A stretch of 64,000 bases of DNA. Origin: Thermoanaerobaculia bacterium. GTDB taxonomy: Bacteria; Acidobacteriota; Thermoanaerobaculia; Multivoradales; Multivoraceae. This document shows positions 1 to 64,000 of the stretch, piece by piece. The stretch lies in the NCBI GenBank assembly GCA_963664405.1, contig OY761158.1, forward strand, positions 554,038-618,037, written 5' to 3'. Within the stretch, counting starts at the first letter, position 1. Every line of letters begins with the position of its first letter. A program made the translations under genes and the position numbers. A model generated the notes under the pieces. It ran no database searches. It saw nothing but the letters and a program-made list of their open reading frames with translations, and had not been told where the DNA came from.

Positions 1-336
1 GTCGGGGCTCAGCAACAAGGCTCTGCCACGGCGTGAGCCAAGCAGGGCCAGGAAGCGAAACTCCTGATCGACTCGCAGCCGCAGAACAGCCGGACCGCCT
101 CGCCGAAGGAAGAGCTCGACCTCGGGGTAAGTTACTTGTGTAGCCTCGGCGTCGACACCGAGCCACTCACAAGCGGTCTCGGTCCACAACGCTACTTCCG
201 CCGCGTCGTCAGGGTTGAAAGAAGCGGGAGGGTCCTCGACCTTCTGGCGCGAGAGCCCAGATCGAAAGGTCATCTCGCGAAGAAGCTCTCCGAGCCTTGC
301 CGCCGGCCACGTCGCCTCCCAGGGGCCGACGATCAC
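1..336 (-). CDS. ABC-transporter-like protein with degenerate C39-like N-terminal domain (5' part only, runs off window)
   Basis: Minus-strand frame is open from GTG 336-334 to position 1. It is absent from the ORF track because there is no stop in the window. GTGA overlap with the reconstructed stop of the upstream C39 ABC gene. ...PAVLRLRVDQEFRFLALLGSRRGRALLLSPD parallels LPAIVVTSLPNGSTHFVVAWRRHGSYLQVMDP of the 902-aa transporter. Confidence 0.4.
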   Translation of the reverse strand, partial: MIVGPWEATWPAARLGELLREMTFRSGLSRQKVEDPPASFNPDDAAEVALWTETACEWLGVDAEATQVTYPEVELFLRRGGPAVLRLRVDQEFRFLALLGSRRGRALLLSPD

Positions 337-396
337 CCCCGGCCCTCCTCCCCCGCGATCTCGCGCAACCCACCTCGCTCCAACCAAAGCCGGCGC
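333..396 (-). other. Displaced 3' end of the C39 ABC transporter gene (19 codons + stop), plus left copy of the GGCGC target duplication
   Basis: Removing 397-5799 joins ...NEMWSGARWR in frame to RLWLERGGLREIAGEEGRG-TGA (stop 335-333). GGCGC is present at 392-396 and 5795-5799. Confidence 0.65.
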
Positions 397-444
397 TGTT
401 ACCGGCTACGAGAAAGCGCACTTAGGGTCGGCGCGGAAATAACT

Positions 445-2273
445 TCACATTATCGCCGGAGCGTGTGAGGCCGAGGCGCCACAGGGCGGTCGCTGCATTG
501 GAGGTGGTGGTGAGCTGAGCCCAGGCTGTGGGGCAAGCTCTTCCTGCTCGGTTCGCGGTCTCGGCGAGAGGGTGTAGTTCCACTTTCCTAGGAAGTCGCT
601 CCTGGCCACCGCGAGCTGCAGCATTTCCTTGTCCGATACCCTGACTCCTTTCTGGTATTGGCGTTGATCACGGCACGGCTCGACGCGCAGTCCGGTGGAT
701 GTCGTCGTGTTGCGGACGAGGTTGACGAGGATCTCGAAACTCTCGAGAGGAACTCCGGCCCAGTTCTTGCTGATCTCGCTGAACATCCTGTGCTCGATGG
801 GATTCCATTTACTGGTGCCAGTTGGATAGTGGGCGACGGTGATGATGAGGCCGCACTTGTCTACGAGCTTCTCCTGGAGGTACTTCTTCCAGGCTCGAAG
901 CCGTGCGCCGTTGCTTGCGCCGCTGTCGGCAAGAATGAGGAGACGCTGAGACGCCGGATAGTGAGATCGACCGTATTTGAGCCACCAGGTCGCGATGCTG
1001 TTGACAGCGAACTCCGGCGTGTCCGACGACTGTCCGAGGACGAGAACGCCGAAGTTCCTCTGAAGATCGTAGATCCCATAGGGGGAGGCGATGGCGAGAG
1101 CTTCGGACCGGAAGTCGTGATCCTTGACCCGCTTGGCCTCGCGGCACCATGTCTGTCCCTGGTTCTTGAACCGACCGATCAGCTCCTTCTTCTTCGTATC
1201 GACGCTGATGATCGGGTCGCCAGCGCTTGTGAAATCCTCGCGCAGTCGCTTGATGGCCTTGAACTGTGCATCACGATCTGGGGAGTTCCCCGAAGACAGA
1301 CATTTCCTATTGCTCTTGAGGGAATAGTTCAGGTCTGCGAGCAATCGACGCACCACCGTAGCCGATACGATGATGTCAAGGCGTTCGGCAAGGCATTGGG
1401 CCACCTTTGCAGCGGTCTCGTGCGTCCATCTTTTTGATGACATGGGATCACCAGCTATATCGGCCTCGAGTATGGAATGGATTCCATCGACTATCTCGGG
1501 CGTTTTTTTTCCACTCGTTGGTTGCCACCGCCTGCTCTTCGAACTCTTCCGCGCTCCACGGAGCCGCCGAAGAGCTCGCGACGTCCTTTTGCGACTGTAT
1601 GAGGGTCCAGGTCCAGAAGATCGGCGATCTTCCGGTCGCCGCCATGCCCGAGCTTGGTCGCTTCCAGGCCAGCGAAGAGCCGCCGCTGGCGTTCGTCTAG
1701 CAGGCTGAAGAATAAAACGATGGCAGCCCTGAGCTCCTCGGGGAGCACTTCTGGAACGAGGCTGGCAGCTACATCCTGGAGAGCCTGCCGTTCGTTGCGC
1801 ATCAGCTTCTGCTGACGACGGCGCCCTGTTTCCGAGCACAAGTATACGAACCTCTTCCCAACTCTGGATCGTACGATTCTCTTGCGACGAACGAGGTGCA
1901 ACATCGCGTGCTTGACCTCGACCTGCAGCAGGAGCTCGAGTTCAGAAGCCGTATAGCCGGCAGCGGACCGGTCCACGGCAGCCACCGCAGTTTCGAGGAG
2001 GCTGCCATGCCGACTGAACCTCGCCGAACCGCACGACCACAAACCCAGATCGTCGAAATCGGGAATCTCGTTCAAGGTATAGAACCGCCCTCGATCCGAG
2101 TAGCTGGCCAAATAGCCCAATCGAGACAGCGAACGGTAGACCGTCATGGTGGCTCGGGTTCCCATGGCGTCCTTGAGCTCATCCATGGTGGCCATCTGTT
2201 CGCTCATCAAGAGCTCGCGCACTGTTGCATCACGATCTTCGGCTCGTACCATTTGGTATAGTTCCCCTTCCAA
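445..2273 (-). CDS. ISAzo13-family (Rhodopirellula-type DDE) transposase in two overlapping frames joined by a -1 shift at an A8 run
   Basis: ORFs 1491-2273 (...GGGNQRVEKKRPR*) and 445-1839 (...SGKKTPEIVDGIHSILEADIAGDPMSSKRWT...ISVDTKKKELIG...ADSGASNG...WNPIEHRMFS). The downstream frame is -1 relative to the upstream one. The junction is GTG GAA AAA AAA CGC. Confidence 0.85.
1503..1510 (-). promoter_or_regulatory. A8 homopolymer, candidate -1 frameshift / transcriptional slippage site (or inactivating indel)
   Basis: T8 on the plus strand at 1503-1510, lying in the overlap of the two transposase frames. Confidence 0.4.
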
Positions 2274-2356
2274 AAGAGGTGACAGGGAAAACTATACCAA
2301 ATGCGGGCAGGGCTATGCTAGCTCTAAACCTTGCAAACAAGGCGCGTACCGGAGGA

Positions 2357-2770
2357 TTATGCGGTGGCTGAAGAAGGGGGCAGTGGTATGGTCACCCCAG
2401 ATACTGGAAACTTATTTCCGCGCCGACCCTTAGTTGGCTGCGAGTCGGTTTTTTGTCCCCGCGAGGCGTGACTCAGGGTGTGGCGCAGATAGTCGAGGTA
2501 CCCCTCGGGGGGTGGCGTCGTGGGGAGTTCTCGGAGGATGGGGAGAAAGTAGGCGAGGGATCGGATGGGCTGGAGCTTTGGTAGGCGCGGATCTCGGCAT
2601 GCGCGTCGGGCGGAGCCGAGGAGGAGGGCGGCCTGGAGGACGGTGAGAGGCAGGTCTTGGTCGAAGAGCTGGTCGACGATGACGCGGTCGCCGTGGTGGA
2701 AGCGGTGCGGGGTGTCGGGAAGGAGTCGATAGAGGCGGAGGAGCTGGCGCCGATAGTGGCTTCGGGTCAT
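2357..2770 (-). CDS. IS21 accessory ORF downstream of istB (3' end altered by the ISAzo13 insertion)
   Basis: ATGA overlap with the istB stop. Identical to 42324-42680 up to ...SRGQKTDSQPTK, then runs into ISAzo13 sequence. Confidence 0.45.
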   Translation of the reverse strand: MTRSHYRRQLLRLYRLLPDTPHRFHHGDRVIVDQLFDQDLPLTVLQAALLLGSARRACRDPRLPKLQPIRSLAYFLPILRELPTTPPPEGYLDYLRHTLSHASRGQKTDSQPTKGRRGNKFPVSGVTIPLPPSSATA

Positions 2771-3576
2771 GAGCGTCGTCGTGCTGCGCTCCGCCTTTTG
2801 GCGCGGTCCTTGGCCTTTTTTTCAGCAGCCTCCTTGGCCTCCTTGCGGCGATAGGAGTTAGCCTCGATCTTGACGATCTCGGCGTGGTGGGTGAGTCGAT
2901 CGACGAGAGTGACGACGCAGGAGGCGTTGGGAAAGACCTCGGCCCATTCGGCGAAGGGCTTGTTGGTGGTGAGAAGAATGGGCTTGTTGCCGTATCTCCT
3001 GGAGACGACCTCGAAGAGGAGATCCGCGTGGCGGTGGTCGTAGGAGAGATAGCCGAGCTCATCGATTGCCAAAAGCGAGGGTCGGGTGTATTTGGAGAGC
3101 CTTCTCTGGAGCGCCGAGGGGGTTTCCTGGACGGCGAGATCGTTGAGCATGTCGGAGGCGGTGACGAAGCTGGCGGTGGCCCCTCGTTGCAGCGCCTGGT
3201 AGAGGAGGTTCTTGGCAATCATGGTCTTGCCGACACCGTTGGGTCCGAGGAGGATGACGTTGGTGATGTCGTCGAGGAATTGGAGGGTGAGCAGATCCTG
3301 GATCTGCTCGCGGTCGATGCGCTGGGGCCAGGAGAAGTCGAAGTCGGCGATGCTCTTGAAGAGCCCGACGCGGCTGGTGCGGATGCGCCGTTCGAGGCTG
3401 CGCCGTTTGCGCTCGGCCTCTTCTTTGCGCAGCAGCTGTTCGAGCCAGGGCTGTTCTCGGTAGGTGCCCCAGTCGTCGACGAGGGCGTAGAAGCCGAGGG
3501 ATCGGGCGAGCTCTCGTAGTGGTTCGTCAGGGATCGTTGGACTCTTCCTGGGTCGGGCCATCGTCGTTGCCTCCAA
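2767..3576 (-). CDS. istB: IS21-family helper ATPase IstB
   Basis: Walker A LLGPNGVGKTMIAKNL. DELGYL and LLTTNKPFAEW motifs. 269 aa. Confidence 0.95.
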   Translation of the reverse strand: MEATTMARPRKSPTIPDEPLRELARSLGFYALVDDWGTYREQPWLEQLLRKEEAERKRRSLERRIRTSRVGLFKSIADFDFSWPQRIDREQIQDLLTLQFLDDITNVILLGPNGVGKTMIAKNLLYQALQRGATASFVTASDMLNDLAVQETPSALQRRLSKYTRPSLLAIDELGYLSYDHRHADLLFEVVSRRYGNKPILLTTNKPFAEWAEVFPNASCVVTLVDRLTHHAEIVKIEANSYRRKEAKEAAEKKAKDRAKRRSAARRRS

Positions 3577-5035
3577 GTTGGTCGTAGTCCTCGAGGTTGT
3601 GCGGTCTCACGGAGAGATCTCGCTGTTGGAGCTCCTGGCTGAGCGGCACCGGTAAAGCCGGGGGCTGACCGAGGCCGCGCTGGTGCCGTTCGAGTAGGAG
3701 CCGGACGGACTGGAATCGCGGTGCGTGGTTCAGGAGCGCTTCGCGCACGGCTTTGTCGAGTCGCTGGGGGCCGTACTGGCGCAGGAGTCGGAGCAGGCCG
3801 GCGGTCTGCGTTCCGAGGTTCTCGCCTCGCTCGGCGAGCTGCTGCATCAGCTCTTCGCATCGAGGCACAGCGGAAAACAGCCGATGGAAGCCCCGGTGTC
3901 GTCGGGCCCTGCGTTTGTGAGCGAGGAGCTCCTCGAGGTGTTGAGGATCGAGGATCTGCTCGCCCCGGGAGTACGAGCGAGGGTGCTCGGCGAGGAGCTC
4001 CTGGCCATCGAGGATCCGCACCCGATGCTCGCTGGCGAGGAGCGTGACGGTCCTCTGCACATGACTGTGCGGCACCGAGTAGTCGTTGAGGTCGAAGCGC
4101 ACGATCGGCGTCTTTCTGACCTTGATCTCCAGTCGCAGGTCGGTTTCGAAGTCGTCTCCGGGAAGCTCAAGCAGTCGAGGTCGTTCCTGGGCCAGGGCGC
4201 TTTTCACGGTTCGCTGTCGGTCCTGCGGCCAGGGTCTGCGCTGCGACCTCTGGCACCATTCCAGGACCTGCCGATTCAGACGATCCAAATCGCTCACCGT
4301 TCGGGCGCCGAAGAACGAGCTTCGCAGGAAGCGGATTGCGCGCTCGACGCGGCCTTTCTCATTTCCCCGAGCCACCGCGGCGACGGTGGGAAGGAAGCCG
4401 TAGTGGCTGGCGAAATCGAGCAGCACGGGATGGAAGCGCACCGCGGTTCCCTGCCGCTCGATCACCGCGGTTCGCAGGTTGTCGTACAGAACGGTCCTGA
4501 CGACGCCGTCGACGTAGTGGAAGGCCAGCTGGTGAGCGTGCAAGAAGGTTTCGAGACGAGTGTCGAGGGTGAAGTGCACGAAGACCGTGCGCGAGAACGA
4601 CAGCACGAAGACGAAGGCATAGAGCCGACGATGTGCCCGGCCGACGCGGAGCCGACCGAAGTGGCCCCAGTCGACCTGCGCCTGCTCTCCTGGCAGCATG
4701 CGCAGCGAGAGAAACGCCTCGCGCTGGGGCTTCGGTCGCATCGAGGCCACCAGGTGGCGAAACTGATCCGGGCCTCCTGGATAGCCGCGCTCCACCACCA
4801 TGGTGTAGAGACGGCTCGCCGGCAGTCGTGGGTAGGTCCCGAGCACCTGCTCGATGAACGGCAGGTAAGGATCGATCATCCTCCCTCGTCGCTGCTGGGG
4901 TAGCACGCCGGACTTCTCCAGCGCCCGGCGCACGGTTGAGGGGTGCAGCTGTAGCTGTCGAGCGATCGTGCCGACTTTCCACTTCTCGACCAGGAACAGA
5001 CGACGGATCTCCCCGCGCAGCTGTGCGTCGATCAC
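3527..5035 (-). CDS. istA: IS21-family transposase IstA
   Basis: VIDAQLRGEIRRLFLVEKWKVGTIARQL HTH N-terminus and a DDE core. GTG at 5035 has a GGAG 8 nt upstream. The longest ORF extends to 5098. Confidence 0.92.
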   Translation of the reverse strand: MIDAQLRGEIRRLFLVEKWKVGTIARQLQLHPSTVRRALEKSGVLPQQRRGRMIDPYLPFIEQVLGTYPRLPASRLYTMVVERGYPGGPDQFRHLVASMRPKPQREAFLSLRMLPGEQAQVDWGHFGRLRVGRAHRRLYAFVFVLSFSRTVFVHFTLDTRLETFLHAHQLAFHYVDGVVRTVLYDNLRTAVIERQGTAVRFHPVLLDFASHYGFLPTVAAVARGNEKGRVERAIRFLRSSFFGARTVSDLDRLNRQVLEWCQRSQRRPWPQDRQRTVKSALAQERPRLLELPGDDFETDLRLEIKVRKTPIVRFDLNDYSVPHSHVQRTVTLLASEHRVRILDGQELLAEHPRSYSRGEQILDPQHLEELLAHKRRARRHRGFHRLFSAVPRCEELMQQLAERGENLGTQTAGLLRLLRQYGPQRLDKAVREALLNHAPRFQSVRLLLERHQRGLGQPPALPVPLSQELQQRDLSVRPHNLEDYDQLGGNDDGPTQEESNDP

Positions 5036-5039
5036 GCCC

Positions 5040-5435
5040 CTATCTCCGTCGGCAACGACGAAAGCTCGTTCGCACAAACTCTCGGCAGGCCTCTCCACAC
5101 TGCATGCATCGCGGATTCCTCGGGTCGTAGCGCACTTCGCGCCTCGGAGTCTCGATCCGACACAGTGTCCTCCCCGAAGTACCGCCTGGGGTACCCTGAT
5201 GCGTCACTTTCTCTGCCCGCTCGCGCTGGCGCCGACGGTAGCGGGCCTGACGGGCGGCATGACAATGCCGACCTCGGAGGCTTCGCTGGTACCGATGGCC
5301 GGCCGCCCGAGTCGATTCCCGACGAGCCACCAGAGCACAAGCCCGGCAGTAACGCTGGCCACGGTCACAGTGCGAGCACAGCGAGATACGCCGACGGCAT
5401 CGAGCACAGTCGAAGAGTCGGTAGTCCGGTCGCAT
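5040..5435 (-). CDS. Cys-rich (three CxxC) basic protein encoded upstream of istA inside the IS21 element
   Basis: MRPDYRLFDCARCRRRISLCSHCDRGQRYCRAC... followed by an Arg-rich tail. Its stop lies 2 nt before the RBS-proximal istA start. Identical in both IS copies. Confidence 0.5.
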   Translation of the reverse strand: MRPDYRLFDCARCRRRISLCSHCDRGQRYCRACALVARRESTRAAGHRYQRSLRGRHCHAARQARYRRRQRERAEKVTHQGTPGGTSGRTLCRIETPRREVRYDPRNPRCMQCGEACREFVRTSFRRCRRR

Positions 5436-5732
5436 CGTCGCCTCCCATTCGACGACGACCCCGACTCTCTGCCATACTGCAAGCGCAGCTAATGCTGCGG
5501 TTTGGGGCAGAGCCCGGGGCGTTTTCTACTTCGCTTTCCCGGGCTCTCGCCGTCTCTGGTCGGCCTGCTCTATCAGAGCAGAGCCCGCACTGCAAAGCCC
5601 TACACCGACTCACGCATCTCTTCCGACCGCAAACACGCCGCCGGGACCACGCACCCGGACCGCCGTTCCGGCGGGATGATGCCGCCCTTCCTGAAGAAGG
5701 CCTAGCTTTCCCGCGGTCGCGAAGCCCTCAGC

Positions 5733-8441
5733 TCACTCCATCCCGGAAACTGCGCTCGCAGCCAACGGGATGCGCTTTCTCGCAGCCATCAACAGGCGCC
5801 AACGAGCACCCGACCACATCTCATTCCGTGCCACCTCGTCCGCCGTGAGCAACGCGGCGTAACGACTCTCCGGCTGTCGCGCCAACTCCTCCGGCTTCCC
5901 CTGCTCAACAACTCGGCCACTTTCCATCACCAGCACTTTGTCGAACGCCAGAGTCTGCCGCATGTCATGGGTGACGTAGAGCAGCGTCGCACCACTCCAC
6001 AGTGCCCTACAACGCTGCAAGAGAAGGTTTCGATCGTGTCGATCAACCCCTCGAAATGGCTCGTCAAGCACGACGAGGCGCGCCTCGGGCCTCATCATGC
6101 CGCGCCCCAGCCGCACCCGCTGGCCCTCTCCTCCCGACACCAACCCTCCGCCTTCGCCGAGGGTGGTCTGCATGCCGTCGGGCAAGCTCTCGAGGACCTC
6201 CTTCAGCAACGCCGCTTCGATGACTCCACCGAACCCCTCCCGACGCGCGCTGTAACGAAGGTTCTCTACCAAAGAGCGATTCCAGATCCTCACACCCGGA
6301 TCGACCCACGCGGTATCGGCGCGAAGGCGCTCGAGCCTGGCAGGGCCGAGCGGAGCATCATCGACGAGCAGCTCGCCGGTGGCCGGCCGATACCAGCCGA
6401 GAAGAAGCCCCACCAGAGTCGATTTCCCAGAGCCCGACGGCCCGACAATCGCCACGTGCTCGCCCGCTTGCACCTCGGTCTGAACGTCACGCAAGATCGG
6501 GTGCCCGCCGACCACGACGCCAAGCTCACGCATCCCGATCGTAATCCCTCCACCGAGGCGGCCCTCCACAACATCCTCGGCGCCCGCATCCTCCTCAGGA
6601 GTCGACGCACCCAAGGGCTCGAGCAACCTCAGAGCGACATTGCGCTGCCACGGGTACCGACTCCACAAGGCGGCGATCTCCTGAGCCAGGGCCGGCAAGC
6701 TCAAGGCCCAATAGACGAGTAAGAGTACGGTGCCTGCCGATGCGGAACGCTGCAAATGGGACAGAACAAGAACGACCACCAGTCCAAAACCGACAAACTG
6801 CTGAAGTCCCTGGAGTGAGGCGATCAGGCGCTGCAGCCGAAAACCGGCTCGAGACCACTCACTGACCAGGATCTCGTGCTCTCTTTGCACCACACTCTCC
6901 GCCGAGTGAGCGCGGACCGCGACAAGGCCAAGCAGGCCGTCCAGGTAGAAGCGCGTCAGCGCGCCGGCGTGACTGCGCAAACGAAGATCGCGCTCAACCA
7001 GAGAGCGGTGCGCTAGGAGTGGAATTGCCAACGCTGCTACCGCGGCTCCGATCGCCCATGGCGCGCTGCGTGGGTCGAGCCAGATGATCCCGGCGGTCAC
7101 CAGCACCAGCTCGAAGCTGGCCCTCAGGAGCTGGCCGACCAGAGGCGTCACATTACGCAGCTGATGAATGGCGTGGCTGCGCTCAGCCATGTCCGAGCTC
7201 AAGCGGCTCGAAAAGTAACGCTCGCCCAAGGCGGGCAACTTGCGTAAGAAAGCGATCCGCAGGCGCAGCTCGAGGCGACGACCCAGACGCAATAGACCCT
7301 GCGCAACCGGAAAATCCAGTAGCAGCAGAAGGAAGGCCAGAGAGCCGACCGCCAACACAGCGCCAAGGCGCTGCACCGAAAGTTCCAGCTGAAGCCCGAG
7401 ATCAAGTACCGACCGCAGTAGCAAAGCTTCGAGCAATACCCCGCCCGCCGCCACCGCGGTCGCGCCGATCAGCACCGAAGGCGCCAGCAAACCGTCCTCG
7501 CGTAGAAGCTCCAAGAGCTTCCGTCCCGGACTCGCTCCGGTCTCACGGAGGGTGGCTAAGACACTCTCTGGGGCGACACCCGCGGCCTCGCCCCGCGACT
7601 CTCCCGCATTTGCGCCCGCCCCCTTCTCGCCGTCTCGACGTCCTTTGATCCTGACCAGTAGCGATCCGACAAGAGCAAGATCGCCGCTCTGACCGTCAGC
7701 CCCAGCCTTCGCGGTCGCGGGCCTCACCGACCAATAGGTTTCCGGAACCTCCTCGGCACGCGCGCCTTCGAGAGCCGCCAGAGCCTGGCTACCTGCGTCG
7801 AGTCCCCCGGCCCTCACCAGTGCATCAACCATACGAGTGGACGCATCAAGCAGTGCGATCGACTTCCAGCTCTCATCTTCGAAAGCATGATCCACGATCT
7901 GCGCCCCGCCGCCCTTGGCCACCCCGACCCGATCCAGACGCCGCGTAAGCGCCCCTACGAACTCATCCGACTCGGTCCACTGTCGCCAACCCTCGCTCGG
8001 AACCACGAACTCATGGGCGTAGACCTCTTCGAGAAAGTCTCTCGCATGCACCCAGCGGCGGCCGATGGACGGGTCCATGACCTGAAGGTACGAGCCATGG
8101 CGCCGCCATGCCACAACGAAGTGAGTAGACCCGTTGGGTAGGCTGGTCACAACGATGGCAGGCAGCGCGCGGGCCTCGGGAATCAACAGGTGATCGCGGG
8201 GCACCATCACCTGCTCGGCATCGAGCCCGAGACTGCAGGCCAATTCTTCGAGAGTGTCGATCGAAGTGCCGTCGACATCGGTCTGGCAGGCCTCGCGGAG
8301 GCGGCCATAGCTAGCGTCAATGCCGTAGCCCCCCAGAATTGCCTTGAGCACCGCAGGACCGCAGTCCATGGCGGAGCTCTGGATTACTTCGGGGACAACA
8401 AGCTTCCGGCTTTGAGACTTTGGCAGTCGGGCTACCATCAA
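5733..8441 (-). CDS. Bacteriocin-type ABC exporter with N-terminal C39 peptidase domain (3' end replaced by IS21 sequence)
   Basis: C39 motif QSSAMDCGPAVLKAILGGYG. Six-TM region. Walker A GPSGSGKST, signature LSGGEGQR and LDEP. The last 21 codons (LLMAARKRIPLAASAVSGME) are encoded by the IS21 end at 5733-5794. Confidence 0.9.
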   Translation of the reverse strand: MMVARLPKSQSRKLVVPEVIQSSAMDCGPAVLKAILGGYGIDASYGRLREACQTDVDGTSIDTLEELACSLGLDAEQVMVPRDHLLIPEARALPAIVVTSLPNGSTHFVVAWRRHGSYLQVMDPSIGRRWVHARDFLEEVYAHEFVVPSEGWRQWTESDEFVGALTRRLDRVGVAKGGGAQIVDHAFEDESWKSIALLDASTRMVDALVRAGGLDAGSQALAALEGARAEEVPETYWSVRPATAKAGADGQSGDLALVGSLLVRIKGRRDGEKGAGANAGESRGEAAGVAPESVLATLRETGASPGRKLLELLREDGLLAPSVLIGATAVAAGGVLLEALLLRSVLDLGLQLELSVQRLGAVLAVGSLAFLLLLLDFPVAQGLLRLGRRLELRLRIAFLRKLPALGERYFSSRLSSDMAERSHAIHQLRNVTPLVGQLLRASFELVLVTAGIIWLDPRSAPWAIGAAVAALAIPLLAHRSLVERDLRLRSHAGALTRFYLDGLLGLVAVRAHSAESVVQREHEILVSEWSRAGFRLQRLIASLQGLQQFVGFGLVVVLVLSHLQRSASAGTVLLLVYWALSLPALAQEIAALWSRYPWQRNVALRLLEPLGASTPEEDAGAEDVVEGRLGGGITIGMRELGVVVGGHPILRDVQTEVQAGEHVAIVGPSGSGKSTLVGLLLGWYRPATGELLVDDAPLGPARLERLRADTAWVDPGVRIWNRSLVENLRYSARREGFGGVIEAALLKEVLESLPDGMQTTLGEGGGLVSGGEGQRVRLGRGMMRPEARLVVLDEPFRGVDRHDRNLLLQRCRALWSGATLLYVTHDMRQTLAFDKVLVMESGRVVEQGKPEELARQPESRYAALLTADEVARNEMWSGARWRLLMAARKRIPLAASAVSGME

Positions 8442-8646
8442 AAACCTCCCCTGAGCGGGAGACCCGCTTCCTCGGTCGCTTCCCAGGCACTCTAGAGGGG
8501 ACTGCGGTGACTGTCAAACCCCGATGAAGAAAGAGATTTTCTGACTTCGAGCCAGGTGGAATCTTGGACAGCTCCGACGGCGCTGGGCTAAGATCGCCTC
8601 CGAGCTTCTTGACTACCCTTATACTGGCGTCAAGATCTAGTTAGCT

Positions 8647-9279
8647 ATGACCGACTGGCAACTCACAGATCTCGTCGACTACCTCCGCGGCGCCAGCCAT
8701 GCCGAGACCACGGAGGCAATCAAACAGGATCTCGCGGCCGGGAATCGAGAAGCCCGCGCCGACCTCGACCTCTTCGGCGAAGTCGCAGCGGTGGTAAGCA
8801 CCGACTTCTCCGACACCCCCCCCGAATCGGCCCTTCGAGCGGCAAGAGCCGCCTTCACCCTGACCTCGCCCTTCAGCACCTCGGCACCTCCATTTCTAGA
8901 AACGCAAAAAATAGGGAACTCCGACGCGGCCTCGCAGACCGTCGGTTTGCGCGGACCGGCGAGAGATCACCAAGACCTGCACTTTCGCGGCGCAGGCTTC
9001 GATCTCGAGCTCAGCGTGGACATGCCGACCGAGAGCAGCGACGTCGTGATCGTCGGCCGCCTGTCGAAAGCGGCCTCGCAGCCGTGGAGCATCGATGAGG
9101 TGCCGGCTCTCCTCATCAGCCGCGACGAGCCCCTCGCCTCGACGGTGACCAACCGCTTCGGTGAGTTCCATGTGCAATGTCACAGCGAAGACAGCGTCGA
9201 GCTCCGCATTCTTGTCCCAGATCTTGGCCAGATTCGTATTCCCCTCGAGCTCCCCGAGTCGGGCGACGCCCCGTCCTGA
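8647..9279 (+). CDS. Hypothetical protein, possible anti-sigma factor
   Basis: 210-aa ORF ending 8 nt before the ECF sigma start. No recognisable domain beyond the N-terminal anti-sigma-like helix region. Confidence 0.55.
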   Translation: MTDWQLTDLVDYLRGASHAETTEAIKQDLAAGNREARADLDLFGEVAAVVSTDFSDTPPESALRAARAAFTLTSPFSTSAPPFLETQKIGNSDAASQTVGLRGPARDHQDLHFRGAGFDLELSVDMPTESSDVVIVGRLSKAASQPWSIDEVPALLISRDEPLASTVTNRFGEFHVQCHSEDSVELRILVPDLGQIRIPLELPESGDAPS

Positions 9280-9286
9280 AACACCA

Positions 9287-9862
9287 GTGACGGATCCGCC
9301 CTCCTCCAGCTGGGATGACGCAGCCCTAGTTGACGCCTGCATCAGCGGCAGTCAGGAGGGCTGGGACGCACTAATTCTCAAGTATCAGAACCTGGTGTGG
9401 GCGATCATCCGGCGCAGCGGGGCAGCCAGCGGTGAGGAGGAGGACGCTTTTCAGGCGGTATGGCTCGACGTCTACAACGAGCTCGAGAACCTTCGCAGTC
9501 GAGAGTCTCTGCAAGCCTGGATCGCCACCGTCACCCGCCACAAGTGCTACCACTGGCGCGCCAAGCGTCGAAGACTACCGCAGGGCCTAGACGAGACCTG
9601 GGCCAACGCGATCCCCGACCAAAACGCACTTCCAGAGGAGGCTCTCGAGCGACTCGACCGAGATCAAAAGATTCGGCTGGCCATTCATAGCCTGCAGCCG
9701 GAGTGCCGGGAGCTCCTGGCCCGGCTCTTCCTCAGTGATCCTCCACGGCTCTACCGCGAGATTGCCGAAGAGCTTGGAATGGCGATCGGGTCGATCGGCT
9801 CGCTGCGGTCCCGATGTCTCGAGAGGCTCAAGGAGGAGCTGGTTCGCCAGGGGCTGCCGTAG
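9287..9862 (+). CDS. ECF-type RNA polymerase sigma-70 family factor
   Basis: Region 2 (DAFQAVWLDVYNELENL...LQAWIATVTRHKCYHW) and region 4 (YREIAEELGMAIGSIGSLRSRCLERLK). GTG at 9287 lies just after the upstream stop. The longest ORF starts at 9161. Confidence 0.85.
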   Translation: MTDPPSSSWDDAALVDACISGSQEGWDALILKYQNLVWAIIRRSGAASGEEEDAFQAVWLDVYNELENLRSRESLQAWIATVTRHKCYHWRAKRRRLPQGLDETWANAIPDQNALPEEALERLDRDQKIRLAIHSLQPECRELLARLFLSDPPRLYREIAEELGMAIGSIGSLRSRCLERLKEELVRQGLP

Positions 9863-10181
9863 GCTCGCCCAAGAAGTCCTCCGCCAGGATCGCCGTCGCC
9901 GCTTCGAGCTCGGACGCCGGCACCACCACGTGAACGGACCCCAGAGCGCCAAAGGTCACCGGCTCCTGATGATAGAGCAGAGAGTAGACCTTGGAGCGAA
10001 CACCGCGACTCCGCAGAAGACCCGCCACCAGCGCAGCATCGTGCTCCGTGCCCTCGGTTCTCACCACCTCCCACGCTTCGTCCGCGGGCCGCTCCGGCAG
10101 AGTCTCGACCAAATCGACGAGGCAGTCTGGGCAACGATCGATGCCGGATCGGAACTCGCCATCACAGACCGGACAGAACAA
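9828..10181 (-). CDS. DUF2007-like protein with N-terminal zinc ribbon
   Basis: MFCPVCDGEFRSGIDRCPDC, then a GlnB-like fold segment (AALVAGLLRSRGV...HVVVPASELEAATAIL). TTG start. Confidence 0.65.
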   Translation of the reverse strand: MFCPVCDGEFRSGIDRCPDCLVDLVETLPERPADEAWEVVRTEGTEHDAALVAGLLRSRGVRSKVYSLLYHQEPVTFGALGSVHVVVPASELEAATAILAEDFLGEPTAAPGEPAPP

Positions 10182-10187
10182 GAGTTA

Positions 10188-10347
10188 GTGTCCTGTATCA
10201 GTGGTTCGTTGCATAAATCGCGCAGTCATTTTGTGGGCTGCCAAGGCGCGCCGACGAAGTCATATTGGGTATATTTCGAGGAGGTGCAACGACGGCAGGA
10301 CGCAAAAGGGCCAGCGAGTTATGTGACGAACTACTGGTACAGGACAC
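10188..10347 (+). repeat. TA-flanked palindromic element, copy H1 (conserved-core family)
   Basis: 23-bp arms GTGTCCTGTATCAGTGGTTCGT... pair with ...ACGAACTACTGGTACAGGACAC. Both mismatches are G-T wobbles on the plus strand. Core CAAGGCGCGCCGACGAAGTCATATTGGGTATATTTCGAGGAGGTGCAACG. TA at 10186-87 and 10348-49. Confidence 0.75.
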
Positions 10348-11510
10348 TAGGCTCCCTCTACCAGTCTCCCGACCGACCTCAATACCAGTCCCAACGGTGA
10401 CGAGCTCTCGACCTCGACCTCGAGCTCACCCGGCAATCCATGCTCGAGCACGATCCCGGCAGGCACGCCCGGTTCGATACTGAACTCCACTCGGACCCTG
10501 CCATCGCGGGCCTCTGAGTCTACGTTCGATACTCGAGCCTCGACGCTCCCGTAATGGGTCCATGGGTACCCATCGAGCCGTAGGCGCGCACGTTGCCCCG
10601 GTCGGATGCGACCGACGGCCTTGCCGGGCTCGAACTCGGCCACCACGACATGCCCCCTGTCACTCTCAGGCACGATCGCACAAAGCTGATCGCCCGCCGC
10701 AACGTAGGCGCCCTGGAGAAGAGACTCCGCGATCTTAGCGACCGTACCGCTGACGGGCGCTCTGATCGAGCGTTGCCCGAGCTCTACCTCTAGCCGCTCC
10801 TCGGTTCTTTCAGAAGTGTCGATCGAGCCGCGCAACTGACTTGCCTGCCGGTGCAGACCCTCGATGTCACTCCGGCGATCCCTCTCCTCGATTCGCAGTT
10901 GCTCCTGACGCCGCGCCACCGCCGTACGACGCTGCGACTCGATCGCCTGAGCCATCGCCATCTCCGACTTCGCCTTCTCGAGATCTCGAACCGATTGCAC
11001 CCCCTGCTCTTTCAGTTCCAGGACCTTGGCGTGATTGGAGACCGCGAACTCTCTCGCCGCCTCGGCTTCGTTCAAAGAGGCCTCCAGCTCCTCTACCTCC
11101 AGGCGGGCCGCGTTCTTCAACTGCGCCAGCGCCTTCTCCTCGGAAGCGATCTCGCCGCTGAGGTCGGTCAACTCCGATTCGCTCCCTCTACGCGCGGACT
11201 GCCTCTCGGCCAATTGCAGCTCCTCGGTGCGGGGGTCCAACTCGAGCAGAAGGTCACCGGCTTCGACTCGTCTCCCCAGCGAGATGTGAGTCGCGACAAC
11301 TCTTCCAGATACGGGCGCGGCAACCGCATGGCTCGCGCCACGAACCTCCACCCGAGCCGTCTCACTCACTTCGTAGAGAGAGATGCTGGCGAAGAAGAAC
11401 CACAAGCCCCAGGCGGTCAGGAGCAACAGCGAAGCCACCAGCATGACTGCTGAGAACCGGAACGAATCCGCCTCTAAGGAGCGCGCAGAGCGTGAGAATG
11501 GGATCGCCAT
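10347..11510 (-). CDS. HlyD-family membrane fusion / secretion protein
   Basis: N-terminal TM, long coiled-coil (QLAERQSARR...ELEASLNEAEAARE) and a C-terminal beta-barrel (IRAPVSGTV). 387 aa. Confidence 0.9.
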   Translation of the reverse strand: MAIPFSRSARSLEADSFRFSAVMLVASLLLLTAWGLWFFFASISLYEVSETARVEVRGASHAVAAPVSGRVVATHISLGRRVEAGDLLLELDPRTEELQLAERQSARRGSESELTDLSGEIASEEKALAQLKNAARLEVEELEASLNEAEAAREFAVSNHAKVLELKEQGVQSVRDLEKAKSEMAMAQAIESQRRTAVARRQEQLRIEERDRRSDIEGLHRQASQLRGSIDTSERTEERLEVELGQRSIRAPVSGTVAKIAESLLQGAYVAAGDQLCAIVPESDRGHVVVAEFEPGKAVGRIRPGQRARLRLDGYPWTHYGSVEARVSNVDSEARDGRVRVEFSIEPGVPAGIVLEHGLPGELEVEVESSSPLGLVLRSVGRLVEGA

Positions 11511-11581
11511 CGCCGGGTCTCGGGGCTAAAGAGTCGAGGGGCTAGTTAGAGAAGTATACAGAGGAGCAAATAATGGGCCTA

Positions 11582-13792
11582 TCAGACCACCTCGAGCAGC
11601 GCCCCGTCGTCTCGCCTCGCGACCACTCTCCCGATCCTCGCGACAGGTGTCGCCGCAGCAAGAGACCTCGACAGATCGGGCACCAGCCCGGGATCGACCC
11701 CAAACAGGAGCCCACCCGAAGTCTGCGGATCGAAGAGGAGCTCCAGGCGTGGATCCCCAGTGAGCCTCGGCTCCACCACGATGCCCCTACGAGCGCGCTC
11801 GTTCTCGGCATGAAAGGTACTGCGCAGACCTCGGGCGAGAAGCGCCTCCGCACCCTCGAGAGCAGGAAGGCTGTCGAGCTCCACCGAGCTGCTGGCACCG
11901 CTGGCACGAAGCATCTCGCCCAAGTGACCGGCGAGCCCGAAACCGGTCACATCAGTTGCCGCCTCGACTCCGTAAGATCGCAGCACCTCGAAAGCCGCTG
12001 CGTTGCTTTCGAGCACCGAGAGCAGAGCACCCTCCAGCCAGCGGCCCCGGGCCAGACCTTGCATGTCACTATGGAAGATCACACCAGTGCCCAAACGCTT
12101 GGTCAGGAGCAACTCCTGTCCCTCCCGCAGTGCGTCGAGCCGAAAGAGCGCAGCCTCCGATTCCGCAAAGCCATCGACCGAGAAGCCCACCATCAATCGA
12201 GCTGCCGTCGTGGTGTGGCCGCCGAGAAGCCGAACCCCGAGTGCCCCGAATGCGGCCCTGGCTCCCGACAACGCCTGGAACAGGATCTCTTCCGCCTCCA
12301 CGCTGTCGCTGCTCTCAGGCACCGCAACCAACGCCATGGCGTAGCGCGGTCGCACACCCGTCGCCAGTAGATCGGAGGCAGCGTTTACCGCCGCCGCTCC
12401 GCCAACAGACCAGGCGTCATCCGTAAAGGCGCTGAACATGTCGACACTGGTGGCAAGCAGTTGGCCCCCGGGCATGCGCACCGCCGCTGCATCGTCGGCG
12501 CTATCGAGGCCGAGGACGACATCGCCATCGCCATCGCCATGGTCAGGCCCCACTCGCTCCAATGCGCGCTGAAGCACGGTCTGCCCCACTTTTGCAGCGC
12601 AACCGCCACATAGCATCGACATCTCGCGGTTCATTGCCGGGAACTCCTCCGAGAGCTCTCCCTCCCTGCTCAAAACCTGAAAACGACGCATGAAGCGGCG
12701 ATCAATCCAGTCCTTCAACCGCATCACCCAGCGCCCCTCGAAAGAGAGCCTCCACTTACTACCAATGGCAGTCCCGTCGCCGAGATTGAGCAAGGCAAGG
12801 AAGTCGGACTGCGGCCGATACCGGCGCAGCTCACCCTCGTCGAGGGCGGCGCGAAGGTTGTCGATCAGATAGGGCCCCTGCCGAACCGCATAGACCCCGG
12901 CCTTCGCCGTGCCGGGGTGGTCTCGCAGCGTCGCGCAGTCGCCCACGGCGAAAATATCGTCGTGGCCATCTACCTGTAGGGTTGGCCGCGCGCACACAAA
13001 GCCCTGGGCGTCCACCGTCAGCCCCGAGCCGGCAAACAGGCCATGACCTGCGGCACCCGTGACCCAAAGCAGAAGGTCGAAGTCGACCTCGCCTCCCCCC
13101 TCGAGCAAGACCCGACCCTCCTCCGCGGAGGCGACCTTGGCGCCGCAGCGAACTTCGATACCGCGAGCCTCAGCCCGCTCCATCACCCGCTTCACCAGAC
13201 TTGGTGGCGAGCCCAGCAGGATCCGATCTTCTGCGTGCAGCAGAACGATCTCCACACCTTCAAGCCCCTCCCTTTGCAGCCGGACCTGAAGGGTGAAGGC
13301 CAGCTCGACACCGGCGACGCCGCCCCCCACCAGTACGGCCCTGAATCGGCCGGACTCTGCGTCCGCGCTTGCGCGCTTCACCGCCGCGTCGACAGAGTGA
13401 ACAAAGCGGCCGATGGGACGCGTCGGCCGGGCGTATTCCCGCACTCCGGGCAGGTCGAGTCCGCGCACTGTAGAGCCGACATCGAAAGACACCACATCGT
13501 ATGGAACCGGCGGACGACCGACGAGGAGCACCTTCTTCTCCTCAGGGTCCACGCCTTCCGCGGGCGCGAGAATCACTCGAGCACCGGCACGCCGCGCCAG
13601 AGGCACTACGTCGATCTCGAGCTCGTGCTCGTCGTACTGACCCGCGACGAAGCCCGGGACCATACCGGAGTACACCGCGATCGGCGTGTCGAGGACCACC
13701 GTGATGCGCGTCGCCGCCGGCGGCGCCATCGCGAACCGCCGTAGCACCTGAACGTGGGTGTGCCCGCCGCCGACGAGAACCAGCTCTCGCAT
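11582..13792 (-). CDS. selD: Fusion of FAD-dependent pyridine nucleotide-disulfide oxidoreductase (NADH dehydrogenase-like) and selenide, water dikinase SelD
   Basis: N-terminus LVLVGGGHTHVQ plus a second Rossmann motif VLVGGGVAGVE. C-terminal half MLCGGCAAKVG...ATDVTGFGLAGHL...QTSGGLL is AIR-synthase/SelD-like with the Cys-x2-Lys active-site loop. The longest ORF starts at 13816. Confidence 0.85.
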   Translation of the reverse strand: MRELVLVGGGHTHVQVLRRFAMAPPAATRITVVLDTPIAVYSGMVPGFVAGQYDEHELEIDVVPLARRAGARVILAPAEGVDPEEKKVLLVGRPPVPYDVVSFDVGSTVRGLDLPGVREYARPTRPIGRFVHSVDAAVKRASADAESGRFRAVLVGGGVAGVELAFTLQVRLQREGLEGVEIVLLHAEDRILLGSPPSLVKRVMERAEARGIEVRCGAKVASAEEGRVLLEGGGEVDFDLLLWVTGAAGHGLFAGSGLTVDAQGFVCARPTLQVDGHDDIFAVGDCATLRDHPGTAKAGVYAVRQGPYLIDNLRAALDEGELRRYRPQSDFLALLNLGDGTAIGSKWRLSFEGRWVMRLKDWIDRRFMRRFQVLSREGELSEEFPAMNREMSMLCGGCAAKVGQTVLQRALERVGPDHGDGDGDVVLGLDSADDAAAVRMPGGQLLATSVDMFSAFTDDAWSVGGAAAVNAASDLLATGVRPRYAMALVAVPESSDSVEAEEILFQALSGARAAFGALGVRLLGGHTTTAARLMVGFSVDGFAESEAALFRLDALREGQELLLTKRLGTGVIFHSDMQGLARGRWLEGALLSVLESNAAAFEVLRSYGVEAATDVTGFGLAGHLGEMLRASGASSSVELDSLPALEGAEALLARGLRSTFHAENERARRGIVVEPRLTGDPRLELLFDPQTSGGLLFGVDPGLVPDLSRSLAAATPVARIGRVVARRDDGALLEVV

Positions 13793-13831
13793 ATGAGTCG
13801 GAGTGACCAAATCCACGTACCGGCCCGATCC

Positions 13832-14014
13832 CTATGCGCGCGCCAACTCGACGACGACTCTCGACAAAGCCTGGGTGAAGCCGACCATCTTCGGCAGATC
13901 CCCGGCTTCGGACCAACGATCAGCAGTTTCCGGAGCGGCGAGGAGGTCCTTGCGGGTAACAGCATCTGACCCTAGAGGCAGACGAGTCCGATCCTGTGTC
14001 TGAGGGTTGCTCAT
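13832..14014 (-). CDS. Small hypothetical protein upstream of the selD fusion
   Basis: 60-aa ORF ending 16-40 nt before the selD-fusion start. No similarity recognised. Confidence 0.25.
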   Translation of the reverse strand: MSNPQTQDRTRLPLGSDAVTRKDLLAAPETADRWSEAGDLPKMVGFTQALSRVVVELARA

Positions 14015-14199
14015 CTCGATCTACTTCGACAGGGGCCGCGTCCAGAGCCTACAACAGCCCTGCCCTCAGCTGCTTCCCCTCGAAACCGGGCCACCGGGCT
14101 CGCCTCGCGAGGCTCTCCCAAGCCCAGCCGCTAGCAACGAATATGAGCCACGCCAGCGACGCCATGTAGCGATATGCCAACTTAGTGTGCATACCAAGA

Positions 14200-14229
14200 T
14201 TGACAAAATAATGTACATGCGACTACCAT
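14200..14229 (+). promoter_or_regulatory. Candidate sigma-70 promoter for the TPR gene
   Basis: TTGACA (14200-14205), 18 nt, then TACCAT (14224-14229), in a locally AT-rich patch about 100 nt upstream of ATG 14332. Confidence 0.25.
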
Positions 14230-14331
14230 TTCTTGTTAGTGCCTAGCTCCAAGGCAGGACTTTGAAGCATTAGGCCACTCGCAGGTCCTCTCCGTCCAGA
14301 GAGCCGACCAGGCCACATAGCCGGAACACGC

Positions 14332-14946
14332 ATGACCACCGTACTAAGCCCTCCGACCGCCGAGACCGTCCCAACGCGACGAAAGCTCTTCCAGCAGCAG
14401 TCAGAGATCGGAATCGCCCTGTGCCGGCGCGGAGACTGGGATGGCGGAATCGATCGCCTACTTCGGCTGAAGGAGACCAGCAGCAACGAAGAATGGACAC
14501 CGGGCCTCGCCTCCTCGTACCTCGGCTACGGGCTCGCCTCCCGGCAGAAGAAGTACGACGAGGGCCTCCGCTATTGCGAAGCGGCCGTGCGGAGAGAAGT
14601 CTGGGAGCCAGACACCTACCTCAACCTCGCCCGCACCCATGTTCTTCGCAAAGACCCGAAGCGGGCCGTTTCGGCCCTCGAGCGCGGCCTGCAGATCGAC
14701 CCGGACCACAAAGAGCTCCTGCTCCTCCAAAACAAGCTCGGGAACCGGCGCAAGCTCACTTTCCCCCTCCTGGCACGCGGCCACTTCCTCAATCGGATCG
14801 CCGGAAAGGTCCGGCATGGCTTAGCAACCAATCGCTCGACCAAGGGCGACGCGAAGACGACAGAATCGCCTACCTCGCAGGCGACTAGCCCCGGAACACG
14901 GCCCCCCCTGGTCCGCCCTCCGGCTCAGACCTCCCATAGTAGCTAG
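14332..14946 (+). CDS. Tetratricopeptide-repeat protein
   Basis: TPR-like helices (ASSYLGYGLASRQKKYDEGLRYCEAAV, YLNLARTHVLRKDPKRAVSALERGLQIDPDH). Confidence 0.8.
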   Translation: MTTVLSPPTAETVPTRRKLFQQQSEIGIALCRRGDWDGGIDRLLRLKETSSNEEWTPGLASSYLGYGLASRQKKYDEGLRYCEAAVRREVWEPDTYLNLARTHVLRKDPKRAVSALERGLQIDPDHKELLLLQNKLGNRRKLTFPLLARGHFLNRIAGKVRHGLATNRSTKGDAKTTESPTSQATSPGTRPPLVRPPAQTSHSS

Positions 14947-14965
14947 TGCTAGTCGCCTGCGTCGT

Positions 14966-14985
14966 CGTCTTTTCCCCGGAAGACG
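14966..14985. terminator. Hairpin between convergent genes (possible bidirectional terminator)
   Basis: CGTCTTTT-CCCC-GGAAGACG between the TPR stop (14946) and the lepA stop (15019). The U-tract is weak. Confidence 0.3.
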
Positions 14986-15018
14986 GGCTTTGCCCTGCTC
15001 CGGCCCAGCCTGCTGCGC

Positions 15019-16824
15019 CTAGCTGTCGTCGGAGCGCAGTACCGAGATAAAGGCTTCCTGGGGAATCTCGACGGCACCCACCATCTTCATCCGCTTCTTG
15101 CCTTCTCTCTGTTTCTCGAGCAGCTTTCTCTTCCGGGTGATGTCGCCGCCGTAGCACTTCGCGGTTACGTCCTTGCGAAAGGCATTGATCGTCGCACGAG
15201 CGATAATCTGCCCACCGATCGCTCCCTGAATGGCGATCTTGAACTGCTGGCGCGGGATCGTACCCTTGAGACGCTCGCAGTAGCGAAGCGCCCGAGCCCG
15301 AGCGTGCTCGCGATGAATCAACTGCGACAATGCGTCGACCGACTCGCCGTTGACCAGGATGTCGACCTTGACCAGATCGGTAGCCCGGTAATCCAGGAGC
15401 TCGTAGTCGAAGGAACCGTAGCCCTGGGTCACCGTCTTCAGGCGATCGTAAAAATCGAACAAGACTTCCGCGAGCGGTAACTCGGACGTAAGCTCGACTC
15501 GACCGACAGCCAAGTAATTGTACGTGATCTTCTCGCCACGCCGCTCCCGGCAGAGCTCCATCACCGGGCCTACGTAGCGCTCGGGCATCATGATCGAGCC
15601 CTGGATATAGGGCTCGGTGACGCTCTTGATCTCACTTGGGTCGGGATACAACGAAGGATTGTCGACCTCGATGACGCGGTCGTCACTCATCGTCACCACG
15701 TATCTCACCGAGGGTGCTGAGAGCACCAACGAGAGTCCGTGCTCCCGCTCCAGACGCTCTTGGACGATGTCGAGATGCAGCAGCCCGAGAAAACCGCACC
15801 GAAAGCCAAAGCCAAGGGCAACCGACGAGTCCTTCTGATAGGTCAGCGACGCATCGTTGAGCTTCAGCTTTTCGAGAGCCTTACCCAGATCCGGGTAATC
15901 CACCGAAGATACCGGGTACATTGAAGAGAACACCACCGACTTGGCCTCTCGATATCCCGGAATGGGAGAGCTCGCCGGACTCTCAGCGTCGGTGATCGTG
16001 TCGCCGATGGCGATTTCACTGATGTTCTTGACTCCGGCGATGACATACCCGACGTCCCCTGCAGCGAGCTCGGGCGTAATGTTGCGCTGCAACTGAAGAG
16101 CGCCCACTTCCTCGACTGAGTACTCCTTCTCAGAGTGCATGAGTCGAACCCGCTGTCCCTTTCGCAGGGTACCCTCGGCGATGCGACAGAACAGAATGAC
16201 GCCTCGATAGGGATCGTATTGGGCATCAAATATGAGTGCCTGCAGCGCACCATCCCTGTCACCGGTCGGAGCCGGAAGCTTGTGAATGATCGCTTCGAGC
16301 AGCTCGTCGATACCCTCCCCCGTTTTCGCCGAACAGTGAGCCGCTTCGAAGGGGTCGAGTCCGAGGTCGGCATCGATCTCTTCGTTCACACGCTCGATAT
16401 CGGCCGAGGGTAGGTCGATTTTGTTGATTACAGGCAAGATCTCCAAGTCGTGCTCGAGGGCCAGATATAGATTCGCGACCGTCTGTGCCTCTACGCCTTG
16501 TGCCGCATCGATCAACAGCAGCGCGCCCTCGCACGACATGAGTGAGCGGCGCACCTCGTGCGAAAAGTCGACGTGTCCGGGGGTGTCGATCAGATTCAAC
16601 CGGTACCGCCGACCATCGGCGGCGTCATAGAGCAAGGTGATGGTATTGCTCTTGATCGTGATCCCTCGCTCCCGCTCGATATCCATCGAGTCGAGGATCT
16701 GATCGCGAAAGTCCCGATCCGAGACCCCACCGCAGCGCTGAATCAGACGATCCGCAAGCGTCGACTTGCCGTGGTCGATATGGGCAATGACGCAGAAGTT
16801 GCGAGTGAGCTCGAGATCGTGCAT
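15019..16824 (-). CDS. lepA: Translation elongation factor 4 (LepA)
   Basis: NFCVIAHIDHGKSTLADRL, DTPGHVDF, NKID and the LepA C-terminal domain. 601 aa. Confidence 0.97.
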   Translation of the reverse strand: MHDLELTRNFCVIAHIDHGKSTLADRLIQRCGGVSDRDFRDQILDSMDIERERGITIKSNTITLLYDAADGRRYRLNLIDTPGHVDFSHEVRRSLMSCEGALLLIDAAQGVEAQTVANLYLALEHDLEILPVINKIDLPSADIERVNEEIDADLGLDPFEAAHCSAKTGEGIDELLEAIIHKLPAPTGDRDGALQALIFDAQYDPYRGVILFCRIAEGTLRKGQRVRLMHSEKEYSVEEVGALQLQRNITPELAAGDVGYVIAGVKNISEIAIGDTITDAESPASSPIPGYREAKSVVFSSMYPVSSVDYPDLGKALEKLKLNDASLTYQKDSSVALGFGFRCGFLGLLHLDIVQERLEREHGLSLVLSAPSVRYVVTMSDDRVIEVDNPSLYPDPSEIKSVTEPYIQGSIMMPERYVGPVMELCRERRGEKITYNYLAVGRVELTSELPLAEVLFDFYDRLKTVTQGYGSFDYELLDYRATDLVKVDILVNGESVDALSQLIHREHARARALRYCERLKGTIPRQQFKIAIQGAIGGQIIARATINAFRKDVTAKCYGGDITRKRKLLEKQREGKKRMKMVGAVEIPQEAFISVLRSDDS

Positions 16825-16872
16825 TCGTCGCTCGGAGAATCGAAATTTGTAAGCAAAGGCGAAGAGCCGTCG

Positions 16873-17349
16873 CTAGACGATTGCAGCCTTGATTCCGAGC
16901 TTCTTGCAGATGATCTTCCACTCCGCCGTTGTCACCGGCTGCACCGACAAGCGCTGGCCACGTCGTAGCAGGGCCATCCCCTCGAGCTCGGCCATCTCAC
17001 GCAGATCGGGGAGTGAAAGGATCTCTTCGAGAGCAGCCACGAACTCGATATCCACCATCGACCACCGCGGGTTGTCGGGATCCGACTTCGGGTCGAAGTG
17101 CTTATCTTCCGGGTCGAACTGGGTGTGATCGGTATATGCCTCTTTGCAGACTCTAGCGACCCCGACGATTCCAGGTGGTTTCGCGACGGAGTGATAAAAC
17201 AGCACCCCGTCCCCCACTTTCATCGAGCGCATCAAGTTGCGCGCCTGATAATTGCGGACCCCGTCCCAGTAGATCGACTTGTCTCTCTCGAGATCCGAGA
17301 TCGAGTAGTCCCCGGGCTCCGTCTTCATCAGCCAGTAGCGTTTCGCCAC
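16873..17349 (-). CDS. EVE-domain protein
   Basis: VAKRYWLMKTEPGDYSISDLERDKSIYWDGVRNYQARNLMRSMKVGDGVLFYHS. The longest ORF (to 17490) overlaps msrP and is rejected. Confidence 0.85.
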   Translation of the reverse strand: MAKRYWLMKTEPGDYSISDLERDKSIYWDGVRNYQARNLMRSMKVGDGVLFYHSVAKPPGIVGVARVCKEAYTDHTQFDPEDKHFDPKSDPDNPRWSMVDIEFVAALEEILSLPDLREMAELEGMALLRRGQRLSVQPVTTAEWKIICKKLGIKAAIV

Positions 17350-17360
17350 AATCGACTCCC

Positions 17361-18374
17361 TCAACGCGCGATCTGCCCCTCGCGCAGCGGTTGCTGCGGA
17401 GAGCGCGGCTCGTCCGGATAGAGATCGGCAACGTACTCTTCGTAGCCGTTGAACATCGCAGTGTCGAAAGCCTGGTTCGTATCCAGCCAATACGACTGAG
17501 CCTGACTCCAGCGAGGATGAGGGATGTTGGGATTGACGTTGGAGATGAAGCCGTACTCGTGAGCTTGCACCTGCCAGAAGGTCCGGGGCTCCTTGGCGAC
17601 GAGCTTGATTTTGACGATCGACTTCGGGCTCTTGTAACCAAACTTCCAGGGGACGGCAATACGAATTGGCGCGCCGTGTTGTTTCGGCAACGGCTCACCG
17701 TAGACGCCGGTGACCACCATCGCCAAATCGTTCATCGCTTCGTCGAGCCGCAAGGCCTCGTGATAGGGCCACGGGTACCAATGCGCCTCGACCATACCCG
17801 GCATCTGCGCGGCTCGGCTCACGGTCTCGAAACGTACGAACTTCGCTTTCGCCGTCGGCTCGACCTTGTCGAGAAGCAGGCGCAGTGGGAAGCCACTCCA
17901 CGGAACATTCATCGCCCAGCGCTCGACGCAGCGAAAGTGATACAAGCGCTCTTCGTGGGGGAAGGAGAAGAGATCATCGAGGTCGAGCGTCATCGGCTTC
18001 GCACACAAGCCGCTGATCTCGATCTTCCAAGGCTCGACCACGAAGTCGTCGACATGCCGCCAGACCGGCCCCCCACGCCCAGGGAGGAACTCATAGAAGT
18101 TGTTGTGACTGCCGGCCGTCAGTCTCGGGGTCAACTCCTGGCGGAGTCCTTCCGGCAACTCGTACTCTTCGTTCCGCTTCGCCGGAAAAACCTTCGAACG
18201 GGAAAGAGCGGGCCGGACAATGCGCGCCGCCTCATCCTGCGCAAAACCGGCCCCAGGGAGTGCCGTAGCGGCGATTCCTGCACCGGCGGCAACCAAAAAC
18301 CTGCGCCGATCGAAGAAAACTTCCGATGACGTTGCTTGACGGTCCAGAATTGTCGGCTCGAAGCGCTTAGACAT
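17361..18374 (-). CDS. msrP: Protein-methionine-sulfoxide reductase catalytic subunit MsrP (YedY-type molybdoenzyme)
   Basis: Tat signal RRRFLVAAGAGIAATALPGAGFA. Oxidoreductase molybdopterin-binding fold. AAGGAGG lies 5 nt upstream of ATG 18374. Confidence 0.9.
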   Translation of the reverse strand: MSKRFEPTILDRQATSSEVFFDRRRFLVAAGAGIAATALPGAGFAQDEAARIVRPALSRSKVFPAKRNEEYELPEGLRQELTPRLTAGSHNNFYEFLPGRGGPVWRHVDDFVVEPWKIEISGLCAKPMTLDLDDLFSFPHEERLYHFRCVERWAMNVPWSGFPLRLLLDKVEPTAKAKFVRFETVSRAAQMPGMVEAHWYPWPYHEALRLDEAMNDLAMVVTGVYGEPLPKQHGAPIRIAVPWKFGYKSPKSIVKIKLVAKEPRTFWQVQAHEYGFISNVNPNIPHPRWSQAQSYWLDTNQAFDTAMFNGYEEYVADLYPDEPRSPQQPLREGQIAR

Positions 18375-18433
18375 AGCCCCTCCTTGGATGCTCATTGTAG
18401 CGCGCGGCCGCCGATGACTGGCAGACGAGTCGC

Positions 18434-19480
18434 TCAGAACGAAGAGGGCGCGATCGTCACCTTCGCCGGCGCTCCTACTTCTTCTCGCACCAAACGCGGT
18501 ACTAGGTAACCCGGCAGCCGTCGGGCGAGCTCCCTGTGGAGCGCGACGGCCTCAACCTCGCCAACGTGAAAGTGAGCGGCCCCTGCCACTCGATCCAGGA
18601 GATGAAGGTAATAAGGCGAAACGCCGGCACCAAACAAGACATCACTCAGCTCACAAAGAGTGTCGGCAGAGTCGTTGACCCCGCGCAGAAGAACGGATTG
18701 ATTGAGCACCGGGATCCGGCAGTCCCCGATTGCCCGTAGAGCCCGCGTCACATCTTCGTCGATCTCCCGAGGATGATTGCTGTGCACCACGACCACCGAC
18801 TCCAAACGGGAGTCTTGCAGCAGTCGAAGAAGGCCGACTCCCACTCGTTCGGGAGCAACAACGGGCCAGCGCGTATGCAGCCGAAGTCGCTCGAGGTGAG
18901 GAATCGCAGCCAAGCGCGCCTCGAGCTCCCGCAGCGCCGCATCGGGCAGCGAAAGCGGATCTCCTCCGCTCAAGATCACTTCTCGAATGCTGCTGTCGCC
19001 CTCGATGTAGCTCAGTGCCCGGTCCAGCCGCTGCCCCTGAGCGCGCTGGTCTTCGTAGGGGAAGTGACGCCGGAAGCAATATCTGCAGTGCACCGGGCAC
19101 GCTCCGGTAACCACCAGGAGAACGCGGCCGTGGTACTTGTGCAAGAGGCCAGGAACCGGTGAGCTCGCTTCCTCAGCGAGCGGGTCATCTACGTACCCCT
19201 CAATCTCATCGGTCTCCTCTGCAGCCGGGGCAACCTGCCGAAGTAGCGGATCCTCAGGATCCCCCGCCTTCATTCGCGCCGCGAACGCATGCGGCACTCG
19301 TACAGGGAACTGCTTTGCTGCCGCTCTTGCGCCGCCGGCCGTAAAACTCTCAGCCGCTTCCCCGAGATCGAGCAGCTCGACAAGCTCTTCGGCCGAGCGC
19401 ACAGAAGCCGCGAAAGCGGTACGCCAATCCTCTTCGCCCCACGAGACCAAAGTCTGGGATGCGAGCTTCGATTCCACCAT
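18434..19480 (-). CDS. epmB: EF-P beta-lysylation protein EpmB (lysine 2,3-aminomutase family, radical SAM)
   Basis: [11 protein letters not shown] radical-SAM cluster. KamA-family layout. Divergent from efp. Confidence 0.85.
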
Positions 19481-19591
19481 CAGGCTCCGATTCTACGCCT
19501 CTGTGCTCGGCCCGCGCTCTGCCTGAAGCCGCGCTGCTATCATGCAACGCCGCCAAAGCTGCAGTACGCCAGAGCCGATCCTGGAGCCAGC

Positions 19592-20161
19592 ATGCCAACC
19601 TACAGCACCAACCAGTTCAAAAACGGTCTCAAGATCCTCATCGGCGGCGACCCTTGCTCGATCGTCGAAACCGAGTTCGTCAAGCCGGGCAAGGGGCAAG
19701 CCTTCACCCGCATCAAGTACAAGAATATGAAGAGTGGCCGGGTGGTCGAGCGCACCTTCAAATCGGCGGAGACGATCGAAGGCGCCGACGTTGTCGAGAC
19801 CGACATGCAGTTCCTCTATCGCGACGGCGAGGGCTGGAACTTCATGGATCCGGAGAGCTACGAGCAGGTCAGCGCGAGCGAGACCGCGGTCGGTGAGACC
19901 GCCAATTGGATCAAGGAGGAAGACGTCTGCACGGTAACCCTCTGGAACGGCGCGCCGATGATAGTCGCGGCGCCAAACTTCGTTTCCCTCGAGATCACCG
20001 AAACCGACCCTGGGCTCAAGGGCGACACCTCGAGCGGCGGCCAGAAGCCGGCTACGATGGAGACCGGGGCGGTCGTTCGTGTGCCTCTCTTCCTCCAGAT
20101 CGGCGACCTCATCAAGATCGATACCCGCACCGGTGACTACGTCTCACGGGCCAAAGAGTGA
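19592..20161 (+). CDS. efp: Translation elongation factor P
   Basis: [45 protein letters not shown] with the modifiable Lys in PGKGQAF. The longest ORF starts at 19289. Confidence 0.95.
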
Positions 20162-21116
20162 CTGGCGTCCGCTTGCGGACACCCAGACTCTGAGGGCGAG
20201 AGCGGAGCTCCTCCGCGAGCTGCGAGCCTTTTTTTCCGCACGCGGGGTCCTCGAGGTCGAGACCCCCCAGCTGGTGAGTCACGCGACCACCGACACTCAT
20301 CTCGCCTCCTTCGCCACCCGATTCAGCGGCCCGGGCGCCCACGATGGGCAGGAGCTGTATCTCAGTACCTCGCCCGAGCTCGCCATGAAGCGGCTTCTGG
20401 CGGCAGGAAGCGGTCCCATCTTTCAGATTTGCCGGGCCTTCCGTAACGGCGAGAAAGGCCGCCGTCACAACCCCGAGTTCACCATTCTCGAGTGGTACCG
20501 CCCCGGCCTCGATCACATCGCCCTGATGGCGGAGATAGAAGAGCTACTCGCCGTCGCTCTGGGCGTCGACCGCTGCGATCGCATCACCTACCAAGCAGTC
20601 TTCGAGGAGGAGCTCGGTGTGTCACCACACCAAACCAGCGTGGCATTGCTTGAAGAAGTAGCCGCCGATCGCGACCTATCGCTCTCATCGTTCGCCGACG
20701 TTGACGAAGGCCTCCAGTTCCTCCTCGCGGAGGTGATTGAGCCGAGCCTCGGAATCGATCGGCCGATCTTTGTGTACGACTATCCGGTGAGCCAGGCGGC
20801 GTTGGCCCGCATCCGCTCCGACACGCCTCCGGTGGCCGAGAGGTTCGAGGTCTACTTCAAGGGTGTCGAGCTAGCCAACGGCTTTCACGAGCTCGCCGAC
20901 GCCGAAGAGCAGCGCCGGCGATTCGAAGACGACCGGGCGAGCCGAGAGCGCAGGGGGCTTCCGATTCCACAGCTCGACGAAGCCTTCCTCGACGCTCTCG
21001 ACTTCGGGCTGCCGCAGTGCGCCGGCGTAGCGCTCGGCCTCGATCGTCTCCTCATGCTCCAAATCGGCGCAGACACTATTGAAGAAGTCCTAGCCTTTCC
21101 CCTCTGCAGGGCCTGA
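20133..21116 (+). CDS. epmA: EF-P--(R)-beta-lysine ligase EpmA (class II LysRS paralog)
   Basis: [60 protein letters not shown]. The GTG at 20133 gives an N-terminal length like EpmA. ATG 20079 is also possible. Confidence 0.85.
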
Positions 21117-21221
21117 GCCGGGCTTTCCGCTCGGCCGCTTCGGCCCCCTAAACCACTCGCACCACGAAGTGATTCCCGAGAACCCCTGGGGCGAACGCGA
21201 AGCTCGGCTAAACTCGGCGAC

Positions 21222-22466
21222 GTGACGAAGGCCTCAATCGAGCTCAAGGTCATCAACGAGCTGTCGGCGATCCCGCAGAAATCATGGGATCGCCTCCGGC
21301 CGCCCGATGGCAACCCTTTCCTTTCCTGGAGCTTTCTCGAAGCGCTGGAGCGCTGCGGTTGCGCCTCCGCGAGCCGGGGCTGGTGGCCTTGCCACCTCAC
21401 GGCGTGGCAAGAGGGCGAGCTCATCGCCGCCGCTCCCGCTTATGTCAAGGGAGACAGCTCGGGTGACTTCTCGCGCGATTGGGGGCTGCCCGACTCAGCC
21501 GCGAGAGAAGGCGTCTCCTACTATCCGAAACTCGTGATCGGCGTTCCCTTCAGCCCGGTCACCGGCAGGCGGGTCTTGCTCCGCGAAGGCTACGACCGGC
21601 CGGAGGTCACTCGCTGGCTCCTGGCCCTGGCTCGTGAGCTCTGCCAACACTCCAAGCTCTCTACGATTCAGGTGCTCTACCATCATCCAGATGAGGTTGA
21701 CGCCTTTGCCAGCGCCGGCCTCAGTTGTCGTGTCCTGGTGCAGTATCACTGGCGCAACCGTGGTTACTCGGACTTCGCGGAGTGGCTGACGGCACTACCG
21801 GCAAAGAAGCGTACCCAGATACGACGCGAGAGCAAGGAGCCCGGTCGACAGGGAATCTCGATTCGTACTATCCGCGATGACGAGATGAGCGCCGAATCCG
21901 AAAACTGGGCCGACATCGCCTGGAGCCTCTACCAAGCGAACTCCCGCAAGCACTACTGGGGAGGCACCTACCTCAACCACGAGTTCTTCTCACATCTCTT
22001 CCGCACGATGCCAGACCAGGCGGAGTTGGTCATTGCCGAAAGGGAAGGTCGCACGATCGCCGGCGCAATCAACCTCGCCTCCCAGACTCACCTCTTCGGA
22101 CGTTACTGGGGATGCCTCGAAGAGCACCGATTCCTCCATTTCAACGTGGGTCTCTACCATTCCATCGCCGAATGCATCGCGCACTCGAGGCAGGTCTTCG
22201 AAGGAGGAGCTGGGGGCGAGCACAAATTGGCTCGCGGCTTCGACCCCACCCTCGTCTACACCGGCTATCTCTTCCTCGACGAGGCCTTCCACGACGCAGT
22301 GAGCCGTTACTTCAGCGCAGAAACTGCGTCGCGAGAACAAGAACTGGGCCGTTGGCACGCTCAGAAGAAAGCACGAGCAGCTTCGCCTACCGCCGAAGCC
22401 CAAGGCATGCGAAAACAGTCACGCGGGATCTGGTTTCCCACCGGCTTTGCGATCGTGAAAAAATGA
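21222..22466 (+). CDS. FemAB-like GNAT-fold protein (DUF482 family)
   Basis: SWDRLRPPDGNPFLSWSFLEALERCGCAS...WWPCHL...AAPAYVKGDSSGDFSRDWG. 414 aa. Confidence 0.8.
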   Translation: MTKASIELKVINELSAIPQKSWDRLRPPDGNPFLSWSFLEALERCGCASASRGWWPCHLTAWQEGELIAAAPAYVKGDSSGDFSRDWGLPDSAAREGVSYYPKLVIGVPFSPVTGRRVLLREGYDRPEVTRWLLALARELCQHSKLSTIQVLYHHPDEVDAFASAGLSCRVLVQYHWRNRGYSDFAEWLTALPAKKRTQIRRESKEPGRQGISIRTIRDDEMSAESENWADIAWSLYQANSRKHYWGGTYLNHEFFSHLFRTMPDQAELVIAEREGRTIAGAINLASQTHLFGRYWGCLEEHRFLHFNVGLYHSIAECIAHSRQVFEGGAGGEHKLARGFDPTLVYTGYLFLDEAFHDAVSRYFSAETASREQELGRWHAQKKARAASPTAEAQGMRKQSRGIWFPTGFAIVKK

Positions 22467-22822
22467 GCCTGAAGCGCAAGGGAGATGCGGAGAGCCAAGT
22501 TCTTCCGCGAACTCGCACCAAAAAGAAGCTCAAGAGGCCACCACTCTACAAAGTCCTCTTCCACAATGACGATTACACACCGATGGAGTTCGTCGTATTG
22601 CTGCTGACCTCTATCTTCGGCCGCTCGGAGGTCGAGGCGACAGAAATCATGCTTCACGTCCACAACAATGGCCTGGGAGTCGCGGGCATCTACCCCTTCG
22701 CCATCGCCGAGACCAAGGTCACTGAGGCCTCGGCGGCGGCGGAAAAATCGCAGTACCCCCTGTTGGTGACGATGGAGCCGGCTGACGACGGCGAGGACGC
22801 GGAGGGCCCTTCTTCTTCATGA
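22463..22822 (+). CDS. clpS: ATP-dependent Clp protease adaptor ClpS
   Basis: PPLYKVLFHNDDYTPMEFVVLLLTSIFGRSEVEATEIMLHVHNNGLGVAGIY. ATGA overlap with the upstream stop. Confidence 0.92.
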   Translation: MSLKRKGDAESQVLPRTRTKKKLKRPPLYKVLFHNDDYTPMEFVVLLLTSIFGRSEVEATEIMLHVHNNGLGVAGIYPFAIAETKVTEASAAAEKSQYPLLVTMEPADDGEDAEGPSSS

Positions 22823-25107
22823 ACATCACCGACGAGCTACGCGCGACTCTCGAGTCCGCATTCGACGAGGCAAGGGCCCGGCGCCATGAGTACGTGACCC
22901 TCGAGCATCTCCTCCTCGCGCTGTGCGGGAGCTTAGAAGGCCTCACCATTTTCAAGGCCACCGGCGTCAGCGTTGATGATCTGCTGGAAGACATCGAAGG
23001 CTACCTCCAAGAGAACTTCGCCGCCGTCCCCAACGAAGACGAGCTCGAGCCTCGCCAAACGGTTGCCTTCTGGCGGGTTCTGCAGCGGGCGGCGATGCAC
23101 GTTCAAAGCTCTGGGAAGGGTGAGATCGGCGCCGGCAATGTGCTCGCGTCGATTTTCCGCGAGGAAGAATCCCACGCCGTCTATCTGCTCAAGAAGTACG
23201 GGCTGACCCGGCTCGACATCACCCGCTATCTGTCGCACGGCGTGGCCAAGCCACAGGCCCTCGAGTCTCGGTCATCAAGCGATCCGGACAGCGAAAGCGA
23301 CGGCGAAGAAGTGTTCGAGGACGAAGTCGCTGAAGACCCGCTCGAGGCCTTCACCACCGACTTGGTGGAGCGCGCATCACGAGGCGGAATCGACCCCCTC
23401 GTGGGCAGGAAGAACGAGCTCCTGCTGGTCAGCCAAACCCTCGCGAGGCGGCGCAAGAACAATCCTGTCCTGGTCGGTGACCCGGGCGTTGGCAAGACAG
23501 CGATTATCGAGGGACTGGCTCTTGCCATCCTCGAGGGCAACGTGCCCGACTTTCTCAGTGACGCTCGAATCTACTCTCTCGATATGGGCGCGGTGCTGGC
23601 AGGAACTCGCTATCGGGGCGACTTCGAAGAGCGCCTCAAAGCCGTCATCCAGGCGATCGTGGAGCAACCGAAGTCGATCCTCTTCATCGACGAGATCCAC
23701 ACCATTGTCGGCGCCGGAGCGACCAGTGGCGGAACTCTCGATGCTTCTAACCTGCTCAAGCCCGCCTTGGCGTCGGGCGAGCTACGGTGTATCGGCTCGA
23801 CCACCTATTCCGAGTTCAAAGCTTCCTTCCAAAGGGATCGTGCCCTGGCGCGGCGCTTCGAGAGAATCGACATCGACGAGGCTTCGGTCGACGACTCGAT
23901 CAAAGTCCTCAAGGGCCTACGTGATCGCTACGAGGATCACCACGAAGTCCGCTACGAGAACGCGGCACTGACCACTGCGGCGGAGCTCGCGGCCAAGTAC
24001 ATCAACGAGCGGCGCCTGCCCGACAAGGCGATCGACGTCATCGACCAGGCAGGAGCCGCCAATCGTCTCCTACCCAAGAGCCGCCGCAAGAAGAGACTCA
24101 ACTCCTCGGACATCGAGGCCATCGTCGCCAAGCTCGCACAGATCCCGGAAAAGAACATTTCGCGCTCCGACAAGGAGGCGCTCGGCGAGCTCGAGAAGGA
24201 GCTCAAGAAGGTCATCTTTGGACAAGACAAGGCGATCGACACCCTTGCCGGCGCGATCAAGCTCTCCCGGGCCGGTCTAGGGCCAGAGGAGCGACCGATC
24301 GGCTCCTTCTTGTTCTCAGGCCCTACTGGAGTCGGGAAGACCGAATTGGCCAAGCAGCTCGCCGAGGCGATGGGCATCCGCTTCATTCGCTTCGACATGT
24401 CGGAGTACATGGAGAGGCACACCGTCTCGAGGCTCATCGGCGCGCCTCCCGGCTATGTGGGTTTCGACCAGGGCGGGCTTCTGACCGATGCCGTCCGTCG
24501 CACTCCACACGCCGTGCTCTTGCTTGACGAGATCGAGAAGGCGCACCCGGACGTCTTCAACATTCTGTTGCAGGTAATGGACCACGCAACCCTCACCGAC
24601 AACAACGGCAACAAGGCGGACTTCCGCCACGTCATTCTGTTGATGACCACCAATGCCGGAGGGCGCGAGCTCACCTCCGGCGGCCTCGGCTTCGCCGGCT
24701 CCACCACTTCCACAAGAGTGAAGTCCCAGGAATCTATCGAGCGATTCTTCAGTCCGGAATTTCGCAACCGGCTCGACGCATGGGTCGTCTTCGAGCCACT
24801 CGAAGGCGATTCGGTGACTCTCATCGTCGACAAACTGATCGCGGAGCTCAAGCAGCAGTTGGTCGCAAAGAAAGTAGAGATCGAGCTCAGCGAAGCGGCC
24901 AGGCGTTGGCTCGCAGAAAAGGGCTACGACGCCAGCTTCGGTGCTCGACCCATGAGTCGGCTGATCGAGCGCGAGATCAGGCGCCCCCTGGTCGATAAGA
25001 TCCTGTTCGGAGAGCTGGAGAACGGGGGAACTCTGCGCATCGAGGCGCCGGCCGAAGAGGGAGAAGAAGAGCATCTAGTTCTGGTAGCGGAGCCGGTAGC
25101 GAGTTGA
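22819..25107 (+). CDS. clpA: ATP-dependent Clp protease ATP-binding subunit ClpA
   Basis: Two AAA+ modules ([25 protein letters not shown]). Clp N-domain. 762 aa. Overlaps the clpS stop. Confidence 0.95.
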
Positions 25108-25334
25108 AACGGGCCTGGGCGTTAAAGAGCCTGGACCTGTCGAGCACAATGTGGCAAAATCGCCCGCCTGGGAACGTCCACGTGCCCAGGTAGATAGCAA
25201 CTGAGGATTGAACTCATCGCAACGATCTCCGGCCTCCGCTCCTCATCTCACTTCCACTAAGGTAGGGCCTCCTTTCGAGCGGGTCGTGGTACGCGAGCAG
25301 AAGCCGGCAAGACGTAAGCGAACGGAGGAGTCAG

Positions 25335-25934
25335 TTGAACTACACCGGACCCAAAATCAGGCTTTCGCGCAAGCTCGGCATCTCCCTGACGCCGAAGGCC
25401 GATAAGTATCTAGAGAAGAAGCCGTACCCGCCCGGCGCCCATGGTTTTCGCCGGCGTCGGCGCTTGAGCCCTTATGGGACCCAGCTGATCGAAAAGCAGC
25501 GGCTTCGCTTTCAGTACAACGTGACTGAGCGCCAGATGCGCAACTACTTCGCCCGAGCCGCTCGGCGCAAGGGAACAACCGGTGACACCTTGGTACAGAT
25601 GCTCGAAAGCCGCCTCGACGCTCTCGTGCTTCGCGCTCGCCTCGCTCGCACGATCTATCAGGCGCGTCAGGTAGTGACCCATCGGCACATCCTGGTCAAC
25701 GGCAAGATTGCCAAGAGCCCTGCCTACCAATTGCGCCCCGGTGACACCGTCTCGGTGAAGGAGTCGAGCCGCAAGCTTCGCTGCTTCAACGAAGGGGTGA
25801 TGACTACTGCGCTGCCGCCCTATTTGAGTGTCGACGACACCGGCTACACCGCAGAGCTCTCCTATGCGCCTCCGCGCAACGAAGTGCCGGTCGTCTGCGA
25901 CGTGCAGCTCGTCGTAGAGTTCTACAGCCGTTAG
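25335..25934 (+). CDS. rpsD: 30S ribosomal protein S4
   Basis: NYTGPKIRLSRKLGISL...YGTQLIEKQRLRFQYNVTERQMRNYF, S4 domain. TTG start with GGAGGAG upstream. Confidence 0.95.
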   Translation: MNYTGPKIRLSRKLGISLTPKADKYLEKKPYPPGAHGFRRRRRLSPYGTQLIEKQRLRFQYNVTERQMRNYFARAARRKGTTGDTLVQMLESRLDALVLRARLARTIYQARQVVTHRHILVNGKIAKSPAYQLRPGDTVSVKESSRKLRCFNEGVMTTALPPYLSVDDTGYTAELSYAPPRNEVPVVCDVQLVVEFYSR

Positions 25935-25944
25935 GCCGCGCTCG

Positions 25945-26703
25945 CTACGGTTTCACTAGGCGACGGGCTGCGATGACAGCCTTCATCGCCAGCTGTGTAT
26001 CTGTGCCTACGGGCAAGAATCGCCAGCCCTCGGCGGCGCGGCGCGCAGCTTCCTCGGGGCCGGCGGTGAAGATCCCCGGCGCCACGCCGTGCCTCTGACA
26101 ACCCTCGAGTACCTGGGTGCAGAGCGCTTGATGGCCTGGGTCGGGATGATCCGCCCGCGGCGGCAAGCCCATGTCCAAAGCCAGGTCCGTAGGACCGATC
26201 ATCACTCCGTCAATCCCCTCTACCGAGAGAATTTCATCGATCCTTTCGACTGCGGCTACCGTCTCGATCTGGATGATGCAAGCGATCTCGTCGTTGGCGT
26301 GGGCCGCATAGTCGCGCCCGCCGTAGAGCGCACCGCGCCAAGGGCCAAAGCCTCTCTGCCCGACCGGCGGGTATCGGCAGGCGGCCACCGCCTGCTGTGC
26401 TTCTTCCCGGGTGTTCACCCAAGGAATGACCACACCGTAGGCACCGGCATCGAGGACGCGCTTGATCTCGACCGCATCGTTCCACTGCACGCGAGCCAGG
26501 GGGATCACGTCTGTGGTCGAGATCGCTTGAAACATCTGCACCATGGTCGGAAGGTCCACAGGACTGTGCTCGCCATCCACCAATAGCCAGTCGAATCCGA
26601 CCGACGCGATCTGCTCGGTGAGAAGGGGGCTACAGGAGCCCAGCCATACGCCGAAGGCCGGCTTGCCCTCTTTCCACAGTTGCTTCACTACGTTGGGGCG
26701 CAT
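25945..26703 (-). CDS. HpcH/HpaI-family aldolase
   Basis: FDWLLVDGEHSP...VIPLARVQWND...IETVAAVERIDEILSVEGIDGVMIGPTDLA. Confidence 0.85.
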   Translation of the reverse strand: MRPNVVKQLWKEGKPAFGVWLGSCSPLLTEQIASVGFDWLLVDGEHSPVDLPTMVQMFQAISTTDVIPLARVQWNDAVEIKRVLDAGAYGVVIPWVNTREEAQQAVAACRYPPVGQRGFGPWRGALYGGRDYAAHANDEIACIIQIETVAAVERIDEILSVEGIDGVMIGPTDLALDMGLPPRADHPDPGHQALCTQVLEGCQRHGVAPGIFTAGPEEAARRAAEGWRFLPVGTDTQLAMKAVIAARRLVKP

Positions 26704-26761
26704 ACCAGCATTCTCCTTCTTGTCTCTATGGGTGGGGGCGAATCATAGAATACTCTGCCTA

Positions 26762-26922
26762 GTGTCCCGTGCGGGAAGTTCGTTGCCATTCGAGCGCCGA
26801 TGCATCCCGCTGGGCGGCGTTGCTCCTCGTCGACAGAGTCCCAGCTATGCCTGCCTCGGAGCGCCTTGCCCAGCGGGCGCCTCGACGCTCTCGGTGGTCA
26901 ACGAACTTCCCACACGGGACAC
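26762..26922 (-). repeat. TA-flanked palindromic element, copy H4 (core on minus strand)
   Basis: 24-bp arms GTGTCCCGTGCGGGAAGTTCGTTG / CAACGAACTTCCCACACGGGACAC. The single mismatch is C-A on the plus strand, which is a G-U wobble on the minus strand. Minus-strand core CAAGGCGCTCCGAGGCAGGCATAGCTGGGACTCTGTCGACGAGGAGCAACG. TA at 26760-61 and 26923-24. Confidence 0.75.
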
Positions 26923-26954
26923 TAGCGACAAAGGAGACACGCAGGATCCGGCGA

Positions 26955-27257
26955 GTGGTCGCAGTCAAGCTCAAAGAGGCCTACTCCAACCCTGATGATC
27001 GCGCCGTGGCGGCGGGTCACACGCGAGAGGTCCTGGCAGCGGCGCCCGGAGTTCGCGAAATCGAGGTCGACACTCCAGCCGACGCCACCACGGAGCGGTC
27101 TTGGGACTTGCTGATCCTGCTCAGCTTCGACAGCATGACTGCTGTCGAAGAGTACCGAGCTCATCCGCTGCATCGCCAATACCTGGATGTCTTCCTGAGA
27201 CCCATGCTCGAAGTGATCAAAGTCTGGAACTTCGAGCAGCTCGAGACCCCGTACTAG
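26955..27257 (+). CDS. Dabb-family (stress-responsive alpha/beta barrel) protein
   Basis: VVAVKLKEAY...WDLLILLSFDSMTAVEEYRAHPLHRQYLDVFLRPMLEVIKVWNFE. The 5' extension of the track ORF (26769-) lies inside repeat H4. Confidence 0.75.
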   Translation: MVAVKLKEAYSNPDDRAVAAGHTREVLAAAPGVREIEVDTPADATTERSWDLLILLSFDSMTAVEEYRAHPLHRQYLDVFLRPMLEVIKVWNFEQLETPY

Positions 27258-27264
27258 GCGCTCC

Positions 27265-27669
27265 TTACTTCAAAGGCCTCCCACGCTGCACGAACTGAAG
27301 CGGCGCACCTTCGGGATCGCGGAAGAACAACAACTTGTTCTCACCCATCGTCGCCGGCTCTCCCTCCATCTCGACCCCTGCGGCTGCCAGCCCGGCTACG
27401 GCTTCATCCATGTCTTCCACATCGAACGCCAAATGGACGTGAGCGGTACTGATGTCGCCCAGCTGCGCTGTGTCACCCGCGGGCATGGGAATGATCTCGA
27501 TAAAACCGGTCCCGGCTGGGTCCTTGAGAAAAAAGATATGCGCTCCGATCGTCGGATGCACAAATTTCACAGCGACTTCAAACCCCAGTACGTCGCAGTA
27601 CCACTGCGCTGCCGCATCCGTGTCTCGATAAGCCACAGCAACGTGCTCCAGCGAGCCGATCTTGATCAT
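27265..27669 (-). CDS. VOC-family (glyoxalase/dioxygenase fold) protein
   Basis: MIKIGSLEHVAVAYRDTDAAAQWYCDVLGFEV...HVHLAFDVEDMDEAVAGL. Confidence 0.8.
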   Translation of the reverse strand: MIKIGSLEHVAVAYRDTDAAAQWYCDVLGFEVAVKFVHPTIGAHIFFLKDPAGTGFIEIIPMPAGDTAQLGDISTAHVHLAFDVEDMDEAVAGLAAAGVEMEGEPATMGENKLLFFRDPEGAPLQFVQRGRPLK

Positions 27670-27864
27670 CAGGGACTCCTTTTCAAAGTGCTCTTCGGAG
27701 CCCGAGAGACTAGCACGCCAAGACTGCGACAAGCTGAGCTCCAGTCGCTTCAAATTCAGATAGCGCCATCCCCTCGCAAAACCCATCAAAGAGCGCTGAA
27801 AGTGTTTTCAGCGAGGGTTCTGCCCCCCGAGCGCGTCTAAGGGGGTAGGAAGGGAGAATGATCG

Positions 27865-28461
27865 ATGAACATGTTGAATCCCTCGAGTACGTTGGTTTCG
27901 CGAAGTCAGACGAGGCCGGCCGAGAGGCGCAAGCTCTGGCGCAAGCGGGGTAGAAATATCCGTGGGCTCGCCTTCGACTCCTCAGGAGGTCGTCTGTGTA
28001 TCGGTTTCCGTACTCCCCTGTTCGACGACAAAGCTCTGTTGGTCGCACTCGAACGTCGCCGGCGAGCCTTCATGGGCATGAAGGAGCGCGACCCCCAAAA
28101 CGAGCTGGTGCTTCTCGATCTCGACGGTGACGGCATCCGTGACCTAGCTCACTGCTCTAGTCTCGGAGGCTGGCTCATACTCAGCCAACGCGAGGCCCAG
28201 AAGCGCCGGCGCTGCAAGCTATGGCTGTGGAGCGGCGATCCGTCCGCCAGACCCAAGAGAGTGCGGGTTAGCGGCAGCGACCATCTCGACCGGGCCGAGG
28301 GGATTACACCCTTGACGCTCGCCGGCAAGCAGAAGCTCCTGCTCGGAAGAGGCGATGCTGACTTGGTTCACCAACCCGGAGCAAAGGGTCGCATTATAGA
28401 CTTCAGCGAGCTACGAGTCGAAAGCGAGGAGTCGGCTCAGAGACAAGCCGCCGGTCTATGA
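27865..28461 (+). CDS. Hypothetical protein (DUF3616-like segment, possibly N-terminally truncated)
   Basis: NIRGLAFDSSGGRLCIGFRTPLFDDKALLVALE resembles DUF3616 proteins. The assignment is weak. Confidence 0.4.
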   Translation: MNMLNPSSTLVSRSQTRPAERRKLWRKRGRNIRGLAFDSSGGRLCIGFRTPLFDDKALLVALERRRRAFMGMKERDPQNELVLLDLDGDGIRDLAHCSSLGGWLILSQREAQKRRRCKLWLWSGDPSARPKRVRVSGSDHLDRAEGITPLTLAGKQKLLLGRGDADLVHQPGAKGRIIDFSELRVESEESAQRQAAGL

Positions 28462-28473
28462 GAGTCAGCGGCC

Positions 28474-29196
28474 TCAGCCAAGGTGGCGGCGTAGGAGAGC
28501 ATGCACTCGCTCCCAGTGCAGTTCGGAGGCCGCCCGGTTGTAGCGCTCACCCCCCGGCGCGTACCCGTGAAGAGCCTCCTCCAACCAATCGAGAGTGTAG
28601 GTGATGCCGGCCGCATCGAGGGCCTCGCGCATCACCGGCACGTGCTCGGCGGGCGCGGTCGGATCGTTGTCACACCAACCGAAGTAAACCTCGGCCTTGA
28701 CCGAGTCCAGGCCCAGATGCGGCGAGTCGGGCGTGTCCCTAACCAGCCAAGCGCCGTGAATCGAAGCCACGGCCGCGACTCGTTCGGGCATAGCTCTGGC
28801 CAGGGAGATCACTAGGCCGCCGCTCATACAGAAACCGACGGCCCCAATCTTCCCGCCCGCAGCCGCCGGGTCATCGCCCGCCACTGCCAAGAGCGCTTCG
28901 GCGTCGCTGATGATGTTGGTGGGTGTCACCGTCCCCATCAGATCTCTTCTAACGTGCATATCCTCGTCACTTTGACCGAACTCTCGGAACGGCCCGCCGC
29001 GGTAAAACAGGTACGGCATCATCACGTAGTACCCGGCGCTAGCGAGTCGCGAGGCCATCTCCTTGAGGGCGGGTCGGATGCTGGGGGCGTCCATCAAGTA
29101 GAGCACGACCGGGTGCGGCCCTCCGTGCTCGGGGTGGTAGATGAAGGTCTTCATATCGCCTTCGGTTGTCGTGATATCCAGCTCGCGGTCAATCAT
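28474..29196 (-). CDS. Dienelactone hydrolase family protein
   Basis: VVLYLMDAPSIRPALKEMASRLASAGYYVMMPYLFYR...GAVGFCMSGG nucleophile elbow. Confidence 0.85.
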   Translation of the reverse strand: MIDRELDITTTEGDMKTFIYHPEHGGPHPVVLYLMDAPSIRPALKEMASRLASAGYYVMMPYLFYRGGPFREFGQSDEDMHVRRDLMGTVTPTNIISDAEALLAVAGDDPAAAGGKIGAVGFCMSGGLVISLARAMPERVAAVASIHGAWLVRDTPDSPHLGLDSVKAEVYFGWCDNDPTAPAEHVPVMREALDAAGITYTLDWLEEALHGYAPGGERYNRAASELHWERVHALLRRHLG

Positions 29197-29276
29197 GCCG
29201 TCATCATCTCATGTGCAGATCGTAAAGACAGGCCGCTGCCAATCAAGAGAAACGTCGATGTTAGTGTTCGCCGAAT

Positions 29277-30065
29277 ATGACGAACCTAAAGGGAAAAACT
29301 GCACTCGTCACTGGAGCAAGCCGAGGCATTGGCGAAGCGAGCGCCAGGGCCCTCGACGCCGCCGGGGCGCGCGTACTACTCTCCGGCCGCACTGTCTCCG
29401 ATCTCGAGCGAGTCGCCTCAGACCTAGACAACGAACCGGCCGTTTTCGAATCCGATCTCGCCCCGCCACGGGCAGGGACCGAGCTTGCAGAGCGAGTCCT
29501 CGCCGAGACGGGCGGCGTCGACATCCTGGTCAACAACGCCGGGATCGCGATGCGCCGTACACCGGACAAGTTGAGCGAAGAAGACTTCGACCTCGTCTTC
29601 TCGATCAACGTTCGGTCTCTTCTGATGCTGACTCTCGGCCTCGGCCCGGCGATGATCGAGCGCGGCGGGGGCTCGGTGATCAATATTTCGTCGATCGCGA
29701 GTCTGCGAGGGCCGATGGGAAGGGTGGCCTATGCCGGAACCAAAGGTGCCGTTGACGCGATGACACGCGCACTGGCCGCCGATTGGGGACCCGATGGCAT
29801 TCGTGTCAACGCGATCTGCCCTGGGCTCATCTCCACAGCAATCTGGGAAGAGAGTCGCAACACGGTCCCCGGCCTCATAGAAGAGCTCGAAGAGCGCATC
29901 GCACTCAAACGTTGGGGCGACGGGAGTGACATCGCCGACGTGGTCGTCTTCTTCGCCTCCGACGCCTCCCGCTACGTCACCGGCGAGGTGATGGCGGTCG
30001 ACGGCGGCATGGCGCGAGTGGGCTCGGCACCGCGCAAAGGCGTCAAAGTCCCCGGGACGAGTTAG
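29277..30065 (+). CDS. SDR-family oxidoreductase (FabG-like)
   Basis: TALVTGASRGIG, NNAG, and the catalytic YAGTKGAV (YxxxK) motif. Confidence 0.9.
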   Translation: MTNLKGKTALVTGASRGIGEASARALDAAGARVLLSGRTVSDLERVASDLDNEPAVFESDLAPPRAGTELAERVLAETGGVDILVNNAGIAMRRTPDKLSEEDFDLVFSINVRSLLMLTLGLGPAMIERGGGSVINISSIASLRGPMGRVAYAGTKGAVDAMTRALAADWGPDGIRVNAICPGLISTAIWEESRNTVPGLIEELEERIALKRWGDGSDIADVVVFFASDASRYVTGEVMAVDGGMARVGSAPRKGVKVPGTS

Positions 30066-30076
30066 ACCGGGACGGC

Positions 30077-30742
30077 TTACTTGAAACTGAGCCGACCGGT
30101 GCCCTCGCGCCAGCTCCAAAGTGCCTCGGAGCCTGAATCGTAGTCGGAGCGCTCGAAGTTCGCGACCCATCCCTCGCCGGGGCCCTCGGCGCCGAGGAGC
30201 GTCCAGGGTATGGAGAGGCTGGCGACCCAGAGCTCCAACTTGTCGTGATTGGGCTTCCCCGGGACGAACATCGCTCCTTCGCCCACGACCATCGCCGACG
30301 TCTTCAACGGTTCGAGATCGGTCGCCGAAAGCCGGCTGAATCCTCCTTCTCGTGCTCGTCTGCCCCGCACCTGGCCCAAGGCCGAGAGCACGACGTCGAC
30401 CCCATCACCCGAGGGAGATCTCAGCATTACTCGCACCTGGTCCTCCCCTGCCAGCCTGGATCCGGCGTCGACCACACTGGCGCTCAGCCGAGTGTCTTCA
30501 CACTCGAAGCTCACTCGCAGCCCGTTGTCATCGTAGCCGACTCTCAGGCGGGTGCTGAGAGCCAACCCGCCGCCCTTCCGGAAGGCGATGCTCTTCGGGC
30601 GCAGGCTGGATGACATCGGCTTGATCGGGCCGTCGACGCGTTCGATGAGGAAGGGCTCCTCGTTCTGCGCCTCGGCACGAGGGCCAAAGGCGCATCCGGC
30701 GATGAGTGCTACGAGAGCGAAAGCGATTGTATGGTGGCGCAT
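30077..30742 (-). CDS. Putative lipoprotein with carbohydrate-binding family 9-like fold
   Basis: Lipobox ALIAGC. LRVGYDDNGLRVSFECEDTRL...EDQVRVML...WVASLSIPW pattern. The longest ORF starts at 30784. Confidence 0.55.
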   Translation of the reverse strand: MRHHTIAFALVALIAGCAFGPRAEAQNEEPFLIERVDGPIKPMSSSLRPKSIAFRKGGGLALSTRLRVGYDDNGLRVSFECEDTRLSASVVDAGSRLAGEDQVRVMLRSPSGDGVDVVLSALGQVRGRRAREGGFSRLSATDLEPLKTSAMVVGEGAMFVPGKPNHDKLELWVASLSIPWTLLGAEGPGEGWVANFERSDYDSGSEALWSWREGTGRLSFK

Positions 30743-30971
30743 GGACCGGAGCTCCTGTGGACCAAGGCCGTGGATTGGCGGCACATCAGCCGAGGCTCAG
30801 AGCGAGTCGCCTCGAACCCTCATTCGATTGCGACTGACGAGTGTCGATTGTAGCCTCTATTGAAGAACCGTGGAGGTCGCCACATCGCGAAGATCACTCC
30901 GCCTGGAGAGGTAGTCATCACCAGTGCACCACCTCCTCGGCTCTGCGAAGTCGAGTCCTTCGTCACGAGTA

Positions 30972-31126
30972 CATGCGGCCATAAGTACGGGTACGTTTCG
31001 AACGTCGATGCGCCTCGCCAGCAAGACGCGCGACTGAGGCGTACCTGGGAGTACGTCGCAGGGAGCGCAACGCCGCTGGAGAGGATGCAGCGGCGTTCCA
31101 AACGTGCCCGTACTTGTGGCCACATG
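30972..31126 (+). repeat. TA-flanked palindromic element, copy H2
   Basis: About 34-bp arms CATGCGGCCATAAGTACGGGTACGTTTCGAAC / GTTCCAAACGTGCCCGTACTTGTGGCCACATG. Core CAAGACGCGCGACTGAGGCGTACCTGGGAGTACGTCGCAGGGAGCGCAACG. TA at 30970-71 and 31127-28. Confidence 0.75.
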
Positions 31127-31231
31127 TACTAGTAGCTTCCGTCGCAGTGTGGCTGTAGGACAAAAGATCTGTCCGTTTGCGATGACCCGGATGAGGAGAT
31201 TAGACTGGTGAACCAATCCGTCTGGAGGTCC

Positions 31232-32338
31232 ATGATGATGAAACTAAAGGCGAGCCTGCTCACGGCAGCCGCCCTCGCTGTTGTAAGCGCACCGCCCCTA
31301 GTTGCAGAGGCCGACGGCATCGCACGCACGGCGAGCGGGCACCCGAATTTGTCGGGCACCTACAACGCCGCCACCCTCACTCCTCTGGAGCGCCCAAGAG
31401 CGCTGGGCGAAAAGGCCTTCCTGACAATCGAGGAAGCCAAAGCTCTCGCCGACGAGGAGCGCGACGTGATCTCCAGGGCCTCAGCGCAGTCGGACGCCAA
31501 CCGAGAGGCGCCGGCCGAAGGCGGCGCAAAAGTCGTCGGCCTAGAGCACACCGCGACCGGAGGCAATGAGTTCGGTGCCGGCAACGTCGGCGGTTACAAC
31601 TTCTTCTGGATCGACCGCGGCAGCGATGCCTTCGCTATCGACGGTCAGCTCCCGACGTCAATCATCGTAGATCCGTCCAACGGACGCATGCCAGCCATGA
31701 GGCCGGCAGCAATGAGGGAGCTGATGGCCCGGTTCTCGAGCTTCCTCCGCCCCAACGATGGCACCGCGTGGTGGGTCACTCAGGATGGGCCTGGCCCCTA
31801 TGACGGGCCCGAGTCGCTCGCGGTCAGCGAGCGCTGCATTGTCGGCTTCACCGGCGCCGCGCCGACCCTTCCCAGCCTCTACAACAACTTCAAGAGAATC
31901 GTGCAGACCGACGATGACATCATGATCCTTATCGAGATGGTCCACGACGCGCGCCTCGTGCGCATGAAATCCGAAGGGCGCCCCGCGACGCACTTACCAC
32001 CCGGCGTGAACAAGTGGCTCGGCGACTCGATCGGCTGGTGGGAGGGCGACACGTTGGTCGTCGACACCACCAACTTCCACCCCCAGGCGGCAATGCGCGG
32101 CGGCTCGGAAAACACCCACGTCGTCGAGCGCTTCATGATGCAGCCGGACGGCAACGTCGTCTATCGCTTCACGGTCGAGGACGACGGGGTATGGACGGCG
32201 CCATGGACCGGTGAGTACATCTGGCGGGCGAGCGACGATCGCGTCTTCGAGTACGCCTGTCACGAAGGAAACTACGCGATGGGTAACATCATGCGTGGAG
32301 CTCGGCTACTCGAAAAGGAAGCTCTAGAAGCGAACTAA
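31232..32338 (+). CDS. Secreted hypothetical protein, paralog A (ACHEGNY motif family)
   Basis: Signal peptide MMMKLKASLLTAAALAVVSAPPLVAEA. Shares TPLERP..LGEK..L..EEA.AL and FEYACHEGNYAMGNIMRGARLLEKEA with 34854-35840. Confidence 0.75.
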   Translation: MMMKLKASLLTAAALAVVSAPPLVAEADGIARTASGHPNLSGTYNAATLTPLERPRALGEKAFLTIEEAKALADEERDVISRASAQSDANREAPAEGGAKVVGLEHTATGGNEFGAGNVGGYNFFWIDRGSDAFAIDGQLPTSIIVDPSNGRMPAMRPAAMRELMARFSSFLRPNDGTAWWVTQDGPGPYDGPESLAVSERCIVGFTGAAPTLPSLYNNFKRIVQTDDDIMILIEMVHDARLVRMKSEGRPATHLPPGVNKWLGDSIGWWEGDTLVVDTTNFHPQAAMRGGSENTHVVERFMMQPDGNVVYRFTVEDDGVWTAPWTGEYIWRASDDRVFEYACHEGNYAMGNIMRGARLLEKEALEAN

Positions 32339-32540
32339 GTCGAAGCCGACGCGAGGCCGCGTGCTTAGCCTCGCATGTGAGCAGGAGCTCAGACAGCTCC
32401 CGGTGAGGAGCGGCAAGCCGCACTTCATACGCACTCATCTGACCTACGGTAGCAGTCGCGGCAGAGCGCAAGTACGGGCACTCCTGAGGCGGGCCGGAAT
32501 CACGTGCCTTCCGATTCTCACAATCCTACTTGTCTCTAAG

Positions 32541-33053
32541 CTACTCGCCGCGAAAGTTCAAATCGGAAACGGTCCGGCCCATCATCTCGCGAATGCTCTG
32601 CCGCAGCTCCTCCGGCGTCGGTCGACCGACGAAGTACCAGCCGTTCCAGATCCGGTGGATCTCGAGGCTGGGCAGCAGTGCAAAGGTGAAGGGCACCGGT
32701 AACGGACCGTGCCGTTTGTCTGTGGTCTCGCGAATGCCAAGCTCGTCCGTCAGGCGAAGCTCCTCGTCGCTCAGGAACGGAAATCTCGCGCCGAGGCCGC
32801 AACGAAAAGCCTCCTGCACCCGCGGTGGATCGACCGAGATCGCGGCGACGCGGCAGTACGCGACCTCGCTAGATTGGTGGAACTCGACCAGCTCCCTCAG
32901 CTGCAGCTGTCACTTCGGTCACCACGGCCCTCGATAGAAGGCCAGAATCAGGGGATTGCCGTCGGCAACCTCTGCGATGGAGACTGTCTGGCCCCGATCG
33001 CTGGTTAGAGGAAGCGACGGGAAGGTGTCACCGACATCGAGCCGTAGAGACAT
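32541..33053 (-). CDS. Prx/AhpC-TSA-like thiol-disulfide oxidoreductase with UxxU motif (two in-frame TGA = Sec candidates), SelL-like
   Basis: Track ORFs 32919-33143 and 32541-32819 share one frame. The only stops between ATG 33053 and TAG 32541 are TGA 32919-21 and TGA 32910-12. Read-through gives ...NPLILAFYRGPW-U-PK-U-QLQLRELVEF...VAAISVDPPRVQEAFRCGLGARFPFLSDEELRLTDELGI... Confidence 0.7.
32874..32912 (-). promoter_or_regulatory. Candidate bacterial SECIS stem-loop
   Basis: CAGCU-GAGGG-AGCUG hairpin at 32889-32903, 6 nt after the second UGA, with a G-rich apical loop. An alternative longer helix, UGACAGCU...AGCUGGUCG, includes the second UGA. Confidence 0.35.
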
Positions 33054-33236
33054 GAGAAGTTTTTGAGGGAGTTTCTGTTTCCACAACCGGCGATCAACTC
33101 GAAACCGAGTAGATCGGCTCAGAACCCACCTACAGTACCGCATGACCTGCGTAGCGCGATTACGTCAGCTGAGAGGATCGCCGAGAGCGGCGTTCTACTC
33201 CTTGCGATGCACCTTGGCGTATCGTTCGATGCCGTC

Positions 33237-33602
33237 CTACGCAGGCTGAAAGAGCTCGACTACGTTGCCAGAAGGGTCTAAGCAAAGAATCTGTTTGCGC
33301 CCCCCCTGCTCCACAATGTCGTTCCTGAATTGCACACCATCGTCCTTCAGCTTGGAGACGAGGGACTCCAAATCATCAACAGTCAAGACGAACCTCGACC
33401 AGCCTCCCGGCTTGGGCGTGGCGCCATCTGGCATTGGCCTGGACGCTGATGCTGTTGGCCCCGCAACCCATAGCGTCAAGTCGCCATGTACCAAGATCGC
33501 GATCGCAGAGCCGTATTGCTGTTCGAGCTCAAAACCAAGCTTTGAAACATAGAAGGCAACGGCATCATCTACGTCATCTACGATGTATCTTACTTGTGCC
33601 AT
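33237..33602 (-). CDS. VOC-family (glyoxalase I-like) protein
   Basis: MAQVRYIVDDVDDAVAFYVSKLGFELE...WSRFVLTVDDLESLVSKLKDDGVQF. Confidence 0.8.
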   Translation of the reverse strand: MAQVRYIVDDVDDAVAFYVSKLGFELEQQYGSAIAILVHGDLTLWVAGPTASASRPMPDGATPKPGGWSRFVLTVDDLESLVSKLKDDGVQFRNDIVEQGGRKQILCLDPSGNVVELFQPA

Positions 33603-33732
33603 CCTCGTCTCCTCCGTTCAAAGCTCCGTGAGCCGCGTATCCCATATGGGCATCCGGCAATACCACCCCTGATTGCAGCTCGAAATCGCCGAGCTCGAAG
33701 CGGCCCTCGATCGGTGTTGGCTGGCTACTCAT
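33574..33732 (-). pseudogene. N-terminal remnant of a MetX-like alpha/beta hydrolase
   Basis: MSSQPTPIEGRFELGDFELQSGVVLPDAHMGYAAHGALN matches the N-terminus of homoserine O-acetyltransferase-like proteins. It then terminates and is overlapped by the VOC gene. Confidence 0.3.
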
Positions 33733-33852
33733 CGAGCAGATTATAAGCGGCCTTTCCTGTCGCCCTTCTGGGATCAGCGGCTCAGGGCTCGATTCCCGCT
33801 GTCGCAAAGCACCTCCTGAGGTCTCGGCCGTACCCCCATGAGAAGACTCTCG

Positions 33853-34770
33853 TCAAGGGTGCGGGAGAGGATCCCAGGCCCAGAAGGCGCCGAGCCACTC
33901 CTTGAAGGTCGCCGCCTTCGCCTCCCGCATCATGATCGCGACATGGGCGTAGCGGTGAAGCACGCACCAGGCGCGGAGTGACCGGAGGAGCTCTCGGGTC
34001 GGTTCCACCCCCCGTCCCTCCAGCATCCCCCGCTCTGCCGCTTCGTCTCCGCGGGTGAGGTAGCAGGCCGGCGCGGCGAGCTCGTAGGTCCAGGGCCCGA
34101 CGAACGCGTCCGCGAAGTCGATCAGTCCAACGATACGACCGCCACGCACGAGGAAGTGGTCGCTGGTCAGATCCGCGTGAAGCAACACCGGCTCCGCGGA
34201 GACTAATTCGGGCAGTGGGGTCACGAATCGAAGCAGCGCGGCTTCGAGCTCGTCGTCACCGCCCCGATCACGCTGGTCTTCACACAGCGCCGGCAGACGT
34301 TCCGCCACGAGGGCATCTTGGTCGATCTGCAGGTGTTCCAGTCCGGCGGTCGGCAGGTCGTTGAGCCGCGCCATCGTCTCCCCCATCTGCCGAGCGAAAG
34401 AGACGCGCTCCGAGGGGGACGACCGGGGCCAGACCTCAACTATGGGCTCGCCCTCGAGATGGCTCATCACGACATAGGGCCAGCCGTCTATCTCTCCAAC
34501 ATGCTCCAGCTGGGGAACGCGGATCTGCGCGCCCGTCAGATGCCGTAGGAGCGAGACTTCCACCTCCGCGTCCTCGGGCCAGAGGGGAACGAAGACCTTC
34601 AGGACCGATCGCTTCGTGTGCCAGACCAGGTGCGTACCGCGGTCGAAGGGCCGGAGCTCCGACGCGGAGAGCCCGTGCCGCTCGGCGATGGCAATCATCG
34701 CCCGGCGCTGGGCCCCGGTGTCGTGCCGGAGCGCGCGGTACTCCTCGATGGACGGAACGGGCGGCAACAT
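33853..34770 (-). CDS. Aminoglycoside/choline-kinase-type phosphotransferase family protein
   Basis: LLHADLTSDHFLV (HxDxxxxN-like catalytic loop) and GLIDFADA. Confidence 0.85.
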   Translation of the reverse strand: MLPPVPSIEEYRALRHDTGAQRRAMIAIAERHGLSASELRPFDRGTHLVWHTKRSVLKVFVPLWPEDAEVEVSLLRHLTGAQIRVPQLEHVGEIDGWPYVVMSHLEGEPIVEVWPRSSPSERVSFARQMGETMARLNDLPTAGLEHLQIDQDALVAERLPALCEDQRDRGGDDELEAALLRFVTPLPELVSAEPVLLHADLTSDHFLVRGGRIVGLIDFADAFVGPWTYELAAPACYLTRGDEAAERGMLEGRGVEPTRELLRSLRAWCVLHRYAHVAIMMREAKAATFKEWLGAFWAWDPLPHP

Positions 34771-34853
34771 CCCGAAATCCTATCGACTCGCGCGCGGTTC
34801 CCAACTCACGCTCCCGGAGCGACGTAGATGAAACGCCCCGACCTCCTCAGCGA

Positions 34854-35840
34854 CTACTTCTCGGCGCCACTTTTCAAGGAGGTCTTCTCTTCGAGGGCGG
34901 CCTTCTCCTGGTAGCGGGCTCCGGACAGAATGTTGGGCAGTCCGTAGTTGCCCTCGTGACACGCGAACTCGTAGATCGGTCCCTCGATGGCGCGTAGCGT
35001 GTTCTCGAGAGTCCACGACTGCGTATAGCTCGCCGGATCGGTCACGGTGAGTGAGTAGTCGATCGTATTCTCGTCGAATCGCACGAGGCGCTCGACCAAA
35101 CGCAGGCCGGCCGTCGCGCCCATGAACGGGTTGCGGCCATCGAAGCCGGCCGTCTCGATCACCAGAGTGTCTCCTTCCCAGTGGCCACGTGAAGATCCGT
35201 CCCAGAGGGCGATGTCCTCGCCGAGGGCCGGCCGGCCGTCGAGGGGAACCAGGCGGATCTGCGGACCGTGCTCGCTGAGGATGGCCACGGTTTCGGGCGT
35301 CTGGAGGATGTGATGGTTGTGCAAATAAAGGTTGCTGGGAAAATAGAAGAAGCCGGTCATCAGGCAGCGGGTGGCGATGTGCAGATCCTCGTGCGAGTCG
35401 AGAGACCCGAAGCCGAGCAATTGGAGCGTCGACTTTGTGTTCCGCTGACGACCTTCCGGGGTGAATGGGATCTTGCCGTCCGGCGGGTCCACGACCAACG
35501 ACGTGCGGCGACTGCGCACGACTTCAGTGCCTGGCTCGAGGAAGATCTCGGTCAGCTCACCGGTGGTCTTGCCCTCTGCCGTGCCTTCGACGAGGTTGAG
35601 GACGTTCTCGAGGCCGGTGCCCCGTAGCGCCTCAGCCTCCTCTTCGCTCAGGTGAGTCTTGTCTCCCAGCTCGGCGGAACGCTCCATGGGAGTGACGGTG
35701 GCATTGCTCCACAGGCCCTGGAGATCCGGATCGCCCCACTCGGTGCGAGGTGCCGTCTGCGCCTCGGCGGCAAGTACCGCGAACGCCGTCGTCGCGGCAA
35801 CGGCGAGGGCGAGTTGGATAAAGATTCGTCGAGGTCTCAT
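34854..35840 (-). CDS. Secreted hypothetical protein, paralog B (ACHEGNY motif family)
   Basis: Signal peptide MRPRRIFIQLALAVAATTAFAVLAAEA. TPMERSAELGDKTHLSEEEAEAL and YEFACHEGNYGLPNILSGARYQEK. The longest ORF starts at 35930. Confidence 0.75.
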   Translation of the reverse strand: MRPRRIFIQLALAVAATTAFAVLAAEAQTAPRTEWGDPDLQGLWSNATVTPMERSAELGDKTHLSEEEAEALRGTGLENVLNLVEGTAEGKTTGELTEIFLEPGTEVVRSRRTSLVVDPPDGKIPFTPEGRQRNTKSTLQLLGFGSLDSHEDLHIATRCLMTGFFYFPSNLYLHNHHILQTPETVAILSEHGPQIRLVPLDGRPALGEDIALWDGSSRGHWEGDTLVIETAGFDGRNPFMGATAGLRLVERLVRFDENTIDYSLTVTDPASYTQSWTLENTLRAIEGPIYEFACHEGNYGLPNILSGARYQEKAALEEKTSLKSGAEK

Positions 35841-35872
35841 GCGCCGCCTCGCGGGGGCCGAGCGGCCGGCCA

Positions 35873-36514
35873 TCAACCAGCCCGGACCAAGCCGTCCTGG
35901 TCGTAGTGGTGGACGCAGAAGAGCGCCCATGAATCTTCGAACGCCATTTCCAGCTCACCGTTCACCGAGGTCGTGCCTCGTCCGATTGCCCCGTAGGTGA
36001 ACTCGAAACTACCGCTCGGGCGCACCAGTGCAATGTCGAACGGTTCGCCATTGAACTCGTTGATCATCGGTCTGCCGCTACTCTTCACGACGCCAGGGAT
36101 GTCGACCTTCGCGGTCCTGAGCTCCAGGTCCACCTCGAGATCGATCGGCAGAAACAGTGTCTCGAAAAACTCCGAGCACAAGGAACCGAACACGGCGAAA
36201 TGATTGCTGAGAGGCGCGCATGCCTCGCCCGCGACTATCGTCTCGAGAGCAATCCGCTGAGCCTCGTCCGCACGCTCGTCGACAACGATCTGGCGCTTCC
36301 CGTTTCCCTCGGCGATCTCACCGGGGAATATGCAAAGCATCGACCAATTCAGGCCCGAGAGCGGCGTGTCGTTGAAATGACCTTCCACGACGGTGCCGAC
36401 GTAGGCGAAGTGACAATTGCCGTGTGTCGTGGGCTCGTTGAATTGACAACCACAGCTCACGGAGCAATTGCAGTTGTCGTAGGTATGGCTCCTGAACTCC
36501 CAATGGTCAGGCAT
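35873..36514 (-). CDS. DUF1326 domain protein
   Basis: MPDHWEFRSHTYDNCNCSVSCGCQFNEPTTHGNCHF Cys pattern. GGGAGGA lies 8 nt upstream of ATG 36514. Confidence 0.8.
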   Translation of the reverse strand: MPDHWEFRSHTYDNCNCSVSCGCQFNEPTTHGNCHFAYVGTVVEGHFNDTPLSGLNWSMLCIFPGEIAEGNGKRQIVVDERADEAQRIALETIVAGEACAPLSNHFAVFGSLCSEFFETLFLPIDLEVDLELRTAKVDIPGVVKSSGRPMINEFNGEPFDIALVRPSGSFEFTYGAIGRGTTSVNGELEMAFEDSWALFCVHHYDQDGLVRAG

Positions 36515-36557
36515 CTCACCGATCCTCCCTGGCGGTTGTGGCAACTAGTGGACCGTA

Positions 36558-36699
36558 ACACTCGAACGTTTAGTGGCTGAGTGAGTCATTCGTGGTCGAG
36601 ATCAAGGCGCGCTGACGCAGGCATAGCGGGGACTATGTCGAGGAAGCGTAACGCAGAGATCGGCCACGAGGGCCGCTCAGGCGCTAAACGTTCGGGTGT
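36558..36699 (+). repeat. TA-flanked palindromic element, copy H3
   Basis: Arms ACACTCGAACGTTTAGTGGCTGAG / CTCAGGCGCTAAACGTTCGGGTGT (two U-G wobbles on the plus strand). Inner helix CGTGGTCGAGATC / GAGATCGGCCACG. Core CAAGGCGCGCTGACGCAGGCATAGCGGGGACTATGTCGAGGAAGCGTAACG. TA at 36556-57 and 36700-01. Confidence 0.75.
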
Positions 36700-36818
36700 T
36701 ACGGCCCGCTAGCCTACTTGCAAGCCCATTGGCGGATCAAGCGCTGGAGATCCGCCATTTGCTTCCAACCCCGTCGTGTATCCTCTTCTCATCTGGCAAA
36801 TTCGTAGCGTGAGGACAT

Positions 36819-37487
36819 ATGCAAAGCGTACTTTTTGGGGACCAGTTTCAGGAAACCCAGACCACCGACCTGATGGTCGTTCAGAATCAGCATCTGGTGA
36901 AGGTCAATCTCGATGGAACCATCCACGCCAAGCAGGGCTCGATGGTTGCTTACCAGGGCGAGGTGAACTTCAAGTACAAGGGGGCCGGCGCCAAGCGTCT
37001 GCTCAAGAAGCTGGTTTCGGGCGAGGACTTCCAGCTCATGGAGATCACCGGCAAGGGCGACGTATTCCTTGCCGATACCGCCCAGGATGTCTACCTCGTG
37101 TTCCTCGAGAACGAGGCCCTCTCGATCAAGGGCGACCACGTGCTGGCGCTTGATGCCGCCCTCAGCTGGGACATCAAGTTCAACAGGTTGGCCGGTATGC
37201 TGGCCGGAGGTTTAGTGAACGTCATCGTCTCGGGAACCGGTTGGGTCGCGCTGACGAGCCACGGTGTGCCGGTCGTGCTTCAGGTTGATCGGCCGACCTT
37301 GACCGACATCAATGCGACTGTCGCGTGGTCGACCAGCCTCGATCAGGCGATCAAGAAGTCAGACAGCGTGTTCAAGACGGCCATCGGCAGAGGCGGCGGA
37401 GAGCTCTTTCAGATGTCCTTTTCAGGAGACGGACATGTGATCGTGCAGCCGAGCGAGGGCTTCCCGGTAGCGCCGTCCAGCGGATGA
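36819..37487 (+). CDS. AIM24-family (DUF124/TIGR00266) protein
   Basis: GSMVAYQGEVNFKYKGAG...LLKKLVSGEDFQLMEITGKGDVFLAD...SGTGWVALTSHG. Confidence 0.85.
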   Translation: MQSVLFGDQFQETQTTDLMVVQNQHLVKVNLDGTIHAKQGSMVAYQGEVNFKYKGAGAKRLLKKLVSGEDFQLMEITGKGDVFLADTAQDVYLVFLENEALSIKGDHVLALDAALSWDIKFNRLAGMLAGGLVNVIVSGTGWVALTSHGVPVVLQVDRPTLTDINATVAWSTSLDQAIKKSDSVFKTAIGRGGGELFQMSFSGDGHVIVQPSEGFPVAPSSG

Positions 37488-37687
37488 CCCATGGGATGCC
37501 CGCGAGACCCCGGCGCCTTCTCAGTCGGCGGGCTCTTGAGGCTTTCGCGTAGCTAGCCCCCGAAGATGCTTGTTTGGCGCTGATCTCGTATCGCAGTTCG
37601 CCCGGAAAGGCGACTAGCCAAGGATTTCAGGTGCCCTGTCCACCACGAGGGTTGATCGACTCTAAACACCGCGGGGTGTACGGAGCG

Positions 37688-37852
37688 TCAATCGTCATCG
37701 CCACCGTCATCGCCGTCCGACGGGTCGTCCGTCCCTGAGAAGGGATCGTCGCGCTTGGCGTTGTCGCTGCGGTCCAGACGAAAACCTTTTCGCGCCACCG
37801 CGGCGACGATGGCAACGACGACGCCAATCGCGATCAAGAGCTCCAAAGACAT
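37688..37852 (-). CDS. Small single-TM protein with acidic tail (54 aa, below the ORF-track cutoff)
   Basis: GGAGGAAAC-ATG. MSLELLIAIGVVVAIVAAVARKGFRLDRSDNAKRDDPFSGTDDPSDGDDGGDDD. Confidence 0.45.
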   Translation of the reverse strand: MSLELLIAIGVVVAIVAAVARKGFRLDRSDNAKRDDPFSGTDDPSDGDDGGDDD

Positions 37853-38269
37853 GTTTCCTCCTTTGTCAGCGCGGACCAGGGTACTGCATTTGGCACCATC
37901 TCCTGTCGCCCTCCTGCTCCGAGGCCAGGACCAGGATGTCGCCTCTCACCCAGAAAGGCGTATCTGGACTCCTCTGTCAAGGACTCCTCCTTTGTTTCTT
38001 CAGGAAGTTCGGGCGATCACATGGTCATTGCCTCCGGGGCGAGCTCGAGAGCGAATCCTAGACGGTAGGTCTGACTGCAGTCGTATCTTCGGCCCGTTGG
38101 TGGAGCTTCTCTATGCTCCTGGCCAGGATGGATTCCGCGGGCGGGGAGCCAATCGACACACGGCCCTGAATAGGCCAGCCTTTCGTCGGCTCTCCCCCGC
38201 CCCGGTCCGACCGGTTCGCCATCGTTACGTCTCTCGAAGCAGTCACTGGGTGGGTTCTAGTAAGGGGAT

Positions 38270-39299
38270 CTACGCGGCTTTTCTTTCGATGGTGAAGTCT
38301 CGATCCTCGCGCCACACCGTCCAGGCAATGCGGGCGATCTTGTTCGCCAGCGCGACGGCGGCGCGGTTGTGTCCTCGGCGTTTCTCGACCTGCAGCGCCC
38401 ACGTGTACAGAGGGCTTGGGTTGTGGACTCTCTTGGCCGCCAACAGACAGGACCGAGCGCCGTGAATCAGAAGCCACCGCAGGTACTCGTCGCCTTGTTT
38501 GCTGATGTGGCCGAGCCGACGCTTTTGGGCGGTGGCGTGCACGCGCGGGGTCAGGCCCAAGTACGATCCAAAGCGTCGAGCCGAGGGGAAGCGGTGGATC
38601 TCGCCGACAAACGCCACCATCGCGGTGGCGGTGAGCGGGCCGATGCCGGGCACAGATTGCAGATGCGCGACGGCGGGCATCGTCGGGGCCAGTGCCTCGA
38701 GCTGCTTGGAAACGCTCGCGCAGCGCCGCTCCAGCTCCCGGATCTCCTCACATGCTTCCGCCAGGGTCAAACGCATGGGGTCGGGCAGATCGTTGGCGTC
38801 ATCTGCGATCAGCTCTCGTACCCGGGGCACTACGTTCTTGGCACCCTGGGCGATGAAGTGACCGTGCTCTCGCAACAGGCCGCGTACGCCGTTCAGCCGT
38901 GCCGTGCGCGTCTCCATCCAGGCCGAGCGCAACCGGTGCAAGGCCCCCACACCGCGCTGCTCGACGGTCTTGATCGGCACCGGCTCGATCTCCTCGTTGC
39001 GGTCGGCTTCCAGCAGCGCCTTCGCATCCGTGCGATCGGTCTTCTTGTGCCGGCGACGGTAGGGCCGTACCAGGTGAGGCGGTAGCAGCACCACCTCGTG
39101 ACCGAGCTTCTGGATCTCCTCAGCCCAGAAGTGGGCGGAACCACATGCCTCCAGAAGCACACGCGAAGCCTCGCGCTGCGCGAAGAACCGCAGAAACTTC
39201 TTCCGCGACAAGCGACACCGTTCGGCCACCTTCCCGGGAACGTGGGACACGGCGATCTCCAAGACGTTTTTCGCCAAGTCGACGGCGATGGTCGTAGAC
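38270..39299 (-). pseudogene. IS110-family transposase gene interrupted after codon 3 by IS21 copy 2
   Basis: ...TTIAVDLAKNVLEIAVS...PGIGPLTATAMVAFVGEIHRFPSARRFGSYLGLTPRVHATAQKRRLGHISKQGDEYLRWLL. ATG-CAG-TCT lies at 42699-42691 on the far side of the IS. TAGAC is duplicated at 39295-99 and 42690-94. Confidence 0.88.
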
Positions 39300-39658
39300 T
39301 GTTGATGGCTGCGAGAAAGCGCATCCCGTTGGCTGCGAGCGCAGTTTCCGGGATGGAGTGAGCTGAGGGCTTCGCGACCGCGGGAAAGCTAGGCCTTCTT
39401 CAGGAAGGGCGGCATCATCCCGCCGGAACGGCGGTCCGGGTGCGTGGTCCCGGCGGCGTGTTTGCGGTCGGAAGAGATGCGTGAGTCGGTGTAGGGCTTT
39501 GCAGTGCGGGCTCTGCTCTGATAGAGCAGGCCGACCAGAGACGGCGAGAGCCCGGGAAAGCGAAGTAGAAAACGCCCCGGGCTCTGCCCCAAACCGCAGC
39601 ATTAGCTGCGCTTGCAGTATGGCAGAGAGTCGGGGTCGTCGTCGAATGGGAGGCGACG

Positions 39659-40054
39659 ATGCGACCGGACTACCGACTCTTCGACTGTGCTCGATGCCGT
39701 CGGCGTATCTCGCTGTGCTCGCACTGTGACCGTGGCCAGCGTTACTGCCGGGCTTGTGCTCTGGTGGCTCGTCGGGAATCGACTCGGGCGGCCGGCCATC
39801 GGTACCAGCGAAGCCTCCGAGGTCGGCATTGTCATGCCGCCCGTCAGGCCCGCTACCGTCGGCGCCAGCGCGAGCGGGCAGAGAAAGTGACGCATCAGGG
39901 TACCCCAGGCGGTACTTCGGGGAGGACACTGTGTCGGATCGAGACTCCGAGGCGCGAAGTGCGCTACGACCCGAGGAATCCGCGATGCATGCAGTGTGGA
40001 GAGGCCTGCCGAGAGTTTGTGCGAACGAGCTTTCGTCGTTGCCGACGGAGATAG
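39659..40054 (+). CDS. Cys-rich (three CxxC) basic protein upstream of istA
   Basis: Identical to 5040-5435(-). Confidence 0.5.
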   Translation: MRPDYRLFDCARCRRRISLCSHCDRGQRYCRACALVARRESTRAAGHRYQRSLRGRHCHAARQARYRRRQRERAEKVTHQGTPGGTSGRTLCRIETPRREVRYDPRNPRCMQCGEACREFVRTSFRRCRRR

Positions 40055-40058
40055 GGGC

Positions 40059-41567
40059 GTGATCGACGCACAGCTGCGCGGGGAGATCCGTCGTCTGTTC
40101 CTGGTCGAGAAGTGGAAAGTCGGCACGATCGCTCGACAGCTACAGCTGCACCCCTCAACCGTGCGCCGGGCGCTGGAGAAGTCCGGCGTGCTACCCCAGC
40201 AGCGACGAGGGAGGATGATCGATCCTTACCTGCCGTTCATCGAGCAGGTGCTCGGGACCTACCCACGACTGCCGGCGAGCCGTCTCTACACCATGGTGGT
40301 GGAGCGCGGCTATCCAGGAGGCCCGGATCAGTTTCGCCACCTGGTGGCCTCGATGCGACCGAAGCCCCAGCGCGAGGCGTTTCTCTCGCTGCGCATGCTG
40401 CCAGGAGAGCAGGCGCAGGTCGACTGGGGCCACTTCGGTCGGCTCCGCGTCGGCCGGGCACATCGTCGGCTCTATGCCTTCGTCTTCGTGCTGTCGTTCT
40501 CGCGCACGGTCTTCGTGCACTTCACCCTCGACACTCGTCTCGAAACCTTCTTGCACGCTCACCAGCTGGCCTTCCACTACGTCGACGGCGTCGTCAGGAC
40601 CGTTCTGTACGACAACCTGCGAACCGCGGTGATCGAGCGGCAGGGAACCGCGGTGCGCTTCCATCCCGTGCTGCTCGATTTCGCCAGCCACTACGGCTTC
40701 CTTCCCACCGTCGCCGCGGTGGCTCGGGGAAATGAGAAAGGCCGCGTCGAGCGCGCAATCCGCTTCCTGCGAAGCTCGTTCTTCGGCGCCCGAACGGTGA
40801 GCGATTTGGATCGTCTGAATCGGCAGGTCCTGGAATGGTGCCAGAGGTCGCAGCGCAGACCCTGGCCGCAGGACCGACAGCGAACCGTGAAAAGCGCCCT
40901 GGCCCAGGAACGACCTCGACTGCTTGAGCTTCCCGGAGACGACTTCGAAACCGACCTGCGACTGGAGATCAAGGTCAGAAAGACGCCGATCGTGCGCTTC
41001 GACCTCAACGACTACTCGGTGCCGCACAGTCATGTGCAGAGGACCGTCACGCTCCTCGCCAGCGAGCATCGGGTGCGGATCCTCGATGGCCAGGAGCTCC
41101 TCGCCGAGCACCCTCGCTCGTACTCCCGGGGCGAGCAGATCCTCGATCCTCAACACCTCGAGGAGCTCCTCGCTCACAAACGCAGGGCCCGACGACACCG
41201 GGGCTTCCATCGGCTGTTTTCCGCTGTGCCTCGATGCGAAGAGCTGATGCAGCAGCTCGCCGAGCGAGGCGAGAACCTCGGAACGCAGACCGCCGGCCTG
41301 CTCCGACTCCTGCGCCAGTACGGCCCCCAGCGACTCGACAAAGCCGTGCGCGAAGCGCTCCTGAACCACGCACCGCGATTCCAGTCCGTCCGGCTCCTAC
41401 TCGAACGGCACCAGCGCGGCCTCGGTCAGCCCCCGGCTTTACCGGTGCCGCTCAGCCAGGAGCTCCAACAGCGAGATCTCTCCGTGAGACCGCACAACCT
41501 CGAGGACTACGACCAACTTGGAGGCAACGACGATGGCCCGACCCAGGAAGAGTCCAACGATCCCTGA
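40059..41567 (+). CDS. istA: IS21-family transposase IstA
   Basis: Identical to copy 1. GTG 40059 is preceded by GGAG. The longest ORF starts at 39996. Confidence 0.92.
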   Translation: MIDAQLRGEIRRLFLVEKWKVGTIARQLQLHPSTVRRALEKSGVLPQQRRGRMIDPYLPFIEQVLGTYPRLPASRLYTMVVERGYPGGPDQFRHLVASMRPKPQREAFLSLRMLPGEQAQVDWGHFGRLRVGRAHRRLYAFVFVLSFSRTVFVHFTLDTRLETFLHAHQLAFHYVDGVVRTVLYDNLRTAVIERQGTAVRFHPVLLDFASHYGFLPTVAAVARGNEKGRVERAIRFLRSSFFGARTVSDLDRLNRQVLEWCQRSQRRPWPQDRQRTVKSALAQERPRLLELPGDDFETDLRLEIKVRKTPIVRFDLNDYSVPHSHVQRTVTLLASEHRVRILDGQELLAEHPRSYSRGEQILDPQHLEELLAHKRRARRHRGFHRLFSAVPRCEELMQQLAERGENLGTQTAGLLRLLRQYGPQRLDKAVREALLNHAPRFQSVRLLLERHQRGLGQPPALPVPLSQELQQRDLSVRPHNLEDYDQLGGNDDGPTQEESNDP

Positions 41568-42327
41568 CGAACCACTACGAGAGCTCGCCCGATCCCTCGG
41601 CTTCTACGCCCTCGTCGACGACTGGGGCACCTACCGAGAACAGCCCTGGCTCGAACAGCTGCTGCGCAAAGAAGAGGCCGAGCGCAAACGGCGCAGCCTC
41701 GAACGGCGCATCCGCACCAGCCGCGTCGGGCTCTTCAAGAGCATCGCCGACTTCGACTTCTCCTGGCCCCAGCGCATCGACCGCGAGCAGATCCAGGATC
41801 TGCTCACCCTCCAATTCCTCGACGACATCACCAACGTCATCCTCCTCGGACCCAACGGTGTCGGCAAGACCATGATTGCCAAGAACCTCCTCTACCAGGC
41901 GCTGCAACGAGGGGCCACCGCCAGCTTCGTCACCGCCTCCGACATGCTCAACGATCTCGCCGTCCAGGAAACCCCCTCGGCGCTCCAGAGAAGGCTCTCC
42001 AAATACACCCGACCCTCGCTTTTGGCAATCGATGAGCTCGGCTATCTCTCCTACGACCACCGCCACGCGGATCTCCTCTTCGAGGTCGTCTCCAGGAGAT
42101 ACGGCAACAAGCCCATTCTTCTCACCACCAACAAGCCCTTCGCCGAATGGGCCGAGGTCTTTCCCAACGCCTCCTGCGTCGTCACTCTCGTCGATCGACT
42201 CACCCACCACGCCGAGATCGTCAAGATCGAGGCTAACTCCTATCGCCGCAAGGAGGCCAAGGAGGCTGCTGAAAAAAAGGCCAAGGACCGCGCCAAAAGG
42301 CGGAGCGCAGCACGACGACGCTCATGA
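41518..42327 (+). CDS. istB: IS21-family helper ATPase IstB
   Basis: Identical to copy 1. Confidence 0.95.
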   Translation: MEATTMARPRKSPTIPDEPLRELARSLGFYALVDDWGTYREQPWLEQLLRKEEAERKRRSLERRIRTSRVGLFKSIADFDFSWPQRIDREQIQDLLTLQFLDDITNVILLGPNGVGKTMIAKNLLYQALQRGATASFVTASDMLNDLAVQETPSALQRRLSKYTRPSLLAIDELGYLSYDHRHADLLFEVVSRRYGNKPILLTTNKPFAEWAEVFPNASCVVTLVDRLTHHAEIVKIEANSYRRKEAKEAAEKKAKDRAKRRSAARRRS

Positions 42328-42680
42328 CCCGAAGCCACTATCGGCGCCAGCTCCTCCGCCTCTATCGACTCCTTCCCGACACCCCGCACCGCTTCCACCA
42401 CGGCGACCGCGTCATCGTCGACCAGCTCTTCGACCAAGACCTGCCTCTCACCGTCCTCCAGGCCGCCCTCCTCCTCGGCTCCGCCCGACGCGCATGCCGA
42501 GATCCGCGCCTACCAAAGCTCCAGCCCATCCGATCCCTCGCCTACTTTCTCCCCATCCTCCGAGAACTCCCCACGACGCCACCCCCCGAGGGGTACCTCG
42601 ACTATCTGCGCCACACCCTGAGTCACGCCTCGCGGGGACAAAAAACCGACTCGCAGCCAACTAAGTGCGCTTTCTCGTAG
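42324..42680 (+). CDS. IS21 accessory ORF downstream of istB (118 aa, intact form)
   Basis: ATGA overlap with the istB stop. Ends 9 nt inside the right terminal repeat. No domain recognised. Confidence 0.45.
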   Translation: MTRSHYRRQLLRLYRLLPDTPHRFHHGDRVIVDQLFDQDLPLTVLQAALLLGSARRACRDPRLPKLQPIRSLAYFLPILRELPTTPPPEGYLDYLRHTLSHASRGQKTDSQPTKCAFS

Positions 42681-42689
42681 CCGGTAACA

Positions 42690-42804
42690 TAGACTGCATA
42701 GCGGACTCCTCTCATGTGAACGTTACGGTTCGTGCGACCTTGACATCTTAGATGCCGCTACAAGTCGCGGGAGGAGTCCATTCCATCAACATAGCCACTT
42801 TCTG
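42690..42804 (-). mobile_element. 5' end of the IS110-family element (start codon, RBS and structured leader)
   Basis: GAGAGGAGTCCGCT-ATG-CAG-TCT. A 9-bp helix GGACTCCTC (42779-42771) / GAGGAGTCC (42710-42702) encloses a second helix GCGACTTG / CAAGGTCGC. The region is cut at 42805 by the IS91-type unit. Confidence 0.55.
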
Positions 42805-42969
42805 AAGGCTTGAACGAAGGCCGCTGCGCGGCAGTTCCGGACGATGAGTCGAAGATCGTGGTCGTAGCGCCGGGCGTGAGCCGCGCCGAGAGTTAGCCAC
42901 GGTCGAGGAAAGTCTCCATCCTCTTGGTTTGGCGTCAATGCCGACGCCTGCAACGAGGAGGACCCTGTC

Positions 42970-43830
42970 ATGGGTGCACTGAGAGATCGGATGGAGACGG
43001 ACATGAAGCTGCACGACTTTCGACCGGCGACCCAATCGCAGTACTTGCACTGCGTGCGCCGGCTGGCGAAGCACTACGGGCGCTCGCCCGATGAGCTGTG
43101 CGAAGAGGAGGTGCGCAGTTTCCTGCTCTACCTCCGCGAGGACCGTGCTTTGAGCTCGGCGAGTATCAGCACCTACACGGCGGCGCTGAAGTTCTTCTAC
43201 GGGATCACCCTTCACCGCGAGGAGATGGTGCCCTCGTTAGGCGCGCCGAAGGTGCGCACGCAGCTTCCGGTCATCCTCTCGGGCACCGAGGTCGCGGCGG
43301 TGCTTGGCGCGATCCGCTCGCACGAGCTGCGTACGTTGGCCACGGTTCTGTACGCTTCGGGCCTGCGCATCAGCGAAGCGTGCGCGCTGGAGGTGTCAGA
43401 CATCGACTCCGAGCGCATGCTGATCCATGTGCGCGACGGTAAGGGCGGGCGCGACCGCTTCGCCCTTCTCAGCCCGCAGCTGCTCAAGGTGCTGCGTCGA
43501 TACTTCCGCAAAGAGCGCCCCGAGCCGCCCTATCTGTTTCCCGCTCCGCGCTCCGGCAAGACGTTGCGCCCCGACACGGTGCGTAAGAGCCTGCATCGGG
43601 CGGCTTTGCGCTGCGGGATTGTCAAGCGTGTGACCCCACACCTGCTGCGTCACTGCTTTGGCGCCCACATGCTGGAACTGGGCACTGATATCCGTGTGCT
43701 GCAGGCGCTGTTGGGTCACCGCTCGATCCGCACGACCCAGCTGTACGTACAGGTCTCCACCCAGCTGATCGCGCGCACCCCAAGCCCGTTGGACCTGCTC
43801 GGCACTCCCGCGGGCAAGGTCCTCGGATAA
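42970..43830 (+). CDS. Tyrosine site-specific recombinase (phage-integrase family)
   Basis: SAM-like N-domain. Catalytic ASGLRISEA (R), HLLRHCFGAHML (HxxR), LLGHRSIRTTQLY (H...Y). Confidence 0.9.
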   Translation: MGALRDRMETDMKLHDFRPATQSQYLHCVRRLAKHYGRSPDELCEEEVRSFLLYLREDRALSSASISTYTAALKFFYGITLHREEMVPSLGAPKVRTQLPVILSGTEVAAVLGAIRSHELRTLATVLYASGLRISEACALEVSDIDSERMLIHVRDGKGGRDRFALLSPQLLKVLRRYFRKERPEPPYLFPAPRSGKTLRPDTVRKSLHRAALRCGIVKRVTPHLLRHCFGAHMLELGTDIRVLQALLGHRSIRTTQLYVQVSTQLIARTPSPLDLLGTPAGKVLG

Positions 43831-43848
43831 CCGCGCGCTACAGCAACC

Positions 43849-45075
43849 GTGCACCCCCAGCAGGGGTGCGCTCGGCAGCTCGACCGCAAGGCGGGTCGGC
43901 CTCGCTTTGAGCTCGGCGAGATCTTCCGGGCGCACATCGACGCCTTTCGCGACCGCACCACCCTGAGCCCAGAGCAGGCTCAGGTGGTGCGGGCCCTCTG
44001 TGCCTGCCGCACCGCGCAGCTCGGCGGGCATCTGGACGTATGTCTGAACTGCGGCTTTAGGCGCCCGGCCTATAACTCATGCCGGAATCGTCACTGCCCC
44101 AAGTGCCAGGCGCTGGATCAGCACCGCTGGCTCGAGCGGCGCCTTTCTCGCATCCTGCCGGTCGCGTACTTTCACGTCGTCTTCACTCTGCCAGGAGAGC
44201 TTGCCTCGGTCGGCCTGCGCAACCGGCGGTTGGTGTACGAGCTGCTCTTCCGAGCCGCCTCCGAAACGCTGTTGACCCTTGGCAAGGACCCCCAGCGGCT
44301 CGGGGCTCTGCTCGGCATCACAATGGTGCTGCACACCTGGACCCGGGACCTGCGCTTCCATCCGCATGTGCACGCCATCGTCACGGGCGGGGGTCTGAGC
44401 CTCGAGGGTCAGCGGTGGCTCTCGACGGGCAACAAGTATCTGTTTCCCGTGAAGCTTCTGGGCAGGCTGTACCGCGGCAAGTTTCTGCACCACCTCGCCC
44501 GCGCTTACCAAGACGGACAGCTCGACCTGCCAGCAGAGCTGGCTGCCGACGGTGGCTTCGACCGCCTGCTGGACAAGCTCTACGCCAAGGACTTCATCGT
44601 CTACGCCAAGCGTCCCTTCGCCGGCCCGCAGCAGGTCTTCTCCTACCTCGGCCGCTATACCCATCGGGTCGCCCTGTCCAACCACCGAATCCTCGACGTT
44701 ACCGACAAGGCCATCACCCTCGCCACCCGCCACCCAAAGACGGTGACGCTGTCCCCCGAGGAGCTCATCCGCCGTTTCCTACTGCACGTCCTGCCCCGAC
44801 GATTCCAAAAGATCCGCCATTACGGATTGATGGCCTCGGCCAACGTCCACTCTCGCCTCGAGCGAGCCCGCGCTCTGCTCGAGTCCACCGCCACAGCTAC
44901 CCAGGCCGAAACCTCCCGCCCCGTCCCCATCGAGTCGGAAACCACAAACGAGCTCCTCCAACGCCTCACCGGCATCGACCTCGCGATCTGTCCCGCCTGC
45001 CAAGGTCCCCGCCTCCAACGTTTCCCCCTCGACCCTCCTGCCTACGCCCGGCCTCCACCGGTGGCGGCCGCGTGA
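43849..45075 (+). CDS. IS91-family (HUH/Y2 rolling-circle) transposase
   Basis: Zn-finger CLNCGFRRPAYNSCRNRHCPKC. YFHVVFTLP, LHTWTRDLRFHPHVHAIV (HUH), YLGRYTHRVALSNHRI (Y motif). Confidence 0.9.
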   Translation: MHPQQGCARQLDRKAGRPRFELGEIFRAHIDAFRDRTTLSPEQAQVVRALCACRTAQLGGHLDVCLNCGFRRPAYNSCRNRHCPKCQALDQHRWLERRLSRILPVAYFHVVFTLPGELASVGLRNRRLVYELLFRAASETLLTLGKDPQRLGALLGITMVLHTWTRDLRFHPHVHAIVTGGGLSLEGQRWLSTGNKYLFPVKLLGRLYRGKFLHHLARAYQDGQLDLPAELAADGGFDRLLDKLYAKDFIVYAKRPFAGPQQVFSYLGRYTHRVALSNHRILDVTDKAITLATRHPKTVTLSPEELIRRFLLHVLPRRFQKIRHYGLMASANVHSRLERARALLESTATATQAETSRPVPIESETTNELLQRLTGIDLAICPACQGPRLQRFPLDPPAYARPPPVAAA

Positions 45076-45418
45076 TCCCACGCCTTTCTCTTCCCGCGCT
45101 CCCGGTCCCGCCGCGGACAAGGCGGAGGTGTGCCCGCGGTGGCTCCGAACCCAAAATCGAGACGCCGGTGGACCTCCCAGGGGCCGCGCAGGCGCCTGAC
45201 CGCAACCCAGTGCACCTCTGGAACTACCTCACAACCCTCGACCTGGGGCGCGTCGCGCGCAGCACAGCCTGCCAACGAGGCTGATAACCCCATACACAAC
45301 CGCTCGTCTGGCGGCCTCCGCTCAAGCCAGGTCTAGCAGAATCCCGCTCGGGTAGATCCGCGCGACGACGACCCTCCTACCTCGCGGGACTCTGCGAGAT
45401 CCTTCTCCTTATGCAGAA

Positions 45419-45456
45419 CGAGCTATAGCTGTCGTAGTGCGCCGAAAACTGCGACA
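45419..45456 (+). repeat. REP-like hairpin unit (partial, cut by the IS91 unit A end)
   Basis: GAGCTATAGCTGTCGTAGTGCGCCGAAAACTGCGACACCC matches the GAGCTATTC-TGTCGT-loop-GCGACA module of the other units. Confidence 0.55.
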
Positions 45457-45460
45457 CCCA

Positions 45461-45892
45461 TCAGAGCGCAAGCGCGCCGAAGTAGACAAAGGGCGCGCTG
45501 ATGGCGATGCGCACCAGTCCCAACAGGCGCCACCCGATCAGGCTCCCACTCAGGTCAGAGGGCACGAACGCCTGGATGATGGCTCGGAAAGAGCCTGGGA
45601 ACAGCACCAACGCTGTTGTCATGAACACGACCAAGACCCAGCCGATGAGCGACAGGATGAACGCCAAGGTGCTCTGCCCATTCAGGTCCAAGGACCCCTG
45701 CTCTGAAGCTCCTGCCCAAATCATCGCCAACCCGAGTGGGAGCAGGAACGCCCCGAACGTTCGGGTTCGACCGTTCGTCGTGGTCGTCCTAGTGAACCAG
45801 CGCAGCACAGACGCTGGCGCGACGAAGACGAAGCCCCCGTAGCCAACACCGAGGACCCCAACCGCGATGCTCACGATTCCAAGCGCGCTCAC
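45461..45892 (-). CDS. Hypothetical integral membrane protein
   Basis: Four predicted hydrophobic helices. 143 aa. Confidence 0.65.
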   Translation of the reverse strand: MSALGIVSIAVGVLGVGYGGFVFVAPASVLRWFTRTTTTNGRTRTFGAFLLPLGLAMIWAGASEQGSLDLNGQSTLAFILSLIGWVLVVFMTTALVLFPGSFRAIIQAFVPSDLSGSLIGWRLLGLVRIAISAPFVYFGALAL

Positions 45893-45989
45893 GAGCCCTC
45901 CTTAGAGACTTCCTTGGGGGTGGCTGAACAAGCTACCCGAGTGGCTGCTTTCAGCGCCATCGAATGGACAGCATTCTAGCTGGCGGTTC

Positions 45990-46046
45990 AGGAGCCTGAT
46001 AGCTATTCAGCTCTTCCTGTCGTCCTTCGCCACATTTCGCGACACG
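45990..46046 (+). repeat. REP-like hairpin unit (partial)
   Basis: AGCTATTCAGCTCTTCCTGTCGTCCTTCGCCACATTTCGCGACACG. Confidence 0.5.
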
Positions 46047-46366
46047 CGACCTAGACCAGAGGAATGGTCCAGCTACGGCACGACGCAGATCGAGTCCGAG
46101 GCCCCGATCGGAGTGCCATCGAAGAGCGTACCGGCAAGGGCGGCTCGGCGACACCGACGAACGGTACCCCGAGCTGCAGCGGGTTGAGAGGCAGTAGTGG
46201 TAGTGAAGCCGCCGCCGCTAGCCGCGGCGAGCCGAGGGGCTCAAGAGCTCCTGGTGACCAGCCCGGAAGCCGAGCCGCTGACGGGCGGACCTCGCCCGGT
46301 GGCACACGGCGAGGCCTCGGCAACGTACGGCTCCCAGAGGCGACCGGTCTCGAACAGACAGCGAAC

Positions 46367-47800
46367 CTAAGCAGTCTCCGCTGCCGCGACCGACGTCCAT
46401 TCGTGCAACTCGTCCACCGTCTTGCGGTAGTGCTTCATACCCACATAGAGAAATGACGCCGCCATCAGATGCGCGAAGCAACCGACGAGAACGATCGAAT
46501 AGTTGATCTTCATTTCGTCCTGAAAGAGCAAATCGGTCGCCAGCCCGAGAGCGCCAGGGCCGAGCCCGAGACCGATCAGCGCATTGAAGAAAATGAAAAT
46601 GGCGGACGCCTGGCCCCGCAACGTATTGGGCATGATCTCTTGGATGGCCGCCGCCTGGACGCCGATCGTCATCGCACCAATGAAGGCTGGCGGGACCATG
46701 AACGCGGCGGCGAGATACACATTCGGCATGAGCGGATAAAGAAGACCGCACGGTAGCCAGGCCAGACTAACCCAGACGCCGATCCGCATCTTGGCGTCGC
46801 GGTACCCGCGAGCATAGAGACGATCCGCCGCCCACCCCCCGAAAACCGTCCCTGCCGTGCCAAAGACGATTCCGACGCCCCCCAGCAGGTAACCGGCCTG
46901 CGTCGCCGTCAAGCCATGGACGCGCATATAGAACGCGGGGAGCCAAGCGCCGAGGCCGTAGCCCGAGAACGCCAGCCACGCGTAGCCGACGTTGTGGCAC
47001 AACACTGTCTTCCAGTTCTTGCGCAGATAGAGCACCAGCTCGCCTCTCGGCGGCTTGGCCATCTGCCACTCACCGTCGTCGTCTCGGACTCGCCTCACGT
47101 TTCGGCGGAACGGTTCCTTCACAAACAGCATCAACGCCGTTAGAGGAATGGTCGGCAGGCAAATCAGGAAGAACACAATCTGCCAGCGGTATCGCTCTCC
47201 GAGAACGGGCACCTCATACAACACGCCAGGCTCCATCAGCCCAACTGCCCACGCCCCAAGAAGGTTCGCGACGTTCGCTCCCAGCGTGACCCCCATCCCG
47301 TAGACGCCTAGCGCCAACGCGATCTTCTTGAGCGGAAAACTGTCCGCGACGATCGAGTAGGCCGAAGGCGACAACGTCGCTTCCCCAACCCCCACGCCGA
47401 ACCGGCAAGTGAACAACTGCCAATAACGCGTGGCCAAGCCGCAGGAGAAGGAGGCCAGCGTCCAGAAGATCTGACCGACGATAATGATCCGAGTCCGCTT
47501 GCTCCGGTCGACGAGATATCCAATGGGCAGACCGGCGGTCGCATAGAAGAACGCAAACGCGATACCCATCAGCAAACCCATCTGCGTGTCGCTGACATCA
47601 AGAGAGTCCTTGATGTCCTCAACCAGCAAACCCATGATTTGCCGGTCGAGAAACGAATTCAGATAGATGCCGACAAGAATCGAGACCGTAAGCCAAGACT
47701 TCCATTCCGCCGGAAGGGGCGGATCCTCAGGCGCGCCACCAGGAGCCTCCTCCAGTTCTGGCGCGATCCCATCCGGGTTCCTCGGTTCTTCTGGGGTCAT
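46367..47800 (-). CDS. MFS transporter
   Basis: 12-TM-like profile. LNSFLDRQIMGLLVEDIKDSL and GYLVDRSKRTRII (MFS loop 2-3 motif). The longest ORF starts at 47947. Confidence 0.85.
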   Translation of the reverse strand: MTPEEPRNPDGIAPELEEAPGGAPEDPPLPAEWKSWLTVSILVGIYLNSFLDRQIMGLLVEDIKDSLDVSDTQMGLLMGIAFAFFYATAGLPIGYLVDRSKRTRIIIVGQIFWTLASFSCGLATRYWQLFTCRFGVGVGEATLSPSAYSIVADSFPLKKIALALGVYGMGVTLGANVANLLGAWAVGLMEPGVLYEVPVLGERYRWQIVFFLICLPTIPLTALMLFVKEPFRRNVRRVRDDDGEWQMAKPPRGELVLYLRKNWKTVLCHNVGYAWLAFSGYGLGAWLPAFYMRVHGLTATQAGYLLGGVGIVFGTAGTVFGGWAADRLYARGYRDAKMRIGVWVSLAWLPCGLLYPLMPNVYLAAAFMVPPAFIGAMTIGVQAAAIQEIMPNTLRGQASAIFIFFNALIGLGLGPGALGLATDLLFQDEMKINYSIVLVGCFAHLMAASFLYVGMKHYRKTVDELHEWTSVAAAETA

Positions 47801-47978
47801 CCCTTCTGCTTTCACAATAGGGCCTGCGTAAAGGTACGTGAGCGTAGCCACTGACAGCCAGCGCGTCAACGGTAGGGCCGTCAGCCTGGATCCCGCAGGC
47901 TCTCGGACTAGGATTCGATGCTCTGGCAGACCGACTTCACCAGGCACCAGATGCGATATCGAGTCAGGAGGCCTGCCA

Positions 47979-48270
47979 TGACAACCGAGGACGAAGTCAT
48001 CCTCACGATTCCTCGGAAGCCGTTCCGCCGGCTGAAGGAACTGGCCCGCAGAGAAGGCACCGAACCCGAAGGCGATTATTATCGAGTCGCTGGAGATGAG
48101 GCTGGCGGACGAGCGGCGTGACTCCGCGCATCGTATCGCCTCAATTGAGAGCTATCTTCGCGCAGTCTCGCAATCCACCCAAAAGTGCGACAGCGGGAGA
48201 CTTATTCGCTTCGAGCTATTCCTGTCGTACTCCGCCACATTTCACGACAACTTCCCGTCACTCGGTCGCA
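47979..48270 (+). pseudogene. Frameshifted small ribbon-helix-helix-like ORF running into a REP-like unit
   Basis: MTTEDEVILTIPRKPFRRLKELARREGTEPEG, then a one-nt frame change gives IIIESLEMRLADERRDS... As annotated the frame stops at 48121. Confidence 0.25.
48140..48252 (+). repeat. REP-like double-hairpin unit
   Basis: ...GTCTCGCAATCCACCCAAAAGTGCGACAGCGGGAGACTTATTCGCTTCGAGCTATTCCTGTCGTACTCCGCCACATTTCACGACA. Near-identical module at 60300-60392. Confidence 0.65.
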
Positions 48271-48312
48271 ACTAGCGGACTAGGCCGCTACTCTGATGCC
48301 CGCGCCCAGGGC

Positions 48313-49765
48313 GGATTCAACTGGTCGTCGCAACATCTCGTGATGGAGGTGTTTCGATGGGAGTTGGCAAGTGTCAGGGTGCGATTCGAGCGATGCGTGG
48401 CCAGATGCGGTCACCTGGCCGGCCCTCGACAGCGCGGCGCGAGGACCGGATCCGGTTCTGGGAGACGATCGCTCGTGGGGCGTCCAGCGAGGACGCCGCA
48501 ACAGAGGCTGGGGTGTCGCCGGCTGTCGGGTCGAGATGGTTCAGGCAAGCTGGTGGAATGCGACCTATCTCGTTGGCTCCGGTGTCGGGGCGTTATCTGT
48601 CGTTCGCCGAGCGTGAAGAGATCGCCATCCTTCACGCTCAGCATGTTGGGGTACGTGAGATCGCTCGCCGCCTGGGTCGTTCACCGTCGACGATTTCGCG
48701 GGAGCTGCGCCGCAACGCGGCGACTCGCAGCCGTGCCGTAACTTATCGGGCCACGACTGCGCAGTGGCACGCGGAGCGGCGCGCCAGCCGTCCGAAGGTC
48801 TCCAAGCTTGCCGCGAACGATGCCTTGCGTGAGTACGTGCAGAACCGCCTCGCCGGCGTGATCGCAAGGCCTGACGGGGAGCTGGTGCCGGGTCCGGATG
48901 TGCGTTGGATCGGCCGTCGGCACGGCCGTCGCCAGGATCGGCGTTGGGCGAAATCCTGGAGTCCGGAGCAGATCTCGAACCGGCTTCGGATTGATTTCCC
49001 CCATAATGAGTCGATGCGGATCTCTCACGAGGCGATCTACCAAGCGCTCTACATCCAAGGTCGAGGAGCCCTCAAACGCGAGCTCGTCGCGTGCCTGCGA
49101 ACCGGGCGAGCGCTACGAGTGCCGCATGCGCGAACCCGGGGGAGAGGCAAGAAATTTGTAACTCCGGAGATCATGATCAGCGAACGCCCCGCCGAAGCCG
49201 CCGACAGGGCCGTGCCGGGTCACTGGGAAGGCGACCTGATCGTCGGGCTCGAGAGCTCAGCGATCGGGACCCTCGTCGAACGCACTACGCGGTTCACGAT
49301 GCTGCTGCACCTGCCCCGCATGGAAGGGCACGGGACCGAATCGAGGGTGAAGAACGGGCCGGCCCTCGCCGGGCACGGCGCCGAAGCCGTCCGTGACGCG
49401 ATCGCGGTGTCAATCACCACGCTGCCCGAGCAGCTCCGCCGGTCCTTGACCTGGGACCAGGGCGCCGAGATGGCTCAACACGCTCAACTCCGCGTCGATA
49501 CCGGCCTCGCGATCTACTTCTGCGACCCGCACAGCCCCTGGCAGCGGGGCACCAACGAGAACACCAACGGACTACTACGCCAGTACTTCCCGAAGGGCAC
49601 CGACCTTGTCAGATACTCCTGCGACGACCTCGCCGCGGTCGCGCTCGCACTCAACGGCCGACCCCGCAAGACCCTCGGCTGGAGAACCCCTGCCGAAGTC
49701 TTCGATGAGCTTGTACACTCTGCTCACCAAGGCAACGCTGCGACGACTCCTTGAACCCAAGCAGT
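48313..49765 (+). mobile_element. IS30-family element
   Basis: Imperfect IRs GGATTCAACTGGTCGTCGCAAC (48313-) and rc GGGTTCAAGGAGTCGTCGCAGC (-49758). Single transposase ORF. Confidence 0.8.
48357..49754 (+). CDS. IS30-family transposase
   Basis: HTH LSFAEREEIAILHAQHVGVREIARRLGRSPSTISRELRRN. DDE core HWEGDLI...LTWDQGAEMA...PWQRGTNENTNGLLRQYFPKGTDL. Confidence 0.92.
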   Translation: MGVGKCQGAIRAMRGQMRSPGRPSTARREDRIRFWETIARGASSEDAATEAGVSPAVGSRWFRQAGGMRPISLAPVSGRYLSFAEREEIAILHAQHVGVREIARRLGRSPSTISRELRRNAATRSRAVTYRATTAQWHAERRASRPKVSKLAANDALREYVQNRLAGVIARPDGELVPGPDVRWIGRRHGRRQDRRWAKSWSPEQISNRLRIDFPHNESMRISHEAIYQALYIQGRGALKRELVACLRTGRALRVPHARTRGRGKKFVTPEIMISERPAEAADRAVPGHWEGDLIVGLESSAIGTLVERTTRFTMLLHLPRMEGHGTESRVKNGPALAGHGAEAVRDAIAVSITTLPEQLRRSLTWDQGAEMAQHAQLRVDTGLAIYFCDPHSPWQRGTNENTNGLLRQYFPKGTDLVRYSCDDLAAVALALNGRPRKTLGWRTPAEVFDELVHSAHQGNAATTP

Positions 49766-50025
49766 ACGCCTCGAAGGCTTACCAGGATCGGCTGGCTGAG
49801 CTGCGGTTTCGCTGCAGCATGTCCGGCGTCGGAAATTGTTATGACAATGCGGTCTTGGAGAGCTTCTTCGACAGTCTCAAGACCGAGGTCTGGGACCGAC
49901 CCTTCGAGACTCGTCAGCGAGCTCACGACGAAGCGGTTTCTTACCTCGAAGTGTTCTACAACCTGAGACGCCAGCATTCGACGCTCGGATTCCTGAGCCC
50001 CGAGGCCTTCGAAGGGGCAGCGTGA
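49766..50025 (+). pseudogene. C-terminal fragment of an IS3-family OrfB (rve) transposase
   Basis: ...YQDRLAELRFRCSMSGVGNCYDNAVLESFFDSLKTEVW...LEVFYNLRRQHSTLGFLSPEAFE. The upstream part is missing (replaced by the IS30). A likely IS3 right end ...AACTGCCCCGATGGGGCTTAACTTGGTGTCCA lies near 50155. Confidence 0.75.
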
Positions 50026-50027
50026 AC

Positions 50028-51005
50028 TCACGCGCGACCGGCGGTCGGATCCGAAGGGAGGCTGCGCTCCCCGAACCTCGCACAGCCTCGTCCGAAGCTG
50101 ACTACCCGAACTGATGCAGAATAGGAACTGCCCCGATGGGGCTTAACTTGGTGTCCACGAAACCGTGACCGCTCAGAACCCCTGCCGAAGTCTTCGATGA
50201 GTTTGTACACTCTGCTCACCAAGGCAACGTTGCGACGACCCCTTGAACCCAAGCAGTCTGCCTGCGGCAGCTCTATGGCGAGCACCTCGTCGGCGTCCCG
50301 GATCTGCCAGATCGCCTCCTCCGGGACAGCGGGCTCGGGAGCGAGATTGTGGATCGGTGGGATCGAGCGCAGGTAGGCGAAGATCGAGATCAGATCCTCG
50401 TCGGTCAGGTTGCGAATCCACAGCCATGGCATCGGCGGCAGGACGCCCCGACCGGCCCCGCCGAGGTGTCGCCCCGTGCGAAAGATGTCGAGGAACATCT
50501 CCTCGGTCCAGGAGCCGGTGCCGGTCTCGATGTCGGGGGTGAGGTTGAGGGAGTACATGGTGCCGAAAGGCAGAGCGAAGCTCGTGAAGGTCGGACCGAT
50601 CAGGGCGATGTCCCCCGGACCGATGGTTCCCTGGGGATCGGGTGCGCCGCTCGGATGCCCCGACAGCATGCGGCTCATGTCGGGTCTCGGGGCGCCGATC
50701 ACCGGATCGAAGTTCCAGGGCGTGTGGCAGTCGTTGCAGCTGCCGAAACGCACCAGGTACTCACCACGCTCGATCTGAGCATCGCTGTAGGGGTTCTCGG
50801 GTGCCGTGCCTGGGACGACGGGGCCCAAGTCGAATGGTTCCGGTGGTGGCGATGCCTCCGCATCCGGTGTTGTTGCCGCGCCGGTGGCGGATTGCTCGGC
50901 TGGCCCTCGAGTGCAGGCTATCAACGCCAGGAACAGAATGGTCACGGCGAGTCCGAAAGCTCCCCCCAGGATGATCTGCACTCTCGTGTTCTTCATCTCC
51001 AACAA
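50028..51005 (-). CDS. c-type cytochrome (membrane-anchored); authentic sequence ends near 50263 and the 3' part is IS-derived
   Basis: N-terminal TM. Haem site CNDCH. After ...DEVLAIELPQ the frame reads through the IS30 end copy and the IS3 fragment. Confidence 0.75.
   Translation of the reverse strand: MLEMKNTRVQIILGGAFGLAVTILFLALIACTRGPAEQSATGAATTPDAEASPPPEPFDLGPVVPGTAPENPYSDAQIERGEYLVRFGSCNDCHTPWNFDPVIGAPRPDMSRMLSGHPSGAPDPQGTIGPGDIALIGPTFTSFALPFGTMYSLNLTPDIETGTGSWTEEMFLDIFRTGRHLGGAGRGVLPPMPWLWIRNLTDEDLISIFAYLRSIPPIHNLAPEPAVPEEAIWQIRDADEVLAIELPQADCLGSRGRRNVALVSRVYKLIEDFGRGSERSRFRGHQVKPHRGSSYSASVRVVSFGRGCARFGERSLPSDPTAGRA
50176..50262 (+). repeat. Second copy of the last ~87 bp of the IS30 element (solo right end)
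   Basis: GAACCCCTGCCGAAGTCTTCGATGAG(C/T)TTGTACACTCTGCTCACCAAGGCAACG(C/T)TGCGACGAC(T/C)CCTTGAACCCAAGCAGT matches 49679-49765. Confidence 0.8.
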
Positions 51006-51065
51006 TGTGTATTCAACTCCTCTGAGGCTCCTCGTGGCCGAGGCGAGTTCCTGCTTCCAGAACGA

Positions 51066-51222
51066 TGACTTGGCGACATCTTACCCGTCGCCCGTGGGAT
51101 CAGCGGCTCAGTGCTCGATCTGTGCGGTCGCACCTCACCGAATTTCACGACAGCCCCTCTGTTCAGAGGCTTATCCGCTTCCGGCTATACGTGTCGTCTC
51201 TCGCCACATAAAGCGTCACACT
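51066..51222 (+). repeat. REP-like triple-hairpin unit (solo copy)
   Basis: TTGGCGACATCTTACCCGTCGCCC...GGTCGCACCTCACCGAATTTCACGACA...GTGTCGTCTCTCGCCACATAAAGCGTCAC. Collinear with 57420-57575 and 60250-60395. Confidence 0.65.
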
Positions 51223-51549
51223 CCTGACGCGAGAAGGATCTCGTACGAGCGGCTTAGGGGGCGAGACAATCTTCTTTGCGTTCTGTGATCGCCTCGCCGT
51301 ACGACAGGAAAGCGCTCTCCTCTCGTCCTTCTCCTCAGTGCTCGGTCGGAGCACCAGGCTATACTGGCTTCAACGACCAATGACTTCGCGAGCGAGCGGT
51401 CTTGTCGTGCTCCTGGTCTCCGTTGGACCGGCGTTAGCTCAGGAGGGCCAACAGGTCCCAGATCCGGGCGCCGAGACCCGCGTCGTCCCCTATACAGACC
51501 ACTTTGGGGATACTCGAGTCGACTACATTATTGGCGGTCGGGCTGACCG

Positions 51550-51738
51550 GAATGGCATTAACATCTTCATATAACGTGCGTGGCCAACGGTTAAGCATTG
51601 CTTTCCCGCCGCAGCTGCCAACGTGTGACAGCTACGAAATCATTGGGGGTTTCGCCCGCCGAAGTCTTGCAGCATTGAAGTCACAGCATGACGTAACCGT
51701 TGTCGTGATTGGTTTTACGAAGATGTTAATGCCATTCA
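51550..51738. mobile_element. MITE-like element: 19-bp perfect terminal inverted repeats and 10-bp direct repeat
   Basis: TIR GAATGGCATTAACATCTTC (51550-68) and its reverse complement (51719-37). GGGCTGACCG at 51540-49 and 51739-48. AT-rich interior that can fold (CCAACGGTTA / TAACCGTTG). Confidence 0.7.
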
Positions 51739-51791
51739 GGGCTGACCGCAGCGAAGCCCCCGTCGTCTGCAATTCCATGACCGGTTGAACC

Positions 51792-53493
51792 ATGATGATT
51801 GACGAGTCGGCGTTCTCGGCGTATTTGGACTGCCCATATAAGGCCTTTCTTACATTGCAACAACTGACTGGCCCACAGCGCGAATTTCAGAAACTGCGGT
51901 CGAGGCTCCACGAGAAACTCCTGTCCCGTGTCGAATCAGAGATCCTTCGGGTAATAACGCCACGTACTCTGTCGAGAAAGTCTCGGACGACAGTTTCAGA
52001 TCTAAGACGAGGATCGCCCCTCATCCTCAACACCGTACTGTCCAGCTCTCAGTTTTCTTGTCGAGTTGCCGCGCTCCAACGCATAGATGGTCCATCCTCG
52101 TTAGGATCCTTCCTTTACACACCAATCCTTTTTCACGAGGATGCGGCGATTACGTCATCTCAGAAACTTCTTCTAGCATTTGCTGCGAATGTATTGGGCC
52201 GGGTTCAAGGATACGAACCGTCGGTTGGGCACATTGTTTCAGGAACGTCATGTACGCTGAAGAAGGTTTCCCTGAAGGCACTATCCCAACAGGTTGAAGA
52301 TATCATTAACGAACTCCAGCGGTACTCTTCCCAGATATCGGAACCTCGACAACTCCTAAACTCGCATTGTCATATTTGCCAGCACCATGACCGATGCGAG
52401 TCTGACGCACAGCAAATCGACCATCTAAGCAGGCTCAATCGAATAAGCGCGAGTGAAATCGACAAGTTGAATGCCAAGGGGATATTCACCGTTCATCAGT
52501 TGTCCCACACGTTTCGGCCACGGAAGCGTCCGAAGCGGCAAGGTGGACGCGACTACATCCCATACCACCATTCGCTGAGAGCCCTCGCGATTCGCGAGCA
52601 GAAGATCCACGTCTTTCAGCGTCCACCAAGCGTCTCTGCTACGACTCGCGCCTACATTGACATGGAAGGCGACCATGCCGCGCGGCACGTTTACCTAATC
52701 GGCCTCTTCCTTATCCGAAATGGGCGCCAACAGTACACGTCGTTCTGGGCCGAGAATCGAGACGACGAAGAACGCATCTTCCACGCACTGTTCGACAGAC
52801 TATCGCGGCTAGACGACTGCCATTTGTTCCACTATGGAAGCTATGACGGGCGTGCGCTAAAGCGCATGGTTCACTTGGCTCCAACGGAGAGTGTGAAGGA
52901 GCTAGTCACGAAGAACACTACCAATGTCCTCACAAACATCTATGCGCAGGTGTATTTCCCGACATACGGCAATCGACTGAAGGACGTTGCTGCGTTCCTC
53001 GGGTTTGAGTGGACCTACCCAGATTATTCTGGCATGGAAGCGATCTTGTGGCGACACCTGTGGGATCTCAGCCACTCCGCACAAATAAAGGCCCTGCTGA
53101 CCAAATACAACCGTGACGACTGCATGGCATTGAGGCTCGTGCATGAGGCGATCGAAGAAATCGCGACTGACTCACATGAACCGGTCGCTTGCGTGTCCTC
53201 GGAGTCAAATCCGCTGAAAGAGCCGATTGTATCCACAGAATCCCTCATGCACTCATCTGACTATAAAGATTGGGGACGAAGGGAGTTTGCGCGAGAAGAG
53301 TTTCGTCTTGTGGCCGACAGCGCCTACTTCGACTACCAACGAAACAGAGTCTACGTCCGCACGAACACAAAGGTGAGACGATATCAGCGACGGTCAAAGA
53401 AGCGGAGTGAGAAGGTCACGACTCGCCCGAACAAGATCATTGATTACACTGTCGCAGTGTGTCCGCGATGCAAGTCCGACCCTCTCTGCCAAG
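51792..53493 (+). pseudogene. N-terminal part of the nuclease-transposase fusion gene: Cas4/RecB-like PD-(D/E)xK nuclease (4-Cys) + RNase H-like (PF13482-type) exonuclease + first half of zf-IS66
   Basis: FSAYLDCPYKAFL ... CHICQHHDRCESDAQQIDHLSRLNRISASEIDKLNAKGIFTVHQL (TM0106-family pattern). YIDMEGD...YLIGLF...FWAENRDDEERIF...LFHYGSYDGRALKR. ...VAVCPRCKSDPLCQ is then interrupted by the IS3. Confidence 0.75.
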
Positions 53494-53549
53494 ATGCTTG
53501 AGACATCTCGCCACCGCTTAAATAGAGTAGGGCGGAGAGGTGAAACCTG

Positions 53550-54104
53550 ATGTCTGAAGAGAGGAAGATGCAAGAGATGAGATCAGCAGGCACGTCCATT
53601 GCGGTCCGGGGCGAGGAGGAGGTTTCCCAGCTTCCCCCGTGCGCCCAGATGGGGTCCGCGGAGGCGCCGACGGGCGAGCGTAGCGAGCACGGAGACGCAG
53701 CAGCGGGCGCCATCTGGGCGCGGCCGAGCCCTGTGTTGGATCCTGAGGTGGTCGCCAAGCCAACGCGGCGAACCTTCACGGCCGAGTACAAGCTGCGAAT
53801 CCTCGAGGAAGTCGAAGTGGCCACGCCTGGCGACATCGGCGCGATCCTGCGTCGCGAGGGATTGTACAGCTCACACCTGACGGCCTGGCGCAGGGCACGC
53901 AGGACCGGCGCTCTGCGAAGGCTGGGCCGAAGGCGAGGGCGCAAGGCGAAGTCCGGCAATCCGCTGGCCAAGAAGGTCGAGCAACTGGAAAAGGAGCTAT
54001 CCCGTACTCGCGAGGCGCTGCGCAAGGCAGAGCTGATCCTCGAAGTGCAGGGAAAAGTTGCCGGGCTGCTGGGCTTCAACCTCGAGGACGGGAGGAGCTC
54101 CTGA
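53550..54104 (+). CDS. IS3-family transposase OrfA
   Basis: HTH TFTAEYKLRILEEV and a leucine-zipper-like C-terminus. The slippery A-AAA-G at 54053-57 precedes the -1 frame that continues into OrfB. Confidence 0.88.
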   Translation: MSEERKMQEMRSAGTSIAVRGEEEVSQLPPCAQMGSAEAPTGERSEHGDAAAGAIWARPSPVLDPEVVAKPTRRTFTAEYKLRILEEVEVATPGDIGAILRREGLYSSHLTAWRRARRTGALRRLGRRRGRKAKSGNPLAKKVEQLEKELSRTREALRKAELILEVQGKVAGLLGFNLEDGRSS

Positions 54105-54118
54105 TCGCCGCCGCCGAA

Positions 54119-55108
54119 TTGGCGCTGCAGGTCGGCGTCAAGCCGTCCTGTATCGCTCTCGGCGTGGCACGGGCGACCCTGTACCGTCGTCGGAAGCCAA
54201 CTACCGGGCCGCAGCCCCGGCCAACACCCGCCCGGGCTCTGAGCGAGGACGAGTGCCAAGCCGTCCTGGACGTCCTGGACTCGCCTCGTTTCGTCGATCG
54301 TGCCCCCGCCGAGGTCGTCGCCACGCTCCTGGACGAGCAACGCTACCTCTGCTCGGAGAGGACCATGTACCGCATCCTCGCTGCGCGAGCTCCGGTGCGC
54401 GAGCGGCGCAACCAGCTTCGCCACCCCGATTACACCAAGCCGGAGCTGGTGGCGGTCGCCCCCAACCAAGTCTGGTCCTGGGATATCACCCGATTGCGGG
54501 GTCCTGAGAAGTGGAGCTACTACTACCTCTACGTCCTGCTCGACATCTTCAGCCGCTACGTCGTCGGCTGGATGCTCGCTCCCCGCGAGAACGCCAATCT
54601 CGCCGGTCGCCTCATCGAGGAGACGTGCTGCAAGCACGATGTCAAACCCGAGGTCCTCACTCTGCACAGCGATCGGGGCTCCCCGATGACCGCCAAGTGC
54701 ACGGCTCAGCTGCTCGCCGATCTGGGACTCACTCAGTCGCTCAGCCGGCCCCAGGTCTGTGACGACAATCCCTTTTCCGAGGCCCAGTTCAAGACCCTCA
54801 AGTACCACCCGAGCTTCCCCTCCCGATTCGCCAGCCAGGAGGCCGCCCAGGCTTTCTGCAGGACCTTCTTCCCTTGGTACAACACCGAGCACCGCCACGG
54901 TGGGATCGCCCACCTGACGCCGCACGGCGTCCACCACGGTCGAGCGGAGCAGGACCTTGCCGCACGGCAAGTCACGCTCGATGCCGCCTTCCAAACTCAC
55001 CCAGAACGCTTCCTCCGAGGGCGACCCATCGTCTCGCCTTTACCTGGAACCGTATACATCAACCGGCCTGAGGATCCGCAGGTCTCGACCGAAGAGGACC
55101 TTCACTAA
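54119..55108 (+). CDS. IS3-family transposase OrfB (rve integrase core)
   Basis: PNQVWSWDITRL...YLYVLLDIFSRYVVGW...LHSDRGSPMT...NPFSEAQFKTLKY...YNTEHRHGGI. The -1 frame is open back to 54053. Confidence 0.9.
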   Translation: MALQVGVKPSCIALGVARATLYRRRKPTTGPQPRPTPARALSEDECQAVLDVLDSPRFVDRAPAEVVATLLDEQRYLCSERTMYRILAARAPVRERRNQLRHPDYTKPELVAVAPNQVWSWDITRLRGPEKWSYYYLYVLLDIFSRYVVGWMLAPRENANLAGRLIEETCCKHDVKPEVLTLHSDRGSPMTAKCTAQLLADLGLTQSLSRPQVCDDNPFSEAQFKTLKYHPSFPSRFASQEAAQAFCRTFFPWYNTEHRHGGIAHLTPHGVHHGRAEQDLAARQVTLDAAFQTHPERFLRGRPIVSPLPGTVYINRPEDPQVSTEEDLH

Positions 55109-55132
55109 TTTATGACTCGAGGTGTCTCAAAG

Positions 55133-56205
55133 TTCTTGACAGGTTCCGCGATGATCTTGTGCTCGACTATCAAGAGGGCAAGGAAAAGTACGCCTATGAT
55201 CTTCGGTTCTCGCGGGGTGGGATTCGCAGATGGGTAACCAAAAGGCGAATGCCTCGCCATCAGTGCAAGTCGTGCAATCATGCATTTATACCGGTCGAAC
55301 CGAAGTCTCAACAGCGCCTCGGCCACAACCTGCTCGCTTGGGCCATGCACCAGCATGTCATCAACCGAACTTCCCTCGCGAACCTGACGATGACCGCACG
55401 TGAGTGTTTTGGCTTGGAACTCGGAGAATGGGACTTCCAGAGGCTGAAGTCAATGGCCGGGAAGTACTATCAAGAAACGTATGACAAGTTACTGAGTGAG
55501 CTGGTGGCGGGGCCTCTGCTTCATATCGACGAGACGAGTGTTTGGTTAAGAGGCCATGTCACCGGCTACGTGTGGGTATTCACAAGCATGGAGTCGGTCG
55601 TGTTCATGTACCGGTCTACGCGGGAAGGCGATTTTCTACACGACCTCTTGCGGACGTTCACGGGCGTAATGGTGACGGACTTCTATACGGCGTATGACTC
55701 GATACAGTGCCCACAGCAAAAATGCCTAGTGCACCTGATGTGGGATATCAATCGGGCGCTGCTTAAGCATCCGTTTGACGAGGAACTGAACGAACTTGGC
55801 AGGACGTTTGGGACTCTCATGCGAGATGTCGTCGGCACAATCGATCGATTTGGTTTGAAGGACCGGTATCTGAGAAAGCATCGAGAGCAAGCGTCGACAT
55901 GGCTTCGCGGACTGCGAGGGAGTCCGTGGAAATCGGTCATCGCGGAGAAGTTTCGTAAGAGGATTGTCAAGTACGACGATCGTCTATTCACTTTCCTCGA
56001 CTACGATGGCGTACCTTGGAATAACAACAACGCTGAGAATGCAATTAAGCCGTTTGCGAAGTACAGAAGACTGGTTCGGGGACGGATAACCGAGCCTGGA
56101 CTTCGCGACTATTTGGTGCTGCTGAGTATTGCCCACACATGCAAATACCGTAGCGTCTCACTGCTTGACTTTCTCTTGTCCGGGGCTCAGGAGATTCCTG
56201 ATTGA
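55133..56205 (+). pseudogene. C-terminal part of the fusion gene: second half of zf-IS66 + IS66-family DDE transposase domain
   Basis: ...HQCKSCNHAF. HIDETSVWLRG..GYVWVF, VMVTDFYTAYD, CLVHLMWDINRA, PWNNNNAENAIKPF. In frame with 51792-53493 once the IS3 is removed. Confidence 0.8.
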
Positions 56206-57419
56206 GCGGGCTCCGCCGGGGATCCTCCACTCTTAACTGTAATCGCGACTCTGGCACCCTCGCTGCCGGATATGCGCTCGGCAACCAGGGAGTCGAGAGG
56301 GCGCCGGTAGAGGCTGGTCTCGGCTCCCTCGCGACGGACGAAGACCACCATCCGACCGTCCGGAGAGAGCGCGAAGGGCTGATCCGGAGCTGCCTCGAGG
56401 TCGAGAGCCGTGACCGTCCAGGTGTCGCCCGAGGCAGCGTCGCTCGCCGCATCGCCTCCATCTCGGAACAGGACGAAGCCCAAGACAAGACCGACCACCA
56501 CGGCGAGGGCGAGGACGAGGACCGCCAACACCGGTCGCCTGGTAGGCACCGTCTCGGTCTCGGGCTTATCGGTAAGGGCCTCGAGTTCGAGGGCCAGGTC
56601 GTGGGCGTGCCAGCGCCGCTCGGGAGCCTTCTCGAGGCAGCGACTCACCAGCCAGTCGAGGCGATCGGGAGCGACTGGCCGCCGCTCCCGTAACGGCTCC
56701 GGCTCGCTGGTCATGATCGCGGCCATGAGCCTCACCTGGGATTCCCCGGCAAAGGGTCGCGCTCCGGTCACCATCTCGTAGAGGACAGCACCCAGCCCCC
56801 AGATGTCCGAGCGCTCGTCGGCCTCCTTGCCTTCGAGCTGCTCAGGGGCCATGTACTGGAGCGTCCCCAGGATCGAGCCTTCGCCGGTCAGGGGCTGCGT
56901 GACGGTCGGGGTCTGTGTATCCCCCACGGCCAGCCCGGAGTGAACCACGCCCTTGGCGAGGCCGAAGTCCAGAACCTTGGCTCCGTCTCGGGTCAGCATG
57001 ACATTGCCAGGTTTGAGGTCCCGGTGGATCACTCCGTGACGATGGGCGGCATCGATGGCCTCGGCGATCTCCGAACCGATCGTCGCCACCTCCTCTAGGG
57101 GCAGGGCGCCGCGTCGAAGCCGGTCCTCGAGAGTTTCGCCCTCCAGGTACTCCATGACCAGGTAATCGACACCGTCTTCGCTGCCAATGTCGTGGAGGGT
57201 ACAGATGTTGGGATGGCTCAGCTGCGAGAGGCTCTTCGCTTCACGCTCCAGCCGCTGGCGGTAGAGCGTGTCCTGCCCGAGCTCCTCAGGCAGTACCTTG
57301 ATCGCGACATCCCGCTCCAGGCGTGTGTCACGACCCAGGTACACCTCTCCCATGCCGCCCTTTCCGCGCAGCTCGACGATCTCGTAGGGACCGAGGCGGG
57401 AGCCTGGTTCTAGAGCCAT
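56187..57419 (-). CDS. Ser/Thr protein kinase, truncated paralog of 57583-60249
   Basis: HRDLKPGNVML, DFGLAK, APE. Collinear with the long paralog to ...ERISGSEGAR (about 56250), then unrelated sequence from the AT-rich insert. Confidence 0.85.
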   Translation of the reverse strand: MALEPGSRLGPYEIVELRGKGGMGEVYLGRDTRLERDVAIKVLPEELGQDTLYRQRLEREAKSLSQLSHPNICTLHDIGSEDGVDYLVMEYLEGETLEDRLRRGALPLEEVATIGSEIAEAIDAAHRHGVIHRDLKPGNVMLTRDGAKVLDFGLAKGVVHSGLAVGDTQTPTVTQPLTGEGSILGTLQYMAPEQLEGKEADERSDIWGLGAVLYEMVTGARPFAGESQVRLMAAIMTSEPEPLRERRPVAPDRLDWLVSRCLEKAPERRWHAHDLALELEALTDKPETETVPTRRPVLAVLVLALAVVVGLVLGFVLFRDGGDAASDAASGDTWTVTALDLEAAPDQPFALSPDGRMVVFVRREGAETSLYRRPLDSLVAERISGSEGARVAITVKSGGSPAEPAQSGIS

Positions 57420-57575
57420 GACTTGGCGACATCTTACCCGTCGCCCGGTGGAATCAGCGGCTCGGAGCTCGATCTGTGCTGTCGCACCTCACCCGGAAGT
57501 GCGACACCGCCCCGATTTCGGGGCCTATCGACTTTCAGCTATGCCTGTCGCACTCCGCCAGCAAAGGCGACAAGG
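57420..57575 (+). repeat. REP-like triple-hairpin unit
   Basis: GGCGAC(57425-30)/GTCGCC(57440-45). GTCGCAC(57481-87)/GTGCGAC(57499-505). TGTCGC(57546-51)/GCGACA(57567-72). Confidence 0.65.
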
Positions 57576-57582
57576 CCCGCGC

Positions 57583-60249
57583 TCACGAGCCCCCATCGGA
57601 GAACATCTCGAGCACCTTGGCCCGCCAGTTCTGGATGAAGACTCGACGCTCCTCCTCGTCCTCTGCCGCCTGGATCATGAGGAAGCGACCGTCGGGGTGG
57701 ATATCGTAGTTCTGGAAGCGGGTGGCCACGCGCAGGTACTCATCCACGAAGAGTGGCTCGGGACGGCGGGTGACGAGACGCTCGCCGGTGATCTCGACCG
57801 GGAGCGTCATCATGTGGGTCGGGCTGCGATAGAGGATCTCCCGGCCTTCGGGGGAGAAGCTCGCCTCCTCGCCGCCGTCGAAGGTGAGCTGGCGCGGCTC
57901 GCCGGGACCGGGGAAGGGCCGAATCCAGACGTTCGCTTGTCCCTCAACGCGCACCGAGTAGGCGATCCAACGTCCGGCGGGGTGGAAGCGGGCGGCGTGG
58001 ACCTGCTTCCCCTCGAGGAGGGTTTCGGACTCCCCGCTCTGCCGGTCGAAGACCCAGAGCCCGTTGACATCGAGGAGGCCCGTGTAGAGCAGGTAGCGCC
58101 CGTCCGGGGAGAAGTCGAGCGGGAGTTGGTTGTGCTCCGACGGTACGAGACGCTCCGCAGAGGACCTGCGATCGGCGGGCTGGATGTAGATCTGCCGGCG
58201 TCCCTCGAAGCGATCCGACGCGAAGACGATCTCCCGTCCGTCGGGGGGCACCCACATCGCGCCAGTGTTGCGATTCCCCTCCTGGGTCGGGCGGGTCCAG
58301 GAGCCGGTCCCGAGGTCGAGCATCCACTGCTCATTATTCCCCCTGGCGTTGCGGGCTGCCACCGAGATCCGGCGCCAGTCCAGGGAATGTCGCGGCCTCG
58401 AGAAAGGCTTGCGCTCTGGCGCCACCTCCTCGATGTCCAGGCCGTCCCGACTCACCCAGACCAGGCGGTCCCCATTCCGACTCCCGAGGACGTAGAGCAG
58501 GTCGCCCGAGTCGGCGAGCGCGAAGCGGCCGCCGGCACCGACGCTGCCGGGGGACGGGGCCACCCCGGTCTCGACCTGACGCGCTGGGCCGAGGAGGTCG
58601 GCGGTCTCGGGATCGATCGGCACCGCCCACAGTCCGCCTTCGCGATAGAAGACCAAAACCCCCGGATTGAGATAGCGCGGCTGCGTCCCAGGGAGGAGAA
58701 CCCGTTCCTTGCCGGTCTCGAGGTCCACCGCCAGCACATCGCGCCCGAAGCCGTCCTGACGCTCGGATCTCGATTGGGTCAGGGCGATCCGTTCACCAGG
58801 CAGAAGCGCTGCCCCGTCGCCATGTCGTCCCACCTGCTCGGGGACACCCCCACCCGCCGGAATCCGCCATAGCTCGCGAGACGTGGCGCTGCCTATCTCA
58901 GGCGTGTAGTAGAGGAAGCCGTCGCGCCCCCAGACAGCGGCTGCGCGGATCCGGATCCCTTCCACCAGAGCGCTGGCGCCGCCTCCACCCTCCACGCGAA
59001 GCGTCTTCAGACTGCCCCCGGCGTCCACGAAGGCAAGCTGTTTGCCGTCGGGCGAGAAGATCGGGCTGCGGGCACCGTCGCTGCCGGAGATGCGCTCGAC
59101 GACCAGGGAGCCGAGAGAGCGCCGGTAGAGGCTGGTCTCGGCTCCCTCGCGACGACGGAAAACCACCATCCGACCGTCCGGAGAGAGCACTGCGGGCTCA
59201 TCCGGAGCTGCCTCGAGGTCGAGAGCCGTGACCGTCCAGGTGTCGTCGGAGGCAGCGTCGCTCGCCGCATCGCCTCCATCTCGGAACAGGACGAAGCCCA
59301 AGACAAGACCGACCACCAGGGCAAGGAGGCCGAAGGCACCGGCGAGGACCGCCGATACCTGACGCTTGGCAGGCGCCGTCTCGGTCTCGGGCCTATCGGT
59401 AAGGGCCTCGAGCTCCAGGGCCAGGTCGTGGGCGGAATGCCAGCGACGCTCGGGGGCCTTCTCGAGACAGCGGCTCACCAGCCAGTCGAGGCGGTCGGGA
59501 GCCACTGGCCGCCGCTCCCGTAACGGCTCCGGCTCGCTGGTCATGATGGCCGCCATGAGCCTCACCTGGGATTCCCCGGCAAAGGGTCGCGCTCCGGTCA
59601 CCATCTCGTAGAGGACCGCACCCAGACCCCAGATGTCCGAGCGCTCGTCGGCCTCTTTGCCTTCGAGCTGCTCCGGGGCCATGTATTGAAGGGTCCCCAG
59701 GATCGAGCCTTCGCCGGTCAGGGGCTGCGTGACGGTCGGGGTCTGTGTATCCCCCACGGCCAGTCCGGCGTGAACCACGCCCTTGGCGAGGCCGAAGTCC
59801 AGGACCTTGGCTCCGTCTCGGGTCAGCATGACGTTGCCGGGCTTGAGATCGCGGTGGACTACTCCGTGACGATGGGCGGCATCGATGGCCTCGGCGATCT
59901 GCGATCCGATCGCCGCCACCTCATCCAGCGGCAGGGCGCCGCGTCGAAGCCGACCCTCGAGGGTCTCGCCCTCCAGGTACTCCATGACCAAAAAGTCGAC
60001 ACCGTCTTCGCTGCCAATGTCGTGGAGGGTACAGATGTGGGGATGGCTCAGCTGCGAGAGGCTCTTCGCTTCACGCTCGAGCCGCTGGCGGTAGAGCGTG
60101 TCCTGCCCGAGCTCCTCAGGCAGCACCTTGATCGCTACATCCCGCTCCAGGCGTGTGTCGCGGCCCAGGTACACCTCTCCCATGCCGCCCTTGCCGCGCA
60201 GCTCGACGATCTCGTACGGACCGAGGCGGGAGCCTGGTTCTAGAGCCAT
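57583..60249 (-). CDS. Ser/Thr protein kinase with TM segment and C-terminal TolB/PD40-type beta-propeller
   Basis: Kinase core as above. TM AVLAGAFGLLALVVGLVLGFVLF. Repeated SPDG / FSPDGR motifs. ATG 60249 matches the paralog start. The longest ORF starts at 60324. Confidence 0.9.
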   Translation of the reverse strand: MALEPGSRLGPYEIVELRGKGGMGEVYLGRDTRLERDVAIKVLPEELGQDTLYRQRLEREAKSLSQLSHPHICTLHDIGSEDGVDFLVMEYLEGETLEGRLRRGALPLDEVAAIGSQIAEAIDAAHRHGVVHRDLKPGNVMLTRDGAKVLDFGLAKGVVHAGLAVGDTQTPTVTQPLTGEGSILGTLQYMAPEQLEGKEADERSDIWGLGAVLYEMVTGARPFAGESQVRLMAAIMTSEPEPLRERRPVAPDRLDWLVSRCLEKAPERRWHSAHDLALELEALTDRPETETAPAKRQVSAVLAGAFGLLALVVGLVLGFVLFRDGGDAASDAASDDTWTVTALDLEAAPDEPAVLSPDGRMVVFRRREGAETSLYRRSLGSLVVERISGSDGARSPIFSPDGKQLAFVDAGGSLKTLRVEGGGGASALVEGIRIRAAAVWGRDGFLYYTPEIGSATSRELWRIPAGGGVPEQVGRHGDGAALLPGERIALTQSRSERQDGFGRDVLAVDLETGKERVLLPGTQPRYLNPGVLVFYREGGLWAVPIDPETADLLGPARQVETGVAPSPGSVGAGGRFALADSGDLLYVLGSRNGDRLVWVSRDGLDIEEVAPERKPFSRPRHSLDWRRISVAARNARGNNEQWMLDLGTGSWTRPTQEGNRNTGAMWVPPDGREIVFASDRFEGRRQIYIQPADRRSSAERLVPSEHNQLPLDFSPDGRYLLYTGLLDVNGLWVFDRQSGESETLLEGKQVHAARFHPAGRWIAYSVRVEGQANVWIRPFPGPGEPRQLTFDGGEEASFSPEGREILYRSPTHMMTLPVEITGERLVTRRPEPLFVDEYLRVATRFQNYDIHPDGRFLMIQAAEDEEERRVFIQNWRAKVLEMFSDGGS

Positions 60250-60395
60250 GAGTTGGCGACATCTTACAGTCGCCCGGTGGATCAGCGGCTCAGAGCTCGA
60301 TCTGTGCTGTCGCAGAGCACCCAAAAGTGCGACAGCGGGAGGCTTATTCGCTTCGAGCTATTCTTGTCGTGGTCCGCCCCCAAATGCGACAGTCT
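60250..60395 (+). repeat. REP-like triple-hairpin unit
   Basis: TTGGCGACATCTTACAGTCGCCC...CTGTCGCAGAGCACCCAAAAGTGCGACAG...CTTGTCGTGGTCCGCCCCCAAATGCGACAG. Confidence 0.65.
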
Positions 60396-60421
60396 CGTCC
60401 GACTTGCGCCGCGCCGGCTCT

Positions 60422-61068
60422 TCAGGCTCTGGCAAGCAGAGCTTCCGTAAGGCCGACGTGTCTGGGCATCCCGATCTGCTCGTAAATGGTGAGCGCCTCT
60501 TCCAGGAGCCGATGCGCCCGAGCCGTGTCGTCGGGGGCGGCACGTTCGAGGAGCATATCCGCGTACCAACGACGGGCGTCCGCCTGCTCACTCTTGAAAG
60601 GGATTCTCTCGGCCTGGTCGAGAGCCTCTCGGAAGTGCTCTTCAGCGCGATCCCAATCGCCGAGGCAGGAGGCCCCGATGCCGGCAGTCGTCTGCAGGAG
60701 CCGCGGAACGTTAGGCGGGATGAGCGTGCCGGTATCGATGGCTCTCTCGAGCATCGGGTAGAGCTCAGCGGCCCGGTCCCGCTCTCCCATGATGGCGAGC
60801 GCCTCTGTAGCGCCCAGTAGAATGGACCAAGCACCGTTGGCGTTCGGGCCGGAGCCTCGAGGAAGGGCGTCTTCCGAGTCAACGAGGGCGAGCACCTCGC
60901 TTCGTCGACCGAGATAGCCGGAGACGAGGAGCAACGAGGACGTGGTGACGCCGTAGAGCGCCCCGACCGGCTCTCCTCTCACGGCTTCTTCCAAAAGGTC
61001 GTACGCCGCCTTCCAGTCGCCTCTCCAGAACGCAGCCAAACCACGCCACCCTCGCGCGAACGAATGCC
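60422..61068 (-). pseudogene. C-terminal TPR region of a large regulatory protein, 5' part removed by IS91 unit B
   Basis: TPR-like helices (GDWKAAYDLLEEAV, GDWDRAEEHFREALDQAE, RAHRLLEEALTIYEQIG). The frame stays open upstream to the IS91-unit boundary at 61069. Confidence 0.7.
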
Positions 61069-61233
61069 AAGGCTTGAACGAAGGCCGCTGCGCGGCAGTT
61101 CCGGACGATGAGTCGAAGATCGTGGTCGTAGCGCCGGGCGTGAGCAGGGCCGAGAGTTAGCCACGGTCGAGGAAAGTCTCCATCCTCTTGGTTTGGCGTC
61201 AATGCCGACGCCTGCAACGAGGAGGACCCTGTC

Positions 61234-62094
61234 ATGGGTGCACTGAGAGATCGGATGGAGACGGACATGAAGCTGCACGACTTTCGACCGGCGACCCAAT
61301 CGCAGTACTTGCACTGCGTGCGCCGGCTGGCGAAGCACTACGGGCGCTCGCCCGATAAGCTGTGCGAAGAGGAGGTGCGCAGTTTCCTGCTCTACCTCCG
61401 CGAGGACCGTGCTTTGAGCTCGGCGAGTATCAGCACCTACACGGCGGCGCTGAAGTTCTTCTACGGGATCACCCTTCACCGCGAGGAGATGGTGCCCTCG
61501 TTAGGCGCGCCGAAGGTGCGCACGCAGCTTCCGGTCATCCTCTCGGGCACCGAGGTCGCGGCGGTGCTTGGCGCGATCCGCTCGCACGAGCTGCGTACGT
61601 TGGCCACGGTTCTGTACGCTTCGGGCCTGCGCATCAGCGAAGCGTGCGCGCTGGAGGTGTCAGACATCGACTCCGAGCGCATGCTGATCCATGTGCGCGA
61701 CGGTAAGGGCGGCCGCGACCGCTTCGCCCTTCTCAGCCCGCAGCTGCTCAAGGTGCTGCGTCGATACTTCCGCAAAGAGCGCCCCGAGCCGCCCTATCTG
61801 TTTCCCGCTCCGCGCTCCGGCAAGACGTTGCGCCCCGACACGGTGCGTAAGAGCCTGCATCGGGCGGCTTTGCGCTGCGGGATTGTCAAGCGTGTGACCC
61901 CACACCTGCTGCGTCACTGCTTTGGCGCCCACATGCTGGAACTGGGCACTGATATCCGTGTGCTGCAGGCGCTGTTGGGTCACCGCTCGATCCGCACGAC
62001 CCAGCTGTACGTACAGGTCTCCACCCAGCTGATCGCGCGCACCCCAAGCCCGTTGGACCTGCTCGGCACTCCCGCGGGCAAGGTCCTCGGATAA
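61234..62094 (+). CDS. Tyrosine site-specific recombinase
   Basis: Differs from 42970-43830 by one residue (PDELCEE vs PDKLCEE). Confidence 0.9.
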   Translation: MGALRDRMETDMKLHDFRPATQSQYLHCVRRLAKHYGRSPDKLCEEEVRSFLLYLREDRALSSASISTYTAALKFFYGITLHREEMVPSLGAPKVRTQLPVILSGTEVAAVLGAIRSHELRTLATVLYASGLRISEACALEVSDIDSERMLIHVRDGKGGRDRFALLSPQLLKVLRRYFRKERPEPPYLFPAPRSGKTLRPDTVRKSLHRAALRCGIVKRVTPHLLRHCFGAHMLELGTDIRVLQALLGHRSIRTTQLYVQVSTQLIARTPSPLDLLGTPAGKVLG

Positions 62095-62112
62095 CCGCGC
62101 GCTACAGCAACC

Positions 62113-63339
62113 GTGCACCCCCAGCAGGGGTGCGCTCGGCAGCTCGACCGCAAAGCGGGTCGGTCTCGCTATGACCTGGGCGAGATCTTCCGGGCGCACA
62201 TCGACGCCTTCCGTGACCGCCACTTCTTGAGTCCTTTACAGGCTCAGGTGGTGCGGGCGATCTGTGCCTGCCGCACCGCGCAGCTGGGCGGGCATCTGGA
62301 CGTGTGTCGGGACTGCGGCTATAGGCGCCCTGCGTATAACTCATGCCGGAATCGTCACTGCCCCAAGTGCCAGGCGCTGGATCAGCACCGTTGGCTCGAG
62401 CGGCGCCTGTCTCGCATTCTCCCGGTCGGCTACTTTCACGTCGTCTTCACCCTGCCGGGGGAGCTCGCCTCAGTGGGTCTGCGCAACCGCCGCCTTGTCT
62501 ACGAGCTGCTCTTCCGAGCCGCGGCGGAAACGCTTCTGACCCTCGGCAAGGATCCCCAACGGCTCGGAGCCCTGCTCGGCATCACGATGGTGCTGCACAC
62601 CTGGACTCGGGACCTGCGTTTCCACCCCCATATCCACGCCATCGTCACCGGCGGAGGACTCAGCCTCGACGGACGGCGGTGGCTCTCGACGGGCGAGAAG
62701 TATCTGTTTGCCGTCAAGCTTCTGGGGAGGCTGTACCGCGGTAAGTTTCTCGGCCACCTGGCCCGTGCCTACAAAGACGGACAGCTCGACCTGCCACGAG
62801 ATCTGGCCGAGGACGGTGGCTTCGATCGCCTGCTGTCGAAGCTCTACGCCAAGGACTTCATCGTCTACGCCAAGCGTCCCTTCGCCGGTGCGCAGCAGGT
62901 CTTCTCCTACCTGGGCCGCTATACCCATCGAGTCGCACTGTCCAACCACAGAATCCTCAACGTCACGGAGCAGGCCATCACCCTCGCCACGCGCGATGGC
63001 AAGACCGTGACGCTCTCTCCCGAGGAGCTCATCCGCCGCTTTGTGCTGCACGTCCTGCCCCGACGATTCCAAAAGATTCGCCACTATGGACTCATGGCCT
63101 CGGCCAACGTCCACTCTCGCCTCGAGCGAGCCCGCGCTCTGCTCGAGTCCACCGCCACAGCGACCCAGGCCGAAACCTCCCACCCCATCCCCATCGAGTC
63201 GGAAACCACAAACGAGCTCCTCCAACGCCTCACCGGCATCGACCTCGCGATCTGTCCCGCCTGCCAAGGTCCCCGCCTCCAACGTTTCCCCCTCGACACT
63301 CCTGCCTACGCCCGGCCTCCACCGGTGGCGGCCGCGTGA
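62113..63339 (+). CDS. IS91-family transposase (diverged allele)
   Basis: Same length and motifs as 43849-45075 but with many substitutions between about codon 15 and codon 330. Confidence 0.9.
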   Translation: MHPQQGCARQLDRKAGRSRYDLGEIFRAHIDAFRDRHFLSPLQAQVVRAICACRTAQLGGHLDVCRDCGYRRPAYNSCRNRHCPKCQALDQHRWLERRLSRILPVGYFHVVFTLPGELASVGLRNRRLVYELLFRAAAETLLTLGKDPQRLGALLGITMVLHTWTRDLRFHPHIHAIVTGGGLSLDGRRWLSTGEKYLFAVKLLGRLYRGKFLGHLARAYKDGQLDLPRDLAEDGGFDRLLSKLYAKDFIVYAKRPFAGAQQVFSYLGRYTHRVALSNHRILNVTEQAITLATRDGKTVTLSPEELIRRFVLHVLPRRFQKIRHYGLMASANVHSRLERARALLESTATATQAETSHPIPIESETTNELLQRLTGIDLAICPACQGPRLQRFPLDTPAYARPPPVAAA

Positions 63340-63859
63340 TCGCGCGCCTTTCTCTTCCCGCGCTCCCGGTCCCGCCGCGGACAAGGCGGAGGTGTGCCCG
63401 CGGTGGCTCCGAACCCAAAATCGAGACGCCGGTGGACCTCCCAGGGGCCGCGCAGGCGCCTGACCGCAACCCAGTGCACCTCTGGAACTACCTCACAACC
63501 CTCGACCTGGGGCGCGTCGCGCGCAGCACAGCCTGCCAACGAGGCTGATAACCCCATACACAACCGCTCGTCTGGCGGCCTCCGCTCAAGCCAGGTCTAG
63601 CAGAATCCCGCTCGGGTAGATCCGCGCGACGACGAACCTCCTGCCTCGCGGGACTCTGCGAGATCCTTCTCCATAAGACGACACCGATGCTCGGAAAGGC
63701 CAGTAGACGTTGGACCGTCGTGTTGGCCCAGGGGCGAAAGGCGACAGTTTGTCGCGATATGTGCGTGGGTGCGACACCCATACCTGGATGACGACTCAGT
63801 CGAGCGCCACTTCGGCTTCCATGGGGCTGAGGGGAGAGGGCGCTTTCGGTCGCTCTCCA

Positions 63860-64000
63860 CTACTCCGCCAGAAGCTCTTCGATGCTCCAGTAGGCCGTCC
63901 GGCCGCTATGCTGGTCGCGAATGTGCTCTACCGTCTCCGGCGCGATCGCGGCGCTTGATGAGCCGAAACGGATACGGACGAAGCTGAGCAAGGCCGCCAC
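63860..64000 (-). CDS. 3' end of an unidentified gene (46 codons, starts beyond the window)
   Basis: Open minus-strand frame from 64000 to TAG 63862-63860: ...APETVEHIRDQHSGRTAYWSIEELLAE. Confidence 0.3.
   Translation of the reverse strand: MAALLSFVRIRFGSSSAAIAPETVEHIRDQHSGRTAYWSIEELLAE

What the first reader, a model, noticed from the sequence alone, without database searches (positions are those of the whole stretch)
32541..33053. Prx-like gene with two in-frame TGA codons exactly at the CxxC positions (UxxU, SelL-like selenoprotein candidate)
The two short minus-strand ORFs in the track (32919-33143 and 32541-32819) share one frame, since 33053-32819=234. They are separated only by TGA 32919-21 and TGA 32910-12. 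Read-through from ATG 33053 gives MSLRLDVGDTFPSLPLTSDRGQTVSIAEVADGNPLILAFYRGPW-U-PK-U-QLQLRELVEFHQSSEVAYCRVAAISVDPPRVQEAFRCGLGARFPFLSDEELRLTDELGIRE... This is the AhpC/TSA (Prx-like, thioredoxin-fold) pattern FYRGxW-CxxC-xxQL...ISxD...FPxLSD. Both TGAs sit where the two redox cysteines are expected. A hairpin, CAGCU-GAGGG-AGCUG (32889-32903), follows the second UGA by 6 nt and has a G-rich loop, as bacterial SECIS elements do. A UxxU diselenide motif in a Prx-like fold is the hallmark of the SelL family, which has been described from aquatic eukaryotes and marine bacteria. Standard gene callers will miss this gene or split it. selD lies 19 kb away in the same window.
Basis: partly seen in the sequence, partly recalled or inferred. 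Interest (0 to 1): 0.85.

Follow-up and report, generated by a model that had tools for sequence, protein, structure and literature searches.

The report
Double-selenocysteine thioredoxin-fold redox gene
This is a real, intact gene for a small redox protein whose two "stop" codons are read as the rare amino acid selenocysteine; it belongs to a class that is already catalogued, but this branch is cut short in every public protein record I retrieved for it.

Summary
On the minus strand, ATG 33053 to TAG 32541 is one 170-codon frame, interrupted only by TGA 32921-32919 (codon 45) and TGA 32912-32910 (codon 48). I recovered 119 orthologous loci from at least seven phyla. Position 45 is TGA in 118 of them. 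Position 48 is TGA in 97 and Cys in 22. Neither site is ever TAA or TAG, and the protein is conserved on both sides. All 94 distinct full-length genes keep a 6-bp hairpin (window 32895-32879, loop GGUCG). It shows compensatory changes and meets the published bacterial SECIS criteria for both UGAs. A selD gene (an oxidoreductase-SelD fusion) lies in the window; selA, selB and tRNA-Sec do not. Profile alignments to solved structures point to a ResA-like thioredoxin-type active site: Sec45 is the nucleophile, Sec48 the partner, and a conserved Pro replaces the peroxiredoxin Arg. It is therefore not a classical peroxiredoxin. SelL membership is not supported (32 bits against a cut-off of 120). The nearest relatives are one-cysteine C-P-K-D/E proteins. 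The class "Prx-like thiol:disulfide oxidoreductase, UxxC/UxxU" is already catalogued, so this is a new member of a known kind.

The parts
32541..33053 (-). Complete selenoprotein coding sequence: 170 codons plus the TAG stop. ATG at 33053-33051, Sec45, Sec48, stop at 32543-32541.
   Evidence: Searches give the frame. One search gives the Pfam AhpC-TSA match. In one search, all 109 complete orthologues have 44 codons from start to the first UGA, and 99 of them are 170 aa. In several loci a stop codon lies just upstream of the start, which fixes the start site.
32919..32921 (-). UGA-1 = Sec45, the invariant selenocysteine. It aligns with the single conserved Cys of the non-seleno relatives and with the nucleophilic Cys74 of ResA.
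   Evidence: TGA in 118 of 119 loci; never Cys, TAA or TAG. Searches give the alignments.
32910..32912 (-). UGA-2 = Sec48, the partner (resolving) position. It is interchangeable with Cys among orthologues.
   Evidence: TGA in 97 loci and TGC/TGT in 22; the Sec and Cys forms are interleaved in the tree; it aligns with Asp/Glu in the non-seleno relatives and with Cys77 of ResA.
32879..32895 (-). Conserved SECIS-type hairpin inside the coding sequence: 5' arm GGAGCU (32895-32890), apical loop GGUCG (32889-32885), 3' arm AGUUCC (32884-32879). The loop starts 29 nt after UGA-1 and 20 nt after UGA-2.
   Evidence: RNAalifold picks this hairpin; 100% of cells paired, 19 compensatory cells, 0 of 500 shuffles reach this, and slid controls give at most 51%; 6 of 6 pairs are kept in 94 of 94 unique genes, with GC/AU/GU alternation at three pairs; it meets the published bSECIS criteria quoted; four non-seleno relatives keep only 2-5 of the 6 pairs.
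11582..13816 (-). Trans-acting component: a 744-aa fusion of a pyridine-nucleotide-disulfide oxidoreductase and selenophosphate synthetase (SelD). It is the Cys form, with active-site region CGGCAAK.
   Evidence: Pfam Pyr_redox_2 + AIRS + AIRS_C. TIGR00476 selD 240 bits against a cut-off of 125; TIGR03169 Nterm_to_SelD 398 bits against 310. One search gives the active-site sequence.

Best explanation
The locus is an intact gene for a 170-residue cytoplasmic selenoprotein with a thioredoxin fold and the active-site motif W-U45-P-K-U48. Both in-frame UGA codons are read as selenocysteine. The recoding signal is a single mRNA hairpin inside the coding region (window 32895-32879; 6 bp with a GGUCG loop). 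It lies 29 nt from UGA-1 and 20 nt from UGA-2, within the range at which SelB bound to Sec-tRNA(Sec) is recruited in bacteria. Selenophosphate comes from the SelD fusion encoded 19 kb away. The protein has the scaffold of the AhpC/TSA superfamily but a thioredoxin-type (ResA/TlpA-like) catalytic centre. Sec45 sits at the N-cap of helix alpha-1 and is the attacking nucleophile. Sec48, one helical turn later, resolves the intermediate by forming a diselenide; in the UxxC orthologues this would be a selenenylsulfide. A conserved Pro121 occupies the cis-Pro position. The most likely activity is therefore selenol/thiol-disulfide exchange, that is, reduction of an unknown disulfide or oxidised substrate, rather than classical peroxiredoxin chemistry. 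What is shown here: the frame, the conservation of the UGAs, Sec/Cys alternation at position 48, covariation in the hairpin, the fold of a 41%-identical relative, and the residue correspondences. What is inferred: actual Se insertion, the diselenide, the cis conformation of Pro121, the substrate, and the reductant. The confidence of 0.85 combines about 0.95 that this is a genuine Sec-decoded gene with about 0.6 that the thioredoxin-like mechanism is right.
For: UGA conservation: (118/119 and 97/119 TGA, 22 Cys at position 48, no TAA or TAG). Constant architecture and a coding signature on both sides of the UGAs. TGA is the ordinary stop in this genome (12 of 18 Pfam-confirmed genes), so this is local recoding and not a changed genetic code. 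SECIS: judged against the model quoted; the negative control in non-seleno relatives is. SelD. Fold: pLDDT 90 for proxy P0139; BCP and ResA, target-normalised TM 0.82-0.88. Active-site assignment: (Sec45 = conserved Cys = ResA Cys74; Sec48 = ResA Cys77; Pro121 = ResA cis-Pro = BCP Arg). Several independent Sec/Cys switches at position 48 fit a resolving role for that residue. Reviews already list PF00578 Prx-like thiol:disulfide oxidoreductases with UxxC/UxxU as high-confidence predicted selenoproteins.
Against: selA, selB and tRNA-Sec are not in the 64-kb window or in the locus flanks I scanned for tRNAs (51 loci, 3-kb flanks), and I could not search the rest of the genome. No Rfam family matches. 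The hairpin's folding energy in the window is not better than that of shuffled sequence (z = +0.6), so its support is comparative only. The hairpin overlaps conserved codons (R-E-L-V-E/Q-F), so part of its nucleotide conservation comes from the protein; for example, the loop GU is the Val codon. The structural model is of a 41%-identical Cys/Glu relative, not of the selenoprotein itself. There is no conserved gene neighbourhood to indicate a substrate or reductant. There is no experimental evidence of Se incorporation.
Confidence: 0.85

Rival explanations
1. It is a true peroxiredoxin (peroxidase). Sec48 occupies the peroxidatic-cysteine position of the PxxxTxxC motif and reduces peroxides. 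Sec45 is an extra residue that replaces the catalytic Thr and acts as the resolving partner.
For: The Pfam AhpC-TSA match. The best PDB sequence and fold matches are BCP/PrxQ enzymes. In those alignments residue 48 falls on the peroxidatic Cys and residue 45 on the Thr. Sec-containing Prx (TxxU) exists (Table 2).
Against: The residue conserved across the wider family is position 45 (Cys or Sec). Position 48 is Asp/Glu in the closest non-seleno relatives. The catalytic Thr is absent, and the catalytic Arg is replaced by an invariant Pro that aligns with the ResA cis-Pro. The NCBIfam BCP equivalog scores 31 bits against a cut-off of 140. In all 119 loci it is position 45 that is kept as Sec, while position 48 drifts between Sec and Cys.
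Confidence: 0.12
2. It is a bacterial orthologue of selenoprotein L (SelL), the UxxU diselenide protein of fish, invertebrates and marine bacteria.
For: It has a UxxU motif in a Prx-like thioredoxin fold, and one intragenic SECIS serves two UGAs. The latter is how the SelL paper's abstract describes bacterial SelL; that is my own recollection, because the paper is not held. SelL's occurrence and diselenide are cited in PMC2397514. The best NCBIfam hit is 'SelL-related redox protein'.
Against: That hit scores 32 bits against a curated cut-off of 120 and is no better than the BCP hit. The non-seleno relatives score 24-29 bits. There is no similarity to GOS 'Prx-like 2', the only group in which that study saw UxxU. 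The nearest relatives are C-P-K-[DE] proteins. The carriers are mostly Acidobacteriota, Myxococcota, Acidimicrobiales, Binatia, Latescibacterota and SAR324.
Confidence: 0.1
3. The UGAs are decoded, but not as selenocysteine. For example, Cys could be inserted by a non-canonical tRNA with SelB, or there could be near-cognate read-through (Trp, Cys or Arg).
For: The tRNA-Sec, selA and selB genes were not seen. Sec-to-Cys recoding systems have been described in some bacteria (my own knowledge, not checked here).
Against: A selD that passes the equivalog cut-off lies in the same window. The hairpin meets all the bSECIS criteria. Position 45 is never a Cys codon in 119 loci, which would be odd if Cys were the residue inserted there. 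TGA is the normal stop in this genome.
Confidence: 0.03
4. It is a pseudogene: an AhpC/TSA gene inactivated by two nonsense mutations, or a sequencing artefact.
For: A few relatives do look decayed: L033 (Ser at position 45), L102 (frameshift), and L066/L067 (TAA inside the hairpin).
Against: The same two codons are TGA in about 100 independent assemblies from at least seven phyla, with no TAA or TAG. The length and frame are intact, and both halves show purifying selection.
Confidence: 0.01

Closest known systems
Prx-like thiol:disulfide oxidoreductase selenoproteins (PF00578; UxxC/UxxU; 'Prx-like 1' of the GOS and Sargasso Sea surveys; example WP_010940744.1)
   Same: The Pfam domain PF00578 is the same. 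Sec is at the first position of a U-x-x-C/U motif preceded by RG-x-W, as in the GOS reads FYRGHWUPYC and RGAWUPKC. The SECIS is intragenic. One or two Sec residues occur, as listed in the 2022 and 2026 reviews.
   Different: Similarity to the GOS Prx-like 1 reads is limited to about 31-45 residues around the motif (38-45% identity). The C-terminal two thirds (HGPLPVPFTFALLP...NGWYFVGRPTPEELR) are specific to this clade. Here UxxU is the majority state (97 of 119). The motifs RGPWU, UPKU and GWYFVGRP are absent from the stored copy of the GOS sequence file. I could not fetch the archetype sequence for a direct comparison.
Selenoprotein L (SelL)
   Same: A UxxU redox motif in a Prx-like thioredoxin fold. 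One SECIS element is used for two nearby UGAs. Relatives exist with one Sec replaced by Cys.
   Different: Sequence membership was not met (32 bits against a cut-off of 120 on the NCBIfam SelL-related model). The nearest relatives are one-Cys C-P-K-D/E proteins. The carriers are largely non-marine-specific bacterial phyla. No eukaryotic members were seen.
ResA/TlpA-type thiol-disulfide oxidoreductases (e.g. Bacillus subtilis ResA, PDB 1st9/3c71)
   Same: The fold (target-normalised TM 0.82-0.87). A W-C-x-x-C-type motif at the N-cap of helix 1. The conserved Pro aligns with the cis-Pro loop (PLPTTF).
   Different: Sec replaces Cys. There is no N-terminal membrane anchor, so the protein is probably cytoplasmic. 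The NCBIfam ResA model scores only 17 bits against a cut-off of 170. The protein is not linked to cytochrome c maturation genes.
BCP/PrxQ peroxiredoxins (e.g. M. tuberculosis BcpB, PDB 5epf)
   Same: These are the best sequence and fold matches in the PDB, and they share Pfam family PF00578.
   Different: The catalytic Thr is replaced by Sec45 and the catalytic Arg by Pro121. The peroxidatic position is Asp/Glu in the nearest non-seleno relatives.
Unnamed AhpC/TSA subfamily with RG-x-x-C-P-[KR]-[DE] (some members fused to a cold-shock domain)
   Same: These are the true nearest relatives: 34-44% identity over the full length, with shared signature blocks (SxDPP, FLSD, P-x-TF-x-L, NGW/YW-F-x-GRPT-x-EEL-R).
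   Different: They have Cys instead of Sec at position 45 and an acidic residue instead of Sec/Cys at position 48. They have no in-frame UGA and no conserved hairpin. They often carry C-terminal extensions, including a cold-shock domain.

Membership tests
Bacterial selenoprotein gene (Sec-UGA recoding) | An in-frame UGA conserved among orthologues and aligned with Cys in homologues, with the protein conserved on both sides | tested here: met
   Position 45 is UGA in 118 of 119 loci and aligns with Cys in the non-seleno relatives. Position 48 is UGA in 97 and Cys in 22.
Bacterial selenoprotein gene (Sec-UGA recoding) | A bSECIS element downstream of the UGA: 3-9 nt loop, 4-16 bp stem, G[G|U] at the start of the loop, 16-37 nt from the UGA, MFE <= -7.5 kcal/mol (model quoted from PMC13188914) | tested here: met
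   The loop is 5 nt (or 3), the stem 6-8 bp, and GGU or CGU starts the loop in 94 of 94 genes. The spacing is 29 nt (UGA-1) and 20 nt (UGA-2). The MFE is -12.2 kcal/mol in the window, and 98% of genes are at or below -7.5. Covariation is shown.
Bacterial selenoprotein gene (Sec-UGA recoding) | Sec machinery in the genome: selD, selA, selB and selC (tRNA-Sec) | tested here: inconclusive
   selD is present as a fusion. selA, selB and tRNA-Sec are not in the window or in the scanned 3-kb flanks of 51 loci.
Bacterial selenoprotein gene (Sec-UGA recoding) | Selenium demonstrably incorporated (75Se labelling or mass spectrometry) | not testable with these tools
   Needs an experiment.
Prx-like thiol:disulfide oxidoreductase selenoprotein (PF00578, UxxC/UxxU) | PF00578 (AhpC-TSA) domain above the gathering score | tested here: met
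   68.9 bits against a cut-off of 26.
Prx-like thiol:disulfide oxidoreductase selenoprotein (PF00578, UxxC/UxxU) | Sec at the first position of a UxxC/UxxU motif that corresponds to the thioredoxin CxxC | tested here: met
   (aligned with ResA Cys74 and Cys77).
Prx-like thiol:disulfide oxidoreductase selenoprotein (PF00578, UxxC/UxxU) | Full-length similarity to the archetype sequences (WP_010940744.1; GOS Prx-like 1 reads) | tested here: inconclusive
   The GOS reads align over only about 31-45 residues around the motif. WP_010940744.1 could not be retrieved.
Selenoprotein L (SelL) | A UxxU motif at the CxxC position of a thioredoxin-like fold | tested here: met
Selenoprotein L (SelL) | Sequence membership (a score above the cut-off on a SelL-derived model) | tested here: not met
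   NF040769 SelL_rel_redox scores 32.1 bits against a cut-off of 120, equal to the hit on BCP.
Selenoprotein L (SelL) | Direct homology to Danio rerio SelL or to the bacterial SelL sequences of the 2007 paper | not tested
   The paper and its sequences are not held.
Selenoprotein L (SelL) | A diselenide bond between the two Sec residues | not testable with these tools
   Needs protein chemistry. The geometry (i, i+3 on the first helical turn) is compatible in the proxy model.
Peroxiredoxin (BCP/PrxQ type) | Catalytic Thr/Ser three residues before the peroxidatic Cys (PxxxTxxC) | tested here: not met
   the Thr position is occupied by Sec45, or by Cys in the relatives.
Peroxiredoxin (BCP/PrxQ type) | A conserved catalytic Arg before strand beta-6 (R-x-T-F) | tested here: not met
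   the invariant Pro121 aligns with the Arg of 5epf (KRTTFVI) and of 2cx3 (AKRAVFI).
Peroxiredoxin (BCP/PrxQ type) | A peroxidatic Cys conserved across the family | tested here: inconclusive
   That position is Sec or Cys in the seleno clade but Asp or Glu in the closest relatives.
Peroxiredoxin (BCP/PrxQ type) | The NCBIfam equivalog score | tested here: not met
   31.3 bits against a cut-off of 140.
ResA/TlpA-type thioredoxin-like oxidoreductase | A W-C-x-x-C motif at the N-cap of helix alpha-1, with the N-terminal residue as nucleophile | tested here: met
   The nucleophile role itself is inferred.
ResA/TlpA-type thioredoxin-like oxidoreductase | A conserved cis-Pro loop opposite the active site | tested here: met
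   the invariant Pro121 aligns with the Pro of ResA PLPTTF. The cis conformation itself was not measured.
ResA/TlpA-type thioredoxin-like oxidoreductase | An N-terminal membrane anchor or export signal (extracytoplasmic location) | tested here: not met
   Direct reading of the N-terminus (MSLRLDVGDTFPSLPLTSDRGQ) shows no hydrophobic segment. No predictor was run.
ResA/TlpA-type thioredoxin-like oxidoreductase | The NCBIfam ResA score | tested here: not met
   16.8 bits against a cut-off of 170.

The most novel reading that the evidence does not exclude
This clade may be a distinct selenoprotein family that has not yet been described, found in at least seven bacterial phyla. On this reading it arose from one-cysteine C-P-K-[Asp/Glu] AhpC/TSA ancestors. 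The nucleophilic Cys became an obligatory Sec, and the neighbouring acidic residue became a second Sec, giving a natural diselenide centre (UxxU in about 80% of members). Both Sec residues are decoded from one short intragenic SECIS at two different spacings (29 and 20 nt). No NCBIfam model tested reaches its cut-off, and the gene is truncated in all of the 120 best-scoring public protein records.
Probability: 0.45. Interest if true: 0.5.

Novelty: new member of a known kind. Interest (0 to 1): 0.4.

Why it matters
Natural diselenide (UxxU) redox centres are rare, and SelL is the only one characterised biochemically. This clade offers about 100 natural sequences in which the second position switches repeatedly between Sec and Cys while the first stays Sec. 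That is a ready-made comparative series for asking what a diselenide gives a protein that a selenenylsulfide does not. It also allows a test of how far a single bacterial SECIS can sit from its UGA, since the same hairpin serves codons 20 and 29 nt upstream. On the practical side, the 120 best-scoring public protein records I retrieved for this family are all N-terminally truncated fragments that lack the active site. They are named 'hypothetical protein', 'redoxin domain-containing protein' or 'peroxiredoxin'. A dedicated model would correct the annotation in Acidobacteriota, Myxococcota, Acidimicrobiales, Binatia, Latescibacterota and SAR324 genomes, and would add to counts of selenium use outside the ocean.

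Tried and rejected
Rfam, at gathering thresholds on the whole window and at permissive E-values on 32700-33100, gave no SECIS or other relevant family; the only hit was a chance flavivirus stem-loop.

ARAGORN found no tRNA or tRNA-Sec in the window or in 51 loci.

A six-frame motif scan found SelD only, with no SelA or SelB signatures. The ORF at 50028-51005, which I first suspected to be selD, has no Pfam hit.

Single-sequence thermodynamics does not single out the real hairpin either (z = +0.6).

Clustering the flanking ORFs of 51 loci found no conserved partner gene, so the context says nothing about function.

I used the C-terminal profile and a 41%-identical proxy instead.

The SelL paper could not be retrieved by PMC id or by DOI.

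The GOS supplementary sequence file holds related UxxC reads but not this clade's motifs; the stored copy is truncated.

A crude scan for other genes with an in-frame TGA in the window gave only IS-element and intergenic artefacts.

A literature search for the literal motif returned only noise.
Full report
**1. The observation**

Reading the minus strand, ATG 33053-33051 opens a frame that runs to TAG 32543-32541. It is broken only by TGA 32921-32919 (codon 45) and TGA 32912-32910 (codon 48). The read-through product is 170 residues with the motif FYRGPW-U-PK-U-QLQL. The two ORFs that a mechanical ORF list reports (32919-33143 and 32541-32819) are the two halves of this frame. With Cys placed at both sites, the protein matches Pfam AhpC-TSA (E 5e-19, 68.9 bits against a cut-off of 26) and Redoxin.

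**2. Is it more than chance?**

A protein search gave 328 homologues. All of the best 120 are 95-137 residues long and begin at the first usable start codon after where the second TGA would lie. That is the pattern expected if gene callers stop at the same place in every genome.

I fetched the DNA of 51 loci from reference genomes and 79 from metagenomes. Of these, 119 cover the motif when the window is included. Position 45 is TGA in 118 and TCA in one; it is never Cys, TAA or TAG. Position 48 is TGA in 97 and TGC/TGT in 22. One locus has U-G-K-U.

All 109 complete genes have exactly 44 codons from the start to the first TGA, and 99 of them are 170 codons long. In several loci a stop codon lies a few codons upstream of the start, which fixes the start site.

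Nucleotide diversity by codon position is 0.35/0.25/0.55 upstream of the first TGA and 0.23/0.19/0.52 downstream of the second. Both halves therefore evolve as one protein in this frame.

The carriers are labelled Acidobacteriota (closest to the window, at 90-91% identity), Myxococcota, Latescibacterota, Binatia, Acidimicrobiales/Actinomycetota, SAR324 and others.

In the window itself, TGA is the ordinary stop codon in 12 of 18 Pfam-confirmed genes. The genetic code as a whole is therefore standard, and the recoding is local. A pseudogene explanation is excluded. A few relatives do look decayed: L033, L102, and L066/L067.

**3. The recoding signal**

I aligned 60 nt starting at the first UGA from 39 loci. 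RNAalifold picks a hairpin at columns 27-32/38-43. In window coordinates the 5' arm is 32895-32890 (GGAGCU), the loop is 32889-32885 (GGUCG) and the 3' arm is 32884-32879 (AGUUCC).

Explicit pair counting gives 100% of cells paired and 19 cells with compensatory double changes at three pairs. None of 500 shuffles reaches the observed percentage paired or covariation score, and sliding the partner by 1-3 nt drops pairing to 21-51%.

In the enlarged set, all 94 distinct full-length genes keep 6 of 6 pairs. Pair 27:43 is GC 63, AU 28, GU 3. Pair 30:40 is AU 62, GU 23, GC 9. Pair 31:39 is CG 81, UA 13. Several of these changes are synonymous on one side (CTG/TTG with CAG/CAA; GAA/GAG with TTC/CTC). 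One links a synonymous Arg change to a His-to-Ser replacement (CGG...CAC against CGA...TCT).

I judged the hairpin against the published bacterial SECIS model: 3-9 nt loop, 4-16 bp stem, G[G|U] at the start of the loop, 16-37 nt from the UGA to the loop, and MFE <= -7.5 kcal/mol (PMC13188914, quoted). Every gene passes the loop-G rule and the UGA-to-loop spacing, which is 29 nt for UGA-1 and 20 nt for UGA-2; 98% pass the energy criterion. The window's element has an MFE of -12.2 kcal/mol.

Four non-seleno relatives keep only 2-5 of the 6 pairs at the equivalent place and do not fold that way.

There are caveats. The hairpin overlaps the conserved codons R-E-L-V-E/Q-F, so part of its conservation is protein-driven. 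Its energy in the window is no better than that of shuffled sequence (z = +0.6). No Rfam family matches.

It shows 80% pairing, equal to the shuffle mean, and one pair is broken in 22 of 37 sequences.

**4. The selenium machinery**

It is a 744-residue fusion of a pyridine-nucleotide-disulfide oxidoreductase with SelD. TIGR00476 selD scores 240 bits against a cut-off of 125, and TIGR03169 'Nterm_to_SelD' scores 398 against 310. Its active-site region is CGGCAAK. This is the CxxC-type Ndh-SelD fusion described in the GOS survey.

selA, selB and tRNA-Sec are not in the window, and no tRNA gene lies in the 3-kb flanks of the 51 reference-genome loci. I could not search the rest of any genome, so this refutation test remains open.

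**5. What kind of protein is it?**

A profile search of 1.84 billion cluster representatives collapses the seleno clade into one 50%-identity cluster. It then finds several hundred more distant relatives (680 at E <= 0.001).

The full-length relatives are 34-44% identical to the window protein. Nearly all of those inspected carry RG-x-x-C-P-[KR]-[DE] (one has Asp in place of the Cys). That is Cys where the window has Sec45, and Asp or Glu where it has Sec48. Some are fused to a cold-shock domain. One such paralogue lies next to the selenoprotein gene in locus L009. None of them, and not the window protein either, reaches the cut-off of any NCBIfam model. The best hits are 'SelL-related redox protein' at 24-32 bits against a cut-off of 120, and BCP at 31 bits against 140.

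The tools would not accept my Cys-substituted sequence. I therefore modelled the compact relative P0139, which is 41% identical, using a 59-sequence alignment. The model has pLDDT 90.2 and pTM 0.85. Its Cys56 (equivalent to Sec45) sits at the N-cap of helix 57-67, and Glu59 (equivalent to Sec48) lies one turn in.

Foldseek against the PDB returns BCP/PrxQ peroxiredoxins and ResA-type thiol-disulfide oxidoreductases, with target-normalised TM scores of 0.78-0.88.

The profile alignments to solved structures settle the question. The family's invariant Pro121 aligns with the catalytic Arg of the BCPs (KRTTFVI, AKRAVFI) and with the cis-Pro of ResA (PLPTTFLI). Sec45 aligns with ResA Cys74 and Sec48 with Cys77.

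From established knowledge of the thioredoxin-fold superfamily, peroxiredoxins carry Thr and Arg where thioredoxin-like enzymes carry the N-terminal Cys and the cis-Pro. The active site is therefore thioredoxin-like. Two of the three peroxiredoxin catalytic residues are missing.

**6. Mechanism proposed**

Shown here: two conserved UGAs, one conserved SECIS-type hairpin at permitted distances from both, selD nearby, a thioredoxin fold, and a ResA-like arrangement of residues.

Inferred: SelB bound to Sec-tRNA(Sec) is recruited by the hairpin and decodes both UGAs. Sec45 is the nucleophile that attacks an oxidised substrate, either a disulfide or possibly a peroxide or selenenyl species. Sec48, or Cys48 in 22 orthologues, resolves the adduct to a diselenide or selenenylsulfide, which an unidentified reductant recycles.

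Position 45 is always Sec, while position 48 has switched between Sec and Cys several times in interleaved lineages. This fits catalytic and resolving roles respectively.

No signal peptide or membrane anchor is apparent in the N-terminus, so the protein is probably cytoplasmic. The gene's neighbours in the window are not conserved elsewhere: a VOC/glyoxalase-family gene, an APH-type kinase gene and two paralogous genes of unknown function. The substrate is therefore unknown.

**7. Comparison with what is known**

Two reviews (2022 and 2026) list 'Prx-like thiol:disulfide oxidoreductase, PF00578, UxxC/UxxU, 1-2 Sec' among the high-confidence predicted prokaryotic selenoproteins. The GOS survey's 'Prx-like 1' group contains reads with FYRGHWUPYC and RGAWUPKC. 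The window protein fits that class by domain and motif. It resembles those reads over only 31-45 residues. Its own signature strings are absent from the stored copy of the GOS sequence file and from the searchable literature.

UxxU was reported by the GOS survey only in 'Prx-like 2', to which the window protein has no detectable similarity.

SelL, the UxxU diselenide protein of fish, invertebrates and marine bacteria, works in the same way in outline. Membership fails on the only SelL-derived model available. I could not compare with SelL sequences directly, because the paper is not held.

**8. Verdict**

This is a genuine selenoprotein gene. It is a new member, arguably a distinct and unannotated subfamily, of an already catalogued kind. 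It is of moderate interest to specialists for three reasons: its predominantly diselenide-type motif, the repeated Sec/Cys switching at the second site, one SECIS serving two UGAs, and the truncation of all 120 best-scoring public records.

Noticed in passing
window 2429-5795 and 39299-42665: There is a 3,367-bp perfect (100% identity) inverted repeat. Each copy carries an IS21-like transposase (523 aa; rve + Mu-transpos_C_2) and a 262-aa second ORF. The two copies bracket about 33.5 kb that holds both the UxxU selenoprotein gene and the SelD fusion, but also housekeeping genes (LepA, a class II tRNA synthetase-like gene, a ClpB-like gene). This could be a recent IS expansion, an invertible segment or an assembly effect.
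   Followed up: partly
window 42805-45408 and 61069-63672; 56253-57506 and 59071-60334: There are two further direct repeats. One is a 2.6-kb unit at 95% identity that encodes a phage-type integrase plus an IS91-family (Y2_Tnp) transposase. The other is a 1.27-kb unit at 92% identity. With the IS30-like gene (48357-49754) and the IS66 gene (55159-56205), the right half of the window is very rich in mobile elements.
   Followed up: partly
window 11582-13816 (-): SelD is encoded as a fusion with an N-terminal pyridine-nucleotide-disulfide oxidoreductase domain and has a CGGC motif at the SelD active site. This is the 'Ndh-SelD' form noted in the GOS survey. It passes the selD equivalog cut-off but not the 'fusion_not_SelD' model cut-off (429 bits against 700).
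   Followed up: partly
window 31208-32338 (+) and 34854-35930 (-): Two paralogous genes (32% identity, E 6e-44) flank the selenoprotein locus. They have no Pfam or NCBIfam match and share a C-terminal ...E(Y/F)ACHEGNY... motif. The first has a hydrophobic N-terminus that suggests export; I did not check the second.
   Followed up: partly
L009 3665-4627 (-): A non-seleno paralogue (FYRGYFCRRDH, fused to a C-terminal cold-shock-like domain) lies about 300 bp from the UxxU gene in this genome. Cold-shock-domain fusions recur in the wider C-P-K-[DE] family (P0123, P0134, P0135).
   Followed up: partly
L033, L102 (and protein P0063); L066, L067: These are probable decaying copies of the selenoprotein gene. 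One lineage has Ser (TCA) at position 45, an internal deletion or a frameshift. Another has TAA replacing the Glu53 codon inside the SECIS stem; it was seen in two independent metagenome contigs.
   Followed up: partly
L068 (motif region): One orthologue carries U-G-K-U instead of U-P-K-U, so the Pro between the two Sec residues is not absolutely required.
   Followed up: no

What the first reader, a model, noticed from the sequence alone, without database searches (positions are those of the whole stretch)
36558..36699. Family of four TA-flanked ~150 bp palindromic elements with a conserved core, compensatory stem changes and strand-specific wobbles
The copies lie at 10188-10347(+), 30972-31126(+), 36558-36699(+) and 26762-26922 (core on the minus strand). 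Each is a long hairpin with 23-34 bp outer arms around a shared core. The cores align as follows. H1 CAAGGCGCGCCGACGAAGTCATATTGGGTATATTTCGAGGAGGTGCAACG. H3 CAAGGCGCGCTGACGCAGGCATAGCGGGGACTATGTCGAGGAAGCGTAACG. H2 CAAGACGCGCGACTGAGGCGTACCTGGGAGTACGTCGCAGGGAGCGCAACG. H4rc CAAGGCGCTCCGAGGCAGGCATAGCTGGGACTCTGTCGACGAGGAGCAACG. Two inner helices co-vary: GCGCC/GGTGC, GCGCT/AGCGT and GCTCC/GGAGC, and GGCATAG/CTATGTC versus GGCGTAC/GTACGTC with loop YNGGGA. The outer arms differ between copies yet remain paired. Most arm mismatches (7 of 10 across the four copies) are G-T wobbles on the strand that carries the core and would be C-A on the other strand. This argues for selection on a single-stranded RNA or ssDNA fold and against simple MITE decay. 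All copies are bounded by TA on both sides, which fits a TA target duplication as in IS630/Tc1-type MITEs and Correia/ERIC-like elements. Three copies sit 58-119 nt upstream of a start codon in sense orientation: aldolase 26703, secreted protein 31232 and AIM24 36819. I could not match the core to a known RNA family from memory.
Basis: seen in the sequence. Interest (0 to 1): 0.8.

Follow-up and report, generated by a model that had tools for sequence, protein, structure and literature searches.

The report
Mini-transposon hairpins with conserved structured cap
The four ~165-bp palindromes are copies of a large, previously uncatalogued family of miniature transposons from Thermoanaerobaculia (Acidobacteriota), unusual because their tip carries a strongly conserved, base-pair-covarying module and the whole hairpin is kept foldable on one strand only.

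Summary
The four elements are the four best inverted repeats of the window. They share a 50-51-nt core found nowhere else in the window. A core pattern and a covariance model recovered more than 110 further copies, nearly all in Acidobacteriota/Thermoanaerobaculia MAGs. There were no matches in Rfam, IMG/VR or PLSDB plasmids.

They are MITEs. They are ~165 bp, have no ORF, carry terminal inverted repeats starting with G, and sit in C-T(N)A-G sites. A related two-core element has a filled and an empty site. One subfamily's ends and 3-bp TWA duplications match ISAzo13-family insertion sequences, one of which lies in the window with its own empty site. The link to IS630/Tc1 is therefore not supported.

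Covariation is strong: 94% of cells paired, 15 of 26 pairs with double changes, 0 of 500 shuffles as good. Strand asymmetry is also strong: arms fold better on the core strand in 67 of 67 copies, and 16 of 17 subfamilies have more sense than antisense wobbles.

Orientation is random relative to genes (58 versus 57). The "sense 5'-UTR element" reading therefore fails.

The function of the cap is unknown. I favour a transcript-level protein-binding hairpin. A single-stranded-DNA fold-back used in propagation is a close rival.

The parts
36545..36712 (+). H3: complete element including the flanking CTAG on each side. Body 36548-36709, TA at 36546-47 and 36710-11. C-type subfamily, also found in L050, L090 and L092.
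   Evidence: I3; 93.3 bits
36603..36653 (+). H3 conserved cap (CAAG...AACG). It comprises P1b, a 3-nt AAC bulge, P2 (GCGCU/AGCGU), a purine-rich internal loop (GACGCA / GAGGA), P3 (GGCAUAG/CUAUGUC with a G.U pair) and the loop CGGGGA.
10186..10349 (+). H1: element with TA flanks (TTAG...CTAG). Body 10188-10347, cap 10242-10291. P3 is degenerate. The right-hand CTA doubles as the TAG stop codon of the minus-strand HlyD-family gene 10347..11510.
   Evidence: I4; 72.7 bits
30967..31132 (+). H2: element with body 30969-31129, left flank GA and right flank TA-G. Cap 31022-31072, of the second loop variant (GACUGA / GCAGGGA).
   Evidence: I1; 78.1 bits
26759..26925 (-). H4: element with CTAG on both sides. 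Body 26762-26922, cap 26818-26868 on the minus strand. It lies between the divergent HpcH-aldolase gene (-) and the Dabb-domain gene (+).
   Evidence: I2; 100.1 bits
422..2432 (-). Resident ISAzo13-family insertion sequence. Body 425-2429, TIR GGGTCGGCGCGGAAATAAC, 3-bp duplication TTA at 422-424 and 2430-2432, transposase ORF 445..1839. Its ends resemble those of the GGGCTCGTGCAGAAATAAC MITE subfamily. It contains no cap.
   Evidence: (I2)
42650..42689 (+). Empty site for that IS. This is the intact end of the second IS21 copy, reading ...CAGCCAAC TAA GTGCGC..., and it shows insertion into CTNAG with a 3-bp duplication.
   Evidence: (D9, I3)

Best explanation

Anatomy. Each copy is about 165 bp and has no ORF. 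It has G-initiated terminal inverted repeats that differ between at least 17 subfamilies. It sits in a C-T(N)A-G target whose TA or TNA is duplicated.

Mobilisation (inferred). They are most likely mobilised in trans by DDE transposases of the ISAzo13 family or close relatives.

What sets them apart. The centre is not a random spacer. It is a 50-51-nt module with P1b, an AAC bulge, P2, a purine-rich internal loop with tandem G.A pairs, P3 with an invariant G.U pair, and a YRGGGR loop. This module is conserved across all subfamilies. The entire element, down to the terminal repeats, is kept pairable on the cap-bearing strand only. The active form is therefore a single-stranded hairpin.

Favoured mechanism (inferred). 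My committed reading is that it acts as RNA (about 0.45). Read-through transcripts that carry the sense strand would fold into a long imperfect hairpin, and its cap would be a binding platform for a conserved host protein or RNase, affecting transcript processing or stability.

Shown: family membership, TIRs and target sites, an empty site for a related two-core element, covariation, strand asymmetry, and lack of orientation bias.

Inferred: the identity of the transposase, RNA as the active form, and a host partner for the cap.
For: Repeat family and distribution: searches give 116 model hits, nearly all in Acidobacteriota/Thermoanaerobaculia MAGs, many at contig ends.

MITE features:
- Long TIR hairpins.
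- CTAG on the left in 17 of 24 copies of the CTAG-type; TCA on the left in 27 of 34 and on the right in 26 of 34 A-type copies.
- Filled versus empty site: L037 has CTAG-element-CTAG where L067 has a single CTAG.

ISAzo13 link:
- Metagenomic ISAzo13 ISs end in GGGCTGACGCAAAAATAACTTC with TWA duplications in CTWAG.
- The MITE subfamily in L020, L067 and L014 ends in GGGCTCGTGCAGAAATAACTGCG with TTA or TAA duplications.
- The double-core element in L007 ends in GGAGTCTGCGCGGCAGAAAC.
- The window IS has its own empty site.
- A 3-bp TSD is reported for ISAzo13 in PMC10045372.

Structure: 94% of cells paired, 15 of 26 pairs with changes on both sides, 0 of 500 shuffles as good, slid controls 28-53% paired. 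Divergent variants flip P3 to GGCGAUG/CAUCGUC.

Strand specificity:
- Sense folds better in 67 of 67 copies. This holds for arms alone with RNA parameters, and for 59 of 67 with DNA parameters.
- 16 of 17 subfamilies have more sense than antisense wobbles, p = 0.0003.
- Both C>T and A>G exceed their complements 2:1 within the A-type.

Precedent: the MITE-like bcr1 repeat has RNA-level compensatory changes (PMC3184786).
Against: - No full-length IS with ends matching the A-, B-, C- or D-type subfamilies was found. None of the 80 sampled ISAzo13 loci contains the cap.
- The CTAG-type duplication is 2 or 4 bp, not the 3 bp typical of ISAzo13.
- Orientation is random with respect to genes (58:57; >E> 8 versus <E< 5). 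A host-level RNA function would be expected to bias it.
- No promoter-like or terminator-like signal lies inside the window copies.
- There is no expression data.
- Both strands still fold very stably (-114 versus -99 kcal/mol). It is therefore unclear why single A.C mismatches would matter for an RNA.
- Private mutations are not clearly depleted in the cap, although that test is biased by how the copies were found.
Confidence: 0.55

Rival explanations
1. The elements are the same MITEs, but the selected fold is single-stranded DNA. The sense strand would fold back during replication or transposition. This would reconstitute a duplex terminal repeat and present the cap to a conserved host or transposase-associated factor. 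Selection would then act on the element's own propagation.
For: - Orientation is random relative to genes, which fits a process independent of transcription.
- The asymmetry includes the terminal 25 bp (24.5 versus 7.3).
- Wobble positions are shared within subfamilies, that is, inherited from master copies.
- The cap is conserved across all TIR subfamilies, as expected of part of the replicator.
- The sense strand is also more stable with DNA parameters in 59 of 67 copies.
- REPINs are a precedent for hairpin-shaped non-autonomous elements (PMC3116915, listed).
Against: - DDE transposases of this kind are not known to use single-stranded substrates.
- There is no significant bias relative to local GC skew (48:52).
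- About 10% G.T pairs, bulged A residues and purine-rich internal loops are more typical of RNA.
- No Y1/HUH transposase association was seen.
Confidence: 0.3
2. The element is a cis-regulatory RNA, a riboswitch-like or leader element, acting on the downstream gene. This is what its sense position upstream of three start codons in the window suggested.
For: Three of the four window copies lie 56-119 nt upstream of a start codon in sense orientation. The unpaired nucleotides are conserved and the stems covary.
Against: - Neighbouring genes are unrelated.
- Across loci, 32 copies are sense-upstream and 40 are antisense-upstream of a gene start. Overall, 58 flanking genes are co-oriented and 57 are not.
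- Copies carry TIRs and target duplications, and a related element has an empty site.
- Copies occur between convergent genes and inside operons, for example between pgk and tpiA in L009.
Confidence: 0.04
3. The element is an ordinary decaying palindromic MITE with no single-strand function. Compensatory changes would come from hairpin-templated template switching or gene conversion. The wobble asymmetry would come from a mutational bias.
For: Template switching can create and maintain hairpins without selection (PMC8794818, listed). There are many WC-to-WC double changes within the A-type (25 events). There is no clear depletion of private mutations in the cap.
Against: - Template switching would erase the G.U pair in P3, which is conserved in 36 of 37 sequences.
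- The asymmetry has the same polarity in 16 of 17 unrelated-arm subfamilies. Orientation is nevertheless random relative to transcription and GC skew, so no fixed mutational environment exists.
- Both C>T and A>G are in excess, which rules out deamination as the only cause.
- Unpaired cap nucleotides are the most conserved positions across subfamilies whose arms are unalignable.
Confidence: 0.1
4. The CTAG-flanked subfamilies, which include H1, H3, H4 and probably H2, are mobilised by IS630/Tc1-type transposases. ISAzo13 relatives would not be involved.
For: Insertion into CTAG with TA duplication is the classical IS630 signature (my own knowledge of that family). The filled and empty pair shows a single CTAG becoming CTAG...CTAG. 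The 2-bp reading differs from the 3-bp ISAzo13 duplication.
Against: - No IS630 transposase is among the window ORFs scanned, and none was looked for in the loci.
- A CTAG-flanked double-core element has a clearly ISAzo13-like end, GGAGTCTGCGCGGCAGAAAC.
- All subfamilies share the cap and G-initiated ends, which suggests one lineage.
Confidence: 0.2

Closest known systems
ISAzo13-family insertion sequences and their deletion derivatives (prokaryotic relatives of eukaryotic Zator)
   Same: Ends start with G (GGG or GAG). Insertion is into C-TNA-G with a 3-bp duplication. One MITE subfamily has a terminal repeat nearly identical to the ISAzo13 consensus. A resident ISAzo13 IS lies in the same window.
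   Different: The elements have no transposase. The interior is not derived from the sampled ISs, since there was no cap in 80 ISAzo13 loci. Most subfamilies have other ends and a CTAG (2- or 4-bp) duplication.
bcr1 repeat of the Bacillus cereus group
   Same: It is a MITE-like repeat of about 155 bp with direct-repeat flanks and a non-conserved genomic distribution. It is transcribed, and compensatory base changes maintain an RNA-level structure (PMC3184786).
   Different: [quoted passage not shown] In the family here, one cap is shared by many subfamilies with different ends.
Correia/NEMIS elements of Neisseria and ERIC/IRU elements of enterobacteria
   Same: They are 100-170-bp palindromic intergenic repeats that fold as long hairpins when transcribed. 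Correia has TA duplications. These points come from my own knowledge and from Fig. 1 of PMC3184786.
   Different: In those families the ends are the conserved part. Here the ends vary and the centre is conserved. There is no sequence relationship and the host phylum differs.
REPINs (REP doublets mobilised by RAYT transposases)
   Same: They are hairpin-shaped, non-autonomous, high-copy elements thought to act as single strands (PMC3116915, listed).
   Different: REPINs are built from two about 25-35-nt REPs whose stems are conserved and whose loop is variable. They have no target duplication and depend on a Y1 transposase. Here there are TIRs with target duplications, a conserved loop module and DDE-type ends.
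Integron attC sites
   Same: They are imperfect palindromes of about 60-140 bp whose function depends on folding of one specific DNA strand (my own knowledge).
   Different: attC sites have conserved ends (R''/R' boxes) and a variable centre, sit in cassette arrays next to an integrase, and are not dispersed. None of these features is present here.

Membership tests
MITE (non-autonomous TIR transposon) | Small size (under about 300 bp) and no coding capacity | tested here: met
   Bodies are 160-162 bp. Stop codons occur in the cap. ORFs overlapping the copies are spurious or start downstream of them.
MITE (non-autonomous TIR transposon) | Terminal inverted repeats | tested here: met
   Arms of 36-47 nt at 85-86% complementarity in the window. 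The same holds in 67 full-length copies.
MITE (non-autonomous TIR transposon) | Target-site duplication | tested here: met
   CTAG/TA flanks in the CTAG-type. TCA at both ends in 20 of 34 A-type copies. TTA or TAA at both ends in L020, L014 and L067.
MITE (non-autonomous TIR transposon) | Many dispersed copies with unrelated flanks | tested here: met
   116 model hits in 93 loci plus the window, with different flanks.
MITE (non-autonomous TIR transposon) | Presence/absence polymorphism (an empty site) | tested here: inconclusive
   This was shown only for a related two-core element, L037 filled versus L067 empty. No empty site was found for a single-core copy.
ISAzo13-derived MITE | Terminal repeats matching those of an ISAzo13-family IS | tested here: inconclusive
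   Met for the GGGCTCGTGCAGAAATAAC subfamily and the L007 double-core element. The match is only loose (shared first G and an A/T-rich block) for the A-, B-, C- and D-types, which include the window copies.
ISAzo13-derived MITE | 3-bp duplication (TNA in CTNAG) | tested here: inconclusive
   Met for the A-type and the GGGCTCG-type. CTAG-flanked subfamilies fit 2 or 4 bp better.
ISAzo13-derived MITE | An autonomous partner with the same ends in the same genomes | not tested
No ISAzo13 transposase lies within the 8-kb loci around the copies.
IS630/Tc1-type MITE (Correia-like) | TA duplication in an NTAN or CTAG target | tested here: met
   CTAG on both sides in most CTAG-type copies, and a single CTAG in the empty site. 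This cannot be distinguished from a 4-bp duplication.
IS630/Tc1-type MITE (Correia-like) | Ends matching a resident IS630-family transposon | tested here: not met
   The transposases found among the window ORFs scanned are of IS21, IS91 (Y2), IS30-like and ISAzo13 types. None is IS630. The rest of the genome could not be searched.
Any Rfam RNA family | Score at or above the family threshold, or any E <= 10 match | tested here: not met
   0 matches at gathering thresholds over the window. 0 matches at E <= 10 over H3.
REPIN / IS200-IS605-type single-strand element | Conserved short REP stems, no target duplication, an associated Y1 (RAYT/TnpA) gene | tested here: not met
   The stems vary and the loop is conserved. 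Target duplications are present. No Y1 transposase was found among the window ORFs scanned.
Cis-regulatory leader / riboswitch | Fixed sense orientation upstream of a consistent set of genes | tested here: not met
   32 sense and 40 antisense copies lie upstream of gene starts. Neighbouring genes are unrelated.

The most novel reading that the evidence does not exclude
The conserved cap is a new structured nucleic-acid motif recognised by a conserved cellular factor, and it is required in cis for the element's spread. This would be a DDE-type MITE lineage whose amplification depends on a strand-specific single-stranded fold-back, as DNA or as RNA. That differs from recognition of duplex terminal repeats alone. 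It would also explain the one-sided wobbles and the orientation-specific TCA flanks.
Probability: 0.25. Interest if true: 0.8.

Novelty: new variant of a known kind. Interest (0 to 1): 0.55.

Why it matters
Thermoanaerobaculia are known almost only from metagenome bins. This repeat breaks their assemblies: many copies sit at contig ends. At about one copy per 16 kb in this window, it is probably a major shaper of their intergenic regions.

For transposon biology, the inverted conservation pattern is unusual. The ends are variable, the centre is invariant, base pairs covary, and only one strand is protected. This pattern separates what the transposase sees from something else the element needs. 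It gives a concrete, testable handle on the old question of whether palindromic MITEs act or amplify as single-stranded hairpins.

For RNA biology, it is a well-supported structured motif absent from Rfam.

If the cap turns out to be only an inherited spacer, the finding reduces to a new MITE family in an understudied class.

Tried and rejected
- Rfam at gathering thresholds and at E <= 10 gave nothing.
- ARAGORN found no tRNA-like feature.
- Hammerhead and kink-turn readings of the internal loop, made by eye, failed. The CUGAUGA/GAAA core is not conserved. The 5' strand has four extra nucleotides where a simple k-turn has none. Neither reading is claimed.
- The core pattern found nothing in IMG/VR. 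H3 found nothing in PLSDB plasmids.
- Consensus promoter and terminator scans found nothing inside H2-H4.
- An exact look-up of the AIM24 protein, intended to find strain variants with an empty site, returned no record.
- tblastn with the ISAzo13 transposase against the 93 MITE loci gave no hit.
- A search of those loci for 0.6-4-kb units bounded by MITE-type ends found none. Pairs of caps 1.6-3.4 kb apart flank ordinary genes, for example pgk-tpiA in L009.
- The model found no cap in 80 ISAzo13 loci from metagenomes.
- Cluster look-ups did not reveal the taxonomy of the transposase relatives.
- Orientation relative to local GC skew showed no significant bias.
- Density of private mutations in cap versus arms was inconclusive. 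The copies were collected with an exact core pattern, which biases the cap towards conservation.

Full report
**Checking the observation**

Reading the four sites shows four long imperfect palindromes. They are also the four best inverted repeats in the window: arms of 36-47 nt, 85-86% complementary, 75-94 nt apart.

- A pattern built from the invariant core positions matches exactly these four places. It matched nothing in 100 dinucleotide-preserving shuffles.
- A covariance model of the core plus its first stem (R1) scores them 72.7-100.1 bits. The next window hit scores 15.9 bits.
- H3 folds at -110.2 kcal/mol on the + strand (z = -12.5). Its reverse complement folds at -80.9 kcal/mol.

Two boundaries need correcting:

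- H3's palindrome is 36548-36709, with CTAG on both sides.
- H2's palindrome is 30969-31129.

**The wider family**

Nearly all are MAGs labelled Acidobacteriota or Thermoanaerobaculia. Many have several copies per genome, and many copies lie at contig ends.

The model raised the total to 116 copies in these loci plus the window. These include divergent variants that the pattern had missed.

There were no matches in Rfam, IMG/VR or PLSDB plasmids, and no tRNA-like call.

Clustering the arms gives at least 17 subfamilies whose outer about 25 bp cannot be aligned with each other, while the centre stays the same. The four window copies belong to four different subfamilies.

**Structure of the cap**

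On a MAFFT alignment of 37 distinct sequences, the proposed structure has these parts:

- P1, a helix of 10 bp.
- An AA bulge.
- P1b (GGC/GCC).
- An AAC bulge.
- P2, a helix of 5 bp.
- An internal loop GACGCA / GAGGA, readable as G.A, A.G, C-G, G.A, a bulged C, then A.G.
- P3, a helix of 7 bp.
- A 6-nt YRGGGR loop.

This structure is 94% paired. Fifteen of 26 pairs have changes on both sides. None of 500 column shuffles reaches any of the five measures. Slid controls are only 28-53% paired (RNAalifold agrees).

Divergent copies flip P3 to GGCGAUG/CAUCGUC and P2 to GCCGC/GCGGC. One G.U pair in P3 is kept in 36 of 37 sequences.

A second loop variant (GACCGA / GCAGGGA, as in H2) keeps the same arrangement of purine-purine pairs, with the bulged C on the other strand. 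Unpaired nucleotides are the most conserved positions. This is the pattern of a functional folded nucleic acid.

I could not assign the loop to a named 3-D motif. My by-eye comparisons with a hammerhead core and a simple k-turn fail.

**Strand asymmetry**

- All 67 full-length copies fold better on the cap-bearing strand (mean -114.1 versus -98.6 kcal/mol).
- The same holds when the cap is replaced by GAAA, so that only the arms count: 67 of 67 with RNA parameters and 59 of 67 with DNA parameters.
- Transition mismatches between the arms number 289 sense-strand wobbles and 65 antisense ones.
- Counted per subfamily to remove shared ancestry, 16 of 17 subfamilies have the sense excess (sign test p = 0.0003). 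It holds in the inner arms (47.5 versus 9.0) and in the terminal 25 bp (24.5 versus 7.3).
- Within the large A-type subfamily, single-sided changes from Watson-Crick pairs give 23 distinct wobble events against 11 A.C events. There are also 25 double (compensatory) events.
- Both C>T (14 versus G>A 7) and A>G (8 versus T>C 4) are in excess. Cytosine deamination alone therefore cannot explain it.

**Evidence that these are mobile elements**

The CTAG-type subfamilies are flanked by CTAG on both sides in most copies.

The A-type is flanked by TCA on the left in 27 of 34 copies and on the right in 26 of 34. It is preceded by C (29 of 34) and followed by G (24 of 34).

A third group ends in GGGCTCGTGCAGAAATAACTGCG, with TTA or TAA at both ends (L020, L014, L067).

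An all-against-all comparison of flanks found one filled and empty pair. A 289-bp relative carrying two caps in opposite orientation (L037 3944-4232) is bounded by CTAG...CTAG. The paralogous sequence in L067 of the same MAG has a single CTAG. No empty site was found for a single-core copy.

**Which transposase**

The window encodes a DDE_Tnp_ISAZ013 transposase. It lies inside a 2005-bp IS with ends GGGTCGGCGCGGAAATAAC.

That IS interrupts the end of one of two identical IS21 copies. The other copy preserves the empty site, CAGCCAAC-TAA-GTGCGC. The IS therefore duplicates 3 bp in CTNAG.

Eighty ISAzo13-family loci fetched from metagenomes give a consensus end of GGGCTGACGCAAAAATAACTTC, with TWA duplications in CTWAG. 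This agrees with the 3-bp duplication reported for the family (PMC10045372). It closely matches the GGGCTCG-type MITE ends, and those of the L007 double-core element (GGAGTCTGCGCGGCAGAAAC).

The other subfamilies share only the initial G and the C-T(N)A-G target. None of the 80 ISs contains the cap, and no ISAzo13 gene lies within the 8-kb MITE loci.

ISAzo13-type mobilisation is therefore well supported for one group and inferred for the rest. However, no IS630 transposase is among the window ORFs scanned.

**Genomic context**

In the window, H2, H3 and H4 lie between divergent genes and H1 lies between convergent ones.

I called genes in the loci using a codon-position GC criterion, which gave the right neighbours for all four window copies. 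By these calls, the cap strand is co-oriented with 58 flanking genes and anti-oriented with 57. In co-directional gene pairs it is sense 8 times and antisense 5 times.

There is no significant relation to local GC skew (48:52). No promoter-like or terminator-like consensus lies in the window copies. The idea of a sense-oriented leader element is therefore not supported.

**Mechanism**

Shown:
- This is a MITE family.
- Its centre is a conserved, covarying structure.
- Its whole hairpin is preserved on one strand, independently of the local direction of transcription.

Inferred:
- The active form is single-stranded.
- The cap is a recognition platform for a partner more conserved than the transposases, because the ends diverge while the cap does not.

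RNA versus single-stranded DNA cannot be settled with these data.

- For RNA: the roughly 10% wobble content, the bulged A residues and purine-rich loops, and the precedents of bcr1, ERIC and Correia (PMC3184786).
- For ssDNA: the random orientation, the inclusion of the terminal repeats in the asymmetry, and inheritance of the wobbles from master copies.

I put RNA at about 0.45, ssDNA at about 0.30, and a non-functional by-product at about 0.10. Template switching (PMC8794818, listed) could explain the compensatory changes. It cannot explain the conserved G.U pair or the fixed polarity of the asymmetry.

**Novelty**

The kind is known: palindromic MITE-like repeats with RNA-level structure. 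What is new is the family itself, its host class, and the inverted conservation pattern of one invariant structured cap shared by many subfamilies with different ends. The strength of the one-strand signal is also new. I rate it a new variant of a known kind.

Noticed in passing
window 2429-5810 and 39284-42665: Two 100%-identical 3382-nt IS21-family copies (IstA-like 523 aa and IstB 269 aa) lie in inverted orientation. They bracket a 33.5-kb segment that contains all four hairpin elements. This looks like a composite-transposon arrangement or an inversion-prone arrangement.
   Followed up: partly
window 42805-~45300 and 61069-~63400: A unit encoding a phage-integrase-type recombinase (286 aa) and an IS91-type Y2 transposase (408 aa) is directly duplicated at about 99% identity, 18.3 kb apart.
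   Followed up: partly
loci L001-L093, A-type copies (for example L013 345-523): The 3-bp flank of the A-type is almost always TCA relative to the cap strand: 27 of 34 on the left, 26 of 34 on the right, and TGA only once. A symmetric insertion into CTNAG should give TCA and TGA equally. The reason for the orientation specificity is unexplained.
   Followed up: partly
L009 ~7838, L042 ~59, L043 ~4375, window 30966-30969: In 4 of 24 CTAG-type copies, from different subfamilies, the left flank reads CGAG instead of CTAG. The right flank never shows the mirror change. This recurrent one-sided T-to-G difference is unexplained.
   Followed up: no
L022, L030, L035, L043, L058, L062, L080 (left arm of A-type copies): A hairpin of about 32 nt (CGGGCACCGCCGCGCGGAGCGCGGTGGTCGGG) is nested in the left arm of several A-type copies. 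This suggests a second, smaller REP-like palindromic repeat that inserts into the first.
   Followed up: no
L037 3944-4232; L007 2305-2572; L021 ~200-470: These 'double-core' elements carry two cap hairpins in opposite orientation between one pair of terminal repeats. Each cap's sense strand runs inward from the nearer end. They may be the ancestral architecture of the single-cap elements.
   Followed up: partly
window 10347-10349 (H1 right flank): The TAG stop codon of the HlyD-family gene 10347..11510 (-) is formed by the CTA of the element's flanking CTAG. In high-GC genomes stop codons are natural C-T(N)A-G targets. Several loci show elements abutting ORF ends.
   Followed up: partly
window 51028-51154, 57381-57508, 60211-60336 (weaker 33761-33828); also 56242-56907 versus 59060-59737: Another repeat family of about 125 nt (...GACTTGGCGACATCTTACCCGTCGCCCG...GATCAGCGGCTCAG...) occurs next to duplicated 0.7-kb segments (86-95% identical) near a protein-kinase gene. 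It is unrelated to the hairpin family.
   Followed up: no
window 51539-51748: A different 37-nt inverted repeat (84% complementary, 136 nt apart) lies just upstream of a 569-aa RNase_H_2-superfamily ORF (51792..53501). It may be the end of another mobile element.
   Followed up: no
L018 4117-4246; L033 6432-6534; L037 6919-7903: Some copies are rearranged. L018 has a 26-nt internal duplication inside the cap. L033 has a foreign insertion in the cap. L037 has an 806-bp tandem duplication carrying a whole A-type copy.
   Followed up: no

Follow-up and report, generated by a model that had tools for sequence, protein, structure and literature searches.

A gene in the window, the whole 64,000-nucleotide stretch of Thermoanaerobaculia DNA analysed here, encodes one protein in which a Cas4-like Fe–S domain and a DEDDy exonuclease precede an IS66-type DDE transposase core. 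Comparison with orthologs indicates that this is a single gene cut in two by an IS3-family element, and that the window copy is inactivated. We tentatively favour the view that the intact protein serves IS66-type mobile DNA as an auxiliary enzyme of DNA-end processing and strand transfer, and that the window copy is a transposon-derived solitary remnant.

A gene split by an IS3-family element

The first-pass annotation, made from the letters alone, had described two ORFs separated by an IS3 element. Both ORFs were seen on the + strand, and the element was recognised by profile matches in orfA and orfB. The features of the locus are:

51792-53501, + strand: 5′ ORF, 569 aa
55159-56205, + strand: 3′ ORF, 348 aa
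51792-53479, + strand: 5′ part of the fusion gene, codons 1-562 in full, then codon 563 up to its second base
55152-56205, + strand: 3′ part of the fusion gene, with the second CxxC and the IS66-type DDE core, up to the stop codon
53480-55148, + strand: 1,669-bp inserted block holding an IS3-family element, with ortholog-defined junctions
53487-53510 and 55118-55141: IS3 TG...CA inverted repeats, within the inserted block
53550-54104: IS3 orfA, HTH_Tnp_1 match
54119-55108: IS3 orfB, rve and rve_3 matches
53477-53479 and 55149-55151: direct repeat CGA flanking the inserted block
56206-56210, + strand: start of the tail after the stop codon, from comparison with L001, L083, L092 and L125
56253-57419, − strand: truncated Ser/Thr kinase paralog, kinase domain only, without the PD40 beta-propeller, abutting the foreign gene

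The junctions were defined by DNA comparison with an intact ortholog, L001. Window positions 51781-53479 match L001 329-2035 and positions 55149-56207 match L001 2033-3091, the two matches overlapping by 3 nt (CGA). Joining 51792-53479 to 55152-56205 gives 913 aa with zero internal stops, and reproduces exactly the junction found in every intact ortholog (CPRCKS/DDLVLDYQEGK). The insertion point is 8 bases 3′ of the first CxxC, between the two CxxC pairs of a zinc ribbon that is consequently divided between the two ORFs. The annotation had instead excised 53494-55132 with an AAG duplication to give 924 codons, a reconstruction that the orthologs show to be wrong. That join was in frame because 33 bases of the insert were retained, so the frame restoration was in this respect partly coincidental; it added 11 residues not found in the orthologs (DPLCQVLDRFR), and the IS3 inverted repeats fall inside the stretch it assigned to the gene. 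Seven bases at each edge of the block (CCCTCTC and GGTTCCG) lie outside the inverted repeats. Relatives of the element such as ISAzs23 match orfB only, and its GC content (0.645) is host-like.

The fusion gene itself is, by its composition, foreign DNA, as the annotation had proposed, and would have been acquired by horizontal transfer: its GC content is ~0.52 versus about 0.63-0.66 in the flanks, and its GC3 is 0.61 versus 0.81 in the host kinase. The neighbouring kinase paralog, said to be truncated at about 56250, shares 90.5% identity with the 59071-60391 part of its full-length counterpart, and the homology stops at 56253. Around the window gene there are neither IS66-type terminal repeats, in line with the annotation, nor companion genes, and the copy is solitary. 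Relatives share a short tail after the stop codon, ...CCTGATTGAG(C/G)AA(C/T), and diverge beyond it; the last three positions of the window tail differ (GGG, 56208-56210). This tail may be the right-end remnant of a transposon, because in a three-gene IS carrying relatives of the gene (see below) the stop codon lies in the right terminal repeat.

Domains and catalytic residues

The 5′ part of the gene spans the Cas4-like Fe–S domain, a helix-hairpin-helix, the DEDDy exonuclease, a YFDYQ linker and the first CxxC; the 3′ part supplies the rest of the zinc ribbon and the DDE core:

51831-52397, + strand: Cas4-like Fe–S domain, cysteines invariant, catalytic residues absent
51831-51833: Cys14 of the Cas4-like domain
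52068-52070: Ala in place of the motif-II Asp of the Cas4-like domain
52122-52133: P-I-L-F in place of (E)xDxK of the Cas4-like domain
52167-52181: LLLAF in place of QxxxY of the Cas4-like domain
52368-52397: CxxCx5C of the Cas4-like domain
52659-53120, + strand: DEDDy 3′-5′ exonuclease domain (PF13482), motifs intact
52659-52667: exonuclease DxE
52830-52847: exonuclease HYGSYD
53106-53120: exonuclease YNRDD
53460-53471, + strand: first CxxC (CPRC) of the four-cysteine zinc ribbon, C557 and C560 invariant
55264-55275, + strand: second CxxC (CKSC)
55528-55530, + strand: first D of the DDE core
55678-55680, + strand: second D of the DDE core
55723-55734, + strand: CxxH of the DDE core
56038-56040, + strand: E of the DDE core
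56047-56049, + strand: K of the DDE core

Every motif quoted by the annotation is there: the N-terminal Cys and CHICQHHDRC, the helix-hairpin-helix, DMEGD and HYGSYD, CPRC and CKSC, and DETS, TDFY and NNNAENAIK. Profile searches bear out the Cas4/RecB-like (TM0106) and PF13482 assignments, with matches to TIGR03491 over residues 5-451 (210.8 bits) and to PF13482 over residues 287-453 (80.7 bits). The IS66-type assignment was confirmed by matches of the 3′ part to PF03050 (96.9 bits) and of residues 536-916 to NF033517 (162.5 bits, under the 180-bit cutoff), and by motif-by-motif alignment with canonical TnpC proteins, in which the core is complete and the DDE residues are conserved. All three modules are also backed by an AlphaFold model (pLDDT 89.6) and by Foldseek, which recovered a DDE transposase (ISCth4), Cas4/Dna2 and DnaQ, the exonuclease matching DnaQ domains 8h2f and 8h18.

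Of the two nuclease modules proposed by the annotation, the exonuclease is intact, D290, E292, N440 and D443 being invariant and Y439 nearly so in 98 sequences, but the Cas4-like domain lacks its catalytic residues. Alignment to the solved Cas4 8d3l and to a canonical P. luteola TM0106-helicase protein, where ADFL/YEVIDTK/VQLAFY is retained, shows that all family members have the PD-(D/E)xK residues (D/ExK/Q) replaced and the four Fe–S cysteines retained. On this alignment the Cas4-like active site is predicted to be dead.

The family, its genomic settings and its possible roles

The annotation treated a nuclease-IS66 fusion as a rarity, yet the family is huge, with at least 2,720 protein clusters at E≤1e-100 and at least 533 genome loci in species-representative genomes of Bacteria and Archaea. 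More than 120 uninterrupted full-length homologs are among the matches listed; they are single ORFs. Family proteins are ~910-950 aa long and form their own clade, far from canonical TnpC. They are annotated as 'TM0106 family RecB-like putative nuclease', 'predicted RecB family nuclease' or 'IS66 family transposase'; the architecture occurs in annotation tables, and no published analysis of it was found. All modules are under purifying selection (overall dN/dS 0.13-0.29; 0.16-0.22 in each part of the window gene versus L001), and 129/146 ORFs reach 850 aa or more. The family is distributed patchily among lineages. Some copies are plasmid-borne and none was found in phages or viral contigs; toxin-antitoxin or integrase genes adjoin some loci.

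Most copies are solitary, without terminal repeats, target duplications or tnpA/tnpB. Inverted repeats scored no higher than controls, whether sought up to 600 nt from the ORF (median 20 versus 20) or at mapped boundaries (11.9/24 versus 11.9/24), and no target duplications were found at the exact junctions of solitary units present in several contexts. Copy number is usually one, and single-copy loci are stable across many samples. A 3,360-bp unit with sharp ends (TGACCC...GGCAC) and no other coding content recurs at 99.5-100% identity between three different sets of flanking sequence, and makes up the whole of one contig. Because the sequences beside it are palindromic repeats of the host, it could have been spread by recombination. 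A 3,473-bp unit also occurs in three flanks (dS 0.02). Elsewhere, diverged paralogs form intact head-to-tail tandem arrays with spacers of 5-45 nt. Neither a conserved defence partner (across ~130 loci) nor a CRISPR/cas neighbourhood was found at family loci, and PADLOC gave weak Cas4 matches and nothing else.

Members of two subclades are housed in IS66-family transposons that have inverted repeats and are flanked by 8-bp duplications. At five loci (L035, L116, L115, L093 and L064) GTACGCG...ACGT repeats enclose the fused gene and a convergent tnpC-tnpB-tnpA, the 8-bp duplication being perfect in L064 and matching at 7/8 positions in L035. The second type, the P0128 element, is a three-gene IS of 5,342 bp. 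Copies on 14 contigs are 100% identical, and their flanks point to about five separate sites. The terminal repeat is perfect over 13 bp, and in L187 and L190 the 8-bp duplication is perfect too. The genes run in the order tnpC′ (NF033517, 222.5 bits), DruA-like gene, fused gene, and the fused gene stops within the right terminal repeat, its stop codon being 8 bases from the end. In this subclade the DruA/GNAT-like partner is translationally coupled to the fused gene; its DUF4338/DruA domain was read as GNAT-like and defence-associated. The transposases of the two IS66 lineages are only ~24% identical. Wherever IS66-type repeats and 8-bp duplications surround family members, a standard IS66 transposase is encoded separately, which makes it doubtful that the fused gene is, as the annotation implied, the transposase of an IS66 element. 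Several seemingly solitary relatives (L055, L061, L062 and L181-186) are 5′-truncated P0128 remnants retaining the fused gene and the right repeat. The first three had been considered an autonomous element with the same ends in three genomes, but they are independent truncations of the larger IS. All four left breakpoints of the remnants are within 282 nt upstream of the fused gene (~1.6e-4 if uniform over 2.5 kb), and this clustering suggests retention of the fused gene itself.

The fused protein is thus probably a helper or cargo enzyme rather than a simple jumping-gene enzyme. We suggest that family members are carried by IS66-family transposons encoding their own standard transposase, and that loss of the rest of the transposon would leave the fused gene solitary. 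The window copy, which would have arrived by horizontal transfer, perhaps from an inverted-repeat-bounded transposon, and was later split by the IS3-family element, is most likely such a remnant, already immobile. The protein would act on DNA ends, in transposition rather than host defence: the Fe–S domain and helix-hairpin-helix would hold the end, the exonuclease would trim the 3′ strand, and the zinc ribbon and DDE core would recognise DNA and cut or join it. Against this reading, the first scans covered roughly 130 distinct loci and only about 6 of them were embedded in IS66 elements, so that the embedded genes may have been captured secondarily and IS66 transposons need not be the usual home of the family. 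In addition, the subfamily to which the window copy belongs yielded no parent element bounded by terminal repeats.

A role outside transposition, in which a transposase-derived protein now serves host or carrier (a DNA-end nuclease directed against phages or plasmids being one example), carried as an IS66 passenger, partnered by the DruA/GNAT-like protein in one subclade and retained by hosts after transposon decay, seems to us unlikely, though it is the strongest competitor. The stable single-copy loci, the operon-like tandem arrays and the coupled defence-associated partner would suit a gene that benefits the host or serves in defence no less well than a transposition helper. Exaptation is also in keeping with the separate transposase always present beside repeats and duplications, the intact ORFs and nearby left breakpoints of the remnants, the patchy spread with plasmid copies and toxin-antitoxin or integrase neighbours, and the inactivated nuclease domain, which is typical of it. 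However, the DruA link is limited to that subclade, defence searches gave the weak Cas4 matches and no conserved partner, and it would be a remarkable accident if two unrelated IS66 lineages had each taken up a passenger with an IS66-type DDE core. Less probable again is a single-gene insertion sequence whose sole transposase is the fused protein, moving by a non-canonical route without terminal inverted repeats or target duplication, with the exonuclease and end-binding module replacing TnpA/TnpB and repeats, and landing near related copies or inside IS66 elements. The near-identical solitary units in three unrelated flanks, which passive carriage does not explain, point this way, as do the intact and selected DDE triad, the diverged copies head to tail, the occurrence of different fused-gene lineages at one position of similar IS66 backbones (L093 and L115) and the four copies listed in Ca. 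Solibacter usitatus. But inverted repeats are at chance level, exact junctions lack duplications, loci are stable and usually single-copy, the supposed shared ends were truncations, and the palindromic flanks of the 3,360-bp unit allow for recombination. A chance in-frame join of two separate genes, one for a nuclease and the other a truncated IS66 transposase gene, is extremely improbable: the 33 retained insert bases lent it some colour, but thousands of single-ORF homologs, the ortholog-exact junction, the shared zinc ribbon and the low dN/dS in every part refute unrelated neighbouring ORFs.

Comparison with known systems

The C-terminal ~380 residues of the fusion match the whole core of IS66 TnpC, including the four-cysteine zinc ribbon, HxD(D/E)T, (A/T)D..Y, CxxH and NNx(S/A)E..(R/K). 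Unlike TnpC, the fusion carries ~530 extra N-terminal residues, the TM0106 module, in place of the leucine-zipper region, scores 162.5 bits against the NCBIfam equivalog cutoff of 180, and forms its own clade. As with canonical tnpA-tnpB-tnpC elements and single-gene ISBst12-type members, some fused genes lie in elements with GTA-initiated inverted repeats and 8-bp duplications, whereas most, including the window's, have no repeats, duplication or tnpA/tnpB. TM0106/COG2251 proteins (TIGR03491) join a Cas4-like domain to a PF13482 exonuclease, often followed by an SF1 helicase, and a combination of DUF83, PF13482 and tandem AAA domains has been described (PMC3985635). Domain order, the four cysteines, the helix-hairpin-helix and the DEDDy motifs are the same, and the P. 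luteola example aligns throughout, but the fusion lacks the PD-(D/E)xK residues and has the IS66 DDE core in place of the helicase.

The likeness to Cas4 lies in the fold and the Fe–S cysteines (Foldseek and sequence matches to 7mi5, 8d3l and 4r5q). In the 'trimmer-integrase' systems of CRISPR adaptation (Cas4-Cas1 fusions, and a DnaQ-type exonuclease fused to Cas2) there may be a parallel, since the fusion could likewise unite end recognition, 3′-5′ trimming and an integrase in one machine; its integrase, however, is a DDE enzyme rather than Cas1, its Cas4-like domain is apparently dead, and it has no cas neighbourhood. Tn7 TnsA/TnsB is a heteromeric transposase that pairs a restriction-enzyme-like nuclease with a DDE transposase, and the fusion similarly has a PD-(D/E)xK-fold domain and a DDE transposase in one machine. 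TnsA, however, is active and a separate protein, whereas the fusion's PD-(D/E)xK site is probably dead, which makes second-strand cleavage by its Cas4-like domain unlikely. Insertion sequences with passenger genes are known as transporter IS, and the fused gene, with the DruA-like gene in one architecture, likewise lies between the carrier transposase gene(s) and a terminal repeat. The difference is that this passenger is a diverged paralog of the carrier's own transposase family, taken up by two IS66 lineages.

The interrupted gene and its surroundings

The first-pass annotation had described a gene split by an insertion element. ORF calling recovered both reading frames as claimed, with the element between them, and its assignment to the IS3 family was borne out by profile searches, which matched HTH_Tnp_1 and rve/rve_3 in the intervening ORFs. 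As in that family, orfA of the element contains a helix-turn-helix, and orfB, in the -1 frame, contains an rve integrase core. The features of the split gene are as follows.

Split fused gene and interrupting element (gene parts on the + strand)
51792-53501, ORF of 569 aa, 5' part of the gene
about 53487-53510, left inverted repeat of the IS3 element
about 55118-55141, right inverted repeat of the IS3 element
55159-56205, ORF of 348 aa, 3' part of the gene

It had further been proposed that the gene is restored by deleting 53494-55132, which leaves one copy of an AAG duplication. This deletion does open a frame of 924 codons, but the join is not the true one: the product has 11 residues too many at the junction compared with 13 intact homologs, all of which read CPRCKS/DDLVLDYQEGK. 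In a DNA comparison, the closest intact ortholog (L001, 84-87% identical) aligns to window positions 51781-53479 and 55149-56207, the two alignments overlapping by the 3 nt CGA. The TG...CA inverted repeats of the IS3 (24-25 nt, 80% matched) lie inside the stretch that had been given to the gene, and together with the L001 junctions they define the inserted block as 53480-55148. Joining 53479 to 55152 yields an ORF of 913 aa that agrees exactly with the orthologs across the junction. For the insert defined in this way, each repeat tip is separated from CGA by 7 extra bases. These bases, 53480-53486 (CCCTCTC) and 55142-55148 (GGTTCCG), belong neither to the target gene, as judged by the orthologs, nor to the TG...CA repeats; the IS3 ends look similar to the adjoining target sequence. 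No second IS3 copy that would fix the ends was found: the orfB product is not on record, the ends are unique within the window, and plasmid relatives are similar only over orfB (about 68%).

Windowed GC, about 0.63-0.66 in the surroundings, drops to 0.52 over the gene, in agreement with its description as AT-richer foreign DNA; the IS, with 0.645, resembles the host. GC3 values are 0.61 (fused gene), 0.81 (host kinase gene) and 0.80 (IS3 orfB). Downstream, the kinase paralog is truncated as described, homology to the full-length copy stopping at 56253 and the PD40 propeller being missing. Several further fragments lie upstream.

Fragments and repeats upstream of the fused gene
48357-49754, HTH_38/rve transposase gene, 465 aa, mobile-element debris
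49606-50025, C-terminal fragment of an IS3-type orfB, in an IS-rich patch
49683-49771 and 50175-50263, direct repeat, 89 nt, 94%
51038-51196, third copy of the kinase-paralog 5' end and upstream region, no kinase gene attached
51539-51575 and 51712-51748, inverted repeat, 37 nt, 84% complementary, 136 nt apart, just 5' of the fused gene

The segment 51038-51196 is 80% identical to 57391-57550 and 76% identical to 60221-60370. The window copy thus lies in IS-rich surroundings pieced together from rearranged and repeated segments. The interval 51200-51791 (0.57 GC), which holds the 37-nt inverted repeat, contains no recognisable gene.

As had been noted, no IS66-type terminal repeats were found around the window gene, nor is there a tnpA or tnpB beside it in the window. 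The copy is solitary and its ends are not definable, so no 8-bp target-site duplication can be assigned to it. Both halves are still intact, with a dN/dS of 0.18 against L001, which indicates that the IS3 insertion is recent. We infer that the window copy was an immobile remnant, later killed by the IS3.

Domains and active sites of the fused protein

All three domain assignments made from the sequence were supported by profile searches. The Cas4/RecB-like region matches TIGR03491 (TM0106 family RecB-like putative nuclease) with 210.8 bits against a cutoff of 97.45 over residues 5-451, the RNase H-like exonuclease matches PF13482 with 80.7 bits over residues 287-453, and the C-terminal ~380 residues match the IS66 core PF03050 with 96.9 bits against a cutoff of 23.1. 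Over these same C-terminal residues the IS66 family transposase equivalog NF033517 scores 162.5 bits, short of its cutoff of 180, and PF01930 gave no match to the window protein at E<=0.01. The split gene and the domain assignments stand; the excision details fail. The D-D-E triad is intact. The zinc-ribbon cysteines and the DDE motifs are conserved, and each position has its counterpart in canonical TnpC proteins. The closest intact ortholog was modelled with AlphaFold, using 98 homologs; the model had a mean pLDDT of 89.6 with disorder in linkers only, and its Foldseek matches included the ISCth4 DDE transposase (IS256-family), Cas4 of Cas4-Cas1-Cas2 complexes, Dna2 and DnaQ-type exonuclease domains.

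The active sites were compared by alignment to solved Cas4 and to the canonical TM0106 protein of a Pseudomonas luteola plasmid, an SF1-helicase fusion. The first-pass annotation had spoken of two nuclease modules, which is an overstatement, since the Cas4-like domain lacks the PD-(D/E)xK catalytic residues in every aligned member.

Nuclease motifs of the Cas4-like domain (canonical TM0106; transposase-fused family)
Motif II Asp: ADFL; (D/A/N)AL
(E)xDxK: YEVIDTK; YxP(I/V)LF
QxxxY: VQLAFY; LLLAF

From these residues, the Cas4-like domain of the fused family is predicted not to be an active nuclease. The Fe-S cysteines C14, C193, C196 and C202 are invariant across the aligned members, and the DEDDy motifs DxE, HYGSY(D/E) and YNxxD are conserved, with D290, E292, N440 and D443 invariant and Y439 nearly so. 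Between relatives, dN/dS is 0.13-0.29 and each module is constrained.

Distribution and genomic settings of the family

Uninterrupted orthologs, for which the first-pass annotation had called, are numerous and encoded by single ORFs. A first protein search returned more than 120 full-length fusions and a second 2,720 clusters at E<=1e-100. At least 533 loci are present in species-representative genomes, and a metagenome scan added 280. The hosts include Planctomycetota, Acidobacteriota, Proteobacteria, Nitrospirota, Verrucomicrobiota, Cyanobacteria, Bacteroidota, candidate phyla and archaea, and cyanobacterial plasmids carry two full copies; phage records and 2.9 million viral contigs contained none. 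Complete genomes with the family include Ca. Solibacter usitatus Ellin6076 (four annotated copies) and Singulisphaera sp. PoT, and the family is also present on plasmids of Acaryochloris marina MBIC10699 and Calothrix PCC 7716. Members are labelled in databases as 'predicted RecB family nuclease', 'TM0106 family RecB-like putative nuclease' or 'IS66 family transposase'.

The majority of copies are solitary, and several are stable single-copy loci across many samples. Across ~130 loci there was no family-wide conserved neighbour within 4 kb, and no cas1/cas2 or CRISPR setting. Accessory tnpA and tnpB genes lay beside the fused gene at only 4-5 of these loci, where canonical tnpC was always present too, except in L064, a deletion derivative. 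There was no association with tRNA-linked integration (60 loci), no Rfam structured RNA in the non-coding ends that could act as an IS110-style guide (10 loci and the window), and only weak Cas4 matches in a PADLOC search for known defence systems. Except in elements that encode a standard IS66 transposase as well, terminal inverted repeats did not exceed controls either near the ORFs or at mapped boundaries; exact junctions of solitary units showed no target duplication, and no empty target sites occurred among the fetched loci. Head-to-tail tandem arrays of intact, diverged paralogs were seen with three copies at L074:6001-14249 and two at L110:1114-6422, the spacers from stop to next start being 5-45 nt.

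Two solitary units occur in multiple contexts. A 3,360-bp unit, 99.5-100% identical between copies, has three different flanks (L174:786-4142, L176:279-3635, L177:75-3431) and makes up the entire contig L178; a 3,473-bp unit (dS 0.02) likewise has three flanks. The ends of both are sharp, with no duplication and no convincing repeats. The 3,360-bp unit lies each time between the arms of a host palindromic (REP-like) repeat, GAAGCGGAC on the left and GCTATGTCCGC on the right, at an AT-rich spot. Insertion in host palindromes was rejected as a general rule, only 3 of 23 units reaching p<0.05; it holds for the P0114 group and for L139. A circular excised form was also considered for L043, the sole contig with overlapping ends, and discarded because the overlap is explained by repeated tRNA gene ends: the ends of this 3,549-bp contig overlap by 44 nt in a repeated tRNA gene 3' end, its copy lies inside a tRNA gene array, and the seeming circle is due to assembly.

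Copies in composite elements are of two kinds. In the first, the fused gene sits inside a ~5.5-kb element with GTACGCGYCCGGCGRATCACGT inverted repeats and a convergent canonical tnpC-tnpB-tnpA set (L035, L116, L115, L093), where tnpC is on one side of it and a terminal repeat on the other, and where it runs the opposite way.

Fused-gene copies embedded in IS66 elements
L035:5679-11238
L115:6-5412
L093:904-6637
L116:336-5785
L064:5126-8635 (3.5-kb deletion derivative, without tnpC and the tnpB 3' end)

These units align collinearly along 5.2-5.3 kb with 69-76% identity, indicating that the four genes have co-diverged. In L093 the lineage of the fused gene differs, yet the backbone is near that of L115. 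The 8-bp duplication is perfect in L064 and matches at 7 of 8 positions in L035. L064 was considered as proof that the fused protein replaces TnpC and rejected, since its truncated tnpB marks it as a deletion derivative.

The second kind is a 5,342-bp IS66-family element (L188:499-5840; also L187 and L189-L196), found on 14 metagenome contigs at 99.9-100% identity with about five flanks, and apparently active. Its terminal repeat, GTATTTGTTTACC, is perfect over 13 bp, and L187 and L190, the two contigs with flanks that belong together, show perfect 8-bp duplications; within the family, 8-bp duplications are confined to composite elements (L064, L035, L187, L190). In its tight operon, the gene for an IS66 transposase comes first, a DruA/DUF4338 gene second and the fused gene third. 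The transposase is a bona fide IS66 enzyme of 486 aa (NF033517, 222.5 bits) that shares just 23-24% identity with both the fused DDE core and canonical TnpC. The DruA/DUF4338 domain has been interpreted as GNAT-like and defence-associated (PMC10853773). The start of the fused gene overlaps the DruA stop, and its own stop falls within the right repeat.

The apparently solitary L055, L061, L062 and L181-186 are 5'-truncated remnants of this element that retain the fused gene and the right repeat, with breakpoints at element positions 2412, 2390, 2221 and 2357. A common left end for L055, L061 and L062 is ruled out, as these are independent truncations of the larger IS. Loci were retrieved by C-terminal peptide patterns, and the apparent excess of 5'-truncated copies may therefore reflect retrieval bias. 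Far upstream in the flank of L062, an acidobacterial locus, 27-72 and 174-219 match the Acido-Lenti-1 small RNA (RF01687, 48.6 and 44.3 bits), unrelated to the element.

In the window subfamily, homology in at least four other contexts stops ~9-10 nt past the stop codon, at ...CCTGATTGAG(C/G)AA(C/T), the last three bases of which differ in the window. The right repeat of the three-gene IS shows this same stop-to-end geometry. A repeat-bounded parent element would be expected to have GTTGCTCAATCAGG at its left end; no left repeat matching the tail is present in the available sequence, and since dS between subfamily members is at least 0.48, neutral flanks are unalignable in any case. Two near relatives, L092:100-1262 and L125:129-1176, are truncated within the ORF, their first residues being about 544 and about 580, and keep the conserved right end.

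Possible roles and relation to known systems

The fused gene resides repeatedly in two unrelated IS66-family transposon lineages, each with its own transposase. The role we tentatively favour, at a little short of an even chance, is that of an auxiliary enzyme for end processing and strand transfer on IS66-type mobile DNA. The protein could instead be exapted cargo or a defence-type enzyme, as suggested by the stable single-copy loci, the tandem paralogs arranged like operons, the DruA partner and the non-random keeping of the fused gene in remnants; we regard this as rather unlikely, though to be taken seriously. An autonomous element without repeats, which the solitary units in multiple contexts would suit, seems unlikely.

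A further proposal is a self-contained 'trimmer-integrase', which would mobilise its own gene-sized DNA unit: the Cas4-derived end-binding domain and the DEDDy exonuclease would set the unit's ends and trim them, and integration would fall to the IS66-type DDE core. Such a unit would have no terminal inverted repeats or target duplications and would favour sites beside related copies, inside IS66 transposons or at host palindromic repeats. We consider this quite improbable; if true, it would be a new mode of DDE transposition.

The searched literature suggests that the architecture, though visible in databases, is undescribed. No analysis of this fusion was found in the freely accessible full-text literature. 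A survey of the RNase H-like superfamily gives PF13482/COG2251 with DUF83 and AAA domains only (PMC3985635), and the words 'transposase' and 'IS66' are both absent from a Cas4 phylogenomics paper. In a 2012 survey of mobile elements in acidobacteria, a single table row gives pfam03050 and COG2251 for four 'transposase IS66' genes of Ca. Solibacter usitatus, uncommented.

The window copy is a dead remnant of local interest only; the family itself merits experiments. Solving its role would give a function to thousands of genes in Bacteria and Archaea labelled 'TM0106 family RecB-like putative nuclease' or 'IS66 family transposase'. IS66 transposition is poorly understood, and a conserved partner in which an IS66 DDE core is coupled to an Fe-S end-binding domain and an exonuclease of the proofreading type would be a handle on IS66 end processing; the alternative outcome would be a new transposase-derived defence or addiction module. 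The 5,342-bp element, with its perfect repeats, 8-bp duplications and near-identical copies, is a ready experimental system.

This family adds a new variant to the IS66 world. The canonical TM0106 protein used for comparison (L173:3764-7174, NZ_CP044084.1; 1,136 aa) joins an apparently active Cas4-like nuclease and PF13482 to an SF1 helicase (AAA_11/AAA_12), in contrast to the transposase core of the fused family. Unlike Cas4 itself, the Cas4-like domain of the family is missing the RecB-type nuclease site, and a trimmer-integrase, if it exists, would be a parallel in the transposon world to CRISPR spacer processing.
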